DNA of 64,000 nt, taken from positions 6,916-70,915 of the forward strand of contig CAIMMI010000304.1 of assembly GCA_903842505.1 (NCBI GenBank), read 5' to 3'. Shown piece after piece: positions 1 through 64,000 of this stretch; position 1 is the first letter of the stretch; each line of letters begins with the position of its first letter. The translations under genes and the position numbers were made by a program. This DNA is from an uncultured Verrucomicrobiota bacterium. GTDB lineage: Bacteria > Verrucomicrobiota > Verrucomicrobiia > Limisphaerales > UBA9464. The notes under the pieces were generated by a model. That model saw only the letters and a list, made by a program, of their open reading frames with translations, was not told the origin of the DNA and did not search any database.

Positions 1-1074
1 ACAGCGGGATACACAACAGGGCAGTTGGCCTTTTTGTTCGCCTTTGGTGGCGTGCCGTTGACGCCCAAATACAACGTGGATGTGTACAAACTCGTGTATG
101 AGACGGTGGATCCGTGGGGCTTGTCGACCCGGGCTTCGGCGGCCGTGGCGGTGCCGCGTCAGTCGGGGAAGACCTGGCCCCTGCTGTCGTACCAGCATGG
201 CACGATCACAACGGAGGCGGAGGCGCCTTCTGCCGGCGCCAGTCAGGAAGGATTGCTCGGGGTGGTACTGGCTTCGAGCGGGTACGCATCGGTCCTGCCC
301 GACTACCTGGGCTTTGGAGAATCGCCGGGCCTGCATCCGTACCATCATGCGGCCTCGACGGCGACCTGTGTCGTGGACGCCATGCGGGCGGCGCGGACAT
401 GGTGCGGACCGAATTCCGTGCCGCTCAACGGCCAGGTCTTCCTGGCGGGTTACTCCCAGGGCGGGCACGCGACGATGGCGGTGCTCCGGGAGTTGGAGTC
501 CCGTCACGCCGGCGAGTTCTCCGTGACGGCGTGCGCGGCCATGGCGGGAGCCTACGACCTTTCCGGGGTGACGCTCAACGACGCCCTGTCGGATCGGCAG
601 CCGCCCAACCCGTATTATTTCGCCTTTCTCCTGCAAACGCTGGTCGAGCTCTATGGGTTGGCACCGACGCTCGGGGACATTCTGGCGGCCCCGTACAACA
701 CGACGGTTCCACCCCTGCTGACGGGCAATACGTCGGATTCGGATATCAATGCGGCCTTGCCTGCGGTTCCAAACCGGACCTTGAAGCCGGAGTATCTGGC
801 GGCCGTTCGAGCGAATCCGAACCATCCGCTCCGCAGGGCGCTCCGAGACAATGACCTTACCGGGTTTGTTCCCAAGTCGCCGCTCCGCCTCTATCACTGC
901 AGCGGAGACGAAGACGTGATCCCGGCGAATTCGACGGTTGCCAGGCTGCGGTTCGTTGAGGCGGGCGCCACGGGAGTCCAGTTGATCGATCCACAGGCGG
1001 GAGCGGATCATGGGGATTGCGTCCAACCTGCGTTGCTGGCGGCCAAAGCGTGGTTCGACTTGCTCAAGCAATAA
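1..1074 (+). CDS. alpha/beta hydrolase, lipase-like (5-prime partial)
   Basis: Frame 1 has no stop upstream of nt 25, so the gene probably starts before the window. It carries the nucleophile-elbow motif GYSQGGH (G-x-S-x-G) and looks overall like an alpha/beta-hydrolase or secretory lipase. Confidence 0.6.
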   Translation, partial: TAGYTTGQLAFLFAFGGVPLTPKYNVDVYKLVYETVDPWGLSTRASAAVAVPRQSGKTWPLLSYQHGTITTEAEAPSAGASQEGLLGVVLASSGYASVLPDYLGFGESPGLHPYHHAASTATCVVDAMRAARTWCGPNSVPLNGQVFLAGYSQGGHATMAVLRELESRHAGEFSVTACAAMAGAYDLSGVTLNDALSDRQPPNPYYFAFLLQTLVELYGLAPTLGDILAAPYNTTVPPLLTGNTSDSDINAALPAVPNRTLKPEYLAAVRANPNHPLRRALRDNDLTGFVPKSPLRLYHCSGDEDVIPANSTVARLRFVEAGATGVQLIDPQAGADHGDCVQPALLAAKAWFDLLKQ

Positions 1075-1127
1075 GCGCGACGGGTGTCGTACCCATGGGG
1101 GGTAAAAAACGGGGCTAGGCAAACTGC

Positions 1128-1439
1128 GTGGTTTACACCAGTTTCCGCGCCGTGCCGAAGACCGTCCAGACCTCCGAGGCGGGCGGAACCAAGCCGCTGC
1201 CGTTCGAGGAGGCCATCCAGAAACTGGAAACAATCGTGGACTCCATGGAGTCCGAAGAGTTGCCACTTGAAGTGCTTTTGCAGCGCTTCGAGGAGGGAAC
1301 GCGATTGTTGCGCCTCTGCCAGGAACGCCTCTCCGAGGCCGAACTGAAGGTGCAGCGCTTGGAAAAGGATTTGGCGGGAGATACTGTCTCCCGACCTTTT
1401 GACCCCGGTGTAGCCGGGACAGATACCGAAACTGCATGA
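1128..1439 (+). CDS. xseB: exodeoxyribonuclease VII small subunit
   Basis: The core PFEEAIQKLETIVDSMESEELPLEVLLQRFEEGTRLLRLCQERL is typical of XseB. GTG start at 1128 (alternative GTG at 1152). The stop overlaps the dxs start as ATGA at 1436-1439. Confidence 0.8.
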   Translation: MVYTSFRAVPKTVQTSEAGGTKPLPFEEAIQKLETIVDSMESEELPLEVLLQRFEEGTRLLRLCQERLSEAELKVQRLEKDLAGDTVSRPFDPGVAGTDTETA

Positions 1440-3430
1440 GCCGTTATCTCGACATGGTGGATTCGCCCTCTCACGTGAAGAAACTCACGCTGGAACAATT
1501 GACTGACCTCGCCGTTGAGATCCGGCATGAGTTGATCGATGGACTGGCGACGAATGGCGGTCACCTGGGACCCAACCTGGGGGTGGTGGAATTGACCATC
1601 GCCTTGCACCGTTGCTTCACGACACCCCACGACAAATTTGTGTGGGATGTGAGCCATCAGGTCTACGTCCACAAGATCCTCACCGGCCGGAAGGACCGCT
1701 TCCGGACGATCCGCACCACCGGTGGACTGAACGGCTTCGCGCTGCGCACCGAGAGCGAGCATGACTGCTACGGCGCGGGCCACGCGGGCACGGCACTTTC
1801 TGCAGCGCTCGGAATGTGCGCGGCACGCGACCAGAAGGGTTCGGATGAAAATGTGGTCTGTGTGTTCGGCGATGCGGCGTTGACCAACGGCGTGTCCTTT
1901 GAGGGGTTGAACAATATCGCCTGCACGACCAAGCGATTCATCGGCATCCTCAACGACAACGAGTGGAGCATTGCCAAGAACGTGGGGGCCATCGCCACCT
2001 ACCTCGGCAAGCTGACGACGAGTCCCCGGTACAACCGGTTGGCGAAGGACTTCACGTCCTGGTTGCGGAAACTGCCCAAGGGCGAAGTGGTTTCCATGCT
2101 GGGAGCCAAGGCTGAGGAGGCCATCAAGGGGATCGCCAGCAGTCTCGCCCTCGAGCCTGCTCCGGGCGCTGAGTCCGATGGACGCGGTGGCCACGGTTCT
2201 GCGCTTCTGTTCGAGGAATTTGGCATCCGATACCTGGGACCCGTGGATGGCCACAACCTCCCGATGCTCATCAGCACTCTGGAGTTTGCCAAGACGTGCA
2301 CCGAACCGGTGGTGATCCACGTGTTGACCCAGAAGGGACGCGGGTTTGAAGCCGCCCTCAAGTATCCTGAGAAGTTCCACGGCCTGGGGCCTTACGACGT
2401 CCAGAGCGGCCAACCGGCGACCGCGAAGCCCGGCGCTGCCCCCATGTGGCAGGAGGTCTTCGGCAAGACCATGGTGAAGCTCTGCCGCCAGAACCAGAAC
2501 ATCGTCGGCATCACAGCGGCGATGCCGAGCGGAACGAGCCTCAAGCTCCTCGAGCAGGCACTCCCCAAGCAGTACTACGACGTGGGCATCGCCGAGGAGC
2601 ATGCCGTCATCTTTGCGGCCGGCATGGCCACCATGGGTTTCCATCCGGTCGTGGCGATCTACAGCACGTTCCTCCAACGGGCGTACGATTGCATCCATCA
2701 CGACGTCTGCCTGCAGGACCTCCCGGTCATTTTCTGCATGGACCGGGCAGGGCTCTCCGCGAATGACGGACCCACCCACCATGGACTCTTCGACATCTCC
2801 TACCTGCGATGCCTTCCGAACGTGGTTGGGATGGCTCCCAAGGATGAGGATGAGCTTCAGGACATGATGTTCACGGCGACCCTCCAGCCGCATCCGAGCT
2901 TCATCCGTTACCCGCGCGGAAACGCCGAGGGAGTTCCGGTGAAGGAAGTCCCCGGAGTCGTCGAGATCGGCAAGGCCGAGGTCATCCGCGGTTATCGGAA
3001 CAACGGTGGCCGCAAGGTCGCCCTGTTCGGCTTGGGCAACATGCTCCGGGTCGCCAAGGAGGCAGCTGTGGAGTTGGAGAAGGACGGTCTCGACGTGGCG
3101 ATCATCAATCCCCGTTTCTTCAAGCCGCTGGATGCAGCGGTCCACCAGTTCTTCGCGGAGTCCGCCGAAATCGTGGGAACGCTGGAGGACCATGTGGGCA
3201 TGGGCGGTTACGGCAGCGCCGTGCTGGAGTTGCTGTCCGAGCATGGGATTGCGACGCCGGTGGTGAGGTTGGCCTGGCCGGATGTGTTCGTGGAACATGC
3301 CTCGACGGTCGAGTATCTGCGTGAACGCCACGGCTTGACTGCGGCAAATCTCGTTCGGCAGATCCGGGCCCGCTTGCAGGCGGGCGTTGGCCAGATCGAG
3401 CCGAGATCCGGCAATGTGAGCGTTGCCTGA
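1436..3430 (+). CDS. dxs: 1-deoxy-D-xylulose-5-phosphate synthase
   Basis: 664 aa with full-length DXS-like sequence, including GGHLGPNLGVVELT, FGDAALTNG (ThDP-binding region) and DVGIAEEHAV. Confidence 0.95.
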   Translation: MSRYLDMVDSPSHVKKLTLEQLTDLAVEIRHELIDGLATNGGHLGPNLGVVELTIALHRCFTTPHDKFVWDVSHQVYVHKILTGRKDRFRTIRTTGGLNGFALRTESEHDCYGAGHAGTALSAALGMCAARDQKGSDENVVCVFGDAALTNGVSFEGLNNIACTTKRFIGILNDNEWSIAKNVGAIATYLGKLTTSPRYNRLAKDFTSWLRKLPKGEVVSMLGAKAEEAIKGIASSLALEPAPGAESDGRGGHGSALLFEEFGIRYLGPVDGHNLPMLISTLEFAKTCTEPVVIHVLTQKGRGFEAALKYPEKFHGLGPYDVQSGQPATAKPGAAPMWQEVFGKTMVKLCRQNQNIVGITAAMPSGTSLKLLEQALPKQYYDVGIAEEHAVIFAAGMATMGFHPVVAIYSTFLQRAYDCIHHDVCLQDLPVIFCMDRAGLSANDGPTHHGLFDISYLRCLPNVVGMAPKDEDELQDMMFTATLQPHPSFIRYPRGNAEGVPVKEVPGVVEIGKAEVIRGYRNNGGRKVALFGLGNMLRVAKEAAVELEKDGLDVAIINPRFFKPLDAAVHQFFAESAEIVGTLEDHVGMGGYGSAVLELLSEHGIATPVVRLAWPDVFVEHASTVEYLRERHGLTAANLVRQIRARLQAGVGQIEPRSGNVSVA

Positions 3431-3463
3431 TTCTGCGGTTCTGCGGTAGCGGAGGTTTCGACA

Positions 3464-3491
3464 GGGGCCGTCACCCGAGGGTGACGGCCCC
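3464..3491 (+). terminator. perfect 12-bp stem hairpin downstream of dxs (terminator-like)
   Basis: GGGGCCGTCACC (3464-3475), loop CGAG, GGTGACGGCCCC (3480-3491), 34 nt after the dxs stop. The trailing sequence TTCGCCTTTGGG is only weakly U-rich. Confidence 0.45.
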
Positions 3492-3855
3492 TTCGCCTTT
3501 GGGAATGCCACTTGGGACGCACTCTGGGACAAGTGCCAGTTGGAACGCGCCACTTTGACGCAGATGCGCATCGTTCAGGCTGAACCCTGTGGGAACGATC
3601 GAATGGGCTCGTCCACTCTGCGTCGGGACGGCCGTCTGGAATCCGTGACTTGGCAGATTTCGAAACCGGAGTGGAAAACAGGTGTTTGAATTGTAGGGAC
3701 GAGGACGTGAACACCCCCGGGGTGCCCCTGTCAGAGATTCACGAAGATGACCGGTAACCTCCGCCGCAGGACGATGTAGGGGTAGAAGACGGTTCTGGCA
3801 TCAAGCCTGCGAAGACAGGAATACCGAAGCCGACCGGCGGTGAGAAAGGAAACAG

Positions 3856-5061
3856 ATGAACGCGAATGCAAACATCAAGCTGCGGAAGACGAAGACCACA
3901 ACTGCCCGGACTGAGCGGAAGGCGCATCGGACTGGGGCAATCGCAGCGACTGGATCCCGACGAGTTCGACCCAACCCAACCCAGGCCGCGTCGCCGGTCG
4001 TAACGGTTGTGCACGCGGGGATCGTGGAAGCCCCAGAGGAGGTGGTGATTCCGGTGGCCAACCTCGCGAAGGCGCGAGTCCTGCCGGTGCAAGCGGTCGG
4101 TGCCGAGGTGCCGGGAATTCCTCGGGGTGCCGGAGTCCGGGCGCGTGACCCAGTTGGCGAGATCAAGGTTCAGCGGACGCCGAAGGCAGCTCCGGCGCTG
4201 GATGCCAGACCGGAGCGTGGGCTGTGGGATGAGAATTCTTCGTTGAGGCTCTACCTGCGGGAGGCGGTGGAGACCCCCTTGCTGACACCAAGCGACGAGA
4301 TCGTGCTCGCCGGGCGTATCCAGGCCGGGGACGAGTCGGCGAGAGAGCATATGATCAAGGCCAACCTCCGGTTGGTGGTGAAGATTGCGAGGGAGTACGA
4401 GGATTTTGGGCTTCCGCTGTTGGACCTCATCAATGAAGGCAACATCGGCCTGATGCGTGCGGTGGAACGGTTTGATCCGACCAAGGGGGCGAAGCTGAGT
4501 ACCTACGCAGCGTGGTGGATCAAGCAGTCGATCAAGCGGGCACTTTCGAACCAATCCAAGTCGATCCGACTGCCGATTCACGTGGTGCAGGAATTGGCGC
4601 GGATGAAGAAGGCGGAATCCAAACTGGAGTCCGACCTGGGTCGTCAGCCGTCGGAGTTGGAGTTGGCGGCGGTGCTGGGGGTGGATATTGACGACATCAA
4701 GCGATGGCGGGATGCGGCGGCGGTAGGGGCGACTTCGCTGGATGCTCCGTTGGGCAATGATCCGGAGGCGGGGCGGGTGGCGGATGTCATCGCGGATGAA
4801 AACGCGAAGATGCCCTGGGCTGGGGTCTCCGATGAGACCAATGCCGAGTTGCTCCACGAATTGATCGGGACGCTGAACGTTCGCGAGCAGCGGATCCTGC
4901 GTGAGCGATTTGCCCTGGATGGAGGGGAACCCCGGACGTTGGAGGAGATTGGAGTGGAGTTTGGGTTGACCCGTGAGCGGATCCGTCAGTTGGAGGCCGC
5001 TGCACTCAAGAAACTCCGGGACCGGTTGAAGGCGAGGGAGGCGCTGCAGTTTGCGGCCTGA
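3856..5061 (+). CDS. RNA polymerase sigma factor, sigma-70 (RpoD/SigA) family
   Basis: Region 2 (NLRLVVKIAREY, LDLINEGNIGLMRAVERFDPTKGAKLSTYAAWWIKQSIKRAL), region 3, and the region 4 HTH (LEEIGVEFGLTRERIRQLEAAALKKLR). The N-terminal roughly 120 aa are basic and low-complexity. Confidence 0.85.
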   Translation: MNANANIKLRKTKTTTARTERKAHRTGAIAATGSRRVRPNPTQAASPVVTVVHAGIVEAPEEVVIPVANLAKARVLPVQAVGAEVPGIPRGAGVRARDPVGEIKVQRTPKAAPALDARPERGLWDENSSLRLYLREAVETPLLTPSDEIVLAGRIQAGDESAREHMIKANLRLVVKIAREYEDFGLPLLDLINEGNIGLMRAVERFDPTKGAKLSTYAAWWIKQSIKRALSNQSKSIRLPIHVVQELARMKKAESKLESDLGRQPSELELAAVLGVDIDDIKRWRDAAAVGATSLDAPLGNDPEAGRVADVIADENAKMPWAGVSDETNAELLHELIGTLNVREQRILRERFALDGGEPRTLEEIGVEFGLTRERIRQLEAAALKKLRDRLKAREALQFAA

Positions 5062-5088
5062 GGCGAAGGGTGTTTTTTGCCGGGAGCT

Positions 5089-5514
5089 TCAAACGGCGTA
5101 GGTGGTATTGCCTTCCAGGGGGAATGCATTGGCCAGGTGGCGCACCTCGGAAACCTTTCCGTCGCGGAGAAGCACTTCGACGATATCGAACCGAATCCGG
5201 ACCTTGGGGTTCCCCGATTGGCGGAGGTACTGGAGGGCGGAGGCTGAGAGGAGGCGTCGCTTTCTGAGGTTGACGGCAGCGGCAGGGCGGAGCCAACCGC
5301 CAGCGGAGCGGGTCTTGACCTCGACAAAGATGACGCACTCCGGGTCGCGCAGGATCAGATCGATCTCTCCCGGGCCACCCCGGTAGTTGCGGGCGAGCAA
5401 CACGAGACCTCGGGCTCGGAGGTGTTCGAGGGCTGAATCCTCACCCAGCGAACCTCGAACGAGGTTCGTGGGACGTGAGTCACGACCCAGGATCTTCCTG
5501 AACCAGTCCCACAT
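5089..5514 (-). CDS. YraN-family (UPF0102) endonuclease-like protein
   Basis: Motif GEIDLILRDPECVIFVEVKTR. The start is taken at the internal ATG 5514, which overlaps the rnhB stop by 1 nt (TGATG on the minus strand). The 162-aa track ORF is an upstream extension into rnhB. Confidence 0.75.
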   Translation of the reverse strand: MWDWFRKILGRDSRPTNLVRGSLGEDSALEHLRARGLVLLARNYRGGPGEIDLILRDPECVIFVEVKTRSAGGWLRPAAAVNLRKRRLLSASALQYLRQSGNPKVRIRFDIVEVLLRDGKVSEVRHLANAFPLEGNTTYAV

Positions 5515-6176
5515 CAGGTGAAGAGGTCCGGGTCGGGTTGTCGGATCGGGGCGAAACTGCGCCGATGGATTGGGCATGGTCCAAGCCGACGGATGGCCTC
5601 GAGATGATCGGGTGTGGGGTAGCCCTTGTGCCGGTCGAACCCGTAGCCTGGGTAGAGTTGTTCGGCGTCCAGCATGAGTCGGTCGCGGGTGACCTTGGCG
5701 AGGACGCTCGCGGCGGCGATCGAGTAGCTTCGGGAATCGCCCTTCACGAGGGCGGATTGGGGAAATGCGAGGGAAGGCACCCTGTTTCCATCGACGAGTG
5801 CGTGTGCTGGCCGGCAGGGCAGCGACTGCAGGGCCTGATTCATTCCGGAGTGGGTCGCTGCCAGAATATTGAGCCGGTCGATCTCCGTGTGTGAGATCGC
5901 GATGATGGAGTGGTGGATGGACTGGTCCGTCAGGAGGAGGTCGAAGTAGCGGTCGCGGGCTGATTCGCTGAGTTTCTTGGAATCGTTGAGGCCTCGGAAG
6001 TGTTCTGGCACACCGGCAGACATCCAGGACTCAGGAAGGATCACTGCGGCGACCACGACTGCTCCGGCGAGGGGGCCGCGTCCCGCCTCATCGACGCCGG
6101 CGATCGGCGAGATTCCTTGCGACCAGAGTTCGCGTTCAAAGCTGAGCCTGTCGGCAATGGGTGTCTTGGCGGGCAT
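5514..6176 (-). CDS. rnhB: ribonuclease HII
   Basis: GVDEAGRGPLAGAVVVAAV catalytic motif and full-length RNase HII-like sequence (220 aa). Confidence 0.9.
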   Translation of the reverse strand: MPAKTPIADRLSFERELWSQGISPIAGVDEAGRGPLAGAVVVAAVILPESWMSAGVPEHFRGLNDSKKLSESARDRYFDLLLTDQSIHHSIIAISHTEIDRLNILAATHSGMNQALQSLPCRPAHALVDGNRVPSLAFPQSALVKGDSRSYSIAAASVLAKVTRDRLMLDAEQLYPGYGFDRHKGYPTPDHLEAIRRLGPCPIHRRSFAPIRQPDPDLFT

Positions 6177-6228
6177 GGTTGAACCGTATCGGGTCTCGAT
6201 CAGGGGGCGTTGCCGGAGTGAGAAAGAC

Positions 6229-8775
6229 CTAGGAATCCGATCGCAGGATTTCGAGTGGGGGATGATTGCTGACTCCGCGGCTGGCGGCGAGGCCGACCCC
6301 CAAGGTCAGCAATGGTACGAGGATGAGGGTTGCGACGAGTTCCAGCGTTGGAAGGTGGAAGGGGATCCGGAAGACGAAATGGCTGAGGGCCCAGGCTGCC
6401 CCGGTGGCAAGGAAGGAGCCCGCGATGGCAGCGAGCAGTCCGAGTCCGGCATACTCGGCGATCAGGATCTGCCGGATCGTGTTGCGGGATGAACCGAGGG
6501 TGCGCAGCAGGATGGCTTCCTGCATTCGCTGCCAACGCCCGGTGATCACGGACCCCGCCAGAACAATCATTCCGGTGCCGACCGTGAACAGGGCCATGAA
6601 GCGGACGGCGAGGGCGACCTTGGAAAGGACACCCTCGACCGTCTGGAGAACGAGGGTCAGGTCGACGATCGAGACGTTGGGGAATTGGCGGACCACGTCG
6701 CGCTGCATCCGGGCAGATTCGGCAGGCGAGGTAATCCGGGTGGCGAGGACGTGCATGGAGGGCGCTGCTTCGAGTGCCCCTTCCGGGAATACGACAAAGA
6801 AATTGGGTTTCACCTGGCGCCAATCCACCTCGCGGATCGATCCGACCTCGCACTCCAGAGGCACGCCTTGGACGTCAAACGCGAGCGAGTCGCCCACTTC
6901 GACGGATAGTTCCTCGGCGATACCCGCTTCGATCGAGATCGGGATCCGCGCGATGCCTGGATCGACCCGGGCGACCAGTTTGCCTCGGAGGAGTTTCTCC
7001 GAGGCAGTGAGGTTGGTTCGCCAGGTTGAGCGATACTCCCGTTGGAGGACCCAGCCTTGGGTGCGACCGTTGGAATTCGGGGTGATCTGAGCGACTGGGG
7101 TTCCCTTGATGTGCCGGAGTCGCATGGTCACGATGGGTGCACTTTCCAGGATCGGGAGGTGCATGGCCTGGAGCGCGGAGGAAACCTCAGCCAGTTGGTC
7201 GGGCTGGATGTCGAACAGGATGGCGTTGGGATGCAGTTCGGAGTCGCCGGGTTGAAGGGATGCCAGCAGGGCGGATCGCACGAGTTGAAGCGAGAGGAGA
7301 AGGAAGGTGCCAAGTCCCAGGGAGACGAGGAGGGTGCTGGTGCGGTTGTTTGGACGATGGAGGCTGGCGAGGCCCTGTCGCCAGGCGAAGGGGAGCCAAC
7401 GGAACCGGAATTGGCGGGCGAGTGCGATGAGCAGGCGCGCTCCGGCCGCCAGAACCAGAAAGGCGACCCCGAGGCCGCCCGCAAAGCCGAGGCCATATCT
7501 CCAATTGGAGGTCTGAAGCTGGGCGAATACGAGGACGGTGACCAGCAGGACGGAGATGACAGCGATTCGAGCGGGGTCCGTGCGCCTTTGCGCTTCCGAG
7601 AATGCCGCGCGGATGGCTGCGAGCGGGGAGACCCGACGGACATCGAGCAGCGGAAGAAGGGCGAAGGTGGTGGTGACGACGAAACCGACCACGGCGGCTT
7701 CCAGAACTGCCCTGAATGAGAAATGGAGGTGGATGGGGAAAGGCATGGCCTTTGCCAGCGCGACTGGAACCACCTGATGGATCAGGGCCCCGATGGCGAT
7801 GCCGGAGGTGATTCCAATGAGACCCATCGTCAGGGCCTGAAGGAGGTAGACGGTAAAGGTAGCGGAAATGGGGGCTCCGAGGCAGCGAAGGACGGCAACC
7901 TGTTGCAGTCGCTGACGGATGTGGACGTGGATCGCACTGGCAACACCCACGCCGCCGAGAAGGAGTGCGATGAAGGCGACCAAGCCGAGGTAGCCGTTGA
8001 GGTTTTCCGCAGCGTTGCCGAGGTCTTGTTTCCGGCGCTCGGCCGTATCCACTTCGAGTTTGAGAGTCTTGGCCCTTTCCTGGATTCCCGCGATCCGGGA
8101 ACCCAACTGGCGATCCTCATCCAGTCGGAGGAGAGCGCGGTAGCGCACGATCGAGCCCCGGCCGAGCAGGCCAGTCTCCGCGAGGCGGTTCGTGGACAGG
8201 TAGACACGGGGAGCGAGATTGGCGAAGCCCATCGAATCGCCCGGCACCCTGCGGAGCAGTCCGACGATCCTGGTCTCCCATTTGCCAAGCCGGACCGCGG
8301 CCCCGACGCCGACGTTGAACTGCTGGGCAATGCCTTCCTCAACGATCAGTCCTTCGCCTCGGCGGAAGGCTGCATCGGCATCGGGGGGTTCCGTCTCCAA
8401 CCGACCATAGAAAGGAAAATTCCCGGACAGCGCGCGGACGTTGACGAGTCGTGTGCTGTCGTTCCCCGGAAAATAGAGCATCGAGGCGAAGCTGACTTCG
8501 TCGCTGCGTTCCCCGCCCAGTTCCTGGATCAGTGATGTTTGCTCCTGGCCGAACGGTTGGCGGGAACTGAGCACCAGATCCGCTCCGAGAAGGGACTTGG
8601 CCTGTTCATCAATGCCGCGGCGGATCGATGCGCCGAGCGAACCGATGGCGACCAGGGCGGCGACGCCGAGCGAGATGCTCAAGGAGAAGAGCGTGAGTCG
8701 GCGTCGGGAGGAACGGGAGTCCCGCCAGGCAAGCCGCCAGACCCACGGTGTCAGAAGGGATCGGAGGAGCTTCAT
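6229..8775 (-). CDS. ABC transporter permease, FtsX/MacB-like with duplicated FtsX domains (YbbP-like)
   Basis: About 848 aa with two blocks of hydrophobic helices separated by large extracytoplasmic regions. The start ATG at 8775 forms an ATGA overlap with the stop of the upstream ATPase gene. Confidence 0.8.
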   Translation of the reverse strand: MKLLRSLLTPWVWRLAWRDSRSSRRRLTLFSLSISLGVAALVAIGSLGASIRRGIDEQAKSLLGADLVLSSRQPFGQEQTSLIQELGGERSDEVSFASMLYFPGNDSTRLVNVRALSGNFPFYGRLETEPPDADAAFRRGEGLIVEEGIAQQFNVGVGAAVRLGKWETRIVGLLRRVPGDSMGFANLAPRVYLSTNRLAETGLLGRGSIVRYRALLRLDEDRQLGSRIAGIQERAKTLKLEVDTAERRKQDLGNAAENLNGYLGLVAFIALLLGGVGVASAIHVHIRQRLQQVAVLRCLGAPISATFTVYLLQALTMGLIGITSGIAIGALIHQVVPVALAKAMPFPIHLHFSFRAVLEAAVVGFVVTTTFALLPLLDVRRVSPLAAIRAAFSEAQRRTDPARIAVISVLLVTVLVFAQLQTSNWRYGLGFAGGLGVAFLVLAAGARLLIALARQFRFRWLPFAWRQGLASLHRPNNRTSTLLVSLGLGTFLLLSLQLVRSALLASLQPGDSELHPNAILFDIQPDQLAEVSSALQAMHLPILESAPIVTMRLRHIKGTPVAQITPNSNGRTQGWVLQREYRSTWRTNLTASEKLLRGKLVARVDPGIARIPISIEAGIAEELSVEVGDSLAFDVQGVPLECEVGSIREVDWRQVKPNFFVVFPEGALEAAPSMHVLATRITSPAESARMQRDVVRQFPNVSIVDLTLVLQTVEGVLSKVALAVRFMALFTVGTGMIVLAGSVITGRWQRMQEAILLRTLGSSRNTIRQILIAEYAGLGLLAAIAGSFLATGAAWALSHFVFRIPFHLPTLELVATLILVPLLTLGVGLAASRGVSNHPPLEILRSDS

Positions 8776-9443
8776 GCGTCGATCCGTTGGCCGCCCTTCA
8801 ACCGGATGACCTGGCGGCAACGCTGGGCCAGTTCCATGTCGTGGGTGACCAGGACCAGAGCGGTTCCGGCCGAGCGGTTGAGTTCGAAAAGCATGTCCGC
8901 GATGCGATGGGCCGTATCGCCATCGAGGTTGCCCGTGGGTTCGTCAGCGAAGAGCAGTTCCGGTCGGGTGACGAATGCGCGGGCGATGGCGACGCGCTGC
9001 TGTTCGCCGCCGGACAACTGGATTGGGTAGTGGTTGGCCCGGTCGCGGAGGCCGACCTGTTCGAGCAAGCGAAGCCCCTCGGCTTCGTCGACCTTGCCAC
9101 CTCGAAGTTCGAGCGGGAGGAGGACGTTTTCGATCGCCGTGAGGGTTGGCAGGAGTTGGAAGTTCTGGAACACGAAGCCGACGTGTTGGTTTCGGACCTG
9201 TGCCCGCGAATCTTCGTCCAGGGTCCCGAGGTCCTGACCAGCGAGGATGACGTTGCCGGAGGTGGCGGTATCCAAGCCGGCCGACAGGCCGAGGAGCGTG
9301 GTCTTGCCGGATCCGGATGGGCCGACGATGGCGCAGGTTTCGCCCGGGAGGACTTCGAGTGACACGTCTTTGAGAACCACCAGGTCGTGGAGGCCACTGC
9401 GGTAGGCCTTGGTCAGATTTCGGGCGGAGAGCAGCGCTTGCAC
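8772..9443 (-). CDS. ABC transporter ATP-binding protein (LolD/MacB/YbbA-type)
   Basis: Walker A GPSGSGKTTLL, signature LSGGEQQRVAIARA, Walker B LLFADEPTGNLD. Confidence 0.9.
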   Translation of the reverse strand: MQALLSARNLTKAYRSGLHDLVVLKDVSLEVLPGETCAIVGPSGSGKTTLLGLSAGLDTATSGNVILAGQDLGTLDEDSRAQVRNQHVGFVFQNFQLLPTLTAIENVLLPLELRGGKVDEAEGLRLLEQVGLRDRANHYPIQLSGGEQQRVAIARAFVTRPELLFADEPTGNLDGDTAHRIADMLFELNRSAGTALVLVTHDMELAQRCRQVIRLKGGQRIDA

Positions 9444-9534
9444 CGGTGGTGTGTTCCACGGTGGAGGCTGGGCGTCAAATGGGAGTTCGATGCAAAGATG
9501 TCTGGGGGTGTTGCTGAAGGTTCACGCGATGGGG

Positions 9535-10224
9535 TTACACACCCGCCTGGGATTCGACCCAACGCACGGCCTCGCGCACCAGGGCCGGTGCGTCCTTGGC
9601 GCCCAGTTTCTCCTTCAGGCGGGCGCGATGGGCCTCGACGGTCTTGATGCTGAGGTTGAGTCGTCCTGCAATCTCGCGGGTGCCGAGTCCCTGGCCGATC
9701 AGTTGAAAGACCTCGAATTCACGATCGGAGAGTTGGCGGATCGGGCTGTCCGGGTTTCCCGAGGTCGGTCGGGTGTGGCTCAAGGATTCCAGGATCCGGG
9801 ACGAGACGCTGGGGCTGACATAGATCTGGCCCGCGAGAACGGTTCGGATGGCTTCCATGACGGCGCGTCCACCCGCCGATTTCATGAGGTAGCCTCTGGA
9901 TCCGGCCCGGATGGCGCGCTCGGCGTAGAGGCTTTCGTCGTGCATGGAAAGCACCAGCGCCGGGATCTGGGGATGACCGGCGACCAAATCCTTCATGAAC
10001 TCCAGGCCGCTCCTTCCCGGCAGGGACAGGTCGACCAAGACCAGATCCGGGCGGAGACGCTGGACAGAGCTCAGCGCTTCGGCGGCATTCTCTGCCTCGC
10101 CGCAGACCTCCAGATCCGATTCCAGGCCGATCATCGCGGCCAGACCCTGGCGGGTGATCGGGTGATCATCGACGAGCAGCACGCGCTTTCTTGCCGGTGG
10201 GCTTGGTTGTTTTCTTGGCTTCAT
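9535..10224 (-). CDS. response regulator, NarL/FixJ (LuxR-type HTH) family
   Basis: Receiver domain (VLLVDDHPITRQGL ... DLVLVDLSLPG) plus LuxR HTH (LSDREFEVFQLIGQGLGTREIAGRLNLSIKTVEAHRARLKEKLG). The start is taken at ATG 10224 (alternative GTG 10182). Either start overlaps the 3-prime end of the kinase gene. Confidence 0.85.
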   Translation of the reverse strand: MKPRKQPSPPARKRVLLVDDHPITRQGLAAMIGLESDLEVCGEAENAAEALSSVQRLRPDLVLVDLSLPGRSGLEFMKDLVAGHPQIPALVLSMHDESLYAERAIRAGSRGYLMKSAGGRAVMEAIRTVLAGQIYVSPSVSSRILESLSHTRPTSGNPDSPIRQLSDREFEVFQLIGQGLGTREIAGRLNLSIKTVEAHRARLKEKLGAKDAPALVREAVRWVESQAGV

Positions 10225-11317
10225 GCTTGGGATTTTCGGATGGGGCTGCCTTCGGGCGGTGGATGTGGACCGTGCAGGCGACGGTGGTGCCGCCGGTTGG
10301 CTCCCGCTGGATGACGAGCGAGCCACCAATGATCCCCGCCCGATACTGCATGATCCGCAGGCCGAGGCCCTGATGCTTCTTTGGGAGGTTTCTGGGCAGG
10401 CCCTTGCCATTGTCCCGGATCGTCAGATGGATGCGACCAGCGACGTTGGCGAGTCCAATCTCGAGTCGGGTCGCCTTGCCATGACGGAGGGCATTGGAGA
10501 CAGCCTCCTGCGTGACGCGATAGAGATGGGTGGCCATCTCGGGATCCGCGATCCGAACCGGAGCCGGGCAGTTGAAGACGACGGTGATTCCAAAGTGGCG
10601 GGAGGTTCGGACGCTGAGTTCCTCGAGGGCCAGGATCAGGCTGTCGGGTTCCTCACGGAGCGGCGACATGCCGTGGGAGAGGTCACGGGTATACTCGACG
10701 GCCGACCGGATGAGTCGGGCGATTTCCTCAGCGGCGGTGGTCTCGGGCCGATTGGCCTCCTGAAGGCGCCGGGTCAGGGTCTGCGACAGGAATTCGATGC
10801 CGGCCAGTTGCTGGCATAGGTCGTCATGGAGATCGCGGCCGATGCGTTGCTGCGCCAGTTCGCCGATGCGGAGGACTTCGGATTGCAGACGGCGACGCTC
10901 GGTGATGTCCCGGACGATGCCAGTGAAGAGTCGTCGGCCACCGACGGTGAACTCACCCACCGAGAGATCGATGGGGAAGAGGGTACCGTCCTTGCGCTGT
11001 CCAAAGACCTCGCGCCCGATGCCGATGACGCGGCGTTGGCCGGTGGAAAGGTAGTTGGCGAGGTAACCGTCATGCTGGGCCCGGTAGGGATCCGGCATGA
11101 GCACACTGATGTTGCGGCCGATGAGTTCGGTGGCGGTCCAACCAAACATCCGTTCGGCTGCCGGGTTGACGGTGTCGATATGGCCCCGCTCATCGATGGT
11201 CAGGATGCCCTCGACGGCGGTGGCGAAGACGGCACGAAGCCGGGCTTCGCTTTCGCGAAGGGCTGCAATTGCCTCGGAGGAAGAGGTGCTGTCGGAGGCC
11301 TTTGTTTGCCGTGGCAT
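10166..11317 (-). CDS. soluble PAS-domain sensor histidine kinase (FixL-like PAS, HisKA_3 dimerisation domain, HATPase_c)
   Basis: There is no obvious transmembrane segment. The PAS segment MPDPYRAQHDGYLANYLSTGQRRVIGIGREVFGQRKDGTLFPIDLSVGEF...FTGIVRDITERR resembles the heme-PAS of FixL. H-box RDLHDDLCQQLAGI (HisKA_3 type). The ATPase region carries NALRHG and DNGKGL motifs. Confidence 0.85.
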   Translation of the reverse strand: MPRQTKASDSTSSSEAIAALRESEARLRAVFATAVEGILTIDERGHIDTVNPAAERMFGWTATELIGRNISVLMPDPYRAQHDGYLANYLSTGQRRVIGIGREVFGQRKDGTLFPIDLSVGEFTVGGRRLFTGIVRDITERRRLQSEVLRIGELAQQRIGRDLHDDLCQQLAGIEFLSQTLTRRLQEANRPETTAAEEIARLIRSAVEYTRDLSHGMSPLREEPDSLILALEELSVRTSRHFGITVVFNCPAPVRIADPEMATHLYRVTQEAVSNALRHGKATRLEIGLANVAGRIHLTIRDNGKGLPRNLPKKHQGLGLRIMQYRAGIIGGSLVIQREPTGGTTVACTVHIHRPKAAPSENPKHEAKKTTKPTGKKARAARR

Positions 11318-11474
11318 CAGGGAATCGGAGTACTGGTGTTGCCGTTCATTGGGAGTCGGGAATGGAGTGAAGGCAAGCGGCGAGCGGGAGTTTGGGTGGG
11401 CATCCGGCCCGGAAATGCGAAACCCGCAGGACCGGTTGGATGCCGGTTGCTGCGGGGTATTGTTCGGCGTCCGA

Positions 11475-12356
11475 TCAGCCGACGGCGAGCTTGCCGCGGT
11501 AGGCCGTGGGGGATTTGCCCACGACGCGTCGAAAGACCCGGTTGAAGTGGGTCAGGGACTGGAAGCCGACCTCATACGCGATCTCGGAGACGCGGAGGTT
11601 GGGGTTGAGGAGGAGTTCCTTGGCCCGTTCGACCCGGAGGCGGGCGACGAAGTCCGTAAAGTTGAGGCCTGTGTGCTTCCGGAAGGATTTGCAGAAATAG
11701 AACCGGCTCATGTTGACGGCGCGGGCGACGTCTCCGAGGGACAGGTCCTCGCTCAGGTTTTCGGCAATGAATGCCTTGGCCCGGGTAATGGCGGGGGGCT
11801 CGGTGTTTGCCTGACGGATGGCAATCTGGTTGGAGGCAGCGGAAAGTTGGTCCGCGAAGTTGTTGAGCAGTTGGACGGCCCCGTCGTACTGCTTCCGGCC
11901 CACATGCTGGGACTCGAGCCAGGCTTTCTCGTAGGCTTCCCGATCACCGGGGACCTTCAGCGCATCGAGCTTGGCGCGGACCTTGTTGAATCCGGTCTTG
12001 GTCGGCTTGCGTAGGGTGACCTGACCGGTCTGGAGGTAGCCGATCGTCTGGTCGCCGAGCTTCACGGGAACCGCCGAGTCGCAGAGGCCCGCGAAGCAGG
12101 TGGTGGTAGCGGGGCCTGAGCAGGCCTGGTTGGACAGTTCCTGTTGCACCTGGAGGCACGCAGCGCAGCTGCGGCTCTGGGAGGCCATGAGGGCGCAGAA
12201 CGGGTTCTGATGGACGTTGTCCCTCTGGGCGACCTGCCATGCGTCTGGCGTTCGGAGCGTGAGGGGAAGTCCTGTGGCATCACCGAACGCACGTTCGTAC
12301 TCCTGATAGATCTTGGAGTGGGCGAGGGTTTCGAGGAGGCTATCTTTGGAGTTCAT
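11475..12356 (-). CDS. AraC-family transcriptional regulator with N-terminal PocR-like sensor domain
   Basis: The N-terminal Cys-containing segment (FCALMASQSRSCAACLQ ... CFAGLCDSAVPVKLGDQTIGYLQTGQV) is typical of the PocR domain. The C-terminal double HTH is LSLGDVARAVNMSRFYFCKSFRKHTG ... VSEIAYEVGFQSLTHFNRVFRRVVGKSPTAYR. Confidence 0.8.
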   Translation of the reverse strand: MNSKDSLLETLAHSKIYQEYERAFGDATGLPLTLRTPDAWQVAQRDNVHQNPFCALMASQSRSCAACLQVQQELSNQACSGPATTTCFAGLCDSAVPVKLGDQTIGYLQTGQVTLRKPTKTGFNKVRAKLDALKVPGDREAYEKAWLESQHVGRKQYDGAVQLLNNFADQLSAASNQIAIRQANTEPPAITRAKAFIAENLSEDLSLGDVARAVNMSRFYFCKSFRKHTGLNFTDFVARLRVERAKELLLNPNLRVSEIAYEVGFQSLTHFNRVFRRVVGKSPTAYRGKLAVG

Positions 12357-12644
12357 GCTTCACCTTTCTTGCCGTTGACCTCGACAAGATAGTGTCACCG
12401 AGGGTTGCCCTGGAACTTGGGTTAACCCTGATCCTGGAGCTGGAGGTGCCCCGGTGCGCATCGGGGTTTCCCTGATCGGTGTTCCCCCCATGCGCGTGGT
12501 TGCGGTCGACGCCTTCCGAGGGAAGTCGACCTCGGTATCCAGCACCGCATCGATGAGCGTCCCGTGTCCGGTCCGGTCGGCGAGCGCCATGCCGGGCAGA
12601 GGGAAGGCAGAGGGGATTGCCCCGGCTCGGATCCTTCCTGCGCG

Positions 12645-13550
12645 TCAGTTCTCGCGCTTGAGCAGGTAGTGGGCGAGGGCTTCGAGGGCTGGGGCCCGCC
12701 GTTTGAATGGCTTGAGGGCATCAAAGGCCCGAGCGGTCAGTTGGGCGGCGATCTTCCGGGATTTTTCGAGTCCGACCAACCGCGGGTAGGTGGCCTTCTG
12801 GGCGGCGACATCCTTGCCGGCGGTCTTGCCGAGCTTTTCCGAGGTCTGGGTGACATCGAGGATGTCGTCGATCACCTGGAAGGCGAGACCGACGTTGTAT
12901 CCGAAGGTCGTCAACGCCTTGAGTTGGGCGGGAGTGCAGTTGGCACTCATTCCACCGAGGCGTACCGAGGCACAGAGCAGCGCGGAAGTCTTGCGCTCGT
13001 GGATGTACTTGAGTTCCGGGACAGACAGGTCACGACCTTCTCCTTCGAGGTCAGCGACCTGTCCGGCGATCAGTTGGAGCGAGCCGGAGGCGCGGGCGAT
13101 TTCGAGGACGATCTCGCGGTGGGAATAGCGGGGCCAATCATCGCTGAGGGCGGCGATCTCGAAGGCCTGGGTGAGGAGGGCGTCCCCGGCGAGGACGGCA
13201 ATGCCTTCGCCGAAAACCTTGTGGTTGGTCGGCTTCCCGCGGCGGAAGTCATCGTTGTCCATGGCCGGGAGGTCGTCATGGATGAGTGAGTAGGTGTGGA
13301 TGCACTCGACCGCACAGGCGAGGGGCAGTGCCGGTTCGATGGTTCCGCCGCAGGCTTCGGCTGCCGCGAGCAGGAGGGCAGGCCGCATCCGTTTTCCTCC
13401 GGCGAAGATCGAATAACGCATCGCCTTGTGGATGGTGGCGGGCTTGGCGGTGGCCTTCGGAAGGAATCGGTCCAGTGCAGTATCGACCTCGAGGGCGCGG
13501 ATCTGGACCCATTCGTTAAGATTGAAGGCGGGAGTGCGGACGTTGGCCAT
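12645..13550 (-). CDS. ispA: polyprenyl (farnesyl/geranylgeranyl) diphosphate synthase
   Basis: First and second aspartate-rich motifs are LIHDDLPAMDNDDFRRGKPT and FQVIDDILD. The start is taken at ATG 13550 (MANVRT). The track ORF extends to 13622. Confidence 0.85.
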   Translation of the reverse strand: MANVRTPAFNLNEWVQIRALEVDTALDRFLPKATAKPATIHKAMRYSIFAGGKRMRPALLLAAAEACGGTIEPALPLACAVECIHTYSLIHDDLPAMDNDDFRRGKPTNHKVFGEGIAVLAGDALLTQAFEIAALSDDWPRYSHREIVLEIARASGSLQLIAGQVADLEGEGRDLSVPELKYIHERKTSALLCASVRLGGMSANCTPAQLKALTTFGYNVGLAFQVIDDILDVTQTSEKLGKTAGKDVAAQKATYPRLVGLEKSRKIAAQLTARAFDALKPFKRRAPALEALAHYLLKREN

Positions 13551-13633
13551 GTCGCCCCCGTTGTACGGACTAGGCTGGGAGGACGGCAAGCCGGGGTTGC
13601 GCCCGGAGGCTTTCGGGTGCACAAGCCGGGGCG

Positions 13634-14074
13634 ATGACTGGCAAATCGGCGAAGGTGGCTGCCCGGGTTTCGGGGTTTGGGTACGACGGGTGGGATCCTC
13701 GTTATGTGGGGTGGTTCGAGTGCTTCAACCAAGGGTTGTACTACGAGGCTCACGACGTCCTGGAGGACCTTTGGCTGGAGCAGGGAAAGGACGGATCCAA
13801 TTACGCCTTCTACAAGGGGCTGATTCAGTTGGCAGGCGCCTTTGTCCACCTCCAGAAGGAGCGACGGGCCCCAGCGGTTTCCCTGTTCCGACTGGCAGAG
13901 GCCAACCTGGTCCGTTACCCGATCGGGCACGAGGGACTCCAACTCCGGGAGTTGCTGGAATTGGCTGCTGCGTGGCAGTCCGTCTCCGCAGACCCCGGCA
14001 GGAACAACCCCTTGCATGAATTGCCCCGGCCGCGCCTGAACCTGCCGATGCGATCCGTGGGGGATCCGGCCTGA
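13634..14074 (+). CDS. DUF309 domain-containing protein
   Basis: FNQGLYYEAHDVLEDLW ... YKGLIQLAGAFVHLQK matches the DUF309 consensus as I remember it. Confidence 0.7.
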   Translation: MTGKSAKVAARVSGFGYDGWDPRYVGWFECFNQGLYYEAHDVLEDLWLEQGKDGSNYAFYKGLIQLAGAFVHLQKERRAPAVSLFRLAEANLVRYPIGHEGLQLRELLELAAAWQSVSADPGRNNPLHELPRPRLNLPMRSVGDPA

Positions 14075-14105
14075 CGTTCAGGCACGGATCCGGGGTTGGG
14101 GTGCG

Positions 14106-15767
14106 TCAGGGCGTGGGTTTTGCCGAGGACGCCTTCAGTCGGGAAATCTCGGCCTTTATCCGCTCGATTTCGGGACCGCGAACGAGGTCGCGGGCGGCCT
14201 GGAGTTGGCGTTCCCGGAAGGGGAGGGAATCCCGATAGTCCTCCCGTTCCTTCTCGATGAGGAGGAGGGACTCGAAGGCGTCTTCATAGAGGGTGGCCGT
14301 GGACTGCCACTCAGCGAGGTTCAAGAGGAGTCGGAGGCGCTGCTGAGGGGAGGGCGACAACGTCAGGGCCTGTTTTCCCCAGGCGGTGGCCTCCCGGTAC
14401 TGACTGGCCTGCGCGAACAGGGCCGCGACCTTCTCCGACAGGATCGGGCTGTTGGTCGACAGGGGAAAGGTGGCCAGTGCCTGCCTCAGGGCACTCGCGC
14501 CAGTCGGGTTGGCCGCGATCAGGACATTGGCCTTCCGAAGGACCGTCCAATGCAGGTTGGGGCTCTGCCTCGCGACCTGGCGTGCTTCGAGTCGGGTGAG
14601 GTCGCGCTCGAAGGGAGTGAAGAGGGGGTCACCCACGAAAATGTTCACCCAGGAGAGCCATTTCTGGGAGGTCAGCGATGCCTCCCCCACGGTGAAACCA
14701 CCGGCGGCGAGGAATTCCATGAAGACGTGGGGATTGGGAGTGAACTCCAGGTAAGGTTCCGCCACCGATCCAAACGTGACGGTTGCGCCCTTGGCCAAGA
14801 GCGGTCCCAGCCACCGGATCGCTGGATCGCGGGGGAACTGCCCATTGAACGAATGCAGGTGGTAGGCGATGGCCCCCGGCATGAACTCGACTTCCGGGCG
14901 GGTGAATGGCCCGTCGACGTTCTGTGTGTACCACCCGATGTAGACCCCCACATTCGAGAGCGGAAAGTTCGTGGGGAAGGTTGCCTCCCGGTGGTCGACA
15001 TAGGTGGACAGCCCAACCCGTCGACAGGCGTCGGCAGCGTTGGTCATCCATTGGTCACCCAATTGGTAGGGGCCGGAAGCGATGCCCCGGAGGTCGATGT
15101 AGGCATTGCCGGCGAACCCGTTGGTTTCACAATGGAGCGCCTTGTCCACGAGTCCCTTGGCGATTGCCGGGGAGGGACCATCGATTCGGCCAACGAGGAA
15201 GACTCCGTTGGTCGGATGGAATGCCGTGCGGTTCGTGGCGCCGTAAAAGGGATTCGGAACCCCGGCGACCAGGGGTTGCGTTCCCGCGGCCGGGAGCAGG
15301 CTCAGTTCGCTGTCCACCGAAGCGTCCGTCCTGCGGACGGAACTGGGGATATTGGTTGTGACCCCGACGAGGGTCCCTGGGTCGTTGCTGATGTGGTAAG
15401 GGAGCCCCCAGCAAAGCACCAGATACCGGACGCTGGCGGAGGTGCATCGGATGGCAGGGCCACCGGGATGGTATTCGGACGGCGGTTCGACGAAGTTGGT
15501 GAACGACATCAAGCCGCGGGACGAGAGTTCGCGGAGGAGGGGTTGCTCGATCTGAGCGATGTAGTTGCTGCGGGAGATGACGGAACTGGACGTCAGCTTG
15601 AGCCCGATCCAGTTCGACGTGGGGACATTCCTCGCCTTGGCATAGTGCTCGGCGACCGCCTTGGAATCCGCGTCGCCTGCCGAGTAGACGATGACCACCT
15701 CGTTGCCGTTGGCGAAGCCATGACAGGTCATCCCCGCCCAAAGTGCGATCGCGAGGAACATGCGCAT
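14106..15767 (-). CDS. secreted hypothetical protein, TIGR03790-like N-terminal region with helical/TPR-like C-terminus
   Basis: Signal peptide MRMFLAIALWAGMTCHGFA when started at ATG 15767. The VVIVYSAGDADSKAVAEHYAKARNVP opening is typical of TIGR03790-family proteins, from memory. The longer track ORF would overlap cmk. Confidence 0.5.
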   Translation of the reverse strand: MRMFLAIALWAGMTCHGFANGNEVVIVYSAGDADSKAVAEHYAKARNVPTSNWIGLKLTSSSVISRSNYIAQIEQPLLRELSSRGLMSFTNFVEPPSEYHPGGPAIRCTSASVRYLVLCWGLPYHISNDPGTLVGVTTNIPSSVRRTDASVDSELSLLPAAGTQPLVAGVPNPFYGATNRTAFHPTNGVFLVGRIDGPSPAIAKGLVDKALHCETNGFAGNAYIDLRGIASGPYQLGDQWMTNAADACRRVGLSTYVDHREATFPTNFPLSNVGVYIGWYTQNVDGPFTRPEVEFMPGAIAYHLHSFNGQFPRDPAIRWLGPLLAKGATVTFGSVAEPYLEFTPNPHVFMEFLAAGGFTVGEASLTSQKWLSWVNIFVGDPLFTPFERDLTRLEARQVARQSPNLHWTVLRKANVLIAANPTGASALRQALATFPLSTNSPILSEKVAALFAQASQYREATAWGKQALTLSPSPQQRLRLLLNLAEWQSTATLYEDAFESLLLIEKEREDYRDSLPFRERQLQAARDLVRGPEIERIKAEISRLKASSAKPTP

Positions 15768-15807
15768 CAGCAGCGCAGGCCCGCAGGGGGAACGGTCCGG
15801 GCGCGGG

Positions 15808-16641
15808 CTAAACGGGCTGAAAACGGCTGAGCACATGTTGACGGAGTATGGCGTAGGTTTCGTCCGGTGTCTGCTGGGTGTTGTCGATTCGAACGGCATC
15901 GAGCGCGGGATACAGCGCTCCCTTGCGTCGCGTGGCATCCATCGCGTCGCGGGTGGCACCGATGCTCTCGGTGTTGCCCCGACCGGACAATCGGGCTTGC
16001 CGGACCGCTTCGTCGGCCTCCAGGAAGAACTTTACCGGGGCGAGAGGGAAGACCTCGGTTCCGATGTCACGTCCTTCCATGACGAGCGGGCCGAGGACGG
16101 TGCAGTCGCGCTGCCGGGCGACCATCCAGTCGCGGACCTTGGTGATCTGGGCGACGACCGGGACGGCCTTTTCGACCCGGTCGGACCGGATCTCGGTGGC
16201 GGGAAGGTAGCCGTTTACGTGAAGCCAGGCCTGACCGTCGATGACCCGCACCTCCGCCTTCCAGCGTCGCATGAGACGTACGATGGCGAGTTCGTCGGCA
16301 TCGGACATGGGTTTCTGGCACCGGAGTCCGGTCTGGAGGGCCCACCAAGCCAGGGTGCGGTACATGGCGCCGGTATCGACGTAGACGCAGCCGAACTCGG
16401 CTGCCAACCGGCGGGAAAGGGTGCCCTTTCCCGAGGCGCTGGGGCCATCGATCGTGATGACCTTGGGGAGACGCAGGGGGCTTTCGGACCCGGACTGGAG
16501 AGAGACGGACTTCAGTCCGCGTGCAGGTCTGCGGGGAGCAGCAGGCGTCCGTCGGGAACGCTCCGGACGCTGGCGCCGATCCCCTCCGGCACCGCTGCCG
16601 CCAGCTTCTGGAAGAAGTTCGGGAACGTCTTTTTCACGCAC
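15808..16641 (-). CDS. cmk: cytidylate kinase
   Basis: P-loop VITIDGPSASGKGTLSRRLA and DTGAMYR motif. The start is uncertain. The only canonical in-frame start upstream of the P-loop is GTG 16641, 130 nt inside aroA. A CTG at 16515 overlaps the aroA stop (see finding). Confidence 0.8.
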   Translation of the reverse strand: MREKDVPELLPEAGGSGAGGDRRQRPERSRRTPAAPRRPARGLKSVSLQSGSESPLRLPKVITIDGPSASGKGTLSRRLAAEFGCVYVDTGAMYRTLAWWALQTGLRCQKPMSDADELAIVRLMRRWKAEVRVIDGQAWLHVNGYLPATEIRSDRVEKAVPVVAQITKVRDWMVARQRDCTVLGPLVMEGRDIGTEVFPLAPVKFFLEADEAVRQARLSGRGNTESIGATRDAMDATRRKGALYPALDAVRIDNTQQTPDETYAILRQHVLSRFQPV

Positions 16642-17804
16642 GACGGGTTTCTGATTTTCAGCCCGGGTACTTGCAAGCCCAGAGTCGCAAAACACATCGC
16701 CATGCGATGATCGTTGTAGGTCTCGATCTCGGCGCCATGGAGCGGGGTTGGGAAAACCGTGAGGGTGTCGCCGTCCTCTTCGACCCGGGCCCCGCACTTG
16801 GTGAGTTCGGTGCGGAGGGCCTGGACGCGTTCGCATTCCTGGACCCGGAGCCGTCCGAGGTCCGTGAACTGAACCGGGTAACCTGCGAACGGAGCGAGCG
16901 CGATGGCGGTCATGATGCTGTCGCCGAGATCGGTTTCCCGGGAGACCCGGTGGGGCAGGGGAAGGTAGTTCGGGAAGCGCGCGTCCACCTGCCAGCCTGA
17001 AGTTGGCCAACCGTTCACTGGGGGCGCTGATTCCGGGGATGGACGCCCACCCCGCAAAAGCCAATCGGCTGCCCAGAAGTAGCTCCCGCTGGAGGCATCC
17101 GGCTCGATCTCGAAAATCCCGCCTTTTGTCGGAAAGGCCTCGACCAGTCGGGAAGTCATGGCCACGTAAGGCGCATCGTCGAGATCTCCTTCGCCGTTGA
17201 GGCTGATACGCCATTGGGCCCTGGGCGCCGTCAGGAGCAGTGCGGAAGCGAACTGGGAGCTTTCGGCGATGCTGACCGAGCACTGCGCCGGGTGTGGGCC
17301 GCCGAGGCCGCGGATCGTGGCCGGGAGTCGTCCGTTGGAGTGATGGACTTCATAGCCCAGTTCATCCAGTGCCCGGATCAGGGCTGCCTGGGGCCGTTCG
17401 TGCATCCGTGGCACTCCGCTGAGCCGGTAGTAGCCGTCTCCCAGGCAGACGAAGGCGGTCAGGAACCGGGCAGCGGTCCCTGCATTGCCGACATGGAGTT
17501 CGAGGGGATGCGAGTCCGAGCCACTGCGGGGGATGCGTCCGTTGCGGCCCTCGACGTGGATGGTTCGGTTGCCCAGTTCGCCCGCATCGGCCTCGACGTC
17601 CACGGCGAACCCGAGCTGACGGAGGCAGTCGACCATGACCTGGGTATCTTCGCTCCAGAGCGCTCCCCGGAGCGTGGTGGAGCCGTCCGCAAGGGCTGCG
17701 AGGATGAGGGCCCGGTTGGTGATGCTCTTGGAACCGGGAATCGTCATCCGCATCGGCTGCGGACCCGGGATCGGGTCGATCTGGATCAGGGAAGGAAGAG
17801 GCAT
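16512..17804 (-). CDS. aroA: 3-phosphoshikimate 1-carboxyvinyltransferase (EPSP synthase)
   Basis: PGSKSITNRALILAALADG motif and full-length AroA-like sequence (430 aa). Confidence 0.95.
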   Translation of the reverse strand: MPLPSLIQIDPIPGPQPMRMTIPGSKSITNRALILAALADGSTTLRGALWSEDTQVMVDCLRQLGFAVDVEADAGELGNRTIHVEGRNGRIPRSGSDSHPLELHVGNAGTAARFLTAFVCLGDGYYRLSGVPRMHERPQAALIRALDELGYEVHHSNGRLPATIRGLGGPHPAQCSVSIAESSQFASALLLTAPRAQWRISLNGEGDLDDAPYVAMTSRLVEAFPTKGGIFEIEPDASSGSYFWAADWLLRGGRPSPESAPPVNGWPTSGWQVDARFPNYLPLPHRVSRETDLGDSIMTAIALAPFAGYPVQFTDLGRLRVQECERVQALRTELTKCGARVEEDGDTLTVFPTPLHGAEIETYNDHRMAMCFATLGLQVPGLKIRNPSCVKKTFPNFFQKLAAAVPEGIGASVRSVPDGRLLLPADLHAD

Positions 17805-17819
17805 GGGATTGCGGAGGGG

Positions 17820-18719
17820 TCAGGCGATGGAGCCGTTGTCGGATCCGTTGGGACGGAATCCCCGGAGCCACGCCTCGCGGCGCTCCTTGGCTTCCTGAAG
17901 GTACCGCTCGATGGACGAGGGGGAGGCATCGGCCAGGGCCGAGTCCAGAGCGGCCAGGTCAGCGGTCCACGCCTGGATTGCGAGGCGGATCTCGTCCCGA
18001 TTGGTCAAGGCGATGTCCCTCCACATCTCGGGTGAGCCGTTCGCGAGGCGGGTCGTATCGCGGAACCCTGTCGCACAGAGTTCGCGGACACCTTCGGGCT
18101 GGAGGGGATCGAGGGTGTAGTGGGCGAGGGAACTGGCCAGTAGATGGGGGAGGTGGCTGGCGCGGGCGGCCCACAGGTCGTGGTCCTTCGGCGAAGCGAG
18201 TTGGACACGGCCGCCGACGGCCTCCCAGAGCTGCCGGATCCGGCTCACGGCCGCGCCGGGGCTGCGGTCGGTGGGTGTCACCACGCAGCGGGCATTGACG
18301 TAAAGGTCCTCCTTGGAGGCCGCGACACCGCTCTGGTCTGAACCGGCCATCGGATGTCCACCCACGAAGCTGATTCCCCGTTTGGCGAAGAGCGGTTCCA
18401 GTTCGGAGACGATAGCCGCCTTGGTGGAACCTACGTCGGTGACGACCGCGTTGGGGGAGAGGTGTGGGAGGGTGAGTCGGGCGAGCTCTGCCATCTGGCA
18501 GACGGGCGTGCACAGCACAACCAGGTCGGCCTCCTGAACGACCTCGAGGGGATCGGTGGAGGCGACGTGGGCGGCATCCAGGGCGAGGCAGGCCTGAACC
18601 GTTTCGTGACGCCGGGCGTAGCCGGCCACGCAGGATGCGAGCCCGCGCCGGCGGAGAGCCTTCCCGAGCGACCCGCCGAGGAGACCCATGCCGAGGATGG
18701 CAACCTTGTTGAACAACAC
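17820..18719 (-). CDS. tyrA: prephenate dehydrogenase
   Basis: Rossmann motif [17 protein letters not shown] immediately after a GTG at 18719. The track ORF extends to ATG 18836 with a low-complexity extension that would overlap the divergent yyaL-like ORF. Confidence 0.8.
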
Positions 18720-18760
18720 GGAGGGCGACGTTAGGGGAGGGATGGGGTGCTGTTCCAGAG

Positions 18761-20911
18761 ATGAGTTTTCGTCGGTCCGGAACCGGAAGTGGGGCGACTT
18801 CTGCGTTGAGACGGGTTTCCGCACGGCTAGGCTCACGCGACGTGAGCTCTGCGACCCCGAATCAAAAGCAGCCCGGCAATCGCCTGGCGGCGGAAAAGTC
18901 CCCGTATCTCCTTCAGCATGCCCACAATCCCGTGGATTGGCATGCCTGGGGGGATGCGGCGTTCGCGCGGGCCAAGGCGGAGTCGAAGCCGATCTTCCTG
19001 AGCATCGGGTACTCGACCTGTCACTGGTGTCATGTGATGGAACGCGAGTCTTTTGAGGATCGGGCCACGGCGGCTTACCTGAACGAGCACTTCGTGAGCA
19101 TCAAGGTGGACCGCGAGGAGCGTCCGGACGTCGACCGGATCTACATGTCGTTCGTGCAGGCCACGACGGGCAGTGGCGGGTGGCCCCTCAACGTGTTCCT
19201 GACTTCGGATCTGAAGCCATTCTACGGCGGGACTTACTTCCCGCCCGAACCCCGGCATGGACGCCCCTCCTTCCGGCAGTTGCTGGAGCGCGTGGTCGAG
19301 CTCTGGACCCAGCGGAGGTCCGACATCGAGAGTTCGGCGAAGGACATCTCCGAGCAGCTCCGGGCCATGGCAGCGCCGGATCAAAACAACGCCTTCCCTG
19401 CCGGCGAAAGGGAGTTGCAGGGGGCAGGCCAGACCTTCCTGCATGAGTTTGACCCGGTCCACGGAGGCTTTGGGGGCGCGCCCAAGTTTCCACGCCCCAG
19501 CCAACCCTCGTTCCTCCTGCGCTATGCCCGTCGATTTTCGGACGAGGAGGCCCGGAAGGCGGTCATCCGGACGTGTCAGAAGATGGCGGCGGGTGGAATC
19601 CGGGATCAACTGGGCGACGGGTTCTCCCGGTACTCCGTCGATGAGCGGTGGTTGGTGCCACACTTCGAGAAGATGCTCTACGACAACGCCCAGTTGCTTC
19701 AGTTGTATCTGGACGTGCACGTGCTGACGGGGGAAGTCGCGCCAGCGGAAGTGGCCCGGGGAATCGTGCAGTATGTCCTGCGGGACATGACGGGTGCGGA
19801 AGGGGGATTCTTCTCTGCCGAAGATGCCGACAGCGAGGGACAGGAGGGTCGGTTCTACTGCTGGACCCTCGAGGAGTTGCGCGCGCTCCTCGACGCAAAG
19901 GAGTTGGCTTTGGTGATTCGACATTACGGGGTCACCGCGGCGGGTAACTTCGTGGATCACAGTCATCCCAAGCCCACTCCCGGGCTGAATGTGCTCGCCG
20001 TCGTAGACCCTGCACTCGCGTCGGAAGAACCCTCGTTGCTGGCGTCGGCCCGGGCGAAGTTGCTGGAAGCGAGGTCCAGGCGGGTTCGACCGCACCGGGA
20101 CGACAAGGTGCTGGTGTCCTGGAACGGGATGATGCTGGGCGCCATGGCGCGGGCTGGAGTCATCCTGGACGAGTCCGAGTTCATCGAGGCGGCGGGAAGG
20201 AATGCGGACTTCATCGAACATCGGATGTGGGAGTCGGCTACGGGGAAGCTCTTCTACCGGTGGCGCGATGGGGAGCGGACCGATGTGCAGTTGCTGGATG
20301 CCTACGCGAATCTGCTGGGTGGGTTGATCGACCTTTATGAGGCGACCCTGGATCCCCGGAGGTTGGCTTTTGCCGTGCGGGTGGCGGAAGCGATGATCCA
20401 GCGCTTTCACGACCCGGTCGGAGGCGGGTTCTGGCAGGCGACGGCGGATGCGCCGCACCTGATCCTGCGGGTGAAGGATGATTACGATGGCGCCGAGCCG
20501 AGCGCGAACAGCATTGCCGCGTTGGCTTTGCTGCGATTGTCGGCGATCTGCGACCGGCGGGACTGGCGCGCTGCGGCTGAAGGAACCATCCGGCTTTTTG
20601 CGCAGCGCTTGCACCAGTCGCCCCAGGCGGTGCCGCACATGCTTGGTGCCCTGGATTTCCTTCAGCAGGAGCCCAAGCGGGTCGTGCTTGTGGGCGATTG
20701 GACGTGCGGCAGCACGGCTTCGCTCCTGCGCACGGTGCATGGCGTCTACGAGCCGAATCGGGTCGTCCTGGGCAACCACGGCCCGGTGGACGCGTTCGCC
20801 CGGTCGTTGCCGGTGAATGAGGAGTTCACCCGGGCGTTTTGCTGCACGGGAACGGAATGCCAGTCGCCGACACGGGACCGCAAGGCGGTGCGGGCCTTCC
20901 TGGAGCGTTAA
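18761..20911 (+). CDS. thioredoxin-domain protein, YyaL/DUF255 family (thioredoxin-like N-term plus alpha/alpha-toroid)
   Basis: [55 protein letters not shown] is the signature N-terminus of this family. The start may be GTG 18842 rather than ATG 18761. Confidence 0.85.
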
Positions 20912-20989
20912 GCCTTTCCGTTTGCCAGATGAGGTTTGCCCCGGTACTGGAGATGGCCGTTCACAAGTTCGACTCATCACGAAAGAATT

Positions 20990-22021
20990 ATGCCTAACGC
21001 CTACCACGCTTCCATCGAGGGTGCGCAGCATGGAGCGAAGTCTCTGGAGCAGTTTCTGGATTACGCCAAAGCTTCGGGAGCCTCCGGTGCCCAACCCAGC
21101 AACTACATGCTCGGCGACGGCAAGGGTGGCTTCAAGAAGGTGAAGGAGATCAAGGCTGCCTTCGCGTCCCGCGGGATGAGTCTGGACGGCATTTCTTCCC
21201 ACTGCCCTTTCTGGGTGCACACGTCGGCCTGGACGGGGACCAAGTCCGGCAACCCGTTCATCGCACCGGATCTGGCCTCGCAGTCTCCGGAAAAGATCGA
21301 GAAGTGGCACGAGACGTATCTCCTGAAACTGATGGATCTGGCCGCGGAACTCGGGGTCAAGACCCTGCCGATGTTCTGGGGTGTTGCGTTCGGGTGGGAG
21401 TTGGCCTCCGGGTACCCGTGGGGTTTCTGGTCCGGGGGCGGGTTTGACCTGCTCAAGGAAGGGCAGGAGCGGTTCGTCAAGAAGACCGCCAAGCTGCGCA
21501 AGAAGGCCAACGAACTGGGGATCAAGCTTTGCCATGAGATCCACCCGGGAACGGGGGCGATGTGCGCCGACGATTTCCTGATGCTGGTGAACATCTGCGA
21601 CAACGACCCTTGCCTGGCGGTCAACGCGGATCCCTCCCACTGCTGGGAAGGCGAGAGCTGGGAGACCCGGTTCCTCAAGGTGGGTAAGTACATCCACGCG
21701 GCCCACGTGAAGAACTTCACGATCCGGCCCGGGTTCCCGCTGCGGGCGATGGAACCGAACTGGCCGAAGCGCGCGATGCAGTTCACCGATCTGCCCTCGG
21801 GTGACCTGAACATGCAGCGCTACGTCGAACTCCTGTTGCACGTCGGCTACCGGGACCGCTACTGCAAGCTCAACGGCACCGCGACGGCGCCGCTGGTGGT
21901 GGAGGCTGAATCCGCCCATCGCGATCTGGATTTCACGAGCGCGAATGGCATCGCCTACGTCCGGGATCACTGCTGCTGGCCGGCGGCGGCTGGAAGCTTC
22001 GAGGACGGCATGGGGGCCTGA
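20990..22021 (+). CDS. sugar phosphate isomerase/epimerase (xylose isomerase-like TIM barrel)
   Basis: Length and sequence pattern (HCPFWV, CHEIHPGT, NADPSH metal-ligand-like positions) resemble AP-endonuclease-2/xylose-isomerase-like TIM barrels. Start taken at MPNAYHAS. Confidence 0.6.
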   Translation: MPNAYHASIEGAQHGAKSLEQFLDYAKASGASGAQPSNYMLGDGKGGFKKVKEIKAAFASRGMSLDGISSHCPFWVHTSAWTGTKSGNPFIAPDLASQSPEKIEKWHETYLLKLMDLAAELGVKTLPMFWGVAFGWELASGYPWGFWSGGGFDLLKEGQERFVKKTAKLRKKANELGIKLCHEIHPGTGAMCADDFLMLVNICDNDPCLAVNADPSHCWEGESWETRFLKVGKYIHAAHVKNFTIRPGFPLRAMEPNWPKRAMQFTDLPSGDLNMQRYVELLLHVGYRDRYCKLNGTATAPLVVEAESAHRDLDFTSANGIAYVRDHCCWPAAAGSFEDGMGA

Positions 22022-22046
22022 AGGCCTTCGTCTTCCGGTTTTCGAT

Positions 22047-22084
22047 CGGGGCTCCGCAGACAGCGGGGCCCTTTTTGTTTTCTG
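22047..22084 (+). terminator. rho-independent terminator candidate
   Basis: GC-rich imperfect hairpin GGGGCTCCGC-AGACA-GCGGGGCCC followed by TTTTTGTTTTCT, 26 nt after the stop at 22021. Confidence 0.55.
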
Positions 22085-22153
22085 GGTTGTGGTGGGCCGC
22101 CTCAATCCGAGCGGGACAGTTGGCACGGGACGTGCCATGGAATCCGTATTCGC

Positions 22154-25100
22154 ATGAAGCTCGTCTGGAGATCGATCATCGGGTTTGGAGCTGTGGCGAC
22201 GATGTTGTTGCTTGCCCGGCGCGGTATTCAGCCGCCCGCAGGCCTGCTGCAGGCTGAAACGGTTCAGGCATGGACCCAGGCCGGGCCTGCTGCGGAACCA
22301 GAGTCTGGACCGAACCCAAGCCATTCCGTGCCTTTTGCAGCGGTGCCACGCGACCCGACGGCGCGGGGTGATGCTCCGATCGAGGCCCGGATCCTTCCGG
22401 CTGCCGATGTCCTCTGGAAGAAGCGGGCGGTTGAGCCTGAGTTCGCGGCTTTCCAGGATTGGGTCCTCCGATTTGAGGCCTCCGATGAGGGGAAGCGGGC
22501 GGAGTTGGCGGGTGAGGGTTTGCGTTTGGCCCGGGTTCGGCGGGAAGAGATGAAGGGGTTGATCCAAAGCGACCCGAGACGAGCGCTGGAATTGAGTGTG
22601 CCATCGACTGTTCGGGAGCGTTTGCCCGAGGAGGTTCGGGTCGAGTTGGAATCGCGGGTTGAGGGCGTGGGTGACTTTGAGGTTCTGGCAGCCATCGGTC
22701 TTGGGCAGGAACTCCAGTCGGGCTCTTCGATCCGCCGCAATGCGGTGCTCGGTGGGCAGCGCTATCCGGTGAGCACGTATGGATCCCGACAGATGCAACC
22801 CACCCAGTTTGGGGTGCCCCTGCACGGGATCGCCCTGGAAGGACAGATGGCCCTGGCCGAAAGTCCGATCCGTCGACTGGAGAAATCGGAGATCGCGGTG
22901 GCGGTGCGGGAGACGCCGGATCCGGTATGCAGCGTGAACGGGATTCAGCTTGCGGCGGTTGCTGGAGACGACACGGGGATCGGCAGGGCGGGGGACGAGC
23001 GGATCTTTACCTGCGGCACGGCCCATCTGGAGGAAATGGCAGAGCGGATGGTCCAGTTGGCCTCGGAGTCCGAGTCGACGGACGCCAATGGTGCACCGCG
23101 GTCGAAGCGTGCCTACACGGAAGGGACCAAGCGCGTGATCTTCATCCGGGTCGACTTTTCCGATCTGGTGGGTGAGCCGTTTTCGAACATCACGGGGACG
23201 AACCTGATGACCAATCTCGACGCCTTTTTCCGTCAGCAGTCCTACCACCGGACCGGATTCGCTCCATTTGCCACGAACGGTTCAGCGATGACACCGACGA
23301 TCCGGATGCCCAACACCGCGGCGTACTACGGGGCGCGGGATGCGGCGGAATTGCGGACGGCGGCGCGGACGGCGGCCACGGCGGCAGGTTATAATCTGAC
23401 GAGTTATTCCTTCGATGCCATCTGCTTTGGCTCGGTGCCGGGGTTTGCCTGGGCTGGGCTGGCCTATGTGGGGGCACCGGGATGCTGGATCCGGGCTTCG
23501 TTCGATACGGCCGGCGGAGTGATCGCGCATGAGCTCGGTCATAACTACGGGCTCTTTCACGCGAATTTCTGGGATACCGGCGGCGAGTCGATCATCGGCA
23601 GCGGCAGCAACATCGAGTACGGCGACAGCTTTGACACGATGGGCAATGCCTCGGCCGGGCGGCGTCACTTCAATACGCGTTACAAGAACTACCTCGACTG
23701 GCTGCCGAATACTTATGTCCGAAACGTTCTGACCAATGGGACCTATCGGCTCTCGGCCATGGATAGCACCAATGACGTGACGTCGGTCCGGGCCCTGACG
23801 GTCCGGCGCAATTCCCGGACCAACTACTGGCTGGAAGTCCGGCAATTGTGGACGGCGAACACCTGGGTCCAGAACGGCGTGGGCATCCGCTGGGGGCAGA
23901 CGGGAAACACCACCTCGCTGCTGCTCGATACGACGCCCGGTTCCGCAGATGGAAAGAACGACTCCCCCTTGGTGCTCGGACGAACCTTCAGCGACCGGGC
24001 GGCAGGAGTGCACCTGACGACATTGGCCAAGGGTGGGACGGATCCGGTGTGGTTCGACGTCGCCGTCCGGTTCGGGAATCCGACGAACAATCAGCCTCCG
24101 AGTGTGGCGGTGTCTGGATCGGCGGCTACAGCGGCCCTCAATGCCACCGTGCGTTTCACGGCCACGGCGTCGGACTCCGATGACAGCCAGCTCGCCTATG
24201 CGTGGGATTTTGGCGACGGATCTTTTGGGACCAATGGCCCCGCGGCCTCCAAGGCCTATGCAACCGCCGGAGAATATGTGGTTCGGTGCGTGGTCTCGGA
24301 CCTGCGGGGCGGGATCGGGTCGGATTCCTACCTCGTGCGCGTCGGCAGTCCGACCACCGTTCGGCTGAGTGGAAAGGTGACGCGGGATGGTCAGCCGGTG
24401 GAGGGCGTTCGCATCTATACAGCGAACACCAAGCAGACCTACACGGACAGTGACGGAACCTACATCCTCGCCGGGTTGGCCCGGGGCAGTTACACGGTCC
24501 GGGCATTGGCTGAGGATCTCCTGTTTACCCGGCAGGGATTCACCAACCCGATCAACCTTCAGGCGAATCGTGCGGAGGTGAATTTTGAAGCGTCGGCGCC
24601 CGGCGACCTGATGAGCCTCACGCTGGTGCCGCTGGGCGCGGAGTGGCGGTTCTACGACAAGGGGACGCTGCCGTTGGGCGGTTGGACTTCGACGGCGTTC
24701 AACGATTCGGGCTGGAGCCAGGGGGCGGCCCAGTTGGGCTATGGCGACGACGACGTGGTGACGACAGTCAGCTTTGGTCCGAATTCCGCGGCGAAGTACA
24801 TCACGACCTGGTTCCGTCATGCGTTCACGGTAGAAGATCCGAAGGCGTTCCTGTCGGCGACGCTGGGCCTGATCCGGGACGATGGGGCTGTGGTCTACCT
24901 GAATGGTCGCGAGGTCTTCCGGAGCAATATGCCCACGGGGACGATCGGCGCTTCCACCCTGGCCTCGGCCACGGTGGGTGGCACGGATGAATCGACGATC
25001 TTCGAGACGGACCTGGATCCGACGCTCTTCGTCACGGGACGCAATGTCCTCGCGGTGGAGGTGCATCAAAGCGATGCCGCCAGCAGTGACTTGAGTTTCC

Positions 25101-25342
25101 AGCTGCAATTGACCGGTCTGCTGCAGCCCGTGCGGGATCCATCGATCCTCACGTCGATCGATGCGGGCCAACTGAAGCTCTCGTGGCCCTTGGCCGCCGT
25201 GGGCTTCGCTCCGGTCCAGGCCCCGGGTGCATTGGGGCCATGGACCGACGTCGACGAGCCGGTGCGGGCCGCCGGAGGCCAGAACGTGCTCGTCGTTCCG
25301 CTGACCGCCGAGTCCCGCTTCTACCGATTGGAACGTCGGTAA
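22154..25342 (+). CDS. secreted multidomain metzincin-type zinc metalloprotease (PKD, carboxypeptidase-regulatory-like, lectin-like and FYRL-tail modules)
   Basis: N-terminal hydrophobic anchor or signal. Extended zinc motif HELGHNYGLFH at 23528-23560 (HExxHxxGxxH). PKD-like YAWDFGDGS...VVRCVVSDLRGG. SGKVTRDGQPVEGVRIY...DSDGTYILAGLARGSYTV is typical of the CarboxypepD_reg fold. Confidence 0.75.
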   Translation: MKLVWRSIIGFGAVATMLLLARRGIQPPAGLLQAETVQAWTQAGPAAEPESGPNPSHSVPFAAVPRDPTARGDAPIEARILPAADVLWKKRAVEPEFAAFQDWVLRFEASDEGKRAELAGEGLRLARVRREEMKGLIQSDPRRALELSVPSTVRERLPEEVRVELESRVEGVGDFEVLAAIGLGQELQSGSSIRRNAVLGGQRYPVSTYGSRQMQPTQFGVPLHGIALEGQMALAESPIRRLEKSEIAVAVRETPDPVCSVNGIQLAAVAGDDTGIGRAGDERIFTCGTAHLEEMAERMVQLASESESTDANGAPRSKRAYTEGTKRVIFIRVDFSDLVGEPFSNITGTNLMTNLDAFFRQQSYHRTGFAPFATNGSAMTPTIRMPNTAAYYGARDAAELRTAARTAATAAGYNLTSYSFDAICFGSVPGFAWAGLAYVGAPGCWIRASFDTAGGVIAHELGHNYGLFHANFWDTGGESIIGSGSNIEYGDSFDTMGNASAGRRHFNTRYKNYLDWLPNTYVRNVLTNGTYRLSAMDSTNDVTSVRALTVRRNSRTNYWLEVRQLWTANTWVQNGVGIRWGQTGNTTSLLLDTTPGSADGKNDSPLVLGRTFSDRAAGVHLTTLAKGGTDPVWFDVAVRFGNPTNNQPPSVAVSGSAATAALNATVRFTATASDSDDSQLAYAWDFGDGSFGTNGPAASKAYATAGEYVVRCVVSDLRGGIGSDSYLVRVGSPTTVRLSGKVTRDGQPVEGVRIYTANTKQTYTDSDGTYILAGLARGSYTVRALAEDLLFTRQGFTNPINLQANRAEVNFEASAPGDLMSLTLVPLGAEWRFYDKGTLPLGGWTSTAFNDSGWSQGAAQLGYGDDDVVTTVSFGPNSAAKYITTWFRHAFTVEDPKAFLSATLGLIRDDGAVVYLNGREVFRSNMPTGTIGASTLASATVGGTDESTIFETDLDPTLFVTGRNVLAVEVHQSDAASSDLSFQLQLTGLLQPVRDPSILTSIDAGQLKLSWPLAAVGFAPVQAPGALGPWTDVDEPVRAAGGQNVLVVPLTAESRFYRLERR

Positions 25343-25350
25343 CCGGCGCG

Positions 25351-27915
25351 TCAGGATTTCAGGATGCGTTCGCGTCGGGGGTCGTACGGGGTCCGGAGGT
25401 GCGGTGTGGCCGGGATGCGTCGACCGTCGACGAGGAGTTCGTAGCGGCCTTCCAGAATCCACTCCGGGGTGACGAAGGACCCGGCATTCTTGACGTAGCC
25501 GAGCGCCACGCCGCCGCCGAGGGTGTGGCCGTAGCTGCCGCTGGTGGTATAGCCGACGCCGACTCCGTTGCGGAAGATGACCTCGCCGCCCCAGACCGGA
25601 GGCTCAGGGTCTTGCAGGACGAATTGGGTCAGGAGCTTTCGCAGTGGGCGCTCCCGGGCGGCGGTCAGGGCCGCCTTGCCGAGGAACTCCTTGTCCCAGG
25701 CGATGGTGAATCCGAGACCCGCTTCGAATGGCGTTTCGTCGGGCGAGAGTTCCGCCCCGAAGGCGCGGTAGGCCTTTTCCAACCGGAGCGAGTTGATCGC
25801 GTAATGTCCGGCGTCCCAGACACCAAGGTCTTCGCCGGCGATCTCGAGCAGTTCGTAGACGTGGGTGGCCTGTTCGGTGGGCACGTGGAGTTCCCAGCCG
25901 AGTTCCCCGACGTAGGTCAGTCGGACGGCGCGCACGGTCGCCATCCCGATGTTGATCCGCTGCGAGGTGCCGAAGGGGAAGCTGGCGTTGTCCAAGGCTG
26001 CGTCGGTGACGCGGCTCAGAAGCTGTCGGGAATTCGGGCCCATGACTCCGATCACCGACCAGGCCGTCGTGATGTCGACGGCTTCGGCGCGATACCCGCT
26101 CAGGTGTTGACGGAGCCAGGCAAGGTCCCGGGTGGCCTGGACGGAACCGGTGATGAGATGGAACTCCTCTTCACCAACCCGGATCACCGTCAGGTCGCTT
26201 TCGTAGCCGCCCCGCTCGTTGAGCATCGGCGTGTAGACGACGCGCCCGGTGGGCACGTCGACCTGATTGGCGCACAGGTACTGGAGTCGCGAGGCTGCGT
26301 CCGTTCCGCGGACCAGGATTTTACCGAAGCCCGTCTGGTCGAAGAGCGCGACCTGTTCGCGGCACGCGGTGTGTTCGGAGGCGTGATTGGCGAACCAGTT
26401 CTGCCTCCCGAAGCTGTACTCAACCTCGGGATCGATGGCGAAACCCTTACCATACGCCACAAACCAGTTCGGACGTTCCCATCCGCCCTTCGTCCCGAAT
26501 GAGGCACCTGCGGCCTTGAGCCGATCGTGAAGCGGGCTGAGCCGGACATTCCGGGCGGTGATGGGTTCGCGGTTGGGCCAGGCCATTTCGTAGTGCAGAC
26601 CGAGGGATTCGGTGACGCGGTCGCGGAGGTATCCGCGATCATTGGCCCACGGCCCGAAGCGCCGGATATCGACGCCGGAGAGGTCGTACGGCATGGCTCC
26701 GCCGGTAATCCATTCGGCCAAAGCCTTTCCAGCGCCACCGGCGCAGGCGATGCCAGCGGAGTTGAAGCCCGCGGCGACGAAAAGGCCGCGGAGTTCCGCG
26801 GTTTCGCCGAGGAGGAAGTTGTTGTCGGGAGTGAAGCTCTCGGGGCCGTTGACGAACCGGCTGAAACCGGACGCCTTCAGACCTGGGATCCGGTGCAATC
26901 CCTCGGCGAGGGGTTGTGCGAACTTGGGCCAGTCCTCCTCGAGCAGACCGAAGGAGAAGTCATCGGGGACCTTGGGTACGTCCCAGATCTTGGTGGTGCG
27001 CTGGAAGGCCCCGAGCAGCACTCCGCCGCCTCCTCCGTTCGGAAGGTCCTCACCACGGAAGTACGTGGATCCGTCCATGTCGCGCGTGCAGGGACTGTTG
27101 CCGTCGGCTCCGGGGAGGGCATTGCTGACGACGTAGTGGTGCTCGACCGGGTAGAGGGGAATGTTGACCCCGGCGGTGAGGGCGAGTTGTCGGGACCACA
27201 TGCCGCCGGTCAGGACGACGTAGTCGGCGAGGATGTCGCCCACGTTGGTCTGGGCTCCAAGCACACGGCCGCCGCGGTGGATCAGGCCCAGGACGCGCAC
27301 GCCTTCGCGGATGGTGGCGCCGGCCGCCTTCGCACCCTTGGCGAGCGCCAGGGGCACCTCGCCGGGGAGGACCCGGCCGTCGTGCGGAATCCAGAAGGCG
27401 CCGGCGAGATCGTCGACGCGGATGCACGGGAATTTCTCCTGCGCTTCCGCGGGCGGGATTTCATGGCATTCCACGCCGAGGTAGGAGGCGACCCCGGTGG
27501 TCCGGCGGAACTGGACGACCCGTTCCTGGTTCCGGGCAAGGAGGAGGCTGCCGACCATCCGCCAGCCGACGTCGTGTCCGGTGAGTTCCTTGAGGCGGGC
27601 GTACAGGTCTGCCGAATCCTGGTTGATCCGCATCATGCTGCTCGAGACACGGAGGCGCCCGACCATGCCGGCTGCGTGCCAGGACGTGCCACCGGCGAGC
27701 TTGTTCTGCTCCAGCAGGACGACGTCCTTCCATCCAAATTGGGTCAGATGCCACGCGACCGAGGTGCCGGCGACGCCGCCACCGATGATCAGGACGCGTG
27801 TGTGGGAAGGAATGGAGTCGCTCACAGACACGAGTTTGGACCTTCGTAGCGAAAAGGGCATCCCCGAGGGCGGGGAGTGGCCAGAGGCCGGCAACGATGC
27901 GGCGCGTCCCGACAC
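25351..27915 (-). CDS. FAD-dependent oxidoreductase fused to aminomethyltransferase (GcvT) folate-binding domain (dimethylglycine/sarcosine dehydrogenase-like)
   Basis: N-terminal dinucleotide fold VLIIGGGVAGTSVAWHL, DAO-like first half and GcvT-like second half (about 830-850 aa). An alternative start lies at ATG 27861. Confidence 0.8.
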   Translation of the reverse strand: MSGRAASLPASGHSPPSGMPFSLRRSKLVSVSDSIPSHTRVLIIGGGVAGTSVAWHLTQFGWKDVVLLEQNKLAGGTSWHAAGMVGRLRVSSSMMRINQDSADLYARLKELTGHDVGWRMVGSLLLARNQERVVQFRRTTGVASYLGVECHEIPPAEAQEKFPCIRVDDLAGAFWIPHDGRVLPGEVPLALAKGAKAAGATIREGVRVLGLIHRGGRVLGAQTNVGDILADYVVLTGGMWSRQLALTAGVNIPLYPVEHHYVVSNALPGADGNSPCTRDMDGSTYFRGEDLPNGGGGGVLLGAFQRTTKIWDVPKVPDDFSFGLLEEDWPKFAQPLAEGLHRIPGLKASGFSRFVNGPESFTPDNNFLLGETAELRGLFVAAGFNSAGIACAGGAGKALAEWITGGAMPYDLSGVDIRRFGPWANDRGYLRDRVTESLGLHYEMAWPNREPITARNVRLSPLHDRLKAAGASFGTKGGWERPNWFVAYGKGFAIDPEVEYSFGRQNWFANHASEHTACREQVALFDQTGFGKILVRGTDAASRLQYLCANQVDVPTGRVVYTPMLNERGGYESDLTVIRVGEEEFHLITGSVQATRDLAWLRQHLSGYRAEAVDITTAWSVIGVMGPNSRQLLSRVTDAALDNASFPFGTSQRINIGMATVRAVRLTYVGELGWELHVPTEQATHVYELLEIAGEDLGVWDAGHYAINSLRLEKAYRAFGAELSPDETPFEAGLGFTIAWDKEFLGKAALTAARERPLRKLLTQFVLQDPEPPVWGGEVIFRNGVGVGYTTSGSYGHTLGGGVALGYVKNAGSFVTPEWILEGRYELLVDGRRIPATPHLRTPYDPRRERILKS

Positions 27916-27928
27916 TGCCCCCGAATCC

Positions 27929-28060
27929 GGTGGGGCGAGCCTCTCCCTCGAGCCGCCCCGGAGTTTGAAGTTTTCAGTTTCAGGTTTGAAGCGGCCGCCG
28001 GGCTCGAATCTTCAAACTTGGGACTCCCGATCGGCTCGTGCGGACACTCGCCCACCCCTC
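27929..28060 (-). repeat. copy A of a roughly 130-bp structured intergenic repeat
   Basis: The reverse complement aligns with 32951-33081 along its whole length, at roughly 85-90 percent identity by eye. The core is TTCAAAC(C/T)TGAAACTGAAAACTTCAAACTCCGGGGCGGCTCGA. Confidence 0.75.
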
Positions 28061-28156
28061 GCTGGGACTAGTGTCGGAATGCGCCAGGAACGATTGGATG
28101 CGGGTTCGACGGTTGCCTCGCGGCCGCGGTTTCGTCAGTTTGCACGAACTATTCCC

Positions 28157-29038
28157 ATGAAGTTCCTGCGCGTCCCAGGGGCGATCATCGCCATGTCGAT
28201 CTCCATACTCGCCCAGAATGAGCCGGTCCTTCCATTGTGGCCAGCGGGCGCGGTTTCAGGTGCCCGGGGTGATGGCACCAACGACGTTCCGACGCTGACC
28301 GCTTACCTGCCGCAGGCGGACCAGCGGACCGGTGCCGCGATGGTCATCTGTCCCGGTGGGGGCTATGGCGGCCTGGCCCAACATGAGGGACGAGACTACG
28401 CGCTCTACCTGAACCGCGAGGGCATCTCGTGCTTCGTGCTCAAGTACCGTCTCGGTTCACACGGCTATCGGCATCCGATCATGTTGGGCGACGCGGCGCG
28501 GGCAGTCCGGTTGGTCCGGGCGCGGGCGGGGGATTGGGGTGTGGATCCGGGCCGAGTGGGGATCATGGGAAGCAGCGCGGGCGGTCACCTCGCTTCCACG
28601 TTGATCACGCATTTTGATTCCGGCCTGCCGGATGCAGCGGATCCGATCGACCGACAGAGTTCGAGGCCGTCGGTGGGCGTCCTGTGCTATCCGGTCATCT
28701 CGCTTGGCAAGTTCACGCATCAGGGTTCGAAGAACAACCTGCTGGGAGCCGAACCCGCGCCGGAACTGGTTGAAGACCTGTCGAACGAGAAGCGGGTGCG
28801 CAAGGATGGTCCACCGGTCTTCCTCTGGCACACGGTCGAGGACAAGGCGGTGCCGGTTGAGAACTCATTGCTGTTCGCGCAGGCGCTCCGGGATGCAGGA
28901 GTTCCGTTTGACCTTCATCTCTACGAAAAGGGGCGGCACGGAATCGGGTTGATGGCGAAACCGCCCCAGTTCGAGAATCCGCATCCCTGGGCTGCGGATC
29001 TTGTGTTCTGGCTTCGGGCGAACCGGTTTGGTCGTTGA
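28157..29038 (+). CDS. secreted alpha/beta hydrolase (esterase/lipase, acetyl-esterase-like)
   Basis: Signal peptide MKFLRVPGAIIAMSISILA. Oxyanion-type motif VICPGGGYGG, nucleophile elbow GSSAGGH, and a late HLYEKGRHG. The 513-aa track ORF is an upstream extension across the intergenic repeat. Confidence 0.7.
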   Translation: MKFLRVPGAIIAMSISILAQNEPVLPLWPAGAVSGARGDGTNDVPTLTAYLPQADQRTGAAMVICPGGGYGGLAQHEGRDYALYLNREGISCFVLKYRLGSHGYRHPIMLGDAARAVRLVRARAGDWGVDPGRVGIMGSSAGGHLASTLITHFDSGLPDAADPIDRQSSRPSVGVLCYPVISLGKFTHQGSKNNLLGAEPAPELVEDLSNEKRVRKDGPPVFLWHTVEDKAVPVENSLLFAQALRDAGVPFDLHLYEKGRHGIGLMAKPPQFENPHPWAADLVFWLRANRFGR

Positions 29039-29148
29039 TCGCCTGCGGTCAGCCGGAGACTTGGCTGACGAGTCGGCAGGGGGGCTTCGGAGCGGCTTCG
29101 GTTCAGGACGATCCTTGCCGACCGCACGCCTTTCTGGAGGGTACCCCG

Positions 29149-30114
29149 GTGTTGTCGAAATCCGAGACGCAGGAGGGGCGGGCCCGATCAGGGGTTGTGG
29201 CCGCGGCGGCCTGCTACCTGATGTGGGGATTGGTGCCGCTTTACTGGAAGCAGTTGAAGGCCGTGAATTCGGTCGAGTTGATCGCCCATCGCCACCTGTG
29301 GTCGATGGTCATCCTGCTCCTGCTGCTCGGGCGCTGGGGCGGTTGGCATGAAATCCGTGCGGCCTTGGGGACGTGGGCGGGGTTGGGGCGGGTGATGTTG
29401 GGGGCGTGCCTCCTGACGGCGAACTGGTTGGTCTACGTTTGGGGCGTCAACACCGGCCACATCATCGAGACCAGCCTGGGGTACTTCCTCGTCCCACTGG
29501 TCAGTGTCCTCGCCGGTCGGTTCCTGTTGGGGGAGCACCTCCGCCGGTTGCAATGGATTGCCGTCGGGTTGGCGGCGATCGGGGTGGCGATCCTCATGAG
29601 GCAGGCAACCCGGATTCCCTGGATCGCCCTGATGCTCGCGGCGACCTGGGGTTGCTACAGCATCCTCCGGAAACGATCGAAGCTGGGGGCGGTACCTGGT
29701 CTGGCGGTGGAGACTTTGCTGCTGTCGCCATTGGCCGTCGGCTACCTCGCATGGAGGCACCAAGAGGGAACGGGCGTGATGGGCCGGGTGGATGCGACCA
29801 CCCATCTTCTGGTCCTGAGTTCGGGCTTGGTGACGGCCGTGCCCTTGCTGCTGTTCGCCCACGCTGCGCCGCGGATCCGGTTGTCGACGCTGGGACTGCT
29901 GCAATACATCGCCCCGACCGCCCAATTGATGCTCGGTGTCTGGGTCTACCAAGAGTCCTTCTCCATGGCGCGTCTCGGGAGCTTCGGGCTGATCTGGTGC
30001 GGGTTGGCCCTCTACACGTTGGACAATCTTTCCGCGCACCGCCGTTCGGCGGCACGCGGTCCCGCCGAGGTCAAGGTCGAGCCGGGGTCCGAAGTTCGTC
30101 CAGGGCGCGAATGA
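29149..30114 (+). CDS. rarD: EamA/RarD-family transporter
   Basis: AACYLMWGLVPLYWKQLKAVNSVELIAHRHLWS matches the RarD N-terminus, and there are about 10 hydrophobic helices. GTG start proposed at 29149. Confidence 0.8.
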   Translation: MLSKSETQEGRARSGVVAAAACYLMWGLVPLYWKQLKAVNSVELIAHRHLWSMVILLLLLGRWGGWHEIRAALGTWAGLGRVMLGACLLTANWLVYVWGVNTGHIIETSLGYFLVPLVSVLAGRFLLGEHLRRLQWIAVGLAAIGVAILMRQATRIPWIALMLAATWGCYSILRKRSKLGAVPGLAVETLLLSPLAVGYLAWRHQEGTGVMGRVDATTHLLVLSSGLVTAVPLLLFAHAAPRIRLSTLGLLQYIAPTAQLMLGVWVYQESFSMARLGSFGLIWCGLALYTLDNLSAHRRSAARGPAEVKVEPGSEVRPGRE

Positions 30115-32935
30115 CCGCTTCGTCATCGTACTTGAGGCTCCGGGCCTTGTTCAGGTCGGCCCGGGCGCTGGCCACGTTGCCAAGGGCGGCGTAGGCGAGA
30201 CCTCGGTAGTAGTAAACGGATCCGCTGGGAGCCTTCGAGACGGCAACGGTCAGCGACTCGACGGCCTCGGCGTGGCGCTTCAGACGGTATTGGGTGCGGC
30301 CGACCCGGAAGGGAACGTCCTCATCCGTGGGGTCCACGGCGAGTTCGGCCTGGTACTCGGTCAACGCCGCCTCGTACTTGCCGAGCCGCTCGTAGCAGGA
30401 ACCGATGTTGAAGTGGGAATTGTTGCGCTTCGGGTTTCGGACGAGTGCCTTTGAAAACTGCTCGATGGCCTCCGCGTACAGGCCGGCGCGGAGGAGTTCC
30501 ATGCCGGCGTCGTGAAAGGTATCGGCATTGTTCGCGAACGATGCGCGCGAGGCCAGATAGCCTGCCTTGGCCGCCTTGAATTTCCCGTCGAAGTCGGGGA
30601 CGGATTCGGCGACGACTTCCCGCCACCGACGGGCGATCGAGGATCCGTGGAGGACGTCGTGATAGACGGTGAAGTCCACCGGGTCGAACTTCATGACGGC
30701 AGACAATGCCTCCTGCACGTCGCCAAGATTGAGGTGGGCCTGGATGCGGCGCTTGAAATCTTCGATGCCGCGCTTCCGGAGCCGGGCGCATTCAAATTCC
30801 AGGGCGGGGAAATCAAGGGTGTTCACCGGGGCATCGATGCCCTCGACGGTGTCATAGGCCCGGGTCGACAGCAGTCCGTAGGGCATCCAGTCCGTCCGGA
30901 GACCGTTCTGCTTCCAGAGGAAGTCGGTCAGTTGCGGGTTCTCGGCGACTTTCCGCGCGTTGTGGGCCCGTAGGGGTTTCTGGGAACACAGCACCAGGTA
31001 GTAGGTCGACTGGATGCAACCCAGCGAACACTCCGGGAACACCTGCTGCAGGGATTTCAGGATGATGTTCAGGCCCTTGTCCCCCACGCGCGAATCCACC
31101 CAGGTCATGTAGACGCCGTCGTCCGTCATGCGCGCTCGGACGGCTTCGAAGAAGTCCTTCGTGTAGAGCTTGGACGAGCTGAAGTAGAGCGGGGTGGTCA
31201 CCGTGTTGACCACGAGGGAATACTTCTCGGTCGAGGACTTGGTGTAGTGGATGGCGTCGTCGACGTGGATCGTGAGCTTGGGGCGGAATGACTCGATGTC
31301 GAAGTTCCACTCCTTCATCCGGAAAAGGTTCTGGACCACGATCGGGTTGATCTCCACGGCGTCGATCTTGTCGAAGAGCAGGCACACCGATCCGCCCGTG
31401 GCACCGGAACCCAGGCCCAGCACGAGCGCCTTGTCCGTCCGCGGGGCGTAGAGCGAGGCGTACGCTCCGACCAACTTCTCGTACGGGGCGTTGAGTCGGA
31501 AGCTGATGAAGCCATTGATGAAGAAGTAGGCGTTCCCGCCGTTGCGGTTGATCGAGAAGGTGTCCTGGTAGCCCTTGAAGCGCTCGGGCGAATTCATCCT
31601 GCCGAGGGAGGTCTTGAGGTCCTCGGGCGAATGGAAGGCCGTATGCCCGGCGTAGAGCAGGTCTTCGTTCCACTGCGCACGATGCAGGATCAGGAGCGCG
31701 GCTGCTGCTCCGGCCGAGGCCATCCACGACGATCCGCGGAAACGGTGGAACACGAGGATCGACGCGATCACCAGCAGGCCAACGAGGACGACGAGGGCGC
31801 CGTAGTCCAGCAAGCGGTGCAGGCCAAAGGCCATCAGGACGAAGCCCAGCGCATTGGCGATCGAGGAGATGAAGAGCAGATGGCCGGATTCGCGGGCGAC
31901 GTTCTTCTGGTCCTGAAGCAGCGCAGGGATGGTCGCGCCGAACGTGATCGCCGGGATCGCCATGGAACCAACGATGAGGGCGAGCTTGAGCAGGACTGAC
32001 GAGAGGTAGTCCTCGACGGCCGTTGCGTAGTTCGACGTGTAGAGGCGCGCCATCCAGCCGAAGCAGGCGAGGAGCCAGGCGATTCCGGCGGCGTTGATCA
32101 GGAGCAGGTTTGGGAACGAGATCCGGAATCGTCCGGCGAGGGCTGAACCTACCGCAATCCCGAGGAAGACGACCGACAACACCAGCGCGAACGTTTCCCG
32201 GAAGGGACCGAGGACGCACTCCGCCAGCTTGACCATCAGGAGTTGGAAGATCGCCGACGCCACGCTCACGATGCCGAGGGCCACGACGTGCTCGCGTGGG
32301 AACACAGCGCGTTCGGTGGCAGCCGGGACTTGTGATCGGACGGCGTCAAATCCCAGTCGGAGGGCGACAGCGACGGCGAAGTTGAGGCCGGCAATGGCCA
32401 GCATGGTACCCCGGATCCCCAGGACTCGGAGGAGCCAGTATTCAATGAGCAGGGCCGTGATGGCGGCGCCGAAATTGTAGATCGTGTAAGCCCGCGAAAA
32501 GATCCGACCCGAACTCACCCGACTGAAGTAGCCGGCGAAGAGCGGGAGGCTGCACCCGATGAGGAACGAGGGGATGCTGAGGAGCAGCAGGCACAGGAAG
32601 ACGTTGGCCACCATTCCGTGGCCGAACCACCCGCCCGCCACGTAGAGCAGCGCGTCCAGGGGTCGCGTTCCGAGCGCGAACACCACCCCGAAGGCACCGA
32701 TACCCGCCTCGATCGCCCAGAGGTGCTTCCAGAGGCGGTGGGCGTGCAGGGTTCCAAAGCCGATTCCGAGCAGGAACGTCAGCAGCACCGCGGAACTGAC
32801 CGCGAATTGGTCGCCGATCAGGTTGCCGAGCGCGCGGCCATACAGGATCTCGTACGAGATGCCGCAAAAACCGGAGGCCAGCAGGAGGGGGACGAAGCCG
32901 ATGTCCCGTCGGGAGGGTTTGCTTGTGTTTGGCAT
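30071..32935 (-). CDS. fused polytopic membrane / spermidine-synthase-like protein with C-terminal TPR repeats
   Basis: The N-terminal roughly 450 aa are highly hydrophobic. The central region has a methyltransferase-type fold, ALVLGLGSGATGGSV...IDAVEINPIV...HVDDA. The C-terminal TPR-like repeats include GLYAEAIEQFSKALVRNPK and GKYEAALTEYQAELAVDP. Start taken at ATG 32935. Confidence 0.65.
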   Translation of the reverse strand: MPNTSKPSRRDIGFVPLLLASGFCGISYEILYGRALGNLIGDQFAVSSAVLLTFLLGIGFGTLHAHRLWKHLWAIEAGIGAFGVVFALGTRPLDALLYVAGGWFGHGMVANVFLCLLLLSIPSFLIGCSLPLFAGYFSRVSSGRIFSRAYTIYNFGAAITALLIEYWLLRVLGIRGTMLAIAGLNFAVAVALRLGFDAVRSQVPAATERAVFPREHVVALGIVSVASAIFQLLMVKLAECVLGPFRETFALVLSVVFLGIAVGSALAGRFRISFPNLLLINAAGIAWLLACFGWMARLYTSNYATAVEDYLSSVLLKLALIVGSMAIPAITFGATIPALLQDQKNVARESGHLLFISSIANALGFVLMAFGLHRLLDYGALVVLVGLLVIASILVFHRFRGSSWMASAGAAAALLILHRAQWNEDLLYAGHTAFHSPEDLKTSLGRMNSPERFKGYQDTFSINRNGGNAYFFINGFISFRLNAPYEKLVGAYASLYAPRTDKALVLGLGSGATGGSVCLLFDKIDAVEINPIVVQNLFRMKEWNFDIESFRPKLTIHVDDAIHYTKSSTEKYSLVVNTVTTPLYFSSSKLYTKDFFEAVRARMTDDGVYMTWVDSRVGDKGLNIILKSLQQVFPECSLGCIQSTYYLVLCSQKPLRAHNARKVAENPQLTDFLWKQNGLRTDWMPYGLLSTRAYDTVEGIDAPVNTLDFPALEFECARLRKRGIEDFKRRIQAHLNLGDVQEALSAVMKFDPVDFTVYHDVLHGSSIARRWREVVAESVPDFDGKFKAAKAGYLASRASFANNADTFHDAGMELLRAGLYAEAIEQFSKALVRNPKRNNSHFNIGSCYERLGKYEAALTEYQAELAVDPTDEDVPFRVGRTQYRLKRHAEAVESLTVAVSKAPSGSVYYYRGLAYAALGNVASARADLNKARSLKYDDEAVIRALDELRTPARP

Positions 32936-32950
32936 GGCGGTGGTTTCCCA

Positions 32951-33081
32951 GAGGGGCGCGGCGAATGTCCTCACGAGCCGATCAGGAGTCCCAAGTTTCA
33001 AGATTCAAGCCCGGCGGCCGGTTCAAACTTGAAACTGAAAACTTCAAACTCCGGGGCGGCTCGACGGACTCTTGCCCCACC
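32951..33081 (+). repeat. copy B of the roughly 130-bp structured intergenic repeat
   Basis: See copy A. It lies between the divergent starts of the membrane/spermidine-synthase-like gene (32935) and mdh (33226). Confidence 0.75.
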
Positions 33082-33225
33082 ATTTTCGCGGACAGGATCA
33101 ACATGCGCCCGGATCGTGGTGAATTTCAAGGTGGTCCTTGTCTTGGCTGCCGGTGCCAGTAGGGTTCCGGGCTTTCCGATTGTCGCTGAGATTGAAATTC
33201 TGGAACCGAATTGCTCACTACTGAG

Positions 33226-34212
33226 ATGAACGCTCCCATTCGAGTCGCGGTGACTGGCGCTGCCGGTCAGATTGGATACTCGCTGCTGTTCCGCATCGCC
33301 TCCGGCGCGATGTTTGGCCCCGATCAACCGGTCATCCTCCATCTGATCGAGATCGAGCCCGCCTTGAAGGTGCTCAACGGTGTCGTGATGGAATTGGATG
33401 ATTGCGCATTCCCGCTTCTGGCCGGTGTGGTTCCGACCGCATCCCTCGACGAGGGCTTCCGGGGAGTCCACTGGGCGCTGCTGGTGGGTTCGGTGCCGCG
33501 CAAACAGGGCATGGAGCGGAAGGATCTGCTCGGCATCAACGGCAAGATCTTCACCGGTCAAGGGCAGGCCATCCAACGGAATGCCGCCTCCGATGTGCGC
33601 ACGCTGGTGGTCGGAAATCCGTGCAATACGAACTGCCTGATCGCGATGAATTCGGCGCCGGAAGTACCCAGGGACCGCTGGTTCGCGATGACGATGCTGG
33701 ACCAGAACCGCGCCAAGACGCAGTTGGCCCAGAAGGCGGGCGTGCCGGTTTCCCAGGTCTCGAACATCGCCATCTGGGGCAACCACAGTTCGACGATGTA
33801 TCCGGACTTCGCCAATGCCCGCATCGGAGGTCGGCCCGCTCCGCTCGTGATCGAGGACGATGCCTGGTTCGCGGACAAGTTCATCCCGACGGTGCAGAAG
33901 CGGGGCGCGGCCATCATCGAGGCCCGCGGGCTCAGTTCTGCCGCGTCTGCTGCGAACGCGGTGGTGGACACCGTCCGGGCCCTGAGCACGCCGACGCATC
34001 CGGACGACTGCTTCTCCGTGGCGGTTTGTTCGGACGGATCCTACGGGATCGAGAAGGGGTTGATGTTCAGCTTCCCGACCCGGAGCAACGGTCGGACCTG
34101 GGAGACGATCCAGGGGGTTCAGTTGAGCGACTTCTCCAAATCCCGCATCGCTGCCACCGAGGCTGAACTGAAGGAGGAGAAGGCCCTCGTGGCCGACCTG
34201 CTTCCCCACTGA
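33226..34212 (+). CDS. mdh: malate dehydrogenase (NAD-dependent, LDH-like type 2)
   Basis: [24 protein letters not shown]-terminus and full-length MDH-like sequence. Confidence 0.9.
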
Positions 34213-34235
34213 CCGGTCGGACGGTTGGTAATCCG

Positions 34236-34253
34236 GGCGGGGAGGACCCCGCC
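34236..34253. terminator. short GC hairpin between convergent mdh and holA
   Basis: GGCGGGG-AGGA-CCCCGCC, a 7-bp stem with no clear U-tract. Confidence 0.35.
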
Positions 34254-34263
34254 TTCCGCGCCG

Positions 34264-35451
34264 TCAACGGCGCTGGGGGCGGGCGACGCCAATGCCGACG
34301 ATCTCGACGAGCACCTGTTGAAGGACCCGGGCTTCGTCGGCATCACTGCTGACCAGCTTTCGGTTGGCTTCCAGGAGAAGTTCCATCGCGCGGACGAGTT
34401 CGGCGGACTGGAAATTCTCGGCCTGACGGGCGGCCTGAAACAGGACGAACGGGTGAACGGAGAGGGGATTGTACCGCTTGTCCGCGGGCATCTGATCCGC
34501 GGGAATCCGGTCCAGTTGTGCCTTGAATGAGTTGTACTGGTTGGCGGGCTTCAGGTAGCCGGCTGACATCAGTTCCCGGATGAGGATGAGGTTCCGGACC
34601 TTCGAGATCAGCCCGTAGAGCAGCCCGATCTCGGACTTCTTCTTGTCCGCCCCGGTCCGGATTTCCCAGAGTTCTTCGTCGAGCGTGCGGAGGACCTTGC
34701 CGAGGTTCCTGTCCCCCAGAGCCTCGGATAGCGCGAAGGCCTGGGCGGTCTTTTGCCGGGCTGTCACCGCTTCCACGTCCCCCCGCGTGATCGCTTTCCT
34801 CCCCGCTGTGTAGAGGATCAGCTTCTCACACTCCTGCGCCAGCAGTCGCAGATTCGGGCCCGTGCGCGTCACGAGTTCTCCCAACGCCTCGTCGTCGATG
34901 CTCCGGCCTCCCGCCTGGAAGGCTCGAGTTGCCTCGGACTCCGCCTTGATTCCCCAGTCCTTGTCATCGGCGCTCAGTGCCGCGAACGATTCGACGAGGC
35001 CCAGTTTCTCGATCGTCTTGAACAGGGTGCGACGCTTGTCGGCCTTCGAGGCCGCGATCAGCAATCTCACACCCTCCCACCGGAACGCCTTGAGTTCGTC
35101 GGCGAAGTCTCCCAGGGCCTCCGTCACCGCGCTGGATCCGCTGGTCCGGTCATCGCCGAGAAAGGTGCAGTTCTGCAGCCAGACCAGCTTCGGGCCTCCG
35201 AAGAACGGAAGCGTCTGGAGGGCCTCGCGAACCCTGCCCAGCGCCGCCAGGGCATCGCTGGAATTCAAGGCTGTCCCGTCCAGCACCTCGTGGTCCATGC
35301 CGCCAGCGGCCTTGCGCCAGGCTTCCCACACCTGCTTGGCCCGCTGCTGGATCCCGAAGTCATCGTCTCCCGTCAGGAGAAGGATGGGCGTCGTATCCAC
35401 CGAATGCGCCGTGGCGCTCGCTGCAGAGCCGCTGGGAGAAGATCTGGCCAT
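34264..35451 (-). CDS. holA: DNA polymerase III subunit delta
   Basis: ILLLTGDDDFGIQQRAK opening, the LPFFGGPKLVWLQN motif, and length and helical C-terminus consistent with HolA. Confidence 0.65.
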   Translation of the reverse strand: MARSSPSGSAASATAHSVDTTPILLLTGDDDFGIQQRAKQVWEAWRKAAGGMDHEVLDGTALNSSDALAALGRVREALQTLPFFGGPKLVWLQNCTFLGDDRTSGSSAVTEALGDFADELKAFRWEGVRLLIAASKADKRRTLFKTIEKLGLVESFAALSADDKDWGIKAESEATRAFQAGGRSIDDEALGELVTRTGPNLRLLAQECEKLILYTAGRKAITRGDVEAVTARQKTAQAFALSEALGDRNLGKVLRTLDEELWEIRTGADKKKSEIGLLYGLISKVRNLILIRELMSAGYLKPANQYNSFKAQLDRIPADQMPADKRYNPLSVHPFVLFQAARQAENFQSAELVRAMELLLEANRKLVSSDADEARVLQQVLVEIVGIGVARPQRR

Positions 35452-35458
35452 GCTCGGG

Positions 35459-35950
35459 TCAGGTTGGCTCCGTGCCGGAATCTTCCGAGTCGTCGTCGTC
35501 GCCGTCTTTCTCCCGCTGCTCGTTCAGCCTTGCCAGGACCTCCGTCATGTCTTCCACCTCGTCGAAAAGCCTTCTCGCGACGTAGACGGGGCGCCGGGAG
35601 GCAGCGGCTATGGCGAGGCAATCCGACGGCCGGGCATCCAGTTCCACCAGCTTCTGCCCGAGTTCGTTCTCCTGTTTCAGGATCAGGCGCGCGAAGTAGG
35701 TCGAGTTGCGCAACTCGGTAATGACGACCCGCTCCACCGCGATGCCGAACCCCTGGAACACATGCCCAATCAGGTCATGGGTGAGTGGGCGATCCTTCGG
35801 GGTGCCGCGAAGCGCCATTCCAATGACGGCGCCCATGTTGTGCTCGACCTGGATGACGAAAACCTTCTCGTCGTTCCCCACGAAGAGCGCAACCCCGCTG
35901 TTTGCGGGAAGGATGCCCCGGATCTGGACCGGCACGACCTCCTGTTTCAT
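35459..35950 (-). CDS. bifunctional nuclease family protein (DUF151/BFN)
   Basis: VVPVQIRGILPANSGVALFVGNDEKVFVIQVEHNMGAVIGMAL...RPLTHDLIGHVF...VVITELRNSTYFARL matches the BFN domain. Start taken at ATG 35950. Confidence 0.75.
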   Translation of the reverse strand: MKQEVVPVQIRGILPANSGVALFVGNDEKVFVIQVEHNMGAVIGMALRGTPKDRPLTHDLIGHVFQGFGIAVERVVITELRNSTYFARLILKQENELGQKLVELDARPSDCLAIAAASRRPVYVARRLFDEVEDMTEVLARLNEQREKDGDDDDSEDSGTEPT

Positions 35951-36175
35951 CGGGCGAGGTTGGAACCGGTGGGCGTGCCGGGCAAGCCTGCACCTCGCGG
36001 TTTCTCCTGCGCCCGCCACGGCCGCCGTCGGTTGGTCGACCGTTTTGGATGCCCACAGGATGGACGCCGGACGAACTCCATGGCGCAATCACCCCGGAAT
36101 GAACGGGGAACCAGACGGCAACAGGGTGGGTCCAGATTCGGGAGGAGGCGAGTGAAGCTTCCCGAGGCCGGGGAC

Positions 36176-36664
36176 ATGCATCGTCTGCGCGCGGCACAGG
36201 GTTGGATCGAGCTGGGGCTTCCCGGTGAGGCAACGCTGGAACTCGACCAGCTCACCTCCGAAGGAAAGTCGCATGCGATGACCCTGGAACTCCGATGGGC
36301 GATCGAAGCGGCGGCAGAAGCCTGGGACCGCGCCCTGGAGCAGGCTGAGCGTCAGGTGGCAACGAACCCGACCCTGGTCAGCGGATGGATCCACCGCGCG
36401 TACTCACTCCGACGCGTCCCGGGGCGGGGATTGGAGGCAGCCCTCGCGGCGCTGCTGCCGGCCGCCACCCTGTTCCCGGAGGAGTCCATGGTGGCCTACA
36501 ACCTCGCCTGCTATCTGGTGCAGTTGGATCGCGTGGAGGAAGGGTGGCGGTGGTATCTGGAAGCCCAGGCTCGAGGGGACGCTCCGACGGTCCGCAAGCT
36601 GGCGCTGGCGGATCCGGATCTTCAGCCGATCTGGCCCCGGATCTCAGCCGAGGCGGGGCGTTGA
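36176..36664 (+). CDS. small TPR-like helical protein (hypothetical)
   Basis: This is the C-terminal 162 aa of the 600-aa track ORF. Only this part lies outside holA/BFN antisense sequence. It is helical-repeat-like (WIHRAYSLRR, YNLACYLVQLDRVEEGWRWYLEA). Confidence 0.45.
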   Translation: MHRLRAAQGWIELGLPGEATLELDQLTSEGKSHAMTLELRWAIEAAAEAWDRALEQAERQVATNPTLVSGWIHRAYSLRRVPGRGLEAALAALLPAATLFPEESMVAYNLACYLVQLDRVEEGWRWYLEAQARGDAPTVRKLALADPDLQPIWPRISAEAGR

Positions 36665-36952
36665 TCTTCGGGGGCGGCGCCGGGATGGCCTTTCGGCGGG
36701 GTAGGGAAGCTGGGATCCGGCGCGCTATTCCATGGTTGGCTGGACCGGGACGCTTGACTTAACAGGGTCACCATGACACTCCGATTAAAGTGTCGCGCCG
36801 ATTCGGGCATCTGAGAATCCTTGGCACCATCGGCACCTCGATGGTCCGGGTGATCTGAGTTCCCTGACTCTACCCCGGCCATTTGACCGATCATCGTGCG
36901 AGACAACATTATTGCCATTAACCCGAAAGCATCGTCAGCAAAGTCAAGTATC

Positions 36953-38539
36953 ATGAACATTAGGACCCACTCCGGCCTGTCGCTGGGGCTTGCGGCGGTC
37001 ATCACTGCCTTCGCCCTTCCTGCGATCCATGCTCAAGAGAGCGACCGCGAGATGCGGACGCGCGACCGCCAGAACTATGAAGTCCTGGTGGGTGATTACT
37101 ACACCGGTCGCTCGCCCTACTTCCGCGGCGGCGTGAAGCCCGAGGCTCCGGCCCCCATCGTGGTCGCCCAGGCCAAGCCTGCTCCGGCCGCGAAGCCGTC
37201 TGGCCCCTGCAGCACCACCACCACCGGTCTGGTCAACCTGACCAAGACCATGCCCTCCGAGGCGATCCTCGGTGAGCCTTTCACCTACGAGCTCAAGCCC
37301 CTCGCCACCGGTTGCGCCGGCAACGTGGTCATCACCGACACGCTGCCCGAGGGCGTCTCCCTCGTCAGCACCTCCCCGCAGGCGACCGTCAACGGCAGCC
37401 AACTCGTCTGGAACCTGGGCAACCTCGACGCCGGCGAGTCCAAGACCCTCAAGGTCACGGTCAAGCCCGAGAAGGAAGGCGCCCTGTTCTCCTGCGCGAC
37501 GATCAAGGCCGATCCCCGGGTTTGCGCCCAGACGATCGTCGGTCGTCCCCAGTTGGCCATCGACAAGACCGGGCCGGAAATCGCCCAGCTCGGTGCTGAC
37601 GTCGATTACAACGTGACGGTCAAGAACACCGGAACGTCCGTCGCCAAGAACGTTGTCGTGACCGACAAGTACCCGGCGGGTCTGGGTGGCGTTGCCGAGA
37701 AGACCTTCAATATCGGCGACCTGGCCCCCGGCCAGTCCCGCACGATCCCGGTCAAGCTCAAGGCCGCCGAACGCGGTCGTCATTGCAACGTGGCGGTCGC
37801 CACGTCCAGCAATGCCGGCACCGTCCAGGACGATGCCTGCACGACGATCGTCAAGCCCGGCCTGAAGCTGGTGAAGACGGGCGACGACAAGCGCTTCATC
37901 AACAAGCAGGCGTCCTACAAGCTCGTGGCCTCGAACACGGGTGACACCGAGTTGACCGGCGTGGTCGTGACCGACACTGCTCCGGCGCAGACCAAGATCG
38001 TCAGCGCCCCCGGCGCCTCGATCGCTGGCAACACGGCGACCTGGAACGTGGGGTCCCTCAAGCCGGGCGAGAAGAAGGAGTTCGCGGTTGTCCTGACCTC
38101 CACCCAGGCTGGCAAGTGGTGCAACGTTGCCAGCGTCAACACTTCCCAGGGCCTGCGTGAGAACGCCGAAGCCTGCACGACCTGGGTTGGCATCTCGGCC
38201 ATCCTCGTTGAGGTCGTCGACGATCCCGATCCGATCCAGGTGGGCGAGTCCACCGTCTACACCATCCGCATCACCAACCAGGGCAATGCGGACCTGACGA
38301 ACATCAACACCGTCGCTCAGTACGCCAAGGAGGTCACCCCGGTGTCCTCGCAGGGCGGCACGGTCGATGGCAAGACGGTCAAGTTCCCGACGGTGCCTCG
38401 CCTCGGTGCGAAGCAGTCGGTGACCTACACCGTCACGGGCAAGGGCGCTGCTGAGGGTGACCACCGCCTCAAGGTGGTTGTGACCGAAGACCAGCTGCTC
38501 TCGCCGGTCGTCGAGGAAGAGTCCACCCGCGTCTACTAA
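36953..38539 (+). CDS. secreted DUF11 (conserved repeat domain) protein
   Basis: Signal peptide MNIRTHSGLSLGLAAVITAFALPAIHA. There are about five to six tandem repeats of the pattern Y.L.v.N.G...a.nVvvtD.lP.G...vs......W.iG.L.pGes..i.V. Confidence 0.8.
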   Translation: MNIRTHSGLSLGLAAVITAFALPAIHAQESDREMRTRDRQNYEVLVGDYYTGRSPYFRGGVKPEAPAPIVVAQAKPAPAAKPSGPCSTTTTGLVNLTKTMPSEAILGEPFTYELKPLATGCAGNVVITDTLPEGVSLVSTSPQATVNGSQLVWNLGNLDAGESKTLKVTVKPEKEGALFSCATIKADPRVCAQTIVGRPQLAIDKTGPEIAQLGADVDYNVTVKNTGTSVAKNVVVTDKYPAGLGGVAEKTFNIGDLAPGQSRTIPVKLKAAERGRHCNVAVATSSNAGTVQDDACTTIVKPGLKLVKTGDDKRFINKQASYKLVASNTGDTELTGVVVTDTAPAQTKIVSAPGASIAGNTATWNVGSLKPGEKKEFAVVLTSTQAGKWCNVASVNTSQGLRENAEACTTWVGISAILVEVVDDPDPIQVGESTVYTIRITNQGNADLTNINTVAQYAKEVTPVSSQGGTVDGKTVKFPTVPRLGAKQSVTYTVTGKGAAEGDHRLKVVVTEDQLLSPVVEEESTRVY

Positions 38540-38562
38540 GACCCGGTTGACCCACGAATTCG

Positions 38563-38598
38563 AAGAGCCGCTCCTCACGGGGCGGCTCTTTTTTTGTT
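38563..38598 (+). terminator. rho-independent terminator
   Basis: AAGAGCCGC (38563-38571), a 10-nt loop, GCGGCTCTT (38582-38590), running into TTTTTTTGTTT. Confidence 0.75.
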
Positions 38599-38634
38599 TC
38601 GACCCGGCCGGCCGGATCGCGGGATCGTCGACCC

Positions 38635-39960
38635 ATGATCCCGCGTCTGAGCCGCCTTTGGGTGTGTGTCTTGTGTTTGGCGCGTCCCTTTCTGGTCGAA
38701 GCCTCCCCGCTGGAGTCGCTCCCTCCCCCAATCATCCGGAACGACGACCAGTTGCTCGATGCGATCGAGCGGACCGCCTTTGAGTATTTTCGATCCGAAG
38801 CGGATCCCGTCACCGGACTGATCAAGGATCGGTCCACGCCCGACTCCAAATGCAGCATCGCTGCCGTTGGGTTTGGCCTCAGCGCCTGGTGCATTGGTGT
38901 GGATCGGGGGTACGTCCCCCGCGAAGAGGCCGCCACCCGCGTTCGGGCGACCCTCGCGACGTTTCTCAACGGTCCGCAGGGCGACTCGCCCACCGGCGTC
39001 ATCGGGCACCGGGGTTGGTTCTATCATTTCCTCGAGATGGGGTCGGCAACCCGGGCCTGGAAATGCGAACTGTCCTCCATCGACACCGCCCTGTTCCTTG
39101 CTGGCGCCCTGGATGCCTCGAGGTTCTTCACCGGTTCGGCGCCGGTTGAACGCGAAATCCGGCGGATGTCGAACGCACTCGTCGACCGGGTGGATTGGCG
39201 TTGGATGTGTGACGGGGCAGACGTGCTGTCGATGGGGTGGCATCCGGAACGCGGGTTCATTCCCCGCTGCTGGGTCGGGTACAACGAGGCCATGCTGCTC
39301 TACGTCCTGGCACTCGGGGCTTCCCGCGATCCGCTTCCTCCAACGGCGTGGGGTGCCTGGACACGCGGCTACGTCTGGAGCACCCAGCATGGGCAATCCT
39401 ACCTCGATTTCCCGCCCTTGTTCGGACACCAGTACTCCCATTGCTGGATCGATTTCCGTGGGCGGGCGGACTCGTGGATGCGGTCACGAGGGATCGACTA
39501 CTTCGAGAATTCCCGCCGCGCCGTCCTGGCCCAGCAGGCGTACTGCATGGCCAACCCGGGCGGCTTCGCGGGGTATGGCCCTCTCCTCTGGGGGATCACC
39601 GCCTGTGATGGACCCCAAGGCTATGGCGCGCGCGGCGCTCCTCCGGCTGAAAATGATGATGGAACCCTGGCGCCGACGGCGGTGGGTGCCTCGCTCCCGT
39701 TCGCACCCGAGATCTGTCTGCCGACACTCCGGAACCTCCATCAAACGTGGGGAACGCGGCTCTGGACAAAGTACGGCTATCGGGACGCGTTCAATCCCTC
39801 GCGGGACTGGGTGGCAACCGACGTCCTCGGCATCGATCAGGGAGCCATGATCCTGATGGTGGAGAACTACCGCAGCGGTGCGGTCTGGAAGCGGATGGAA
39901 GGGCATCCCGTGATCCGTCGAGGCTTGCGGCGTGCGGGGTTCAAGCGGTTGGAGCGGTGA
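38635..39960 (+). CDS. glucoamylase-family protein (PF10091-like, GH144 endo-beta-1,2-glucanase-like)
   Basis: Signal peptide. Segments CSIAAVGFGLSAWCIG and GWHPERGFIPRCWVGYNEAMLLYVLALGS resemble the bacterial glucoamylase/DUF3131 family. The identification is from memory only. Confidence 0.55.
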   Translation: MIPRLSRLWVCVLCLARPFLVEASPLESLPPPIIRNDDQLLDAIERTAFEYFRSEADPVTGLIKDRSTPDSKCSIAAVGFGLSAWCIGVDRGYVPREEAATRVRATLATFLNGPQGDSPTGVIGHRGWFYHFLEMGSATRAWKCELSSIDTALFLAGALDASRFFTGSAPVEREIRRMSNALVDRVDWRWMCDGADVLSMGWHPERGFIPRCWVGYNEAMLLYVLALGASRDPLPPTAWGAWTRGYVWSTQHGQSYLDFPPLFGHQYSHCWIDFRGRADSWMRSRGIDYFENSRRAVLAQQAYCMANPGGFAGYGPLLWGITACDGPQGYGARGAPPAENDDGTLAPTAVGASLPFAPEICLPTLRNLHQTWGTRLWTKYGYRDAFNPSRDWVATDVLGIDQGAMILMVENYRSGAVWKRMEGHPVIRRGLRRAGFKRLER

Positions 39961-40026
39961 TTTTGGGAGTTGAATGGAGTGGCGTTTGATCGGTCGAACG
40001 GGCACTCATTTGTCGCATTGTTCTCC

Positions 40027-41331
40027 ATGAAGACGACCTACGGGATCGGAATAGCATTGGGCCTGGCCTTCGCTTGCGTGGCGACGGCAGGAGAAAACTG
40101 GGCGCAGTGGCGTGGACCCGCCTTCAACGGTTCCACCGTGGCCCGGGGACTGCCGGGCGAGTTGAGCCGCGAGAACGTCCTGTGGTCCGCGCCTGTTCCG
40201 GGTCCGTCGGGTGCCACACCGATCATCTGGAACGACCACGTCTTCACCCATTCCCCGGATGAGTCCGGCAACCTCGCGCTGATCGCGATGGATCGTCGGT
40301 CCGGCAAGGAGCTTTGGCGCCAGGAGGTAGGGATCGGAAACAAGGAGAAGGGCCGGAACAACATGGCGGCGCCGTCCCCTGTGACGGACGGCGAGCGGGT
40401 GATCTCCCTGTTCGGGACCGGGGATCTGGCGGCGTTCGGAATGGATGGAAAGCCGCTCTGGAAGCGGAGCCTTGGAAAGGATTTCGGCCGTTTCTCGGTC
40501 ATGTGGATCTACGGGAGTTCGCCCCTGCTTTATCAGGGACGGCTGTACATCCAGGTGCTCCAGCGCAGCCCGATGCCCGCCGACTACCCGTTGTACGACG
40601 GCAAGCCGGAGCGGGAGTCCTTTCTGCTGTGCGTCGATCCTTCCAATGGCAAAGACCTCTGGCGCGAGGTCCGCAAGACCGACTCCACGCTGGAGAGTCA
40701 GGAGTCGTATGCGACCCCCATTCCGTTTCAAGGAAAGGACGGAACCCAACTCCTGATCGTGGGCGGTGATCATGTCAGCGGCCATGCCTTGGCAGACGGG
40801 AAGGAGATCTGGAGGGCGCGGCTCTATGAGAAGCGCGACGACTGGTACCGCATCGTGACCTCTGCCGTGACGCACCAGGGCTTGATTTACGCCTCTGGAC
40901 CCAAGGGACAGCCGGTGGTCGCGTTCCGCGAGGGCGGCAAGGGAAACGTGACCGACACGGCGGTCGCCTGGCGGTTTACCGAGAGCCCGACGGACTGGAG
41001 CACGCCCCTGGTCCTGGACGGAAAGCTGTTCGTGCTGGATGGCGGCAAGAAGGTCCTCAGCCGCCTGGATCCGGCAACGGGCGAGAAGAAGTGGAGCGGC
41101 AAGCTGCCCGTGCGGGAAGTGATCTGGGGTTCGCCGACCGGCGCCGACGGAAAGATCTATCTCCACAGCGAGGAGGGAACGGTGGTGGTCTGCGACGCCG
41201 GGGACTCCTTCAAGGTACTCGGAACCTTGACCTTTGAGGGGGAGGGGCCCTGCAGGGGGAGCATCGCGGTCGCCCAGGATCAGGTCTTCGTGCGCACGGC
41301 GAAGAAGCTGCATTGCTTCGGACGAAAGTAA
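40027..41331 (+). CDS. PQQ-like beta-propeller repeat protein (BamB-like fold), secreted
   Basis: Signal peptide followed by ENWAQWRGPAFNGS, a characteristic opening of this family. Repeated W/G-rich blade motifs follow. Confidence 0.7.
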   Translation: MKTTYGIGIALGLAFACVATAGENWAQWRGPAFNGSTVARGLPGELSRENVLWSAPVPGPSGATPIIWNDHVFTHSPDESGNLALIAMDRRSGKELWRQEVGIGNKEKGRNNMAAPSPVTDGERVISLFGTGDLAAFGMDGKPLWKRSLGKDFGRFSVMWIYGSSPLLYQGRLYIQVLQRSPMPADYPLYDGKPERESFLLCVDPSNGKDLWREVRKTDSTLESQESYATPIPFQGKDGTQLLIVGGDHVSGHALADGKEIWRARLYEKRDDWYRIVTSAVTHQGLIYASGPKGQPVVAFREGGKGNVTDTAVAWRFTESPTDWSTPLVLDGKLFVLDGGKKVLSRLDPATGEKKWSGKLPVREVIWGSPTGADGKIYLHSEEGTVVVCDAGDSFKVLGTLTFEGEGPCRGSIAVAQDQVFVRTAKKLHCFGRK

Positions 41332-41395
41332 CTTTCTGCGGAACCGAGGCGCCCTCTTGCGTGTCACAGAGGGCAACATCCCAGAATGACGCCCA

Positions 41396-42649
41396 TTGAT
41401 TCGCATGAAGCGTGTGGTTGATCCGTTGATTCATCGGTCCGGTGCGCTGAGGCGGGGTTTGCTCGACCCGTCGAGCCTCTTCTCCGTCGTCGCGACCGCC
41501 AGCGTCCTGCTGCTGGCCGGCTGCGGAGAGTCTTCCCAAGCCGGGCCTGGCCCCGCCCTGGTCGCCGAGTTTGCACCCGGCGTTACCTACACCAACGAAC
41601 ACATCGCGACCGGCCCTTGGTCGATCCATGTGGTCCGCGCCCGCAGGGATTCCGGTGAGTTCGGCTTGGTGTCGGTCCATGCGAAGCGCAGCGCCCTTGG
41701 GCTCTCGACCCTCAGCCAGCAGGTCCGCTCCGTGCCAGCCGCCCTCGGGATCCCGGTGGCTGCGGTGAATGGGGATTTCTACCAGCGCGACCGGGCCTAC
41801 GCCGGTGATCCCCGAGGCCTTCAGATCGTCGAAGGAGAGTTGATCAGCGCGCCCATCGGAGGCGTCGCGTTCTGGATCGATGTCGCCGGGCAACCGCATG
41901 CCACCAATATCCAACCCCAGTTGGAGGTGTCCTGGGCTCCCGGGGCTTCCCAGGCCATCGGGTTGAACGAAGACCGGCAACCCAACGAAGTCGTTCTCTA
42001 CACGCCGTCGATCGGTTCGAGTACGCGAACTTCCGGCGGGCGCGAGTGGGTGCTGAAACCCGCCGATACCAACTCGCCGATGGCCCGGATCGGGTTCTCC
42101 GGGCCGATGACCGTGGCGGAGGTGAAGGATGGGGGGAGTTCGCCAGTGCTTCCCGGTGCCTGGGTGCTCAGCGCCGGGCAAAGTGTCCTGCGCAAGAATC
42201 CGGGCCTGGCCGCTCTGGGAGTGGGTGCCCGACTGGATATCCGTTTGGGGAGTGTTCCGGACCTTTCCGGTGCCACCCAGGCCATCAGCGGTGGGCCGGT
42301 GCTGGTCCGGGGCGGCAAGGCCCTGAAGATCGTGCCCCCGCGCTCGGACTCCTACGAGTTCAGTTCGATGGTTGAACGCCATCCGAGGTCGGCTGTCGGA
42401 TGGAGTCGGACGCACTTCATTCTCGTGGAAGTGGACGGGCGGCAGAATGGGTTGTCCGTGGGCATGACTCTCGAAGAACTGGGTGCGACACTGCTGCGAT
42501 GGGGCGCCGAGGAAGGCATCAATCTGGATGGTGGGGGATCCGCCACCTTCTGGTGCAACGGGCAGATCCAGAACAGCCCCTGCGATGGGGGCGAACGGGC
42601 CATCGCGAATTCCCTCGTCCTGGTCCGCAAGACGGCCGCTCGTCCGTGA
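41396..42649 (+). CDS. phosphodiester glycosidase family protein (NAGPA / uncovering-enzyme-like), lipoprotein
   Basis: Lipobox LLLAGC. AAVNGDFY...AGDPRGLQIVEGELIS, then HPRSAVGWS..HFILVEVDGRQ..SVGMTLEELGATLLRWGAEEGINLDGGGSATFW. Confidence 0.8.
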   Translation: MIRMKRVVDPLIHRSGALRRGLLDPSSLFSVVATASVLLLAGCGESSQAGPGPALVAEFAPGVTYTNEHIATGPWSIHVVRARRDSGEFGLVSVHAKRSALGLSTLSQQVRSVPAALGIPVAAVNGDFYQRDRAYAGDPRGLQIVEGELISAPIGGVAFWIDVAGQPHATNIQPQLEVSWAPGASQAIGLNEDRQPNEVVLYTPSIGSSTRTSGGREWVLKPADTNSPMARIGFSGPMTVAEVKDGGSSPVLPGAWVLSAGQSVLRKNPGLAALGVGARLDIRLGSVPDLSGATQAISGGPVLVRGGKALKIVPPRSDSYEFSSMVERHPRSAVGWSRTHFILVEVDGRQNGLSVGMTLEELGATLLRWGAEEGINLDGGGSATFWCNGQIQNSPCDGGERAIANSLVLVRKTAARP

Positions 42650-42663
42650 AACTTCTCCAACGC

Positions 42664-43857
42664 ATGAACCGCGCATGCCTCATGCGATGGAGATGGGTCA
42701 GGGAATGGGCGTTGGTCCTCGTCCTGGGGTTCGGCTTGCCTGCCTCTGCCGGACCCGGTGCCGTCGCCGTTTCCCCGACCAATCCTCCGCCACGGGTGGC
42801 GGGGACCGACCGGGGTTTCTCGTACCGGAATGACCTGCGGACCGACCCGACGTGGTCCATCCACGTGTTCAAGGTCGACCGGAGTCGGCGGGATCTCCTG
42901 CTGACCAGCACGACCGGTGCGCACGGGGCGATCGGGATGAGCCGGTTATCGGATCAATTGCAGGACTTGCCCGGCTCGTGGGGGACGCCGATCGCTGCCG
43001 TCAATGGCGACTTCTACACCACGGAGGACGCCTACCAGGGGGATCCCCGGGATGTTCAGATCCGGAACGGGGAACTGATCAGCGCCCCCTCAGGGCATGC
43101 TTCGTTCTGGGTGGATCGGACGGGCGAGTTCCGCACCACCAACGTCACCTCCAATCTCCGTGTCCGATTGCCCGATGGTTCGGTGCATCCGATGGGGCTG
43201 AACGAACGGAGGGAGAGCGAGTCGATCGTCCTCTACAGCGCTGCGATCGGATCTTCGACGCGGACCTCCGGGGGGGTGGATCTGGTCCTGACCAACGCGC
43301 CCGGCGAGTCCTGGGTTCCGCTTCAGGTCGGCAAGCAACTCCGAGCGAAGGTGAGTGAGGTGCGCAACGGGGGAGATGCTCCGGTGCCCCTGGACGGACT
43401 CGTGCTGTCGGTAGGATCCCGCATGCCCGAGGCCGTCCGCAGGCTGCCGGTCGGTTCGGAAGTCCGCCTGGACTTCGAGACCACGCCGGATCTTTCCGGG
43501 GTGGATACGGCGCTGGGGGGTGGCCCCACCTTGGTGAGGGCAGGGAAGGCGATGACCTGGTCCAACATTCAGGTCCGCCATCCGCGGTCCGCCATCGGCT
43601 GGAACAAGACCCACTACTTCCTGGTCGAGGTGGACGGTCGGCAGCCGGATCTTTCGGTGGGAATGACGTTCCCGGAGTTGGCGGATTACATGGCGCAGTT
43701 GGGATGCGAGGAAGCCATCAACCTGGACGGCGGCGGCTCAGCGACGATGTGGGTGCTCGGTCAGGTCGTGAACAGTCCCTCCGAAGGCCGCGAACGTCCG
43801 GGTGCGAATTCCCTCGTTGTCCTCAAGCGCCCGAATCCGGAGCCGGTCCGGCCGTGA
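42664..43857 (+). CDS. phosphodiester glycosidase family protein, paralog 2
   Basis: Signal peptide at ATG 42664. AAVNGDFYTTEDAYQGDPRDVQIRNGELIS and HPRSAIGWNKTHYFLVEVDGRQPDLSVGMTFPELADYMAQLGCEEAINLDGGGSATMW. Confidence 0.8.
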   Translation: MNRACLMRWRWVREWALVLVLGFGLPASAGPGAVAVSPTNPPPRVAGTDRGFSYRNDLRTDPTWSIHVFKVDRSRRDLLLTSTTGAHGAIGMSRLSDQLQDLPGSWGTPIAAVNGDFYTTEDAYQGDPRDVQIRNGELISAPSGHASFWVDRTGEFRTTNVTSNLRVRLPDGSVHPMGLNERRESESIVLYSAAIGSSTRTSGGVDLVLTNAPGESWVPLQVGKQLRAKVSEVRNGGDAPVPLDGLVLSVGSRMPEAVRRLPVGSEVRLDFETTPDLSGVDTALGGGPTLVRAGKAMTWSNIQVRHPRSAIGWNKTHYFLVEVDGRQPDLSVGMTFPELADYMAQLGCEEAINLDGGGSATMWVLGQVVNSPSEGRERPGANSLVVLKRPNPEPVRP

Positions 43858-45413
43858 CTTGGCGTGGGTTCGTATTCGCTCTGTTGGTGGGACTCCTGGC
43901 TTCGCCCCAGGCTTCCGCAGCGGACACATGGGCGGTGGGGGCAGCCGTGGCCAAGGTCCGGATCGAGTGTCCCCCCGCAGCGATCGTTGAACTTCGGGGC
44001 AAGCCCCGCGACTGGGTGACCTGCTCGATTGCAACCGATGGCCGGCCACCCGTGATGGGCCGGATGAGGGTCAAGGGCTCGGTCGGCAGCTTCCGTCCCA
44101 TCGATGAGTCTCCAAGCCTGACCTTGGAGGGGCAGGGCGGCGCCGAGGTCTTCCGAGGTGTTCGGCGCTTCCATCTCGACAACGCCGTTCAGGATCCCGG
44201 CCATCTGGATGCCGCCTTGGGTGCCGCCGCGTTTCGCCGGATGGGAATCGAGTCCCCGCGGGTCCAGTGGGCGACTGTGGAACTGAACGGTCGGGACCTC
44301 GGCTGGTACGTCCTCAAGGAAGGATTCACGGCGCAGTTCGCGGTGCGCGCCGGTGACATGGCGGGCGCGGTGCTCGCAGAACCTTTGGCGGGTAGCGATC
44401 TCGGTGGCTCGTTCGATCTCAAGTCGGGAAGCGGTGAAGGGGAACGCCAGCAGGCCCGGGATCTCTGGGCGCGTCTTGGCGACCTCAGCCGGTGGGAGGA
44501 TCCGGAAGCCCGATGGCAGGGGATCGAACGAATGCTGGGGATCCGCGAACTGCTCGACTTCGCCGCGACGGAGGTGGTGTTGGCGCACCGCGATGGCTAC
44601 GCCCTGGCCCGGAACAACTATCGGCTGATCTTCTCGGGGGATCGTGTTCGGTGGGTGCCTTGGGGCATGGATCAGTTGCTGGTTTCGGACACTTTCACGG
44701 TTCAGCCTGAGTTTTCAGGGGAGGCTCTTCGGGCACTTCGGGGTACGAAGGGACTTGAGCCGGCCTGGCGGGAAGCGGTCGCGCGGGCTGCTTCCGTGGT
44801 TTTGGACGCGGACTGGTCCGAGACCTGGCTGCGGGAGACCCGGGATCGGGTTGCGCCGGAACTCCGAAGCCGCGAGCGGTCCCAGTTGGAGGAAGGCATT
44901 GTGGACCTCCGACGCCGTTTGGCGGGGCGGCGCCAATTTCTGAACCAGGTCCTTTCTCAGTGGGGCGACCCTTCACCCGCGTGGACCCAGGGCGTCCTGA
45001 AGCTCTCCGGTTGGAAGGTCGTGGACGTTCCACCGGACGGACGGGCGGAGAGCGTGACCCATCTCGCCGGTCTGGGCGGACCCGCCCTCGGTCTGGTGGC
45101 GGGTCCGGTGACGTCGTCGTCGTGGCGTTCCTCGGTGCGGTTGGATCCGGGGGAGTACCGCTTCAGCGGTCGAGTTCGGACCTCCGGGGTGCTGCCGCTC
45201 CCCTTCGGAACCCGTCAGGGAGTGGCACTGCGGTTGCTTGGAGAAGGGGTGCAGTCCCAGGAATTGGTCGGAGACAACAATTGGCGGGAGCTATCCGTTG
45301 ATTTCCGCGTCGCCGACCAAGGCCGGATTCTGTCATTTGTCTGTGAACTTCGCGGGCGCGCGGGCCAGGTCTGGTTCGATCGCGAGTCGCTCCAACTGTT
45401 GAGATTGAAATGA
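43854..45413 (+). CDS. CotH-like kinase family protein with C-terminal CBM-like beta-sandwich
   Basis: The GTG start at 43854 overlaps the upstream stop (GTGA). Signal peptide present. [53 protein letters not shown] and NNYRLIF...[12 protein letters not shown] match CotH motifs. Confidence 0.7.
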
Positions 45414-46123
45414 ACGCGGTATCGCAACCGAACCGGAAGTCCGGTGCTCCGGCAAATCCCGGAGCCGCTTGGCTGGGCGGCAGGGCCTTCACCCTGATCG
45501 AATTGCTCGTGGTGATCGCGATCATCGCGATCCTCGCCGGGCTGCTTCTCCCGGCCCTCAGTTCGGCCAAGTCCAAGGCGAAGGTGACCGTCTGCATCAA
45601 CAACCAGCGTCAGGTTTCCCTCGGGTTCCGGGTCTGGGCCAACGACAAGAACGACAAGTTCCCCTGGAACCTGTCGCCCACCAACGGCGGTTCCCTCGAT
45701 TCGCCCGACTGGACCGATCACTTCCGCCTCGCCTCCAACGAACTCGCCTCGCCGAGGATCCTGATCTGCGCCGCCGACAAGGAACGCAAACCCGGCACCA
45801 ACTGGGTCGACCTCGATGGACTCATGAATGTCAGTTACTTCATCGGGACCCTCGTCGATCCGCAGAAGCCCATGACGATCTTCTCGGGTGACTTCAACGT
45901 GAATGGCGGCGGCGGTGGTTTTGACCCGTCCTGGAGCCAGTTCCTCGGCAACTCGATCGACGCCTCGTGGGACCAGCAGGTCCATCAGAAGAGCGGATGC
46001 CTCGCCCTCGCGGATGGCAGCGTCAAGCACACCAAGACGCCCGCCCTCCGGGCCCAGATCAGCGAGTCGATCGCCAACGGCATGAGCAACGTCGTGTTCT
46101 CCAAACCGCGCGGGGTCTTCTAG
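45410..46123 (+). CDS. prepilin-type N-terminal cleavage/methylation protein with H-X9-DG motif (DUF1559-like)
   Basis: [35 protein letters not shown], and a C-terminal [12 protein letters not shown] (H-X9-DG). The ATG overlaps the CotH-like stop (ATGA at 45410-45413). Confidence 0.8.
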
Positions 46124-46158
46124 GTCGAGGTACCGATCCTGTCCCGCCCTTCCTGTCC

Positions 46159-46770
46159 ATGGTATCCCGAAGGTCACTCCCGGTTTCCGCACTCCTCGCC
46201 GGATTGCTCGGTGCGGCGGCGTTGGTGGGAACGTTTGTTCAATGGCCACCGCGCGAAGACGCGGTGATCCCGGAACGGATCGGCCGGGAGATGGCGTCCG
46301 AAGCCCTGAGACTCCGTAGTCCCGGCGGACGGATCGTGGTGCTGGCGCGGGATACCGATGAATTTCCCCAAAAGTCCGTGGACGCAGCTCTGGCCTCGTT
46401 CCAGACGGAGTTGGATCGGGCGGGCGCCAAGGCGGATTCGGTGCGCCGCTTCCAGGTGGATCCCTTGCGGATGGTGCAGGTTCCGCCGGGGGACTTTTTT
46501 GAACTGATGCGGCGCTCGAAGGCGGGTGACGTGTTGGTCTCGTTCATGGGTCCGCCGCTGTTGAGCGAGGAACAGCGTGCGAAGCTGGGCGAGATTCAGC
46601 CCAAGGTCGTGGCCTTCTGCCCGGGTTACCTCCCTCGGTACATCAACCTGGCCCTGATGGGAGAGCGCGGGTTGCTTCATGGAGGAGTCGTGGCGCGGAC
46701 GGAGGCCTCGGGCGACCGATACGAGGCCCAGTACGAAAAGTTCGCCCTGGGTCCCAAGCCCCGTCCCTGA
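46159..46770 (+). CDS. membrane-anchored hypothetical protein
   Basis: N-terminal anchor MVSRRSLPVSALLAGLLGAAALVG. No recognisable family. It sits inside the tightly spaced operon. Confidence 0.45.
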   Translation: MVSRRSLPVSALLAGLLGAAALVGTFVQWPPREDAVIPERIGREMASEALRLRSPGGRIVVLARDTDEFPQKSVDAALASFQTELDRAGAKADSVRRFQVDPLRMVQVPPGDFFELMRRSKAGDVLVSFMGPPLLSEEQRAKLGEIQPKVVAFCPGYLPRYINLALMGERGLLHGGVVARTEASGDRYEAQYEKFALGPKPRP

Positions 46771-46773
46771 GCC

Positions 46774-47454
46774 ATGACCTTTCCCAACTCCAATCCGCGT
46801 TCCGCGTTTGCCCTCCCCGACCTGGTGGCGGTACTGGCGGCCGGGGTTTTCCTGGCAGCGCTCGTGCTGGTGCCGCTGGAACGGACCAAGCGGGCAACGC
46901 ACCTCAAGACCTGCGAGGGCAACCTGATGAAGGTGTCCCGGGCAGTGCTCGATTTTGCCAAGGATCACTCCGACACCTTGCCCGCCCCTCAGGAGGGTCC
47001 CGGCGAACTCCAGTGGTGGTATAAGGAACAGGTGAAGGGCTACGCCGGAATCAAGGGTCCTTCAACTTCCCAGGACGTCCTGTTCGCCTGTCCGGACGAC
47101 CGAGGCTATACCGATCCCAAGCCCTTCCATCAGACGGCGCGCTTCGACTATGGGAGCTACTGCTTCAATGGCGTGACGCTGCCCGGAGTTCCGACAGTCG
47201 CCGGGTGGCAGGTCGGTTCCATCGTCGATCCCAGAAAGACGCTGTTGATGATGGAATGGACCGCACACGGGCCCCTTTCCTGGCATCGAAGCCGCACGGG
47301 ACGTCGCAACGCCCCGTTCTACCGCGACGCCGAGAGCGTCGTGGGCTTTGTCGATGGCCGCGTTGCCTTGGTCCCGATCTACTATGATGGTTTCAACGCG
47401 GCTTATACCCGGGATCCCATCGCCGGATACTCCTACCGATACAGCGGCCGCTGA
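46774..47454 (+). CDS. divergent pseudopilin-like protein (degenerate prepilin leader)
   Basis: SAFALPDLVAVLAAGVFLAALVLVPL resembles G-F-T-L-x-E with Asp at the +5 position. The C-terminal VGFVDGRVALV resembles the DG end of DUF1559 proteins. Confidence 0.5.
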   Translation: MTFPNSNPRSAFALPDLVAVLAAGVFLAALVLVPLERTKRATHLKTCEGNLMKVSRAVLDFAKDHSDTLPAPQEGPGELQWWYKEQVKGYAGIKGPSTSQDVLFACPDDRGYTDPKPFHQTARFDYGSYCFNGVTLPGVPTVAGWQVGSIVDPRKTLLMMEWTAHGPLSWHRSRTGRRNAPFYRDAESVVGFVDGRVALVPIYYDGFNAAYTRDPIAGYSYRYSGR

Positions 47455-47485
47455 CGCCCCTTTTCCTGAAGCTGTTTGTTGATCC

Positions 47486-49465
47486 ATGAACGCTCAATTC
47501 CCTGATCCGTCCGCCCGCCCGGCCCGGGCTATGCCTGGCTGCTGTTTCTCCGTAATCGCGTGGGTCGCGTTGCTGGTGAACCTCGCCTTGGGTGTGCCAC
47601 AGGCCCACGCGGACCCGTTGGTCTCGGCCTGGGAACCTCTGTTCAAGGGAATCGACCTGATCCGCGGCACCAACGCGACGGCTTCGGGCGATTTCCAGAA
47701 CCGGATGGTGATGTACTGCCTCCGGGTGGACCTCCGCGACCCGGACATCCGGCTGCATCCCTCGCCTCGGATCGACGGATTCGTGCCGGGCAGTCGCGAG
47801 ACGGCGGGCATGACCGTAAGCCGCTTCGTCGAGACCCAGGGGGTGCAGGTCGCCGTCAACGCGAACTTCTTCAATCCGCAGGAGTATTATCTTCCGGAAG
47901 GCACGCCGATGTCCGTTTCGGGTCTGCAGATTTCCGGCGGTCTGGAGGTGTCGCCCCAGAGCAACAGCCAGCAGACCGCTTCGGTGTTTTTCGATGCCAC
48001 CAACCGGGTAACCGTCGTCCACACGAACTGGCCACCGGTCTCGACCGCGGGAGTGCTGAACGCGGTTACCGGCGACTACCCCGTCGTCGTGAATGGAATC
48101 AACATCGGTCGACAATATCTCAACCAGCCCGGGTCCATCCACGACACGCATCCCCGCACGGCGATCGGTGCCTCGGTCGACCGGCGTTTCCTCTATCTGA
48201 TGTGCATCGACGGTCGGCAGTCCCACAGCACCGGAGCACTCGACTACGAAACCGGAGCCTGGATGCTCCTCGTGGGTGCGCACGATGCCGTCAACATGGA
48301 CGGAGGCGGATCCGCCACGATGGCCATGGAGTCGAGCGTGGGCACGGCGATGCGCATCAACCTGTCGAGTGCCGCGGCTGACTCCGGCAAGGAGCGTACC
48401 GTGGGCAGCCATCTGGGCGTGTTCGCCCGGCCACTCCAGGGTTTCATCAACGACCTGAATGCGATCCCGGATGACGTGTCCGCCTCGATCTCCTGGACCA
48501 CCACCGGCGCGGCATCGACGCGACTGGAGTACGGTCCCACGATGGACCTCGGTCAGACCCTGCCGGTGCAGTCCGCTTCGTCCACGAACCACGCCGCCCT
48601 CATCCGGGGCCTGTCTCCGGGCACCGAATACTTCTATCGCGCCGTGTCCGTCTCGGCCGTCGATGGGACGGTCCACACTTCCTTGGTCCGCAGGATGGTG
48701 ACGGTGAACTACGCCGTTCCTCAGGAGGTGATCCCGATCAACGGTTCGTGGCGCTTCTTCGCCGGGACATTGGATGGCCAGCCCTGGGTCCAACCTTCGT
48801 TCAACGACTCGACCTGGAGCGGCCCCGGCAACGGGATCCTCTGGGCGCACGCGACCCGCAACAACCCGGCGACCGGTGTCGTACCGGTGGGAACCCGGAT
48901 CACCAGCATCAATGGCGGCACGGGATTCCCATACACCACGTATTACTTCCGGACCTCCTTCAACCTGCCAGCCGTTGCACCTGGAACCCAACTCCGCTTC
49001 GTGGGCCGGATCGATGACGGCGCCGTCGTCTACCTCAACGGCAAGGAACTGCAACGCATCCGGATGGCGGACGCACCCACCGAGATCTCGTCGTCCACTT
49101 TCGCGCTGGGGTTTGGATGCTCGGGCGACGCCACCTGCGACGACGTCTTCGAGGCCACCGGGGATGGCTTCCTCGCAGCGGGGGACAACGTCCTGGCCGT
49201 CGAGGTGCACAACTACAACGCGCGTTCGACCGATATCAGCTTCGGTCTCTCGATGGCAGTCGCCCAGCCCCGCATTGAGCGGCCTGAATTGAGGTCGGTC
49301 ACCGACGATGCCGGTTCCCGGATCGAATGGACTCGCGGCGGCTTCCTCCTCCAGGAAGCTCCTTCACCCGCCGGCCCGTGGACGGATGTCGTCGGACCGG
49401 TCGTGGTCAGTCCCTACCGGATCTCGCCGACCTCGGAGTCGAGACTCTATCGGCTGGCGCGGTGA
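47486..49465 (+). CDS. secreted phosphodiester glycosidase paralog 3 fused to FN3-like, lectin-like and FYRL-tail modules
   Basis: Signal peptide. VAVNANFF and HPRTAIGASVDRRFLYLMCIDGRQ...GAHDAVNMDGGGSATM. FN3-like ISWTTTGAASTRLEYG...LSPGTEYFYRAVS. The C-terminal module is homologous to that of the 22154-25342 protein. Confidence 0.75.
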   Translation: MNAQFPDPSARPARAMPGCCFSVIAWVALLVNLALGVPQAHADPLVSAWEPLFKGIDLIRGTNATASGDFQNRMVMYCLRVDLRDPDIRLHPSPRIDGFVPGSRETAGMTVSRFVETQGVQVAVNANFFNPQEYYLPEGTPMSVSGLQISGGLEVSPQSNSQQTASVFFDATNRVTVVHTNWPPVSTAGVLNAVTGDYPVVVNGINIGRQYLNQPGSIHDTHPRTAIGASVDRRFLYLMCIDGRQSHSTGALDYETGAWMLLVGAHDAVNMDGGGSATMAMESSVGTAMRINLSSAAADSGKERTVGSHLGVFARPLQGFINDLNAIPDDVSASISWTTTGAASTRLEYGPTMDLGQTLPVQSASSTNHAALIRGLSPGTEYFYRAVSVSAVDGTVHTSLVRRMVTVNYAVPQEVIPINGSWRFFAGTLDGQPWVQPSFNDSTWSGPGNGILWAHATRNNPATGVVPVGTRITSINGGTGFPYTTYYFRTSFNLPAVAPGTQLRFVGRIDDGAVVYLNGKELQRIRMADAPTEISSSTFALGFGCSGDATCDDVFEATGDGFLAAGDNVLAVEVHNYNARSTDISFGLSMAVAQPRIERPELRSVTDDAGSRIEWTRGGFLLQEAPSPAGPWTDVVGPVVVSPYRISPTSESRLYRLAR

Positions 49466-49558
49466 CCCTGACCTCAAAGGGCGGGGCGAGTGTCCTCACC
49501 CGTCGACGTAGGAGTGCACGACGCCCGCACCGTTTCACAGCGGTCTGTCTCCGGCGGT

Positions 49559-52258
49559 TCAGGCCGGACGCAGGAACGTCTTCAGGTAACGGCCCGTGTG
49601 CGACTCGCGCACGCGGCCGACCTGCTCGGGCGTTCCTTCAGCGACGATCCGGCCACCGCCAGAGCCGCCCTCAGGTCCCAGGTCCATGACCCAGTCGGCC
49701 TCCGCGATGAGGTCAAGGTTGTGCTCGATCACGATCACGGTGTGGCCGGCATCGACGAGGCGTTGCAGCACTTCGACGAGGCGGCGCACGTCCTGCAGGT
49801 GCAGCCCAATGGTGGGTTCCTCGAGGATGAACAGGTCCTGTCGGGCAGCGCCGCGACGCCCTGGGGCCGGCAGGCCATCGGCCGGTGACGGCTTGAGCCC
49901 GGTGAGGAGGTGGGAGACCAGCTTGATTCGTTGTGCTTCTCCGCCGCTGAGCGTGGGGCTGGTCTGGCCCAGTCGCAGGTAGTCGAGCCCGGTATCGCGC
50001 AGCGCTTCCAGGGGGCGCCGCATCCGGCCATGGGCTGAGAAATACTCGATGGCCTCGGCCACCGACAGGTCGAGGACGTCGGCAATGGACTTTCCATTCC
50101 AACGGACGTCGAGTGTCTCCGGATTGAACCGCCTTCCGCCGCAGGTATCGCAGCGGACCTGCGCCGGGGGCAGGAAGTTCATTTCGATCGAGATCGAACC
50201 AGTCCCTTCGCATTGGGGGCACCGACCCTGGCTGGAATTGAAGCTGAAGCGGCCCGGGCCGTAGCCGCGAAGCCGGGACTCAGGTGCCGATGCGAACAGT
50301 TCCCGGATGTGATCGAAGAAGCCGACGTAGGTGGCCGGTGTGGAACGGGGAGTGCGGCCGATCGGGGACTGGTCCACCTCATGGACCGCGGTGAGTTCCT
50401 CGAACCCGGTGAGGCGCGGCCCGCTCTTCGCCGACTTTCCTTTGGCGAGGGCCTCGGTAACGGCCGGGAAGAGGCAGTCCTTCACGAGCGTGCTCTTGCC
50501 CGAGCCCGACACCCCGGTGACGACCGTGAACCGTCCCAGTGGAAAGCGCGCGGTGACGTCCTGCAGGTTATGCAGGCCCGTCTTGTGCAAGGTGAGCCAA
50601 CCCGATTTCGCCTTGGGATCCACCGGTCGACGCTGGCCGCGGGCTGGGTGCTTCGCGCGGTCGCGGAGGCACGCGCCCGTGATCGACGTCGGGTGTTGGC
50701 TCAGCTCTTCCAGCGTTCCTGCCGCAACAACCTCGCCTCCCCGGACCCCAGCGCCCGGTCCAAGGTCGATGATGTGGTCCGCACGGCGCATGGTTTCCTC
50801 GTCGTGTTCCACGACCACGAGGGAGTTGCCACGATCCCGGAGTCGTCCGAGCGCATCGAGCAGTTGATCATTGTCCCGGCTGTGCAGCCCGATGGTCGGC
50901 TCGTCGAGGACGTAGAGGACGCCGGAGAGGTTGGATCCGAGTTGGGCTGCCAATCGGATGCGCTGGGCTTCGCCGCCCGACAAAGTCGTGATCGATCGGC
51001 CCAGTTGCAGGTAGCCGAGCCCGACCTCGCACAGGAAGCGGAGTCGCTCGCGGATCTCGGGGAGGATGTCCCGCGCAATGACGGCACTTCGGTCGGTGGC
51101 CTGGACACGTTCCGACCAGGCATAGGCTTCGGCGACCGTGGCGCAGGCGAACGCATCGACATTGGGTTCGGCGTCGAGGTCGCCGGGTTCGGTTCCCTTT
51201 GCCGTGGGAATCGACAGCGGAAGGCGCACGGCCCGCGCATCCGCGCGCAACCGTCCCCCCAGGCACTCGGGACATGTCTCGCGCTGTCCTTCGGCCCAGC
51301 GCCACCAGTTCTCCTCGACGGCGTCGGCGTTGGCCCCGCGATCGACCTCTGGCAGATGGAAGAGTTCGCCGAATCCTCGGCACTTGGGACACCATCCCTG
51401 GCTGGAGTTGTAACTGAAGTTCTTCGGGTCGAGTGGCGGGAAACTCGTGCGGCATTTCGGGCACGCCCGCTCGGTGGAATGGACCGAAACCTCCCCCTTC
51501 GCATCGAGTGCCATGGCGACTCCCCGGCCGGCCCGGAGCGTCGCTTCGATCCGCGTGCGCAGGGCTTCGTCCGGCTGGGTGTTCCGGAGGATGCTCCCCG
51601 TGACGACCTCCAGGTCGTGCTCCTTGAAACGGTCGAGCTTCCTCGGAGTACCCGTTGGAACGAGTTCGCCATCGACCCGCACGAACTCGCATCCGTTCTG
51701 CTGGGCCCATTCAAAGACTTCGAAGTGGAATCCCTTTCGGTTCCGGACCATCGGCGCCAGCAACTGGAGCTTACCCCGCTTGCGCGCCTCGGCGCACAGC
51801 GTCGCCGCCACCTCGTCCCGGGTCTGGACCGAGACCGCCACCTCGCAATCCGGGCAGTGCTGTACGCCGACCCGCGCGAAGAGGAGGCGCAGGAATTGGT
51901 AGATCTCCGTCACCGTCGCGACGGTGCTCTTGCCGCCGCCGCGCGAGGTCGTCTGCTCGATGCTGACGGTCGGGGGAAGTCCAGCGATGAGGTCCACGTC
52001 CGGACGCGCCATCTGCTCCACGAACTGCCGGGCATACGCGCTCATGGAATCGAGGAAGCGCCGCTGTCCCTCGGCAAAGAGCAGGTCGAACGCGAGCGTG
52101 CTCTTGCCGCTCCCGCTGACGCCCGTGACGACCACGAACTTTCCCCGTGGGATGTCCACGGAGATGTCTTTCAGGTTGTGCTCCCGGGCTCCCCGGATCT
52201 GGATGGCATCCGTGCCGGCGAGTTCCTCAGCTTGATTCCGCACGCGCTCACGATTCAC
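49559..52258 (-). CDS. uvrA: excinuclease ABC subunit A family protein (UvrA or UvrA paralog)
   Basis: Two ABC modules ([10 protein letters not shown] twice, LSGGEAQRI[RK]L twice) and zinc-module cysteine pairs (CPDC, CPKC..CPKCRG, CPEC, CPQCEG..CDTCGG). 899 aa. Confidence 0.85.
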
Positions 52259-52291
52259 CGCGGTGCCGGTTCCGGCAAGCGGGCGTCTCCG

Positions 52292-54283
52292 TCATTCCAG
52301 GAGCGCGTTCACGATCGCATTGCCGATGCCCACCAGCGCTGCACCCGAGATGAGTCCAGCACAGATGGGCTCCGCCCCATCGACCCAGAGGGTGTGCTCG
52401 CGGGACCCGGGTGCGGGCTTCTGCCGCTCCTTCCACCAGAAGAAGGCCGCACCGACCCACATGGTGATCGAGGCCGCCGGCGGCAGCACGACGCCCAGTC
52501 CCATCGAGACCGCCGAGATCGGGAACCGGCCCTTGGTACGGATCCGCAGGATTTCGAAGAGCAGCGCGAAGACGGCGGCCACCGCCATCGAAATCATCGC
52601 GGAGGGCGGGAGGTTGCTGAAGCCCTTGGCGATGAGGTCGGCGACGCCCTTCCACTGGACGGCTGCCGGCATGGCGAACTCGTCGGTGATGAGCGACTCG
52701 GTGCTGCGGACTCCCGCCTTGTTCGGGCGCAGGAACAGCAGGAAGAAGAGCGGCGTCGAAGCCAGCGCGCCGGCGAAGATTCCGATCACGTGGCCGACGG
52801 CCTGTTGGCGGGGCTTCGCGCCCAGCATGTAGCCGGGCTTGATGTCCGAGAGGAGGTTCGCCGCGTTGGAGGCGACCTCAGCCGTCATGCCGGCCGGGAT
52901 CAGGTTGCTCGCCGGATTCGACCGGTCGATGGCGCCCATCGTGAACTGGGTGATCTTGGCTAACGAACCGGTCGGGGTCCACGAGGTCAGGGCCATCGAG
53001 TTGGTGCAGATGACGGTCAGTACGAGGATCAACGGCAGGGACAGGAAACCCAGCGACCACGGGACGCCGAAGAAGGCGTTGCCGATCCACACCCCGAGGA
53101 ACCCGAACACCGGCACGCCCACGTAGGACATCCACAGCGGCAGTTCGATGTCGTGCAAGACGTCGCTTCCGCCATCCTTCGCAGCACCCTGCCTGGGGCG
53201 CAGGGCATTCAACGCCGCCTTGAAGAGATCCGGCTTTGCGAACAACGAAACCAGCGAGCCCACGACCATCATCGCCACGCCCCACCAGAGCGACCATTGG
53301 TTCACGATCTCGGCCCGGGAGATCTGGACAACGACGCCGGCCGGGTTGGTGTAACTCTTGATGTCGCCGCGCTGGATCATGCTCGGAGCAAGGATGGCGA
53401 AGTTGATCAGTGCCCCGAGAAGGCAGCTCGTCGCCACCCGGATGCCCATCAGCCCACCGACCCCCAGCATCGCCGCATCGAACGTGAGCCGCAGGCCGAG
53501 CTGGCGGATGTCGGTCCCGAGGATCCGGGGGATCCACCCCTGGGACCTGGCGGCGAACTGGTAGTAATAGGTGTCGAATTGCTCGAGGAGATACCACGGA
53601 TCCTTCATCTGCGCCCAACGGTCCATCCGCAGCAGCTTGAACTGGATCAGGCGCATCCAGCCGTCGCTCGCAATCAAATGGATGAAGCCGGCAACGCCTG
53701 TGGTGATCGCCAGGAGGCGCGCCTTGAAGAGTCCCGCCGCTGCCTGTCCCGTGTACAGGGCGTCGAGCACCACGCCGCAGGCCCGGCCTTCGGGAAAGGG
53801 AAGTTGCTCGTCGTTGATGAAGCGCCGCTTCATCGGGAACGCCACCAGGACCCCAAGGATGGAGATGACCACGTTCCAGACGATCATCTGCCACCACGGG
53901 ATGATCCGCCCCGTCACCAGCATGTAAGCCGCCATGCTCGAGATCAGCGGCGTCACCACGTAACCCGCCGCCGTCGCAATCGACTGGGTGCAGTTGTTCT
54001 CCAGGACCGTGAAGTTCCGGCCGAACCGCGTCTGCTCCAGCAATCGGAACAATGCGAACGTCAACAGCACCGACGTCAGCCCCACCCCGATCGAGATCCC
54101 CGTCTTGGCACCGATGTACAGGCCCGTCGCCGACAACAGGCCGCCCAGGATGAATCCGGTCAGCGCGGACCGGATCGTGAGTTGCGCCATGTCACCCCGG
54201 AACAGGTTGTCGCGCCACCACCGATCCTTCTGTCCACGGGACCACGTCCGGATCTCTTCCTCCGACATCGACTTGAGGGCCAT
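52292..54283 (-). CDS. OPT-family oligopeptide transporter
   Basis: 663 aa and polytopic. The N-terminal QLTIRSALTGFILGGLLSATGLYIGAKTG and the overall pattern are typical of bacterial OPT transporters. Confidence 0.8.
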   Translation of the reverse strand: MALKSMSEEEIRTWSRGQKDRWWRDNLFRGDMAQLTIRSALTGFILGGLLSATGLYIGAKTGISIGVGLTSVLLTFALFRLLEQTRFGRNFTVLENNCTQSIATAAGYVVTPLISSMAAYMLVTGRIIPWWQMIVWNVVISILGVLVAFPMKRRFINDEQLPFPEGRACGVVLDALYTGQAAAGLFKARLLAITTGVAGFIHLIASDGWMRLIQFKLLRMDRWAQMKDPWYLLEQFDTYYYQFAARSQGWIPRILGTDIRQLGLRLTFDAAMLGVGGLMGIRVATSCLLGALINFAILAPSMIQRGDIKSYTNPAGVVVQISRAEIVNQWSLWWGVAMMVVGSLVSLFAKPDLFKAALNALRPRQGAAKDGGSDVLHDIELPLWMSYVGVPVFGFLGVWIGNAFFGVPWSLGFLSLPLILVLTVICTNSMALTSWTPTGSLAKITQFTMGAIDRSNPASNLIPAGMTAEVASNAANLLSDIKPGYMLGAKPRQQAVGHVIGIFAGALASTPLFFLLFLRPNKAGVRSTESLITDEFAMPAAVQWKGVADLIAKGFSNLPPSAMISMAVAAVFALLFEILRIRTKGRFPISAVSMGLGVVLPPAASITMWVGAAFFWWKERQKPAPGSREHTLWVDGAEPICAGLISGAALVGIGNAIVNALLE

Positions 54284-54623
54284 GCAAGAGAGTTTGGCCG
54301 GTCACGCCTCCCCATTCCAGCCCCCGGTCCGGGGAGGGGTGGGTCGACCCGAAGTCCGGGTCATGTTGGAACCTGGCCACGCCCCGGCCTTCGTCGAGCG
54401 CCACCGCGCCGATGGTCCGCCCCCAGAGTTGCACCTCGGCGACCGCGTCGATCACCCCGTCGAGGCCGCGACGGGGTTTCACGAGATGTCTCAGTTCGGC
54501 AATGGCCGTCCCCCGAATCCTCCTGTCTTCACGATTGTCCCGGGTGGGCTGCGGGCAGCCGCAGGGCCCACGTCGCCAATCGAAATCGGATCAGGGCAGT
54601 GGGGATCAGGGCGAAGCGGTGGA

Positions 54624-55424
54624 TCAGAAGCCGTCCGGGGGACGGTTGTTGGAGTCCTGGCTCAGGTTGAGCACGCGAAGGTAGTCCTGGCGCTTCACGA
54701 ATTGCGCGTGGCCATCCGTGAAATTCATGGAAGCCCCCAGGTCCCCGTGGTTGTCCTCCTTGTCCGGCCAATTGTTGTTGGTACTCCCCAGATTGCTTTC
54801 CGCACGGTCGTCCGCGTCGAGCATCAGCAGGATGTTGGAGGGGCCGGGTGCCGAGCGAAGGGCACCGGTGTAGCGTGTGATGGTCTTGGAGTTCACCGAG
54901 GACTCGGTTTTCTTCAGCGTCACCACGGTTCCGTCTCCACGGACATCGGCCATCGTGCCGAAGATCTCGTAGCTCGTTCCAAACGCCTTTTTGTTCACTG
55001 CGTTGTCCGTCAGATCGTAGACGTAGGTGGAGGAGGAGAACGGCTTCCGGTACATGTTCGTCCGGATCGAGTGCCGCGTGGATGGGCACGTATAGCTCTT
55101 GAAGGGCCGGACGAATCCCGGCCAAAGCCACGAGGCATCATCGTCCGAGGCGCTCCGATCCGAGAACTCGGTGGGTTCAAATCCCGTTTGCGCCCATGTG
55201 GGGGCGGTGAGATGGCCGCGGTTGTCCATGGCGTAGAGGACCGAGGCGATGCCGAGTTGCTTGAGGTTGTTGAGGCAGCCGATGCGCCGGGCGCGTTCCT
55301 GGGCCTTGGACAAGGCCGGTAGGAGCATGCCTGCCAGGATCGCGATGATGGCAATCACCACGAGGAGCTCAATCAGGGTGAACCCGGACGAACGGATTCG
55401 GCTGGGGAGTCGTCGACGATTCAT
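54624..55424 (-). CDS. prepilin-type N-terminal cleavage/methylation protein, DUF1559-like
   Basis: [46 protein letters not shown]. The C-terminal [14 protein letters not shown] is H-X10-DG-like. Start taken at ATG 55424. Confidence 0.8.
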
Positions 55425-55524
55425 GGAGACGGAAGGATGCAGGAAAGTGGGGGAGAGGCGGGGATGCAGAAACCGGAGGGGAGCTTGCGCTCCCCTCCGG
55501 CACACAGGTCAGGATGGGATGGGA

Positions 55525-58500
55525 TCAGTCGGCGACGACTCGATAGAACGCCCCTCCTGCGGGAGGATTGGCATCCAGGAACCGACCGCGACCGGTCGAA
55601 TCGGTCTTCGCAGTCCCAACGGACTCGTAGGTCCCGGCGACATTCGCCGATCGGATGAGCCGATAGGTGACTCCGGAGCTTCCGGTGAAGCCGATGCTCA
55701 GGCTGTCTCCCTGGAACACGGGCTTGTCGAGAACGGCCGCCTCCGCAGCGCTGGCGACCGAATAGAACACCCGGAGCCGAGGACGTTCGCTTTCAGCCTT
55801 CAACGGATCCACGAAGCTGATGAACTTGGAGGATCGGAATCCCCAACCGTTGGCGCCGCCCGTCAGCGGAAGCACCGCCCATCCTTCGTTCGGAGCGCCC
55901 GCCTGCCACGCGATCAGGTCAGTCGTGACCTCAACCGTGTTCATCGTTCCCTGGACATCCGGTTCCAGCGATGGCGAACCCAGGACTGCCGTCGGTTCGG
56001 TCGCCGCTTCGATGCCATTCGCCTGAATGCCGTTGTTCAGCGAGGTCCAGGTTGCCGTCGTGTCGTCCCACGCCTGAAGCATGCGGTGGAAGGCGCCCCC
56101 ATCGCCCATGTTGTCCGTTCCTACGGAGGGCAGGTCGAGCAACGCCATCTCGATCCGCGCGTTCAGCGGGATACGGCCCGCTTCTGCTCCGAATACATCA
56201 CCGAACCGGATCAGCGAGTGCATGCTGTTGGTTCCAGCGCCATCCGGCCAATCCGCCCAGAGGACATCGGAGGTCACCAGAGGAGTCTCCGGTTGGGTCT
56301 GACGCAACAGGGTGTCGCGCGTGCCTTCGTATCCGTTGACGCCTTGCTGGAAGCTGGCGACGCGCGCGTCGGCGTCCGTCCAGAGCACCCGCAGGCGAGG
56401 GCGTTGGGAAATATCCTGGATCTCCGAGGGCGAAATGCCGGTTCCGTCCGTGCGAAGCGGCCATCCGAGGAAGACCCACCCATGGTTGGTCTCGCCGCGA
56501 ACCCATGCCTGCACGTCGGGCGTTACGCCAATGCTCGCAAAACCAAGTCCGGTCGAACCGCTGCCGTCCTCAACTCCGAGTTGGGACTCGTAGGTGGCCC
56601 GCGCCTCCACGTCATCCGGGGAAACACCCTGGAACACGCTGTCCCAGGTTGCCTGCTCGCGATCCCACGGGATCAGCATCCGATGCAGGCGCGCCCCGTC
56701 ACCGGGGTTGTTCACATGCACCACCAGTTCTGCCAGCAGTACGGTGGCACCGGGCGGGACCTGCCAGCTATTGGTGCCGACAAGACTGTCGAACCGGAGC
56801 AGGATCTGGGACTCGTTCGGCACACCGCCATCGGGCCAGTCCATCAGGAGGCCTTCCGCAGGGGAGGGCGTCCGTCCGATAGGCCACGGAGTCTGGCTGC
56901 CCACTTGCGACAGGGCGATGTCTCCCGCGCCGCTGTACAGGCCATATCCAAAGTCCGCGCCTTCCTGGAACTGCGTCTGCCGGACCCGTCCCACGCGCAC
57001 TACCTTGGATACCGTCCCGGTGGCCCCGAGGCCGTCGTCGAACCGGACCGCCAGAACTCGCGGTCCCGCAGCAGTGCCACCCGTTCCAAAAGTCAGCGAT
57101 CGCAGCACATCCTCAATCACTGCCGCCGTCGCAGTGGCCACGAACCGGATTTCAAGCGGTGTCGGGAACTGACCTCCCGTGGCGGACCCAACGTCGACGC
57201 CCGAATGGAGAACCCGCGATCCTGCCAGTTCAACGGGGAATCCGTTGGTTGCGGCCGAACGGATCGCCAATTGGTCCAGGCCGGTGCCGCCGGTCGTGAT
57301 CGAAACCGTCAGCCGTGCGCCATCAAACGTGGTGGCGTCCGGATCCCTGAGTGTGGCGCGTCCGTCGATACCCACCGGGGCCATTCCCAAGCCGTAGAAG
57401 GTCGGCCCAGACGGAAGTTCCAACGTGGTCTCATTGTCCACGATCACGGCTGGCAATGGCGTTTCTCCAACAAAGTTGGTGTACACCGGATCCACCGTCC
57501 GGAGGGTGTGGCTGATGTTGAGGAGCAGCGTCGGCTGGTTGGTGCCATTGTCCGGCGCACTCAGCGTGATGACCTTCGGGGTCTTCCAGTCCGCTGGCGT
57601 GAAGGTCACCAGGGCAGGAGTGACGGTGACCGATGCCGGGATGGCCGAGGTGATCGCCAGTTCCACGGTCAGGTCGGGCCGGGTCCCCAGCGCCACGGTA
57701 TAGGTCAGGGACTGCGATTCGACGACCGTCAGCGGCAGGTTGTAGTTCCACACGAGTCGGGCGATGTCGTCATCCAGGGTCTCTCCCTGAATCTGCCGCC
57801 CAGCGAGGCCGCTGAATTCCGGGTCTTCGGAGATGGCAGGACCCACCCGCACCGAGAAGGCTTGTGTGCCGTCCTGGCGGCCATCGTCAACCCCTCGCAA
57901 CGTCACGGTCTGGGCGACATTCCAGTCGCTCGGGGTGAACACCAGCTCCGACGGTTCCACAGACGCTTCGTTGGGAGTCAGGGAGACCAGCGGGATCCGC
58001 ACGATGGCAGCGGGAGCGCGGCTGAGTTGGATGGCACTGGTGCCTGGGGAGCCCGCTTCGGCAAGCCGGATGCCATCGATCGGGAATGCCGTGATCCCGG
58101 CGGTCTCATCGTCCGAGTTGATGACGGAGACGCGGAGCGCCGGTGCCGTCAGGAAGGACGGATCGGAATCGCCCACAACCGTGAGGACCAACGCGAAGGC
58201 AGCAGCACCGTCCGGCGCGCTGTCATCCTGGCCGACGACCTTCAATGTCTGGGGTACGTTCCAGCTTTCCGGCAGGAACGTCAGGAATTCGGGCGTCACC
58301 GTCGCCTCTTCAGGCCGGGTGGACACAACCCGTACCGTGACGGGCGTCGCGGGCGGCACATCGAGCACGATGTCGACGTTGGCGGTGCCACCAGCTTCGG
58401 TGGTGACGGCCGTGCGCCCCGGGACGGCGGAAATTCCGGGGGTCGCCCCGGGGATGTAGACAAAGGCGGCCACCGGCTCGTTCGTACAGGACTCGAGGAC

Positions 58501-59598
58501 GGGCGGATAAACGCCGGTATCGCGATGTTCGAGGATCCAGCCATTGCCGTCCGCCTGATAGCTCAGGACGTTGTCAAAATTGTTGGTCAGTCCACCTTCC
58601 ATCGACGTGATCAGGACGCCCGCCTTCGGTGAGCCGCCCGCGACGTCGAGTCGGAAGCGGCCGGGCTCCAACTGCGTCACCGTGAATCGGGGAGTGTCGC
58701 CGTTGTGCATCAGCACGATCGCGTTGGTGCCGGTCGTATCGACCCCGAAGCGCCCGGAAACCACGTTGGTCTCAGTCCGCGGAATGAAGACGAATGCGGC
58801 CGGATCCTGCTCCACCGCCCGAGGGTTGGTCGCACTGCCGAAGTTGTCCTTGATGTACACCTCCCACGTTCCATCGGCATTCACCACTGAGTTGGCATAG
58901 TTGCCCTCGTTCTTGGCGTGGTTGACCAGCAGCACTCCGGAGTTGGTGGAGTTGATCCCCAGCGTGCGGAGGTCCACTCTCGATCTGCCCCCCGAGATGC
59001 CCCGGAAATGGGTCCCAAGTACCAAGCCCGGCGACCCAACAAAGAAGTTGTTCGTCGCTCCGTTCGAACGATTCGAGTTCCGGGCAAATCCCGCGATCCA
59101 CCGATCGAAGGGGAAGTACGCCGCGGCGATGTTCATGTTGTATTCGGCCCGGTCCACGGTGGCGTCCTGCACCACCGCCCAATAGCCGGCGGCACCGTAG
59201 TCAAACGAGGGCGCCGCATACCCCAGCAGGTTTTCCAGCTCGCCGTTGTCTCGGCCATTCTCGGACATCGCCACCAGCATCAATCCCGCTGCCACGTCAT
59301 CCGTCCCGGTTTCACCAACCTGAAGGTTGTAGTCGCCTCGATTCGATCCCGGACGAATCCGGAGGTCGTTGATCGTGAGCGTCGCTGCCAACGTGACCGA
59401 ATCCACCGAGTTTCCGGTGTCGTTCTGGATTACGGATACGTTGATCGCTGGGATGCCGTGCGGGGGTGTTTCACCCGCGAGGGCAGTGTTGGAGGATGCA
59501 CCGGCCAGTCCGGCCAGTCCCAGAACCGCTGCCCAGTTCCCGACCGTCCGCTGGGCAAGTTTCCATGGATTCATCATGTCTGTGCGTCTTCGTTTCAT
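55525..59598 (-). CDS. giant secreted repeat protein (three tandem Ig-like modules, two DNRLRE-like modules, FYRV tail)
   Basis: Signal peptide from ATG 59598 (MKRRRTDMMNPWKLAQRTVGNWAAVLGLAGLAGASSNTALA). Three repeats of V.P..L.FTP..W..PQ/K...L...D(D/N)G. Two repeats carry the motifs W(P)DG...N, HRML..WD...ATW and [QE]RPRLRV. Confidence 0.75.
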   Translation of the reverse strand: MKRRRTDMMNPWKLAQRTVGNWAAVLGLAGLAGASSNTALAGETPPHGIPAINVSVIQNDTGNSVDSVTLAATLTINDLRIRPGSNRGDYNLQVGETGTDDVAAGLMLVAMSENGRDNGELENLLGYAAPSFDYGAAGYWAVVQDATVDRAEYNMNIAAAYFPFDRWIAGFARNSNRSNGATNNFFVGSPGLVLGTHFRGISGGRSRVDLRTLGINSTNSGVLLVNHAKNEGNYANSVVNADGTWEVYIKDNFGSATNPRAVEQDPAAFVFIPRTETNVVSGRFGVDTTGTNAIVLMHNGDTPRFTVTQLEPGRFRLDVAGGSPKAGVLITSMEGGLTNNFDNVLSYQADGNGWILEHRDTGVYPPVLESCTNEPVAAFVYIPGATPGISAVPGRTAVTTEAGGTANVDIVLDVPPATPVTVRVVSTRPEEATVTPEFLTFLPESWNVPQTLKVVGQDDSAPDGAAAFALVLTVVGDSDPSFLTAPALRVSVINSDDETAGITAFPIDGIRLAEAGSPGTSAIQLSRAPAAIVRIPLVSLTPNEASVEPSELVFTPSDWNVAQTVTLRGVDDGRQDGTQAFSVRVGPAISEDPEFSGLAGRQIQGETLDDDIARLVWNYNLPLTVVESQSLTYTVALGTRPDLTVELAITSAIPASVTVTPALVTFTPADWKTPKVITLSAPDNGTNQPTLLLNISHTLRTVDPVYTNFVGETPLPAVIVDNETTLELPSGPTFYGLGMAPVGIDGRATLRDPDATTFDGARLTVSITTGGTGLDQLAIRSAATNGFPVELAGSRVLHSGVDVGSATGGQFPTPLEIRFVATATAAVIEDVLRSLTFGTGGTAAGPRVLAVRFDDGLGATGTVSKVVRVGRVRQTQFQEGADFGYGLYSGAGDIALSQVGSQTPWPIGRTPSPAEGLLMDWPDGGVPNESQILLRFDSLVGTNSWQVPPGATVLLAELVVHVNNPGDGARLHRMLIPWDREQATWDSVFQGVSPDDVEARATYESQLGVEDGSGSTGLGFASIGVTPDVQAWVRGETNHGWVFLGWPLRTDGTGISPSEIQDISQRPRLRVLWTDADARVASFQQGVNGYEGTRDTLLRQTQPETPLVTSDVLWADWPDGAGTNSMHSLIRFGDVFGAEAGRIPLNARIEMALLDLPSVGTDNMGDGGAFHRMLQAWDDTTATWTSLNNGIQANGIEAATEPTAVLGSPSLEPDVQGTMNTVEVTTDLIAWQAGAPNEGWAVLPLTGGANGWGFRSSKFISFVDPLKAESERPRLRVFYSVASAAEAAVLDKPVFQGDSLSIGFTGSSGVTYRLIRSANVAGTYESVGTAKTDSTGRGRFLDANPPAGGAFYRVVAD

Positions 59599-60032
59599 GA
59601 CTGCAGATGTGGGCTCGTCGCGACGGATCGCCGTCGTACGGGACCTTCCAACCTTTACAGTCAGAGCGGCAGGCGACGGCACCAACGAACCCGCAACAAT
59701 CCAGTGACCGGACCGGTTCGTTCCTGTGGCGGGTCGTCGCGAAACCGTCTCCGCACTGAGACATTCCAACGTCGATGTGAGGAAACGGTGTCGACTGTGA
59801 CGGAGGGGCGATCGGTGTCGGGCAAATCAACGGGTTGGACAAACCCTCACAGAACCAGAACGATCCGCCGGTGGGTAAAACTCTCACCCCCTTGCGAACA
59901 GTTCCTGCGTTCCCCCGGATTTGCAGGAACAGGATCGGCTGCCTCGACCCACTTCCCGCCGCCGCCGTGTACCCGCGGTTCTCGCAAGTCCCCGCTTTCC
60001 GACAATCGCCCTCCACTCGGTAGGACCCAACG

Positions 60033-61832
60033 ATGCCCATGAAACCAACCCGAATCCTGACCGCGGCGCTGCTCGGCGTCCTGTCCCTGAACTGCTTCGC
60101 CAAGCCGCTCAAGGTCTTCATCCTGGCGGGTCAGTCCAACATGGAGGGGCATGCCTCCGTCAAGACGTTCGACTACATCGGCAAGGATCCCCTCACGGCC
60201 CCCATCCTGAAGGAGATGCGCAATCCCGATGGAACCCCGCGGATCTGCGACCAGGTTTGGATGTCCTATTTGACGGGACCTTATGACGGGAGCGCCAATG
60301 GGGAGGGACTTGGCAAGCTGACCGCCGGCTTTGGGGAACGCGGGGACAACCCCACGAAGGATGGAGGCAAGATTGGACCTGAGTTCACGTTCGGCATCTA
60401 TATGGAGAAGGGGCTGAATGAGCCGATCCTGATCATCAAGACCGCCTGGGGAGGCAGGTCTCTCAACACCGAGTTCCGCCCGCCCAGTGCCGGTCCCTAC
60501 CAGTTGCCCAAGGTCATTCAGGAGGAGTGGGACAAGCATCCCCAGGGTGCCCACGGGATTCCAAAGCTCGAGGACAGGAAAGCATGGCAGGAGAAGAAGG
60601 ATGCCGCCTCGGGGGTGTTCTATCGGATGATGGTGGAGCACGTGAAGAAGGTCCTGGCTGACCCCAAACGGGTCTGCCCGGCGTACGACCCCAAGGAGGG
60701 ATACGAACTCGCGGGTTTTGTCTGGCTTCAGGGATTCAACGACCTGGTCGATGGGACGACCTATCCTGGCCCTGACAAACCCGGAAGGTTCGATCTGTAC
60801 TCAGACCTGCTGGCCAGGTTCATTCGCGATGTCCGCAAAGACCTCGCAGCCCCACGGATGCCATTCGTCATCGGCGTGCTGGGAGTGGGCGGTGAGAGCG
60901 AGAATGAGGTGTTCCGCAAGGCCATGGCTGCACCGGCCGCCCTGCCTGAGTTTCAGGGCAACGTAATCGCCGTCGAGACCGCCCCGTTCTGGGACCACGC
61001 CATTGCTGCCGCAGAACCGAAGCAGGGCAAGTTCAACAACATCGTCGGCACGGCGCACACGCTGAAGAAGGACGGGACTCTCGACAGGGAGCGGAAGTGG
61101 GATGGTTACTGGAAGCCCATTGGCAAGCCACTGCCCGAGGCGAGGGATTGGCGATTCATCACGGTGGATGCGACCGAAAAGAAGGACGTTCTGGAGAAAT
61201 ATGAAGACAGGCGGTTCCGTGACATCACGTTGCCAGCCGGCATGAAGGATTGGAAGTTGCCCGACTTCGACGACAGCCAATGGTCCGTGGGCAGGGCACC
61301 CATCGGAAAGGGCGTCTGGAAACACAGCGGCATCACGCTGGATCGGTTCCCGTCCACGTGGGGAAAGGGTGAGTTTCTGCTGATGCGGACCACCTTCGAG
61401 GTGGAGGACCTCAGCTTCGCCTCGTTTCGCCTGGCAGTCCTGGCCCGACAAGGATTCCATGTGTATCTGAACGGCCAGAGGATCCACACCTATATCTGGT
61501 GGCAGGACAGGCCTCAATACGGTGCCATCGTCCTCGAGGACAATGACGTCAAACACCTCAAGAAGGGGAGGAACGTCCTGGCGGTGTATTCCAACGACCA
61601 GTATGACCTTCGTTCCCCGGAACATTATGCCGCCACCGATGTGTGGATCGAGGGCATCACCCAAGCCGACAGTGAGAAGCTCGATCTCGCCCTGGAGGAG
61701 GTCCTTTCGCCGAAGGATCGGGAGGCCCTGAAAGGCGCGTCCAATGGTGGCTACCACTATTTCGGCAGCGCCAAGATCTTCGCCCAGATGGGCAAGGCCT
61801 TTGCCGAGGCCTTGTTGCGCTCACGGAATTGA
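60033..61832 (+). CDS. sialate O-acetylesterase-like (SASA/DUF303) carbohydrate esterase with C-terminal lectin-like domain
   Basis: Signal peptide. KVFILAGQSNMEGHA catalytic-serine motif and KTAWGGRSL. C-terminal FDDSQWS...LLMRTTFEV...GFHVYLNGQRI...NVLAVYS. Confidence 0.75.
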   Translation: MPMKPTRILTAALLGVLSLNCFAKPLKVFILAGQSNMEGHASVKTFDYIGKDPLTAPILKEMRNPDGTPRICDQVWMSYLTGPYDGSANGEGLGKLTAGFGERGDNPTKDGGKIGPEFTFGIYMEKGLNEPILIIKTAWGGRSLNTEFRPPSAGPYQLPKVIQEEWDKHPQGAHGIPKLEDRKAWQEKKDAASGVFYRMMVEHVKKVLADPKRVCPAYDPKEGYELAGFVWLQGFNDLVDGTTYPGPDKPGRFDLYSDLLARFIRDVRKDLAAPRMPFVIGVLGVGGESENEVFRKAMAAPAALPEFQGNVIAVETAPFWDHAIAAAEPKQGKFNNIVGTAHTLKKDGTLDRERKWDGYWKPIGKPLPEARDWRFITVDATEKKDVLEKYEDRRFRDITLPAGMKDWKLPDFDDSQWSVGRAPIGKGVWKHSGITLDRFPSTWGKGEFLLMRTTFEVEDLSFASFRLAVLARQGFHVYLNGQRIHTYIWWQDRPQYGAIVLEDNDVKHLKKGRNVLAVYSNDQYDLRSPEHYAATDVWIEGITQADSEKLDLALEEVLSPKDREALKGASNGGYHYFGSAKIFAQMGKAFAEALLRSRN

Positions 61833-62039
61833 AGGGACCGGGACACCCACTGCCGAATCCAGCCAGAGCGGGGTTGATTGACAGCACGTCCCGGAGTTCG
61901 TCACGGCCATCCAGATGGCGCTTGAACGTGGATGGTGCTCTGGTCGGTGGCGTGTTGGAAAACTCCGTGTTGATGGAATTGCGCAAGCAACCTGCCCGGA
62001 AATGGGATCAGGGAATGAATTTCCGGCCCTAATCATAAG

Positions 62040-63425
62040 ATGAATGCTGTTAAAAACTGGGTCTTGGCGATTGCCGCCTTGACGATCGTGGCTGCCACCC
62101 ATGCCGCCTCCACTTTTGTGCATCCGGGTGCGCTGGATTCCAGGGGCGAACTGGATTTCGTTAAGGCCAAAATCCAGGCTAAGGCACAGCCGTGGAGAGC
62201 CGAGTTCGACCGACTTGTGGCCTCCGGTTATTCCACTCGTACGCCACATGGGAAAACGACCATCAATTCAAGCAACAGTGACGCTGAACTTTCGCGAGAT
62301 GACGCCATTGCTTCGTACACCCAGGCGCTCCTGTGGTATTACTCGGGCAACGCGACCTATGCGAACCGCTCGATCGCGATCCTGAACTCTTGGACGAATT
62401 TGCAATCCTTCACAGCTGGGTCCGATCAGGACAAGTTGCAGGCGGGCTGGATCGGTGCGGTATTTGCCCCGGCAGCTGAGATTATGCGGGGTTATTCTGG
62501 GTGGAACACCAACGACATCGCCCATCTCCAAGCCATGTTCAAGCGGGCCTTCTATCCGCAGTTGAACAGGATGAGCACCTGGAACGGCAATGTGGACCTG
62601 ACACAAATCGACGCCATGATGTCGATCGCCGTCTTCAATGAAGACACTGAGGAGTTCAATGCGGGTCTCGCTCGCCTGGCAAAACGTCTCTCCAGCTATA
62701 TTTATCTCGCCTCTGTGGGAACTCCGCCGCGGATCGCGGGCGATGGGGGCAATGTGCAGAATTTTTGGTTCAATCCTACCTTGTGGACCGATGGTCTGAC
62801 TCAGGAAACGTGCCGGGACAACGGCCACCACTCGCAGTTCGGACTGGGATCCGCTCTCCACGCCGCAGAAACCGCCTGGCATCAAGGCGTGGATGTGTAC
62901 ACGGCGAACACAAAGCGCTTCACCGCCGCCCTGGAGTTGATGGCGTCCCAGTTCCTCACCGGCTCGATGCAAGGGACCTCCGCCAACGATGCCCCCTCCG
63001 CCAGCCGTTTCGAATCCTGGGAGATGGGTTACAACCACTACCATAACCGAGTCGGGCTACCCATGACGAAGACGGGGACGCTTATTGAGAAGGAAATCCG
63101 GCCCAGGGCTCAACGAGCCGTCTGGAACTTGGTTCACGAAACTTTGACCCATGCCAATCTGCCGGCCAGCGTCTCGCCGCTCGGAGGCACGATTTCACCG
63201 ATGTTGACAGGGCCGATGCTGCTGCCCAACGGAGCATTCCAATTCTCTTTCACCAACCACACCAGTGCCACCTTCACGGTGCTGTCGAGCACCGACCTGT
63301 TGTTGTCCCCAACCGAATGGACCGTGATCGGTACGCCCACCAATAACGGTTCCGGGCTTTTCCTGTTCACAACGGAACCGCTGACAAACGATGCGAGACG
63401 ATTTTTCCGCGTAAAATCACCGTAA
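62040..63425 (+). CDS. alginate-lyase-family (PF05426-like) polysaccharide lyase with FFRV tail
   Basis: Signal peptide. FVHPGALDSRGELDFVKAKI opening and QETCRDNGHHSQFGLGSALHAAETAWHQGVDVY, typical of the alginate_lyase family from memory. The C-terminal roughly 80 aa form a beta-rich tail. Confidence 0.6.
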   Translation: MNAVKNWVLAIAALTIVAATHAASTFVHPGALDSRGELDFVKAKIQAKAQPWRAEFDRLVASGYSTRTPHGKTTINSSNSDAELSRDDAIASYTQALLWYYSGNATYANRSIAILNSWTNLQSFTAGSDQDKLQAGWIGAVFAPAAEIMRGYSGWNTNDIAHLQAMFKRAFYPQLNRMSTWNGNVDLTQIDAMMSIAVFNEDTEEFNAGLARLAKRLSSYIYLASVGTPPRIAGDGGNVQNFWFNPTLWTDGLTQETCRDNGHHSQFGLGSALHAAETAWHQGVDVYTANTKRFTAALELMASQFLTGSMQGTSANDAPSASRFESWEMGYNHYHNRVGLPMTKTGTLIEKEIRPRAQRAVWNLVHETLTHANLPASVSPLGGTISPMLTGPMLLPNGAFQFSFTNHTSATFTVLSSTDLLLSPTEWTVIGTPTNNGSGLFLFTTEPLTNDARRFFRVKSP

Positions 63426-63480
63426 TATAGAGTTTCCATGTCACCCGGGAGCACGGCATGACGAACAAACTTCGCTCCCT

Positions 63481-63534
63481 CGCGGCTTCGCGCGAAACCA
63501 GTTCCATGCCCTGAAACCGTCGCGCGAAGCCGCG
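63481..63534. repeat. perfect 15-bp inverted repeat (REP-like hairpin)
   Basis: CGCGGCTTCGCGCGA (63481-63495) and TCGCGCGAAGCCGCG (63520-63534) are exact reverse complements separated by 24 nt. Confidence 0.6.
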
Positions 63535-63561
63535 AAGTTGCGAGAGAGGAGAGCCGAAAAC

Positions 63562-63977
63562 AGGGTAATGCGGGTAGATCCCCATGTCCGTCACACATCT
63601 CCTGCCAGGGGCGGCCTGGCATGGATTCCGCCGTCGACACGAGCTCCTGCCATTCGGGCCTGACACGTCGGTCCGCTGCCACCACCAACCGCCGCGCCGT
63701 CACCCGTCGAGCGACCGACTCCGCTCCGGGGTCCGGACACCCCATGACACGCGCCCGTCGTTGACCTTCCTTGGACAACCCCAGCCCTTTGATCCGCACT
63801 GGATTCAGGTGAAGGTACCGGCCAACTTCCTCCAACCGATCCGCATCCTGGATCAGCGCCGACTTGAATCGTCCCTGAAAGACGTGGCCCCTCCCCCGAT
63901 GCGCCCAGTTGAACCTTCCCACGGCTCATCACGTGATACCAACCATCGACAACATGGATGCGAAGCGGTCGTGCCAT
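63562..63977 (-). pseudogene. decayed IS200-like Y1 / RAYT-like transposase (internal deletion plus frameshift)
   Basis: MARPLRIHVVDGWYHVMSRG (typical N-terminus) is joined out of frame to FNWAHRGRGHVFQGRFKSALIQD...RYLHLNPVRIKGLGL. The segment that should carry the HUH motif is missing. Confidence 0.6.
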
Positions 63978-64000
63978 CCGGCAAGCCCGGGTCTCTAAAC

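Follow-up and report, generated by a model that had tools for sequence, protein, structure and literature searches.

CotH of Bacillus, a spore-coat Ser/Thr kinase (5JD9/5JDA), is active in the mother cell. In B. subtilis its catalytic residues are D228 and D251 (PMC7821199). Extracellular CotH systems are also known: cotH stands with polyP polymerase (VTC) and DUF4956 genes among the accessory genes of Gram-positive Pel operons, and other cases are C. perfringens NELoc-2 and cellulosomal CotH. Secreted CotH-like proteins with no defined role occur in extracellular-polysaccharide gene sets (PMC7112168, PMC11677781, PMC12774918).

The phosphodiester glycosidase NAGPA belongs, together with bacterial DUF2233/PF09992 proteins, to a family represented by the structures 6PKU and related entries, 3OHG (BACOVA_00430) and 6OZD. 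Human NAGPA cannot do without its DGGGS sugar-phosphate motif, mutation of which abolishes activity (PMC13474241). Since no demonstrated substrate for a bacterial PF09992 protein was found in the literature searched, the glycosidase activity considered below is extrapolated from the human enzyme, to which the proteins studied here are less than 20% identical.

The DNA analysed here (the window, 64,000 nucleotides from an uncultured Verrucomicrobiota bacterium) brings the two families together within one block of genes, beside pilin-like genes. The initial annotation knew of no characterised bacterial pathway in which these families are combined, and this agrees with the literature searched, in which no paper linking CotH with NAGPA was found.

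The gene block and its boundaries

The nine genes of the block, g1 to g9 (Table 1), were reproduced from open reading frames and their translations, and the junctions are as previously described: gaps of 66, 64 and 14 nt, two overlaps (GTGA, where the g4 stop overlaps the g5 start, and ATGA between g5 and g6), and then gaps of 35, 3 and 31 nt. The start of g3 is ambiguous, either TTG at 41396 or an ATG 9 nt downstream. A strong terminator had been placed ahead of the block, and the top terminator-like site in 36.5-51 kb is indeed the hairpin at 38562-38591 with its T-tract; about 35 nt separate the end of the terminator from the g1 ATG, and no promoter upstream of g1 is evident in the window sequence. 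A convergent UvrA-like gene (49559-52258, minus strand) sets the 3' limit.

Table 1. Features of the gene block and of the region just upstream
Feature	Position	Strand	Description
g0	36896..38539	+	DUF11/CLIPPER repeat protein with Chlam_OMP6 (OmcB-like) domain; context gene
terminator	38562..38601	+	intrinsic; 13-bp stem, 4-nt loop, T-tract; directly 3' of g0
g1	38635..39960	+	GH144-family glycoside hydrolase (endo-beta-1,2-glucanase family), signal peptide
g2	40027..41331	+	secreted PQQ_2/BamB-like beta-propeller
g3	41396..42649	+	phosphodiester glycosidase (NAGPA) paralogue 1, predicted lipoprotein
g4	42664..43857	+	phosphodiester glycosidase paralogue 2, signal peptide
g5	43854..45413	+	secreted CotH-type kinase-fold enzyme with extra C-terminal domain
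g6	45410..46123	+	prepilin-type protein with C-terminal H-X9-DG motif
g7	46159..46770	+	membrane-anchored alpha/beta protein, new stand-alone family
g8	46774..47454	+	pilin-like protein, degenerate class III signal
g9	47486..49465	+	phosphodiester glycosidase paralogue 3 with FN3-like module, beta-rich module and C-terminal tail

Every product was said to carry an export or anchor segment, and all nine do have a hydrophobic N-terminal stretch after K/R and no further TM-like segment, as judged by crude hydropathy rather than SignalP, a check in which g0 was positive as well. Nearly all of the domain assignments stood: GH144, the PQQ-type propeller, PF09992 three times, CotH and a prepilin N-terminus were found with Pfam, and the H-X9-DG motif of g6 by pattern. 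The modules appended to two of the proteins fared less well, in that possible CBM-like matches to the C-terminal domain of g5 (about 140 aa) are weak, and the Pur_ac_phosph_N/fn3 match of g9 is also weak, scoring 25 bits where Pfam requires 30; the lectin-like module first described in g9 is putative.

Conservation of gene order

Relatives of this CotH are encoded in 290 species genomes, and the best 80 (Verrucomicrobiota, species-level, 31-76% identity) were examined. One or two NAGPA genes lie directly upstream of CotH on the same strand at 50 of the 62 loci with enough upstream DNA, and none does at the remaining 12; in most loci g3 immediately precedes g4-g5. Downstream, where 55 loci could be judged, CotH is followed by g6-g7-g8-g9 in order at 24 and by g6-g9 at four, the module lies inverted nearby as g7-g8-g9-g6 at five, and it is missing at 18. 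In view of these 18 loci, and the 12 with no NAGPA directly upstream, the parts can work apart. A minimal triad without pilin-like genes is seen in L003, L004, L014 and L015, and in L004 the triad is surrounded by genes for a CBM_4_9 protein and a GH127 enzyme. In the rearranged loci (L037, L044, L046, L059 and L076), both modules are still adjacent.

The full order g3-g4-g5-g6-g7-g8-g9 persists where CotH is 31-38% identical and the flanks differ, and the 4-nt overlaps g4/g5 and g5/g6 recur in relatives. Order conserved so far beyond close relatives, along with the recurring overlaps, bears out the proposal that the genes form a functional unit, but not one of nine genes: conservation extends over a cassette of seven genes, g3-g9, whose core is the trio NAGPA-NAGPA-CotH. 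The initial annotation suggested looking for conserved neighbourhoods in Verrucomicrobiota and Planctomycetota; all the relatives found are in the first phylum, and none was seen in the second. No other gene family recurs at more than 9 of the 80 loci. In the reverse test, CotH was found at 7 of 11 informative loci with a g3/g4-type NAGPA as against 0 of 56 with a more distant NAGPA, so the link between NAGPA and CotH is specific to a subfamily. Some recurring neighbours touch on phosphate: a PstS-like phosphate-binding protein and a second CotH come after g9 in five loci, and VTC polyphosphate-polymerase-like genes come after g6 in four.

The first two genes of the block are lineage-specific additions to the conserved seven-gene cassette. 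Of the best 80 loci, just five have g1 beside the cassette (L001, L002, L007, L008 and L034), and g2 is found there in this close clade plus L026 and L058. The same five close relatives have g0 just upstream, with its hairpin and T-tract, and g0 (DUF11, E = 2.5e-48; Chlam_OMP6, E = 1e-13) is absent from all the other loci examined. Within the five, g0 is 90-97% identical, whereas CotH is merely 50-76% identical.

The enzymes

By Pfam, PF09992 is matched above the cut-off by g3 (E = 3e-31), g4 (E = 5e-35) and g9 (E = 2e-24), and g4 matches the structures 6OZD, 3OHG and 6PKU. All three match these structures by sequence and keep the invariant DGGGS loop (at nucleotides 42527-42541, 43726-43740 and 48299-48313, respectively), which is retained in 40/43 orthologues of g3, 49/49 of g4 and 37/37 of g9. 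They are therefore, to judge from the retained motifs, probably catalytically intact NAGPA homologues. They differ from NAGPA in being bacterial, with an identity to the animal enzyme that falls below about 25% beyond the core, in occurring as three paralogues per cassette coupled to a kinase-fold gene and, in g3 and g4, in an insertion within the domain, deduced from a Pfam match that spans only its C-terminal part. The lipobox of g3 is LAGC. The proteins g3 and g4 are 43% identical, and g9 aligns over the catalytic core only; its middle and tail modules recur in the protein encoded at 22154-25342. The triplication, at first considered unusual, turns out to be no local oddity, as these are three old paralogues, each conserved across the range of the cassette.

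The fifth gene product matches PF08757 (E = 2e-14), and its profile matches B. cereus CotH (5JD9) with E = 4e-21, aligning D247 and D273 with the CotH Asp residues. Its predicted catalytic loop (HRDGY at 245-249, N254/N255) and metal-binding D273 are well kept: HRD-Asp247, Asn254/255 and Asp273 are invariant among relatives, and HRDGY is found in 75 of the best 80 loci. It thus shares with Bacillus CotH the kinase-like fold family and the aligned catalytic and metal-binding Asp residues. Unlike that enzyme, it belongs to a non-sporulating organism, has the additional C-terminal domain and carries a Sec signal, so it would act outside the cytoplasm; also, its N-lobe is not alignable, which leaves the ATP-binding Lys unplaced. 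The extracellular CotH systems resemble the cassette in that their CotH-like proteins are secreted too, and VTC genes also follow short cassette variants in L025, L028, L062 and L081. However, neither NAGPA nor pilin-like genes are reported in those contexts, and the cassette in the window is without the VTC, DUF4956 and pel genes of Pel operons.

Of the two added genes, g1 matches PF10091 with E = 1e-76 and the characterised GH144 endo-beta-1,2-glucanase XcSGL (XCC2207, PDB 8XUL) with E = 4e-115; the clan-defining residues E218, F263 and Y330, the general-acid Glu included, correspond to E239, F286 and Y367 in the GH144 enzymes (XcSGL, CpSGL). Its activity is predicted, and it differs from those enzymes in being tied to the cassette, in this lineage only. 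The propeller g2 matches PF13360 (PQQ_2) with E = 1e-33.

Pilin-like proteins and the anchored protein

The g6 protein, which follows CotH in most loci, scores above the cut-offs of both PF07963 and TIGR02532. Like type II secretion pseudopilins and the H-X9-DG (DUF1559) prepilins of the PVC group, it has a canonical class III signal (G|RAFTLIELL) and an H-X9-DG motif, at residue 192, which is present in 42 of 48 orthologues. The TIGR04294 model gives zero matches for any protein of the block, even at E = 10, and so has no bearing on the assignment of g6.

No Pfam or NCBIfam family is matched by g7 or g8. The description of g8 as a degenerate pseudopilin is borne out by a profile that matches pilin N-termini (geopilin, E = 5.5e-5; PilE1, PilA, GspG) and by an AF2 model with a long N-terminal helix (14-63). 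The class III signal is degenerate (AFALPD; orthologue consensus N-terminus GFTxTDLLV). Unlike the pseudopilins and H-X9-DG proteins, g8 itself lacks H-X9-DG, which is found in only 1 of 35 orthologues, and Foldseek finds no structural match for its model in the PDB. It has more than 1098 homologues, the best 120 being 56-98% identical, and matches g6 with E = 2e-6; it is a pilin-like protein of high conservation and distantly paralogous to g6.

The anchored unknown of the first description, g7, has a TM helix (6-26) and an alpha/beta domain in its AF2 model (pLDDT 91). Foldseek matches are weak (best E = 8e-5, TM-score 0.4-0.5) and fall on one lobe of type-I periplasmic binding/LacI sugar-binding proteins. 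The 794 representatives of the family each measure roughly 200-230 aa, and none is clearly a fusion. The family is thus a new one that stands alone, and the anchored alpha/beta domain of g7 is reminiscent of a periplasmic binding protein lobe.

Possible functions

We tentatively propose, with a probability of about 40%, that the cassette is a functionally linked extracytoplasmic module that processes sugar-1-phosphate (phosphodiester)-linked glycans. We infer each of its elements: substrate class, direction, the roles of CotH and of the pilin-like proteins, and co-transcription. The glycosidases g3 (a lipoprotein), g4 (soluble) and g9 (larger, with FN3 and beta-rich parts) would cut the glycosidic C1-O-P bond, which would leave a phosphomonoester on the remaining glycan. 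Sec-exported and translationally coupled to g4, g5 may act on the same substrate or on its phosphate. Perhaps g6 and g8, with g7, serve the module as a tether or export adaptor of the pseudopilus type, with machinery that would be encoded elsewhere in the genome; genes for GspD/E/F, PilB/C and prepilin peptidase are neither present in the window nor recurrent near the cassette. To this module the present lineage would have added, upstream, a GH144 beta-1,2-glucanase and a beta-propeller. Linkage statistics, retained catalytic motifs and the N-terminal export or anchor segments are consistent with this proposal, as is the glycan/phosphate flavour of the neighbourhoods (GH144, CBM_4_9, GH127, PstS-like, VTC-like). 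Rather than self-modification we favour the acquisition of nutrients (carbon and phosphorus), perhaps from polymers of the teichoic-acid-like, capsular or phosphomannan type. Against catabolism, a kinase has no obvious place in such a pathway, and we know of no ATP available outside the cytoplasm. Also, the conserved cassette, as seen at the 80 loci, includes no gene for a phosphatase, a transporter or SusC/D-type uptake. Further points against the proposal are the extrapolation of glycosidase activity from the human enzyme, the weakness of the CBM-like matches in the g5 tail, the 18 and 12 loci at which the parts are separate, and the lack of an evident promoter ahead of g1. Against the tether, g6 and g8 could be substrates instead of machinery.

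In a different view, one that we consider unlikely, the cassette would build or remodel the cell's own surface. CotH would phosphorylate envelope proteins or exopolysaccharide, the NAGPA paralogues would "uncover" phosphates on phosphoglycosylated surface molecules (cf. mannose-6-phosphate tagging), and g6 and g8 would be a modified fibre or scaffold, not an export device. The sole characterised NAGPA serves a biosynthetic tagging pathway, every CotH enzyme characterised to date phosphorylates structural proteins that belong to a surface layer (the spore coat; PMC7821199), and CotH genes are accessory to Gram-positive Pel exopolysaccharide biosynthesis operons (PMC7112168, 10.1101/2024.04.20.589940). 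As expected of structural subunits, g8 and g6 far exceed the enzymes in conservation (median identity 58% and 55%, against 35% for CotH), and in the closest clade the cassette directly follows the gene of an OmcB/DUF11 envelope protein whose conservation is very high. That linkage, however, is limited to five close relatives, four loci have the triad without pilin-like genes, and the neighbours in several loci are degradative CAZymes, while glycosyltransferase, Stealth-type sugar-1-phosphate transferase, flippase and polymerase genes are none of them recurrent near the cassette.

A beta-1,2-glucan utilisation locus led by GH144, in which the other genes would strip cyclic or periplasmic beta-1,2-glucans of the phospho-substituents they carry, is improbable. 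It draws on the close relationship of g1, the first gene of the block, to Xanthomonas XcSGL and on its intact clan-defining residues, but GH144 is confined to five closely related loci and the cassette is conserved across the phylum without it. The known phospho-substituents of beta-1,2-glucans are phosphoglycerol and phosphoethanolamine on O6. NAGPA cleaves a different bond, that of sugar-1-phosphate glycosidic diesters.

As NAGPA, CotH, PQQ-propeller and H-X9-DG prepilin genes are each common in Verrucomicrobiota (a second prepilin/DUF1559 gene lies elsewhere in the window), one might imagine that abundant PVC paralogue families, functionally unlinked, came to lie side by side by chance, but this is refuted by the synteny data: gene order outlasts the flanks, start-stop overlaps are conserved, rearranged loci keep both modules adjacent, CotH is near none of the 56 distant NAGPA genes, and identities of 31-76% argue against the 80 loci being redundant copies of one lineage.

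The processing of phosphodiester-linked glycans thus remains our tentative preference. Whatever the substrate, the core is found again, its gene order unchanged, in dozens of species that are distant relatives, and it therefore constitutes an undescribed functional unit.

Synteny and limits of the cassette

Secreted enzyme clusters are common in Verrucomicrobiota, and each part of the cassette considered here, the seven genes g3 to g9 (see the table), comes from a known family. The combination of NAGPA-type phosphodiester glycosidases, a CotH kinase-fold protein and pseudopilins is undescribed in the literature searched, and it is robustly conserved. The closest genome, a Limisphaerales (Verrucomicrobiota) MAG, has the same ten genes, g0 to g9, with the same upstream and downstream neighbours. 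To look further, one genome per species was scanned, yielding 290 with a relative of the g5 CotH, and the best 80 of the 290 were used. Nearly all of these 80 are labelled Verrucomicrobiota. A few odd labels (Cyanophyceae, Bifidobacterium, Limnocylindria, Kapaibacterium and Acidobacteria, on the MAG loci L007, L012, L023, L028, L036, L046, L051, L074 and L080) most likely reflect errors in binning or labelling rather than horizontal transfer.

The window's proteins were compared with the 80 loci by tblastn, and a locus entered the tally if it offered at least 2.6 kb upstream or at least 5.5 kb downstream of CotH. Directly upstream of CotH and on the same strand, two NAGPA genes are found in 40 of 62 loci and one in another 10, so that NAGPA precedes CotH in 50/62. 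Downstream, g6-g7-g8-g9 follow in that order in 24 of 55 loci, g6-g9 in 4, g6 only in 4, and none of them in 18. In five of the 55, a g7-g8-g9-g6 module lies beside g4-g5 on the opposite strand. The order from g3 to g9 is maintained in loci whose CotH is 31-38% identical to that of the window and whose flanking genes are unrelated. The 4-nt overlap of g4 and g5 recurs in three loci (L001, L002 and L003) and that of g5 and g6 in two (L001 and L002). The core is NAGPA-NAGPA-CotH (g3-g4-g5), usually extended by prepilin, g7, pilin-like protein and NAGPA/FN3, and the conserved neighbourhood of PF09992, PF08757 and H-X9-DG genes that the initial annotation proposed looking for in Verrucomicrobiota does exist.

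What does not hold is the idea of a conserved unit of nine genes: g1, g2 and g0 are tied to the cassette in close relatives only. The g0-g1-g2 prefix occurs in just five of them, and g2 is found additionally in L026 and L058. Nor do there appear to be other obligatory partners, such as genes of type II secretion, transporters, phosphatases or Stealth transferases. When all other ORFs of the 80 loci were clustered, none recurred in more than 9 loci, and the pair recurring most often near the cassette was PSCyt/PSD1 with DUF1501, a generic PVC pair.

The reverse test started from NAGPA. A profile of g3/g4 orthologues was run against metagenome contigs, and HMMs of CotH, g7, g8 and NAGPA were then applied to the loci. 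Where NAGPA shares 40% identity or more with g3 or g4 and downstream sequence amounts to 1.5 kb or more, 7 of 11 loci have CotH downstream. Where NAGPA is more distant (26-37% identity), neither CotH nor g6-g9 was found in any of 56 loci, 24 of which offer 1.5 kb or more on either side. The association is thus a property of the g3/g4 subfamily of NAGPA, strong but not absolute. A further locus, L093, has g6-g7-g8-g9 upstream of g4 and no CotH in 4.4 kb downstream. Three loci (L091, L102 and L149) have a NAGPA of the g3/g4 type and room for CotH, and CotH is absent. Chance juxtaposition of common paralogue families is excluded by the synteny tally together with the reverse test.

Features of the window, with family matches and the median identity of distant orthologues to the window's proteins
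Feature	Coordinates (strand)	Family or motif	E-value	Median identity
617-aa ORF	14106-15959 (-)
M11-peptidase/PKD protein	22154-25342	[FY][YF]R[LV] tail
g0	36896-38539 (+)	DUF11/Chlam_OMP6 (OmcB-like)
g0-g1 spacer	38540-38634
Terminator-like hairpin	38562-38591	followed by T-tract
Block g1-g9	38635-49465 (+)
g1	(+)	PF10091	1e-76
g2	(+)	PQQ_2	1e-33
g3	(+)	PF09992 (NAGPA)	3e-31	51%
g4	(+)	PF09992 (NAGPA)	5e-35	50%
g4/g5 overlap	43854-43857	GTGA
g5	(+)	PF08757 (CotH)	2e-14	35%
g5/g6 overlap	45410-45413	ATGA
g6	(+)	prepilin		55%
g7	(+)	anchored alpha/beta		44%
g8	(+)	pilin-like		58%
g8 residues 161-186	47254-47331	EWTAHGPLSWHRSRTGxRNAPFYRDAES
g9	(+)	PF09992 (NAGPA)	2e-24	43%
g9 middle and tail modules	48670-49465	[FY][YF]R[LV] tail
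Second prepilin-type gene	54624-55505 (-)	N_methyl; weak DUF1559/SBP_bac_10
1414-aa protein	55525-59769 (-)	[FY][YF]R[LV] tail
Large secreted protein	62040-63425	[FY][YF]R[LV] tail

Layout and transcription of the block

The nine plus-strand genes and every junction between them were reproduced by ORF listing and translation: gaps of 66, 64 and 14 nt, the two overlaps listed in the table, then gaps of 35, 3 and 31 nt. A screen of G+C by codon position (the window is about 64% G+C) agrees with these reading frames for most of the genes, g5 and g7 falling below its thresholds. Elsewhere in the window, a 617-aa ORF has a coding-like codon bias and no Pfam match at E <= 1e-5. All nine products begin with a hydrophobic segment preceded by basic residues and have no further membrane-like segment, in agreement with the export signals first ascribed to them.

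A shared strand, gaps of 66 nt or less and two 4-nt overlaps are indirect signs of a putative single transcription unit. The strong terminator said to precede the block is there, as the top-scoring terminator-like hairpin of the region with its T-tract, and the block starts about 35 nt later. Within the block, terminator-like sites number 11, versus 9.0 +/- 3.0 in shuffles, and all are weak; the sole strong site is the one upstream of g1. At the 3' end lies a convergent UvrA-like gene. The hairpin and T-tract are kept in the equivalents of the g0-g1 spacer in L001, L002, L007, L008 and L034. No promoter-like site was found in this spacer, and the 35 nt or so from hairpin to g1 leave little room for one, so g1 to g9 may depend on read-through from g0 or on an unrecognised type of promoter. 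In relatives with a CotH of only 50-76% identity, the g0 protein itself is still 90-97% identical, and no other gene of the window reaches its third-position G+C (0.86). It is probably an envelope protein of very high abundance, and its synteny with the cassette is confined to the closest clade.

The glycosidases

The three phosphodiester glycosidases score 109 (g3), 122 (g4) and 87 bits (g9) against PF09992, well clear of the gathering cut-off of 25. A DGGGS motif is found at residue 378 of g3, 355 of g4 and 272 of g9, and is retained by 40/43, 49/49 and 37/37 of their respective orthologues. In human NAGPA, the DGGGS loop (D286-S290) binds the sugar-phosphate, and mutating the loop abolishes activity (PMC13474241). 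No bacterial PF09992 protein with an assigned substrate was found in the literature searched.

The initial annotation saw a triplication of the glycosidase. Three copies are indeed present, but they are not recent: g3 and g4, 43% identical, are each kept as a separate orthologous group, and g9 can be aligned to them over the catalytic core only, hence they are old paralogues. A division of labour in which the three are lipoprotein, soluble and secreted forms was rejected, as the lipobox of g3 (LAGC) has a counterpart in only about half of the orthologues (judged by a loose pattern). The lectin-like module ascribed to g9 finds marginal support. Both the beta-rich middle module and the tail module of g9 recur in the M11-peptidase/PKD protein of the window (E = 6e-16 and 3e-5). 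A similar tail ending in [FY][YF]R[LV] is carried by four large secreted proteins of the window and could be a C-terminal sorting or anchoring module shared within the organism.

The CotH kinase-fold protein

Residues 90-277 of g5 match PF08757 with 54.3 bits (gathering cut-off 23.8), and a profile of 26 orthologues matches Bacillus cereus CotH (5JD9) at E = 4e-21. Two aspartates, D247 within HRDGY and D273 within GMDQ, are invariant among the 26 and align with the FDG and WDYD aspartates of 5JD9, that is, with the catalytic-loop and metal-binding residues. Their equivalents in B. subtilis CotH are D228 and D251, whose mutation inactivates the kinase (PMC7821199). HRDGY is present in 75 of 80 CotH orthologues. 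K74 is also invariant; the profile alignment to 5JD9 begins at position 99, leaving the ATP-binding lysine of the N-lobe unmapped. All four enzymes, g3, g4, g9 and g5, retain their catalytic motifs. The tail of g5, once described as CBM-like, could not be given that identity: its matches are marginal, to endoglucanase 8AG9 (E = 0.003) and, for 1 of 17 members, to CBM_4_9_1 (E = 0.056).

Outside of spores, CotH kinases have been noted in cellulosomes, as a component "without any defined function", and in Pel operons (PMC12774918, PMC7112168). The Pel operons of Gram-positive bacteria combine genes for secreted CotH with those for polyphosphate polymerase and DUF4956 (PMC7112168, 10.1101/2024.04.20.589940), as does NELoc-2 of Clostridium perfringens (PMC11677781). 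The literature searches turned up no functional study that pairs CotH with NAGPA, DUF2233, DUF1559 or "phosphodiester glycosidase".

The pilin-like proteins and g7

The most constrained parts of the cassette are the two pilin-like proteins: the distant orthologues of g8 and g6 are closer to the window's proteins than are those of any of the enzymes (see the table). The identification of g6 as a prepilin is sound (PF07963, 26.5 bits against a cut-off of 21.2; TIGR02532, 27.3 bits against 16.3), and its prepilin site, G|RAFTLIELL, is canonical. By pattern, an H-X9-DG motif occurs in g6 and in 42 of 48 orthologues. TIGR04294 and PF07596 do not match g6 even at E = 5-10; TIGR04294 matches no protein at all, not even that of the DUF1559-type gene of the window, and is uninformative here. 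No study of the role of DUF1559/H-X9-DG proteins was found in the literature searched.

The window's g8 protein, with a degenerate prepilin site (A|FALPD), fails both PF07963 and TIGR02532 and lacks the H-X9-DG pattern (found in 1 of 35 orthologues). The consensus N-terminus of its orthologues is GFTxTDLLV, and with the g8 profile, matches were obtained to pilin N-terminal helices, those of geopilin, PilE1, PilA and GspG (E = 5.5e-5). The model (pLDDT 77.5) has an N-terminal helix of 50 residues (14-63) and a small beta domain; Foldseek found no structural match to it in the PDB, leaving the helix as the only recognisable part. Distant paralogy with g6 (26% identity, E = 2e-6) can be detected. 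Homologues number more than 1098, the best 120 of them 56-98% identical; some sources name these PulG-type pseudopilins. The most invariant stretch of g8, residues 161-186, is where AlphaFold is least confident (pLDDT under 50 for 165-169 and 174-182), and it may be a loop that binds a partner or ligand.

Like g8, g7 matches no Pfam or NCBIfam family. It has about 100 clusters of homologues, all unannotated, and an exhaustive profile search gathered 794 representatives, of which 454 reach E <= 1e-10 and 134 reach E <= 1e-30; nearly all are stand-alone proteins of about 200-230 aa. In the AlphaFold model, a confident one (pLDDT 91), a membrane helix at the N-terminus leads into an alpha/beta domain. 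For this domain, Foldseek gives weak matches to a single lobe of periplasmic sugar-binding/LacI-type proteins of type I (best E = 8e-5). With only such generic one-lobe matches, at TM-scores of 0.4-0.5, a specific fold assignment was rejected; the g7 profile matches no PDB sequence. Invariant residues fall within RDT, DPLR, SFMGPP and AFCPG motifs and are placed by the model at the C-terminal ends of strands, where they would suit a putative ligand-binding crevice. The protein represents a new small family, defined through the cassette.

No gene for assembly machinery (prepilin peptidase, ATPase, platform or secretin) was found in the 64-kb window, nor does one recur across the 80 loci within 10 kb of the cassette; the machinery may be encoded elsewhere in the genome. 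The window also contains a second prepilin-type gene, directly downstream of and co-directional with the gene for a protein of 1414 aa without a Pfam match, another pairing of an enzyme or giant protein with a pilin-like one.

Variant loci

In five loci (L021, L045, L048, L061 and L070), g9 is directly followed by a gene for a PstS-like phosphate-binding protein (PF12849, E = 1e-26) and then by a second, larger CotH with CHB_HEX_C_1/Fn3_assoc domains; in a sixth, L019, the second CotH is there on its own. The window lacks this phosphate-related extension of the cassette. Four short variants (g4-g5-g6) end with a gene resembling the VTC polyphosphate polymerase (PF09359, E = 1e-39), and in a fifth locus the VTC gene lies upstream (the five are L025, at 12360-13181, L028, L062, L081 and L082). 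CotH and VTC are reported to be paired likewise in NELoc-2 of C. perfringens and in the Pel operons of Gram-positive bacteria. The triad of L004 is flanked by a CBM_4_9 protein on one side and a GH127 enzyme on the other.

Possible functions of the cassette

The cassette is a conserved unit, with predicted export of its products. Sugar-1-phosphate diesters may be what the three glycosidases cleave, with the kinase-fold enzyme acting on that substrate too, and g6, g7 and g8 may serve to tether the module or to export it by way of pilus-type machinery encoded elsewhere. To what end? We favour a degradative, nutrient-scavenging role (with a probability of about 0.4), because the neighbours include carbohydrate-active and phosphate-binding proteins and no biosynthetic genes. 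Or perhaps the cassette serves to remodel the cell's own surface. This is possible and less probable; it would fit the known roles of CotH and NAGPA elsewhere as well as the strong conservation of the pilin-like genes.

A bolder proposal, unlikely as it stands, is a hitherto unrecognised verrucomicrobial pathway of extracytoplasmic phosphoglycan editing, in which the secreted kinase-fold enzyme would phosphorylate a glycan or surface protein (possibly from exported polyphosphate) and the three homologues of the uncovering enzyme would remove sugar caps from sugar-1-phosphate diesters, all on a dedicated pseudopilus of g6, g7 and g8. If true, the pathway would mirror in bacteria the two steps of mannose-6-phosphate tagging and would provide the first defined role for extracellular CotH kinases. 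Under every model, the degradative one included, the recurrent linkage of CotH with VTC makes polyphosphate a candidate donor of phosphate for an extracytoplasmic kinase.

That the block is a beta-1,2-glucan locus is very improbable, as such a reading fits the window's own lineage only. The g1 protein is a close relative of the characterised Xanthomonas GH144 endo-beta-1,2-glucanase XcSGL (PDB 8XUL, E = 4e-115). The residues E218, F263 and Y330 of g1 align with E239, F286 and Y367 of XcSGL, which define the clan (PMC12102758, which also describes the E239Q mutant); the chain in 8XUL is that mutant, with Q at the site, and this fixed the numbering offset at 14.

The coupling of NAGPA with CotH, two widespread enzyme families, is tight, specific to a subfamily and phylum-wide, and it leads to the testable hypothesis that both act on the same phosphodiester-linked substrate. 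Two questions thereby become testable, the function of bacterial homologues of the uncovering enzyme and that of extracellular CotH kinases, and the prepilin/H-X9-DG proteins of PVC bacteria gain a defined set of enzyme partners. Verrucomicrobiota are abundant in freshwater and soil. If the substrate is a teichoic-acid-like or capsular phosphoglycan, the cassette would give them a route by which to recycle the carbon and phosphorus of bacterial cell walls.
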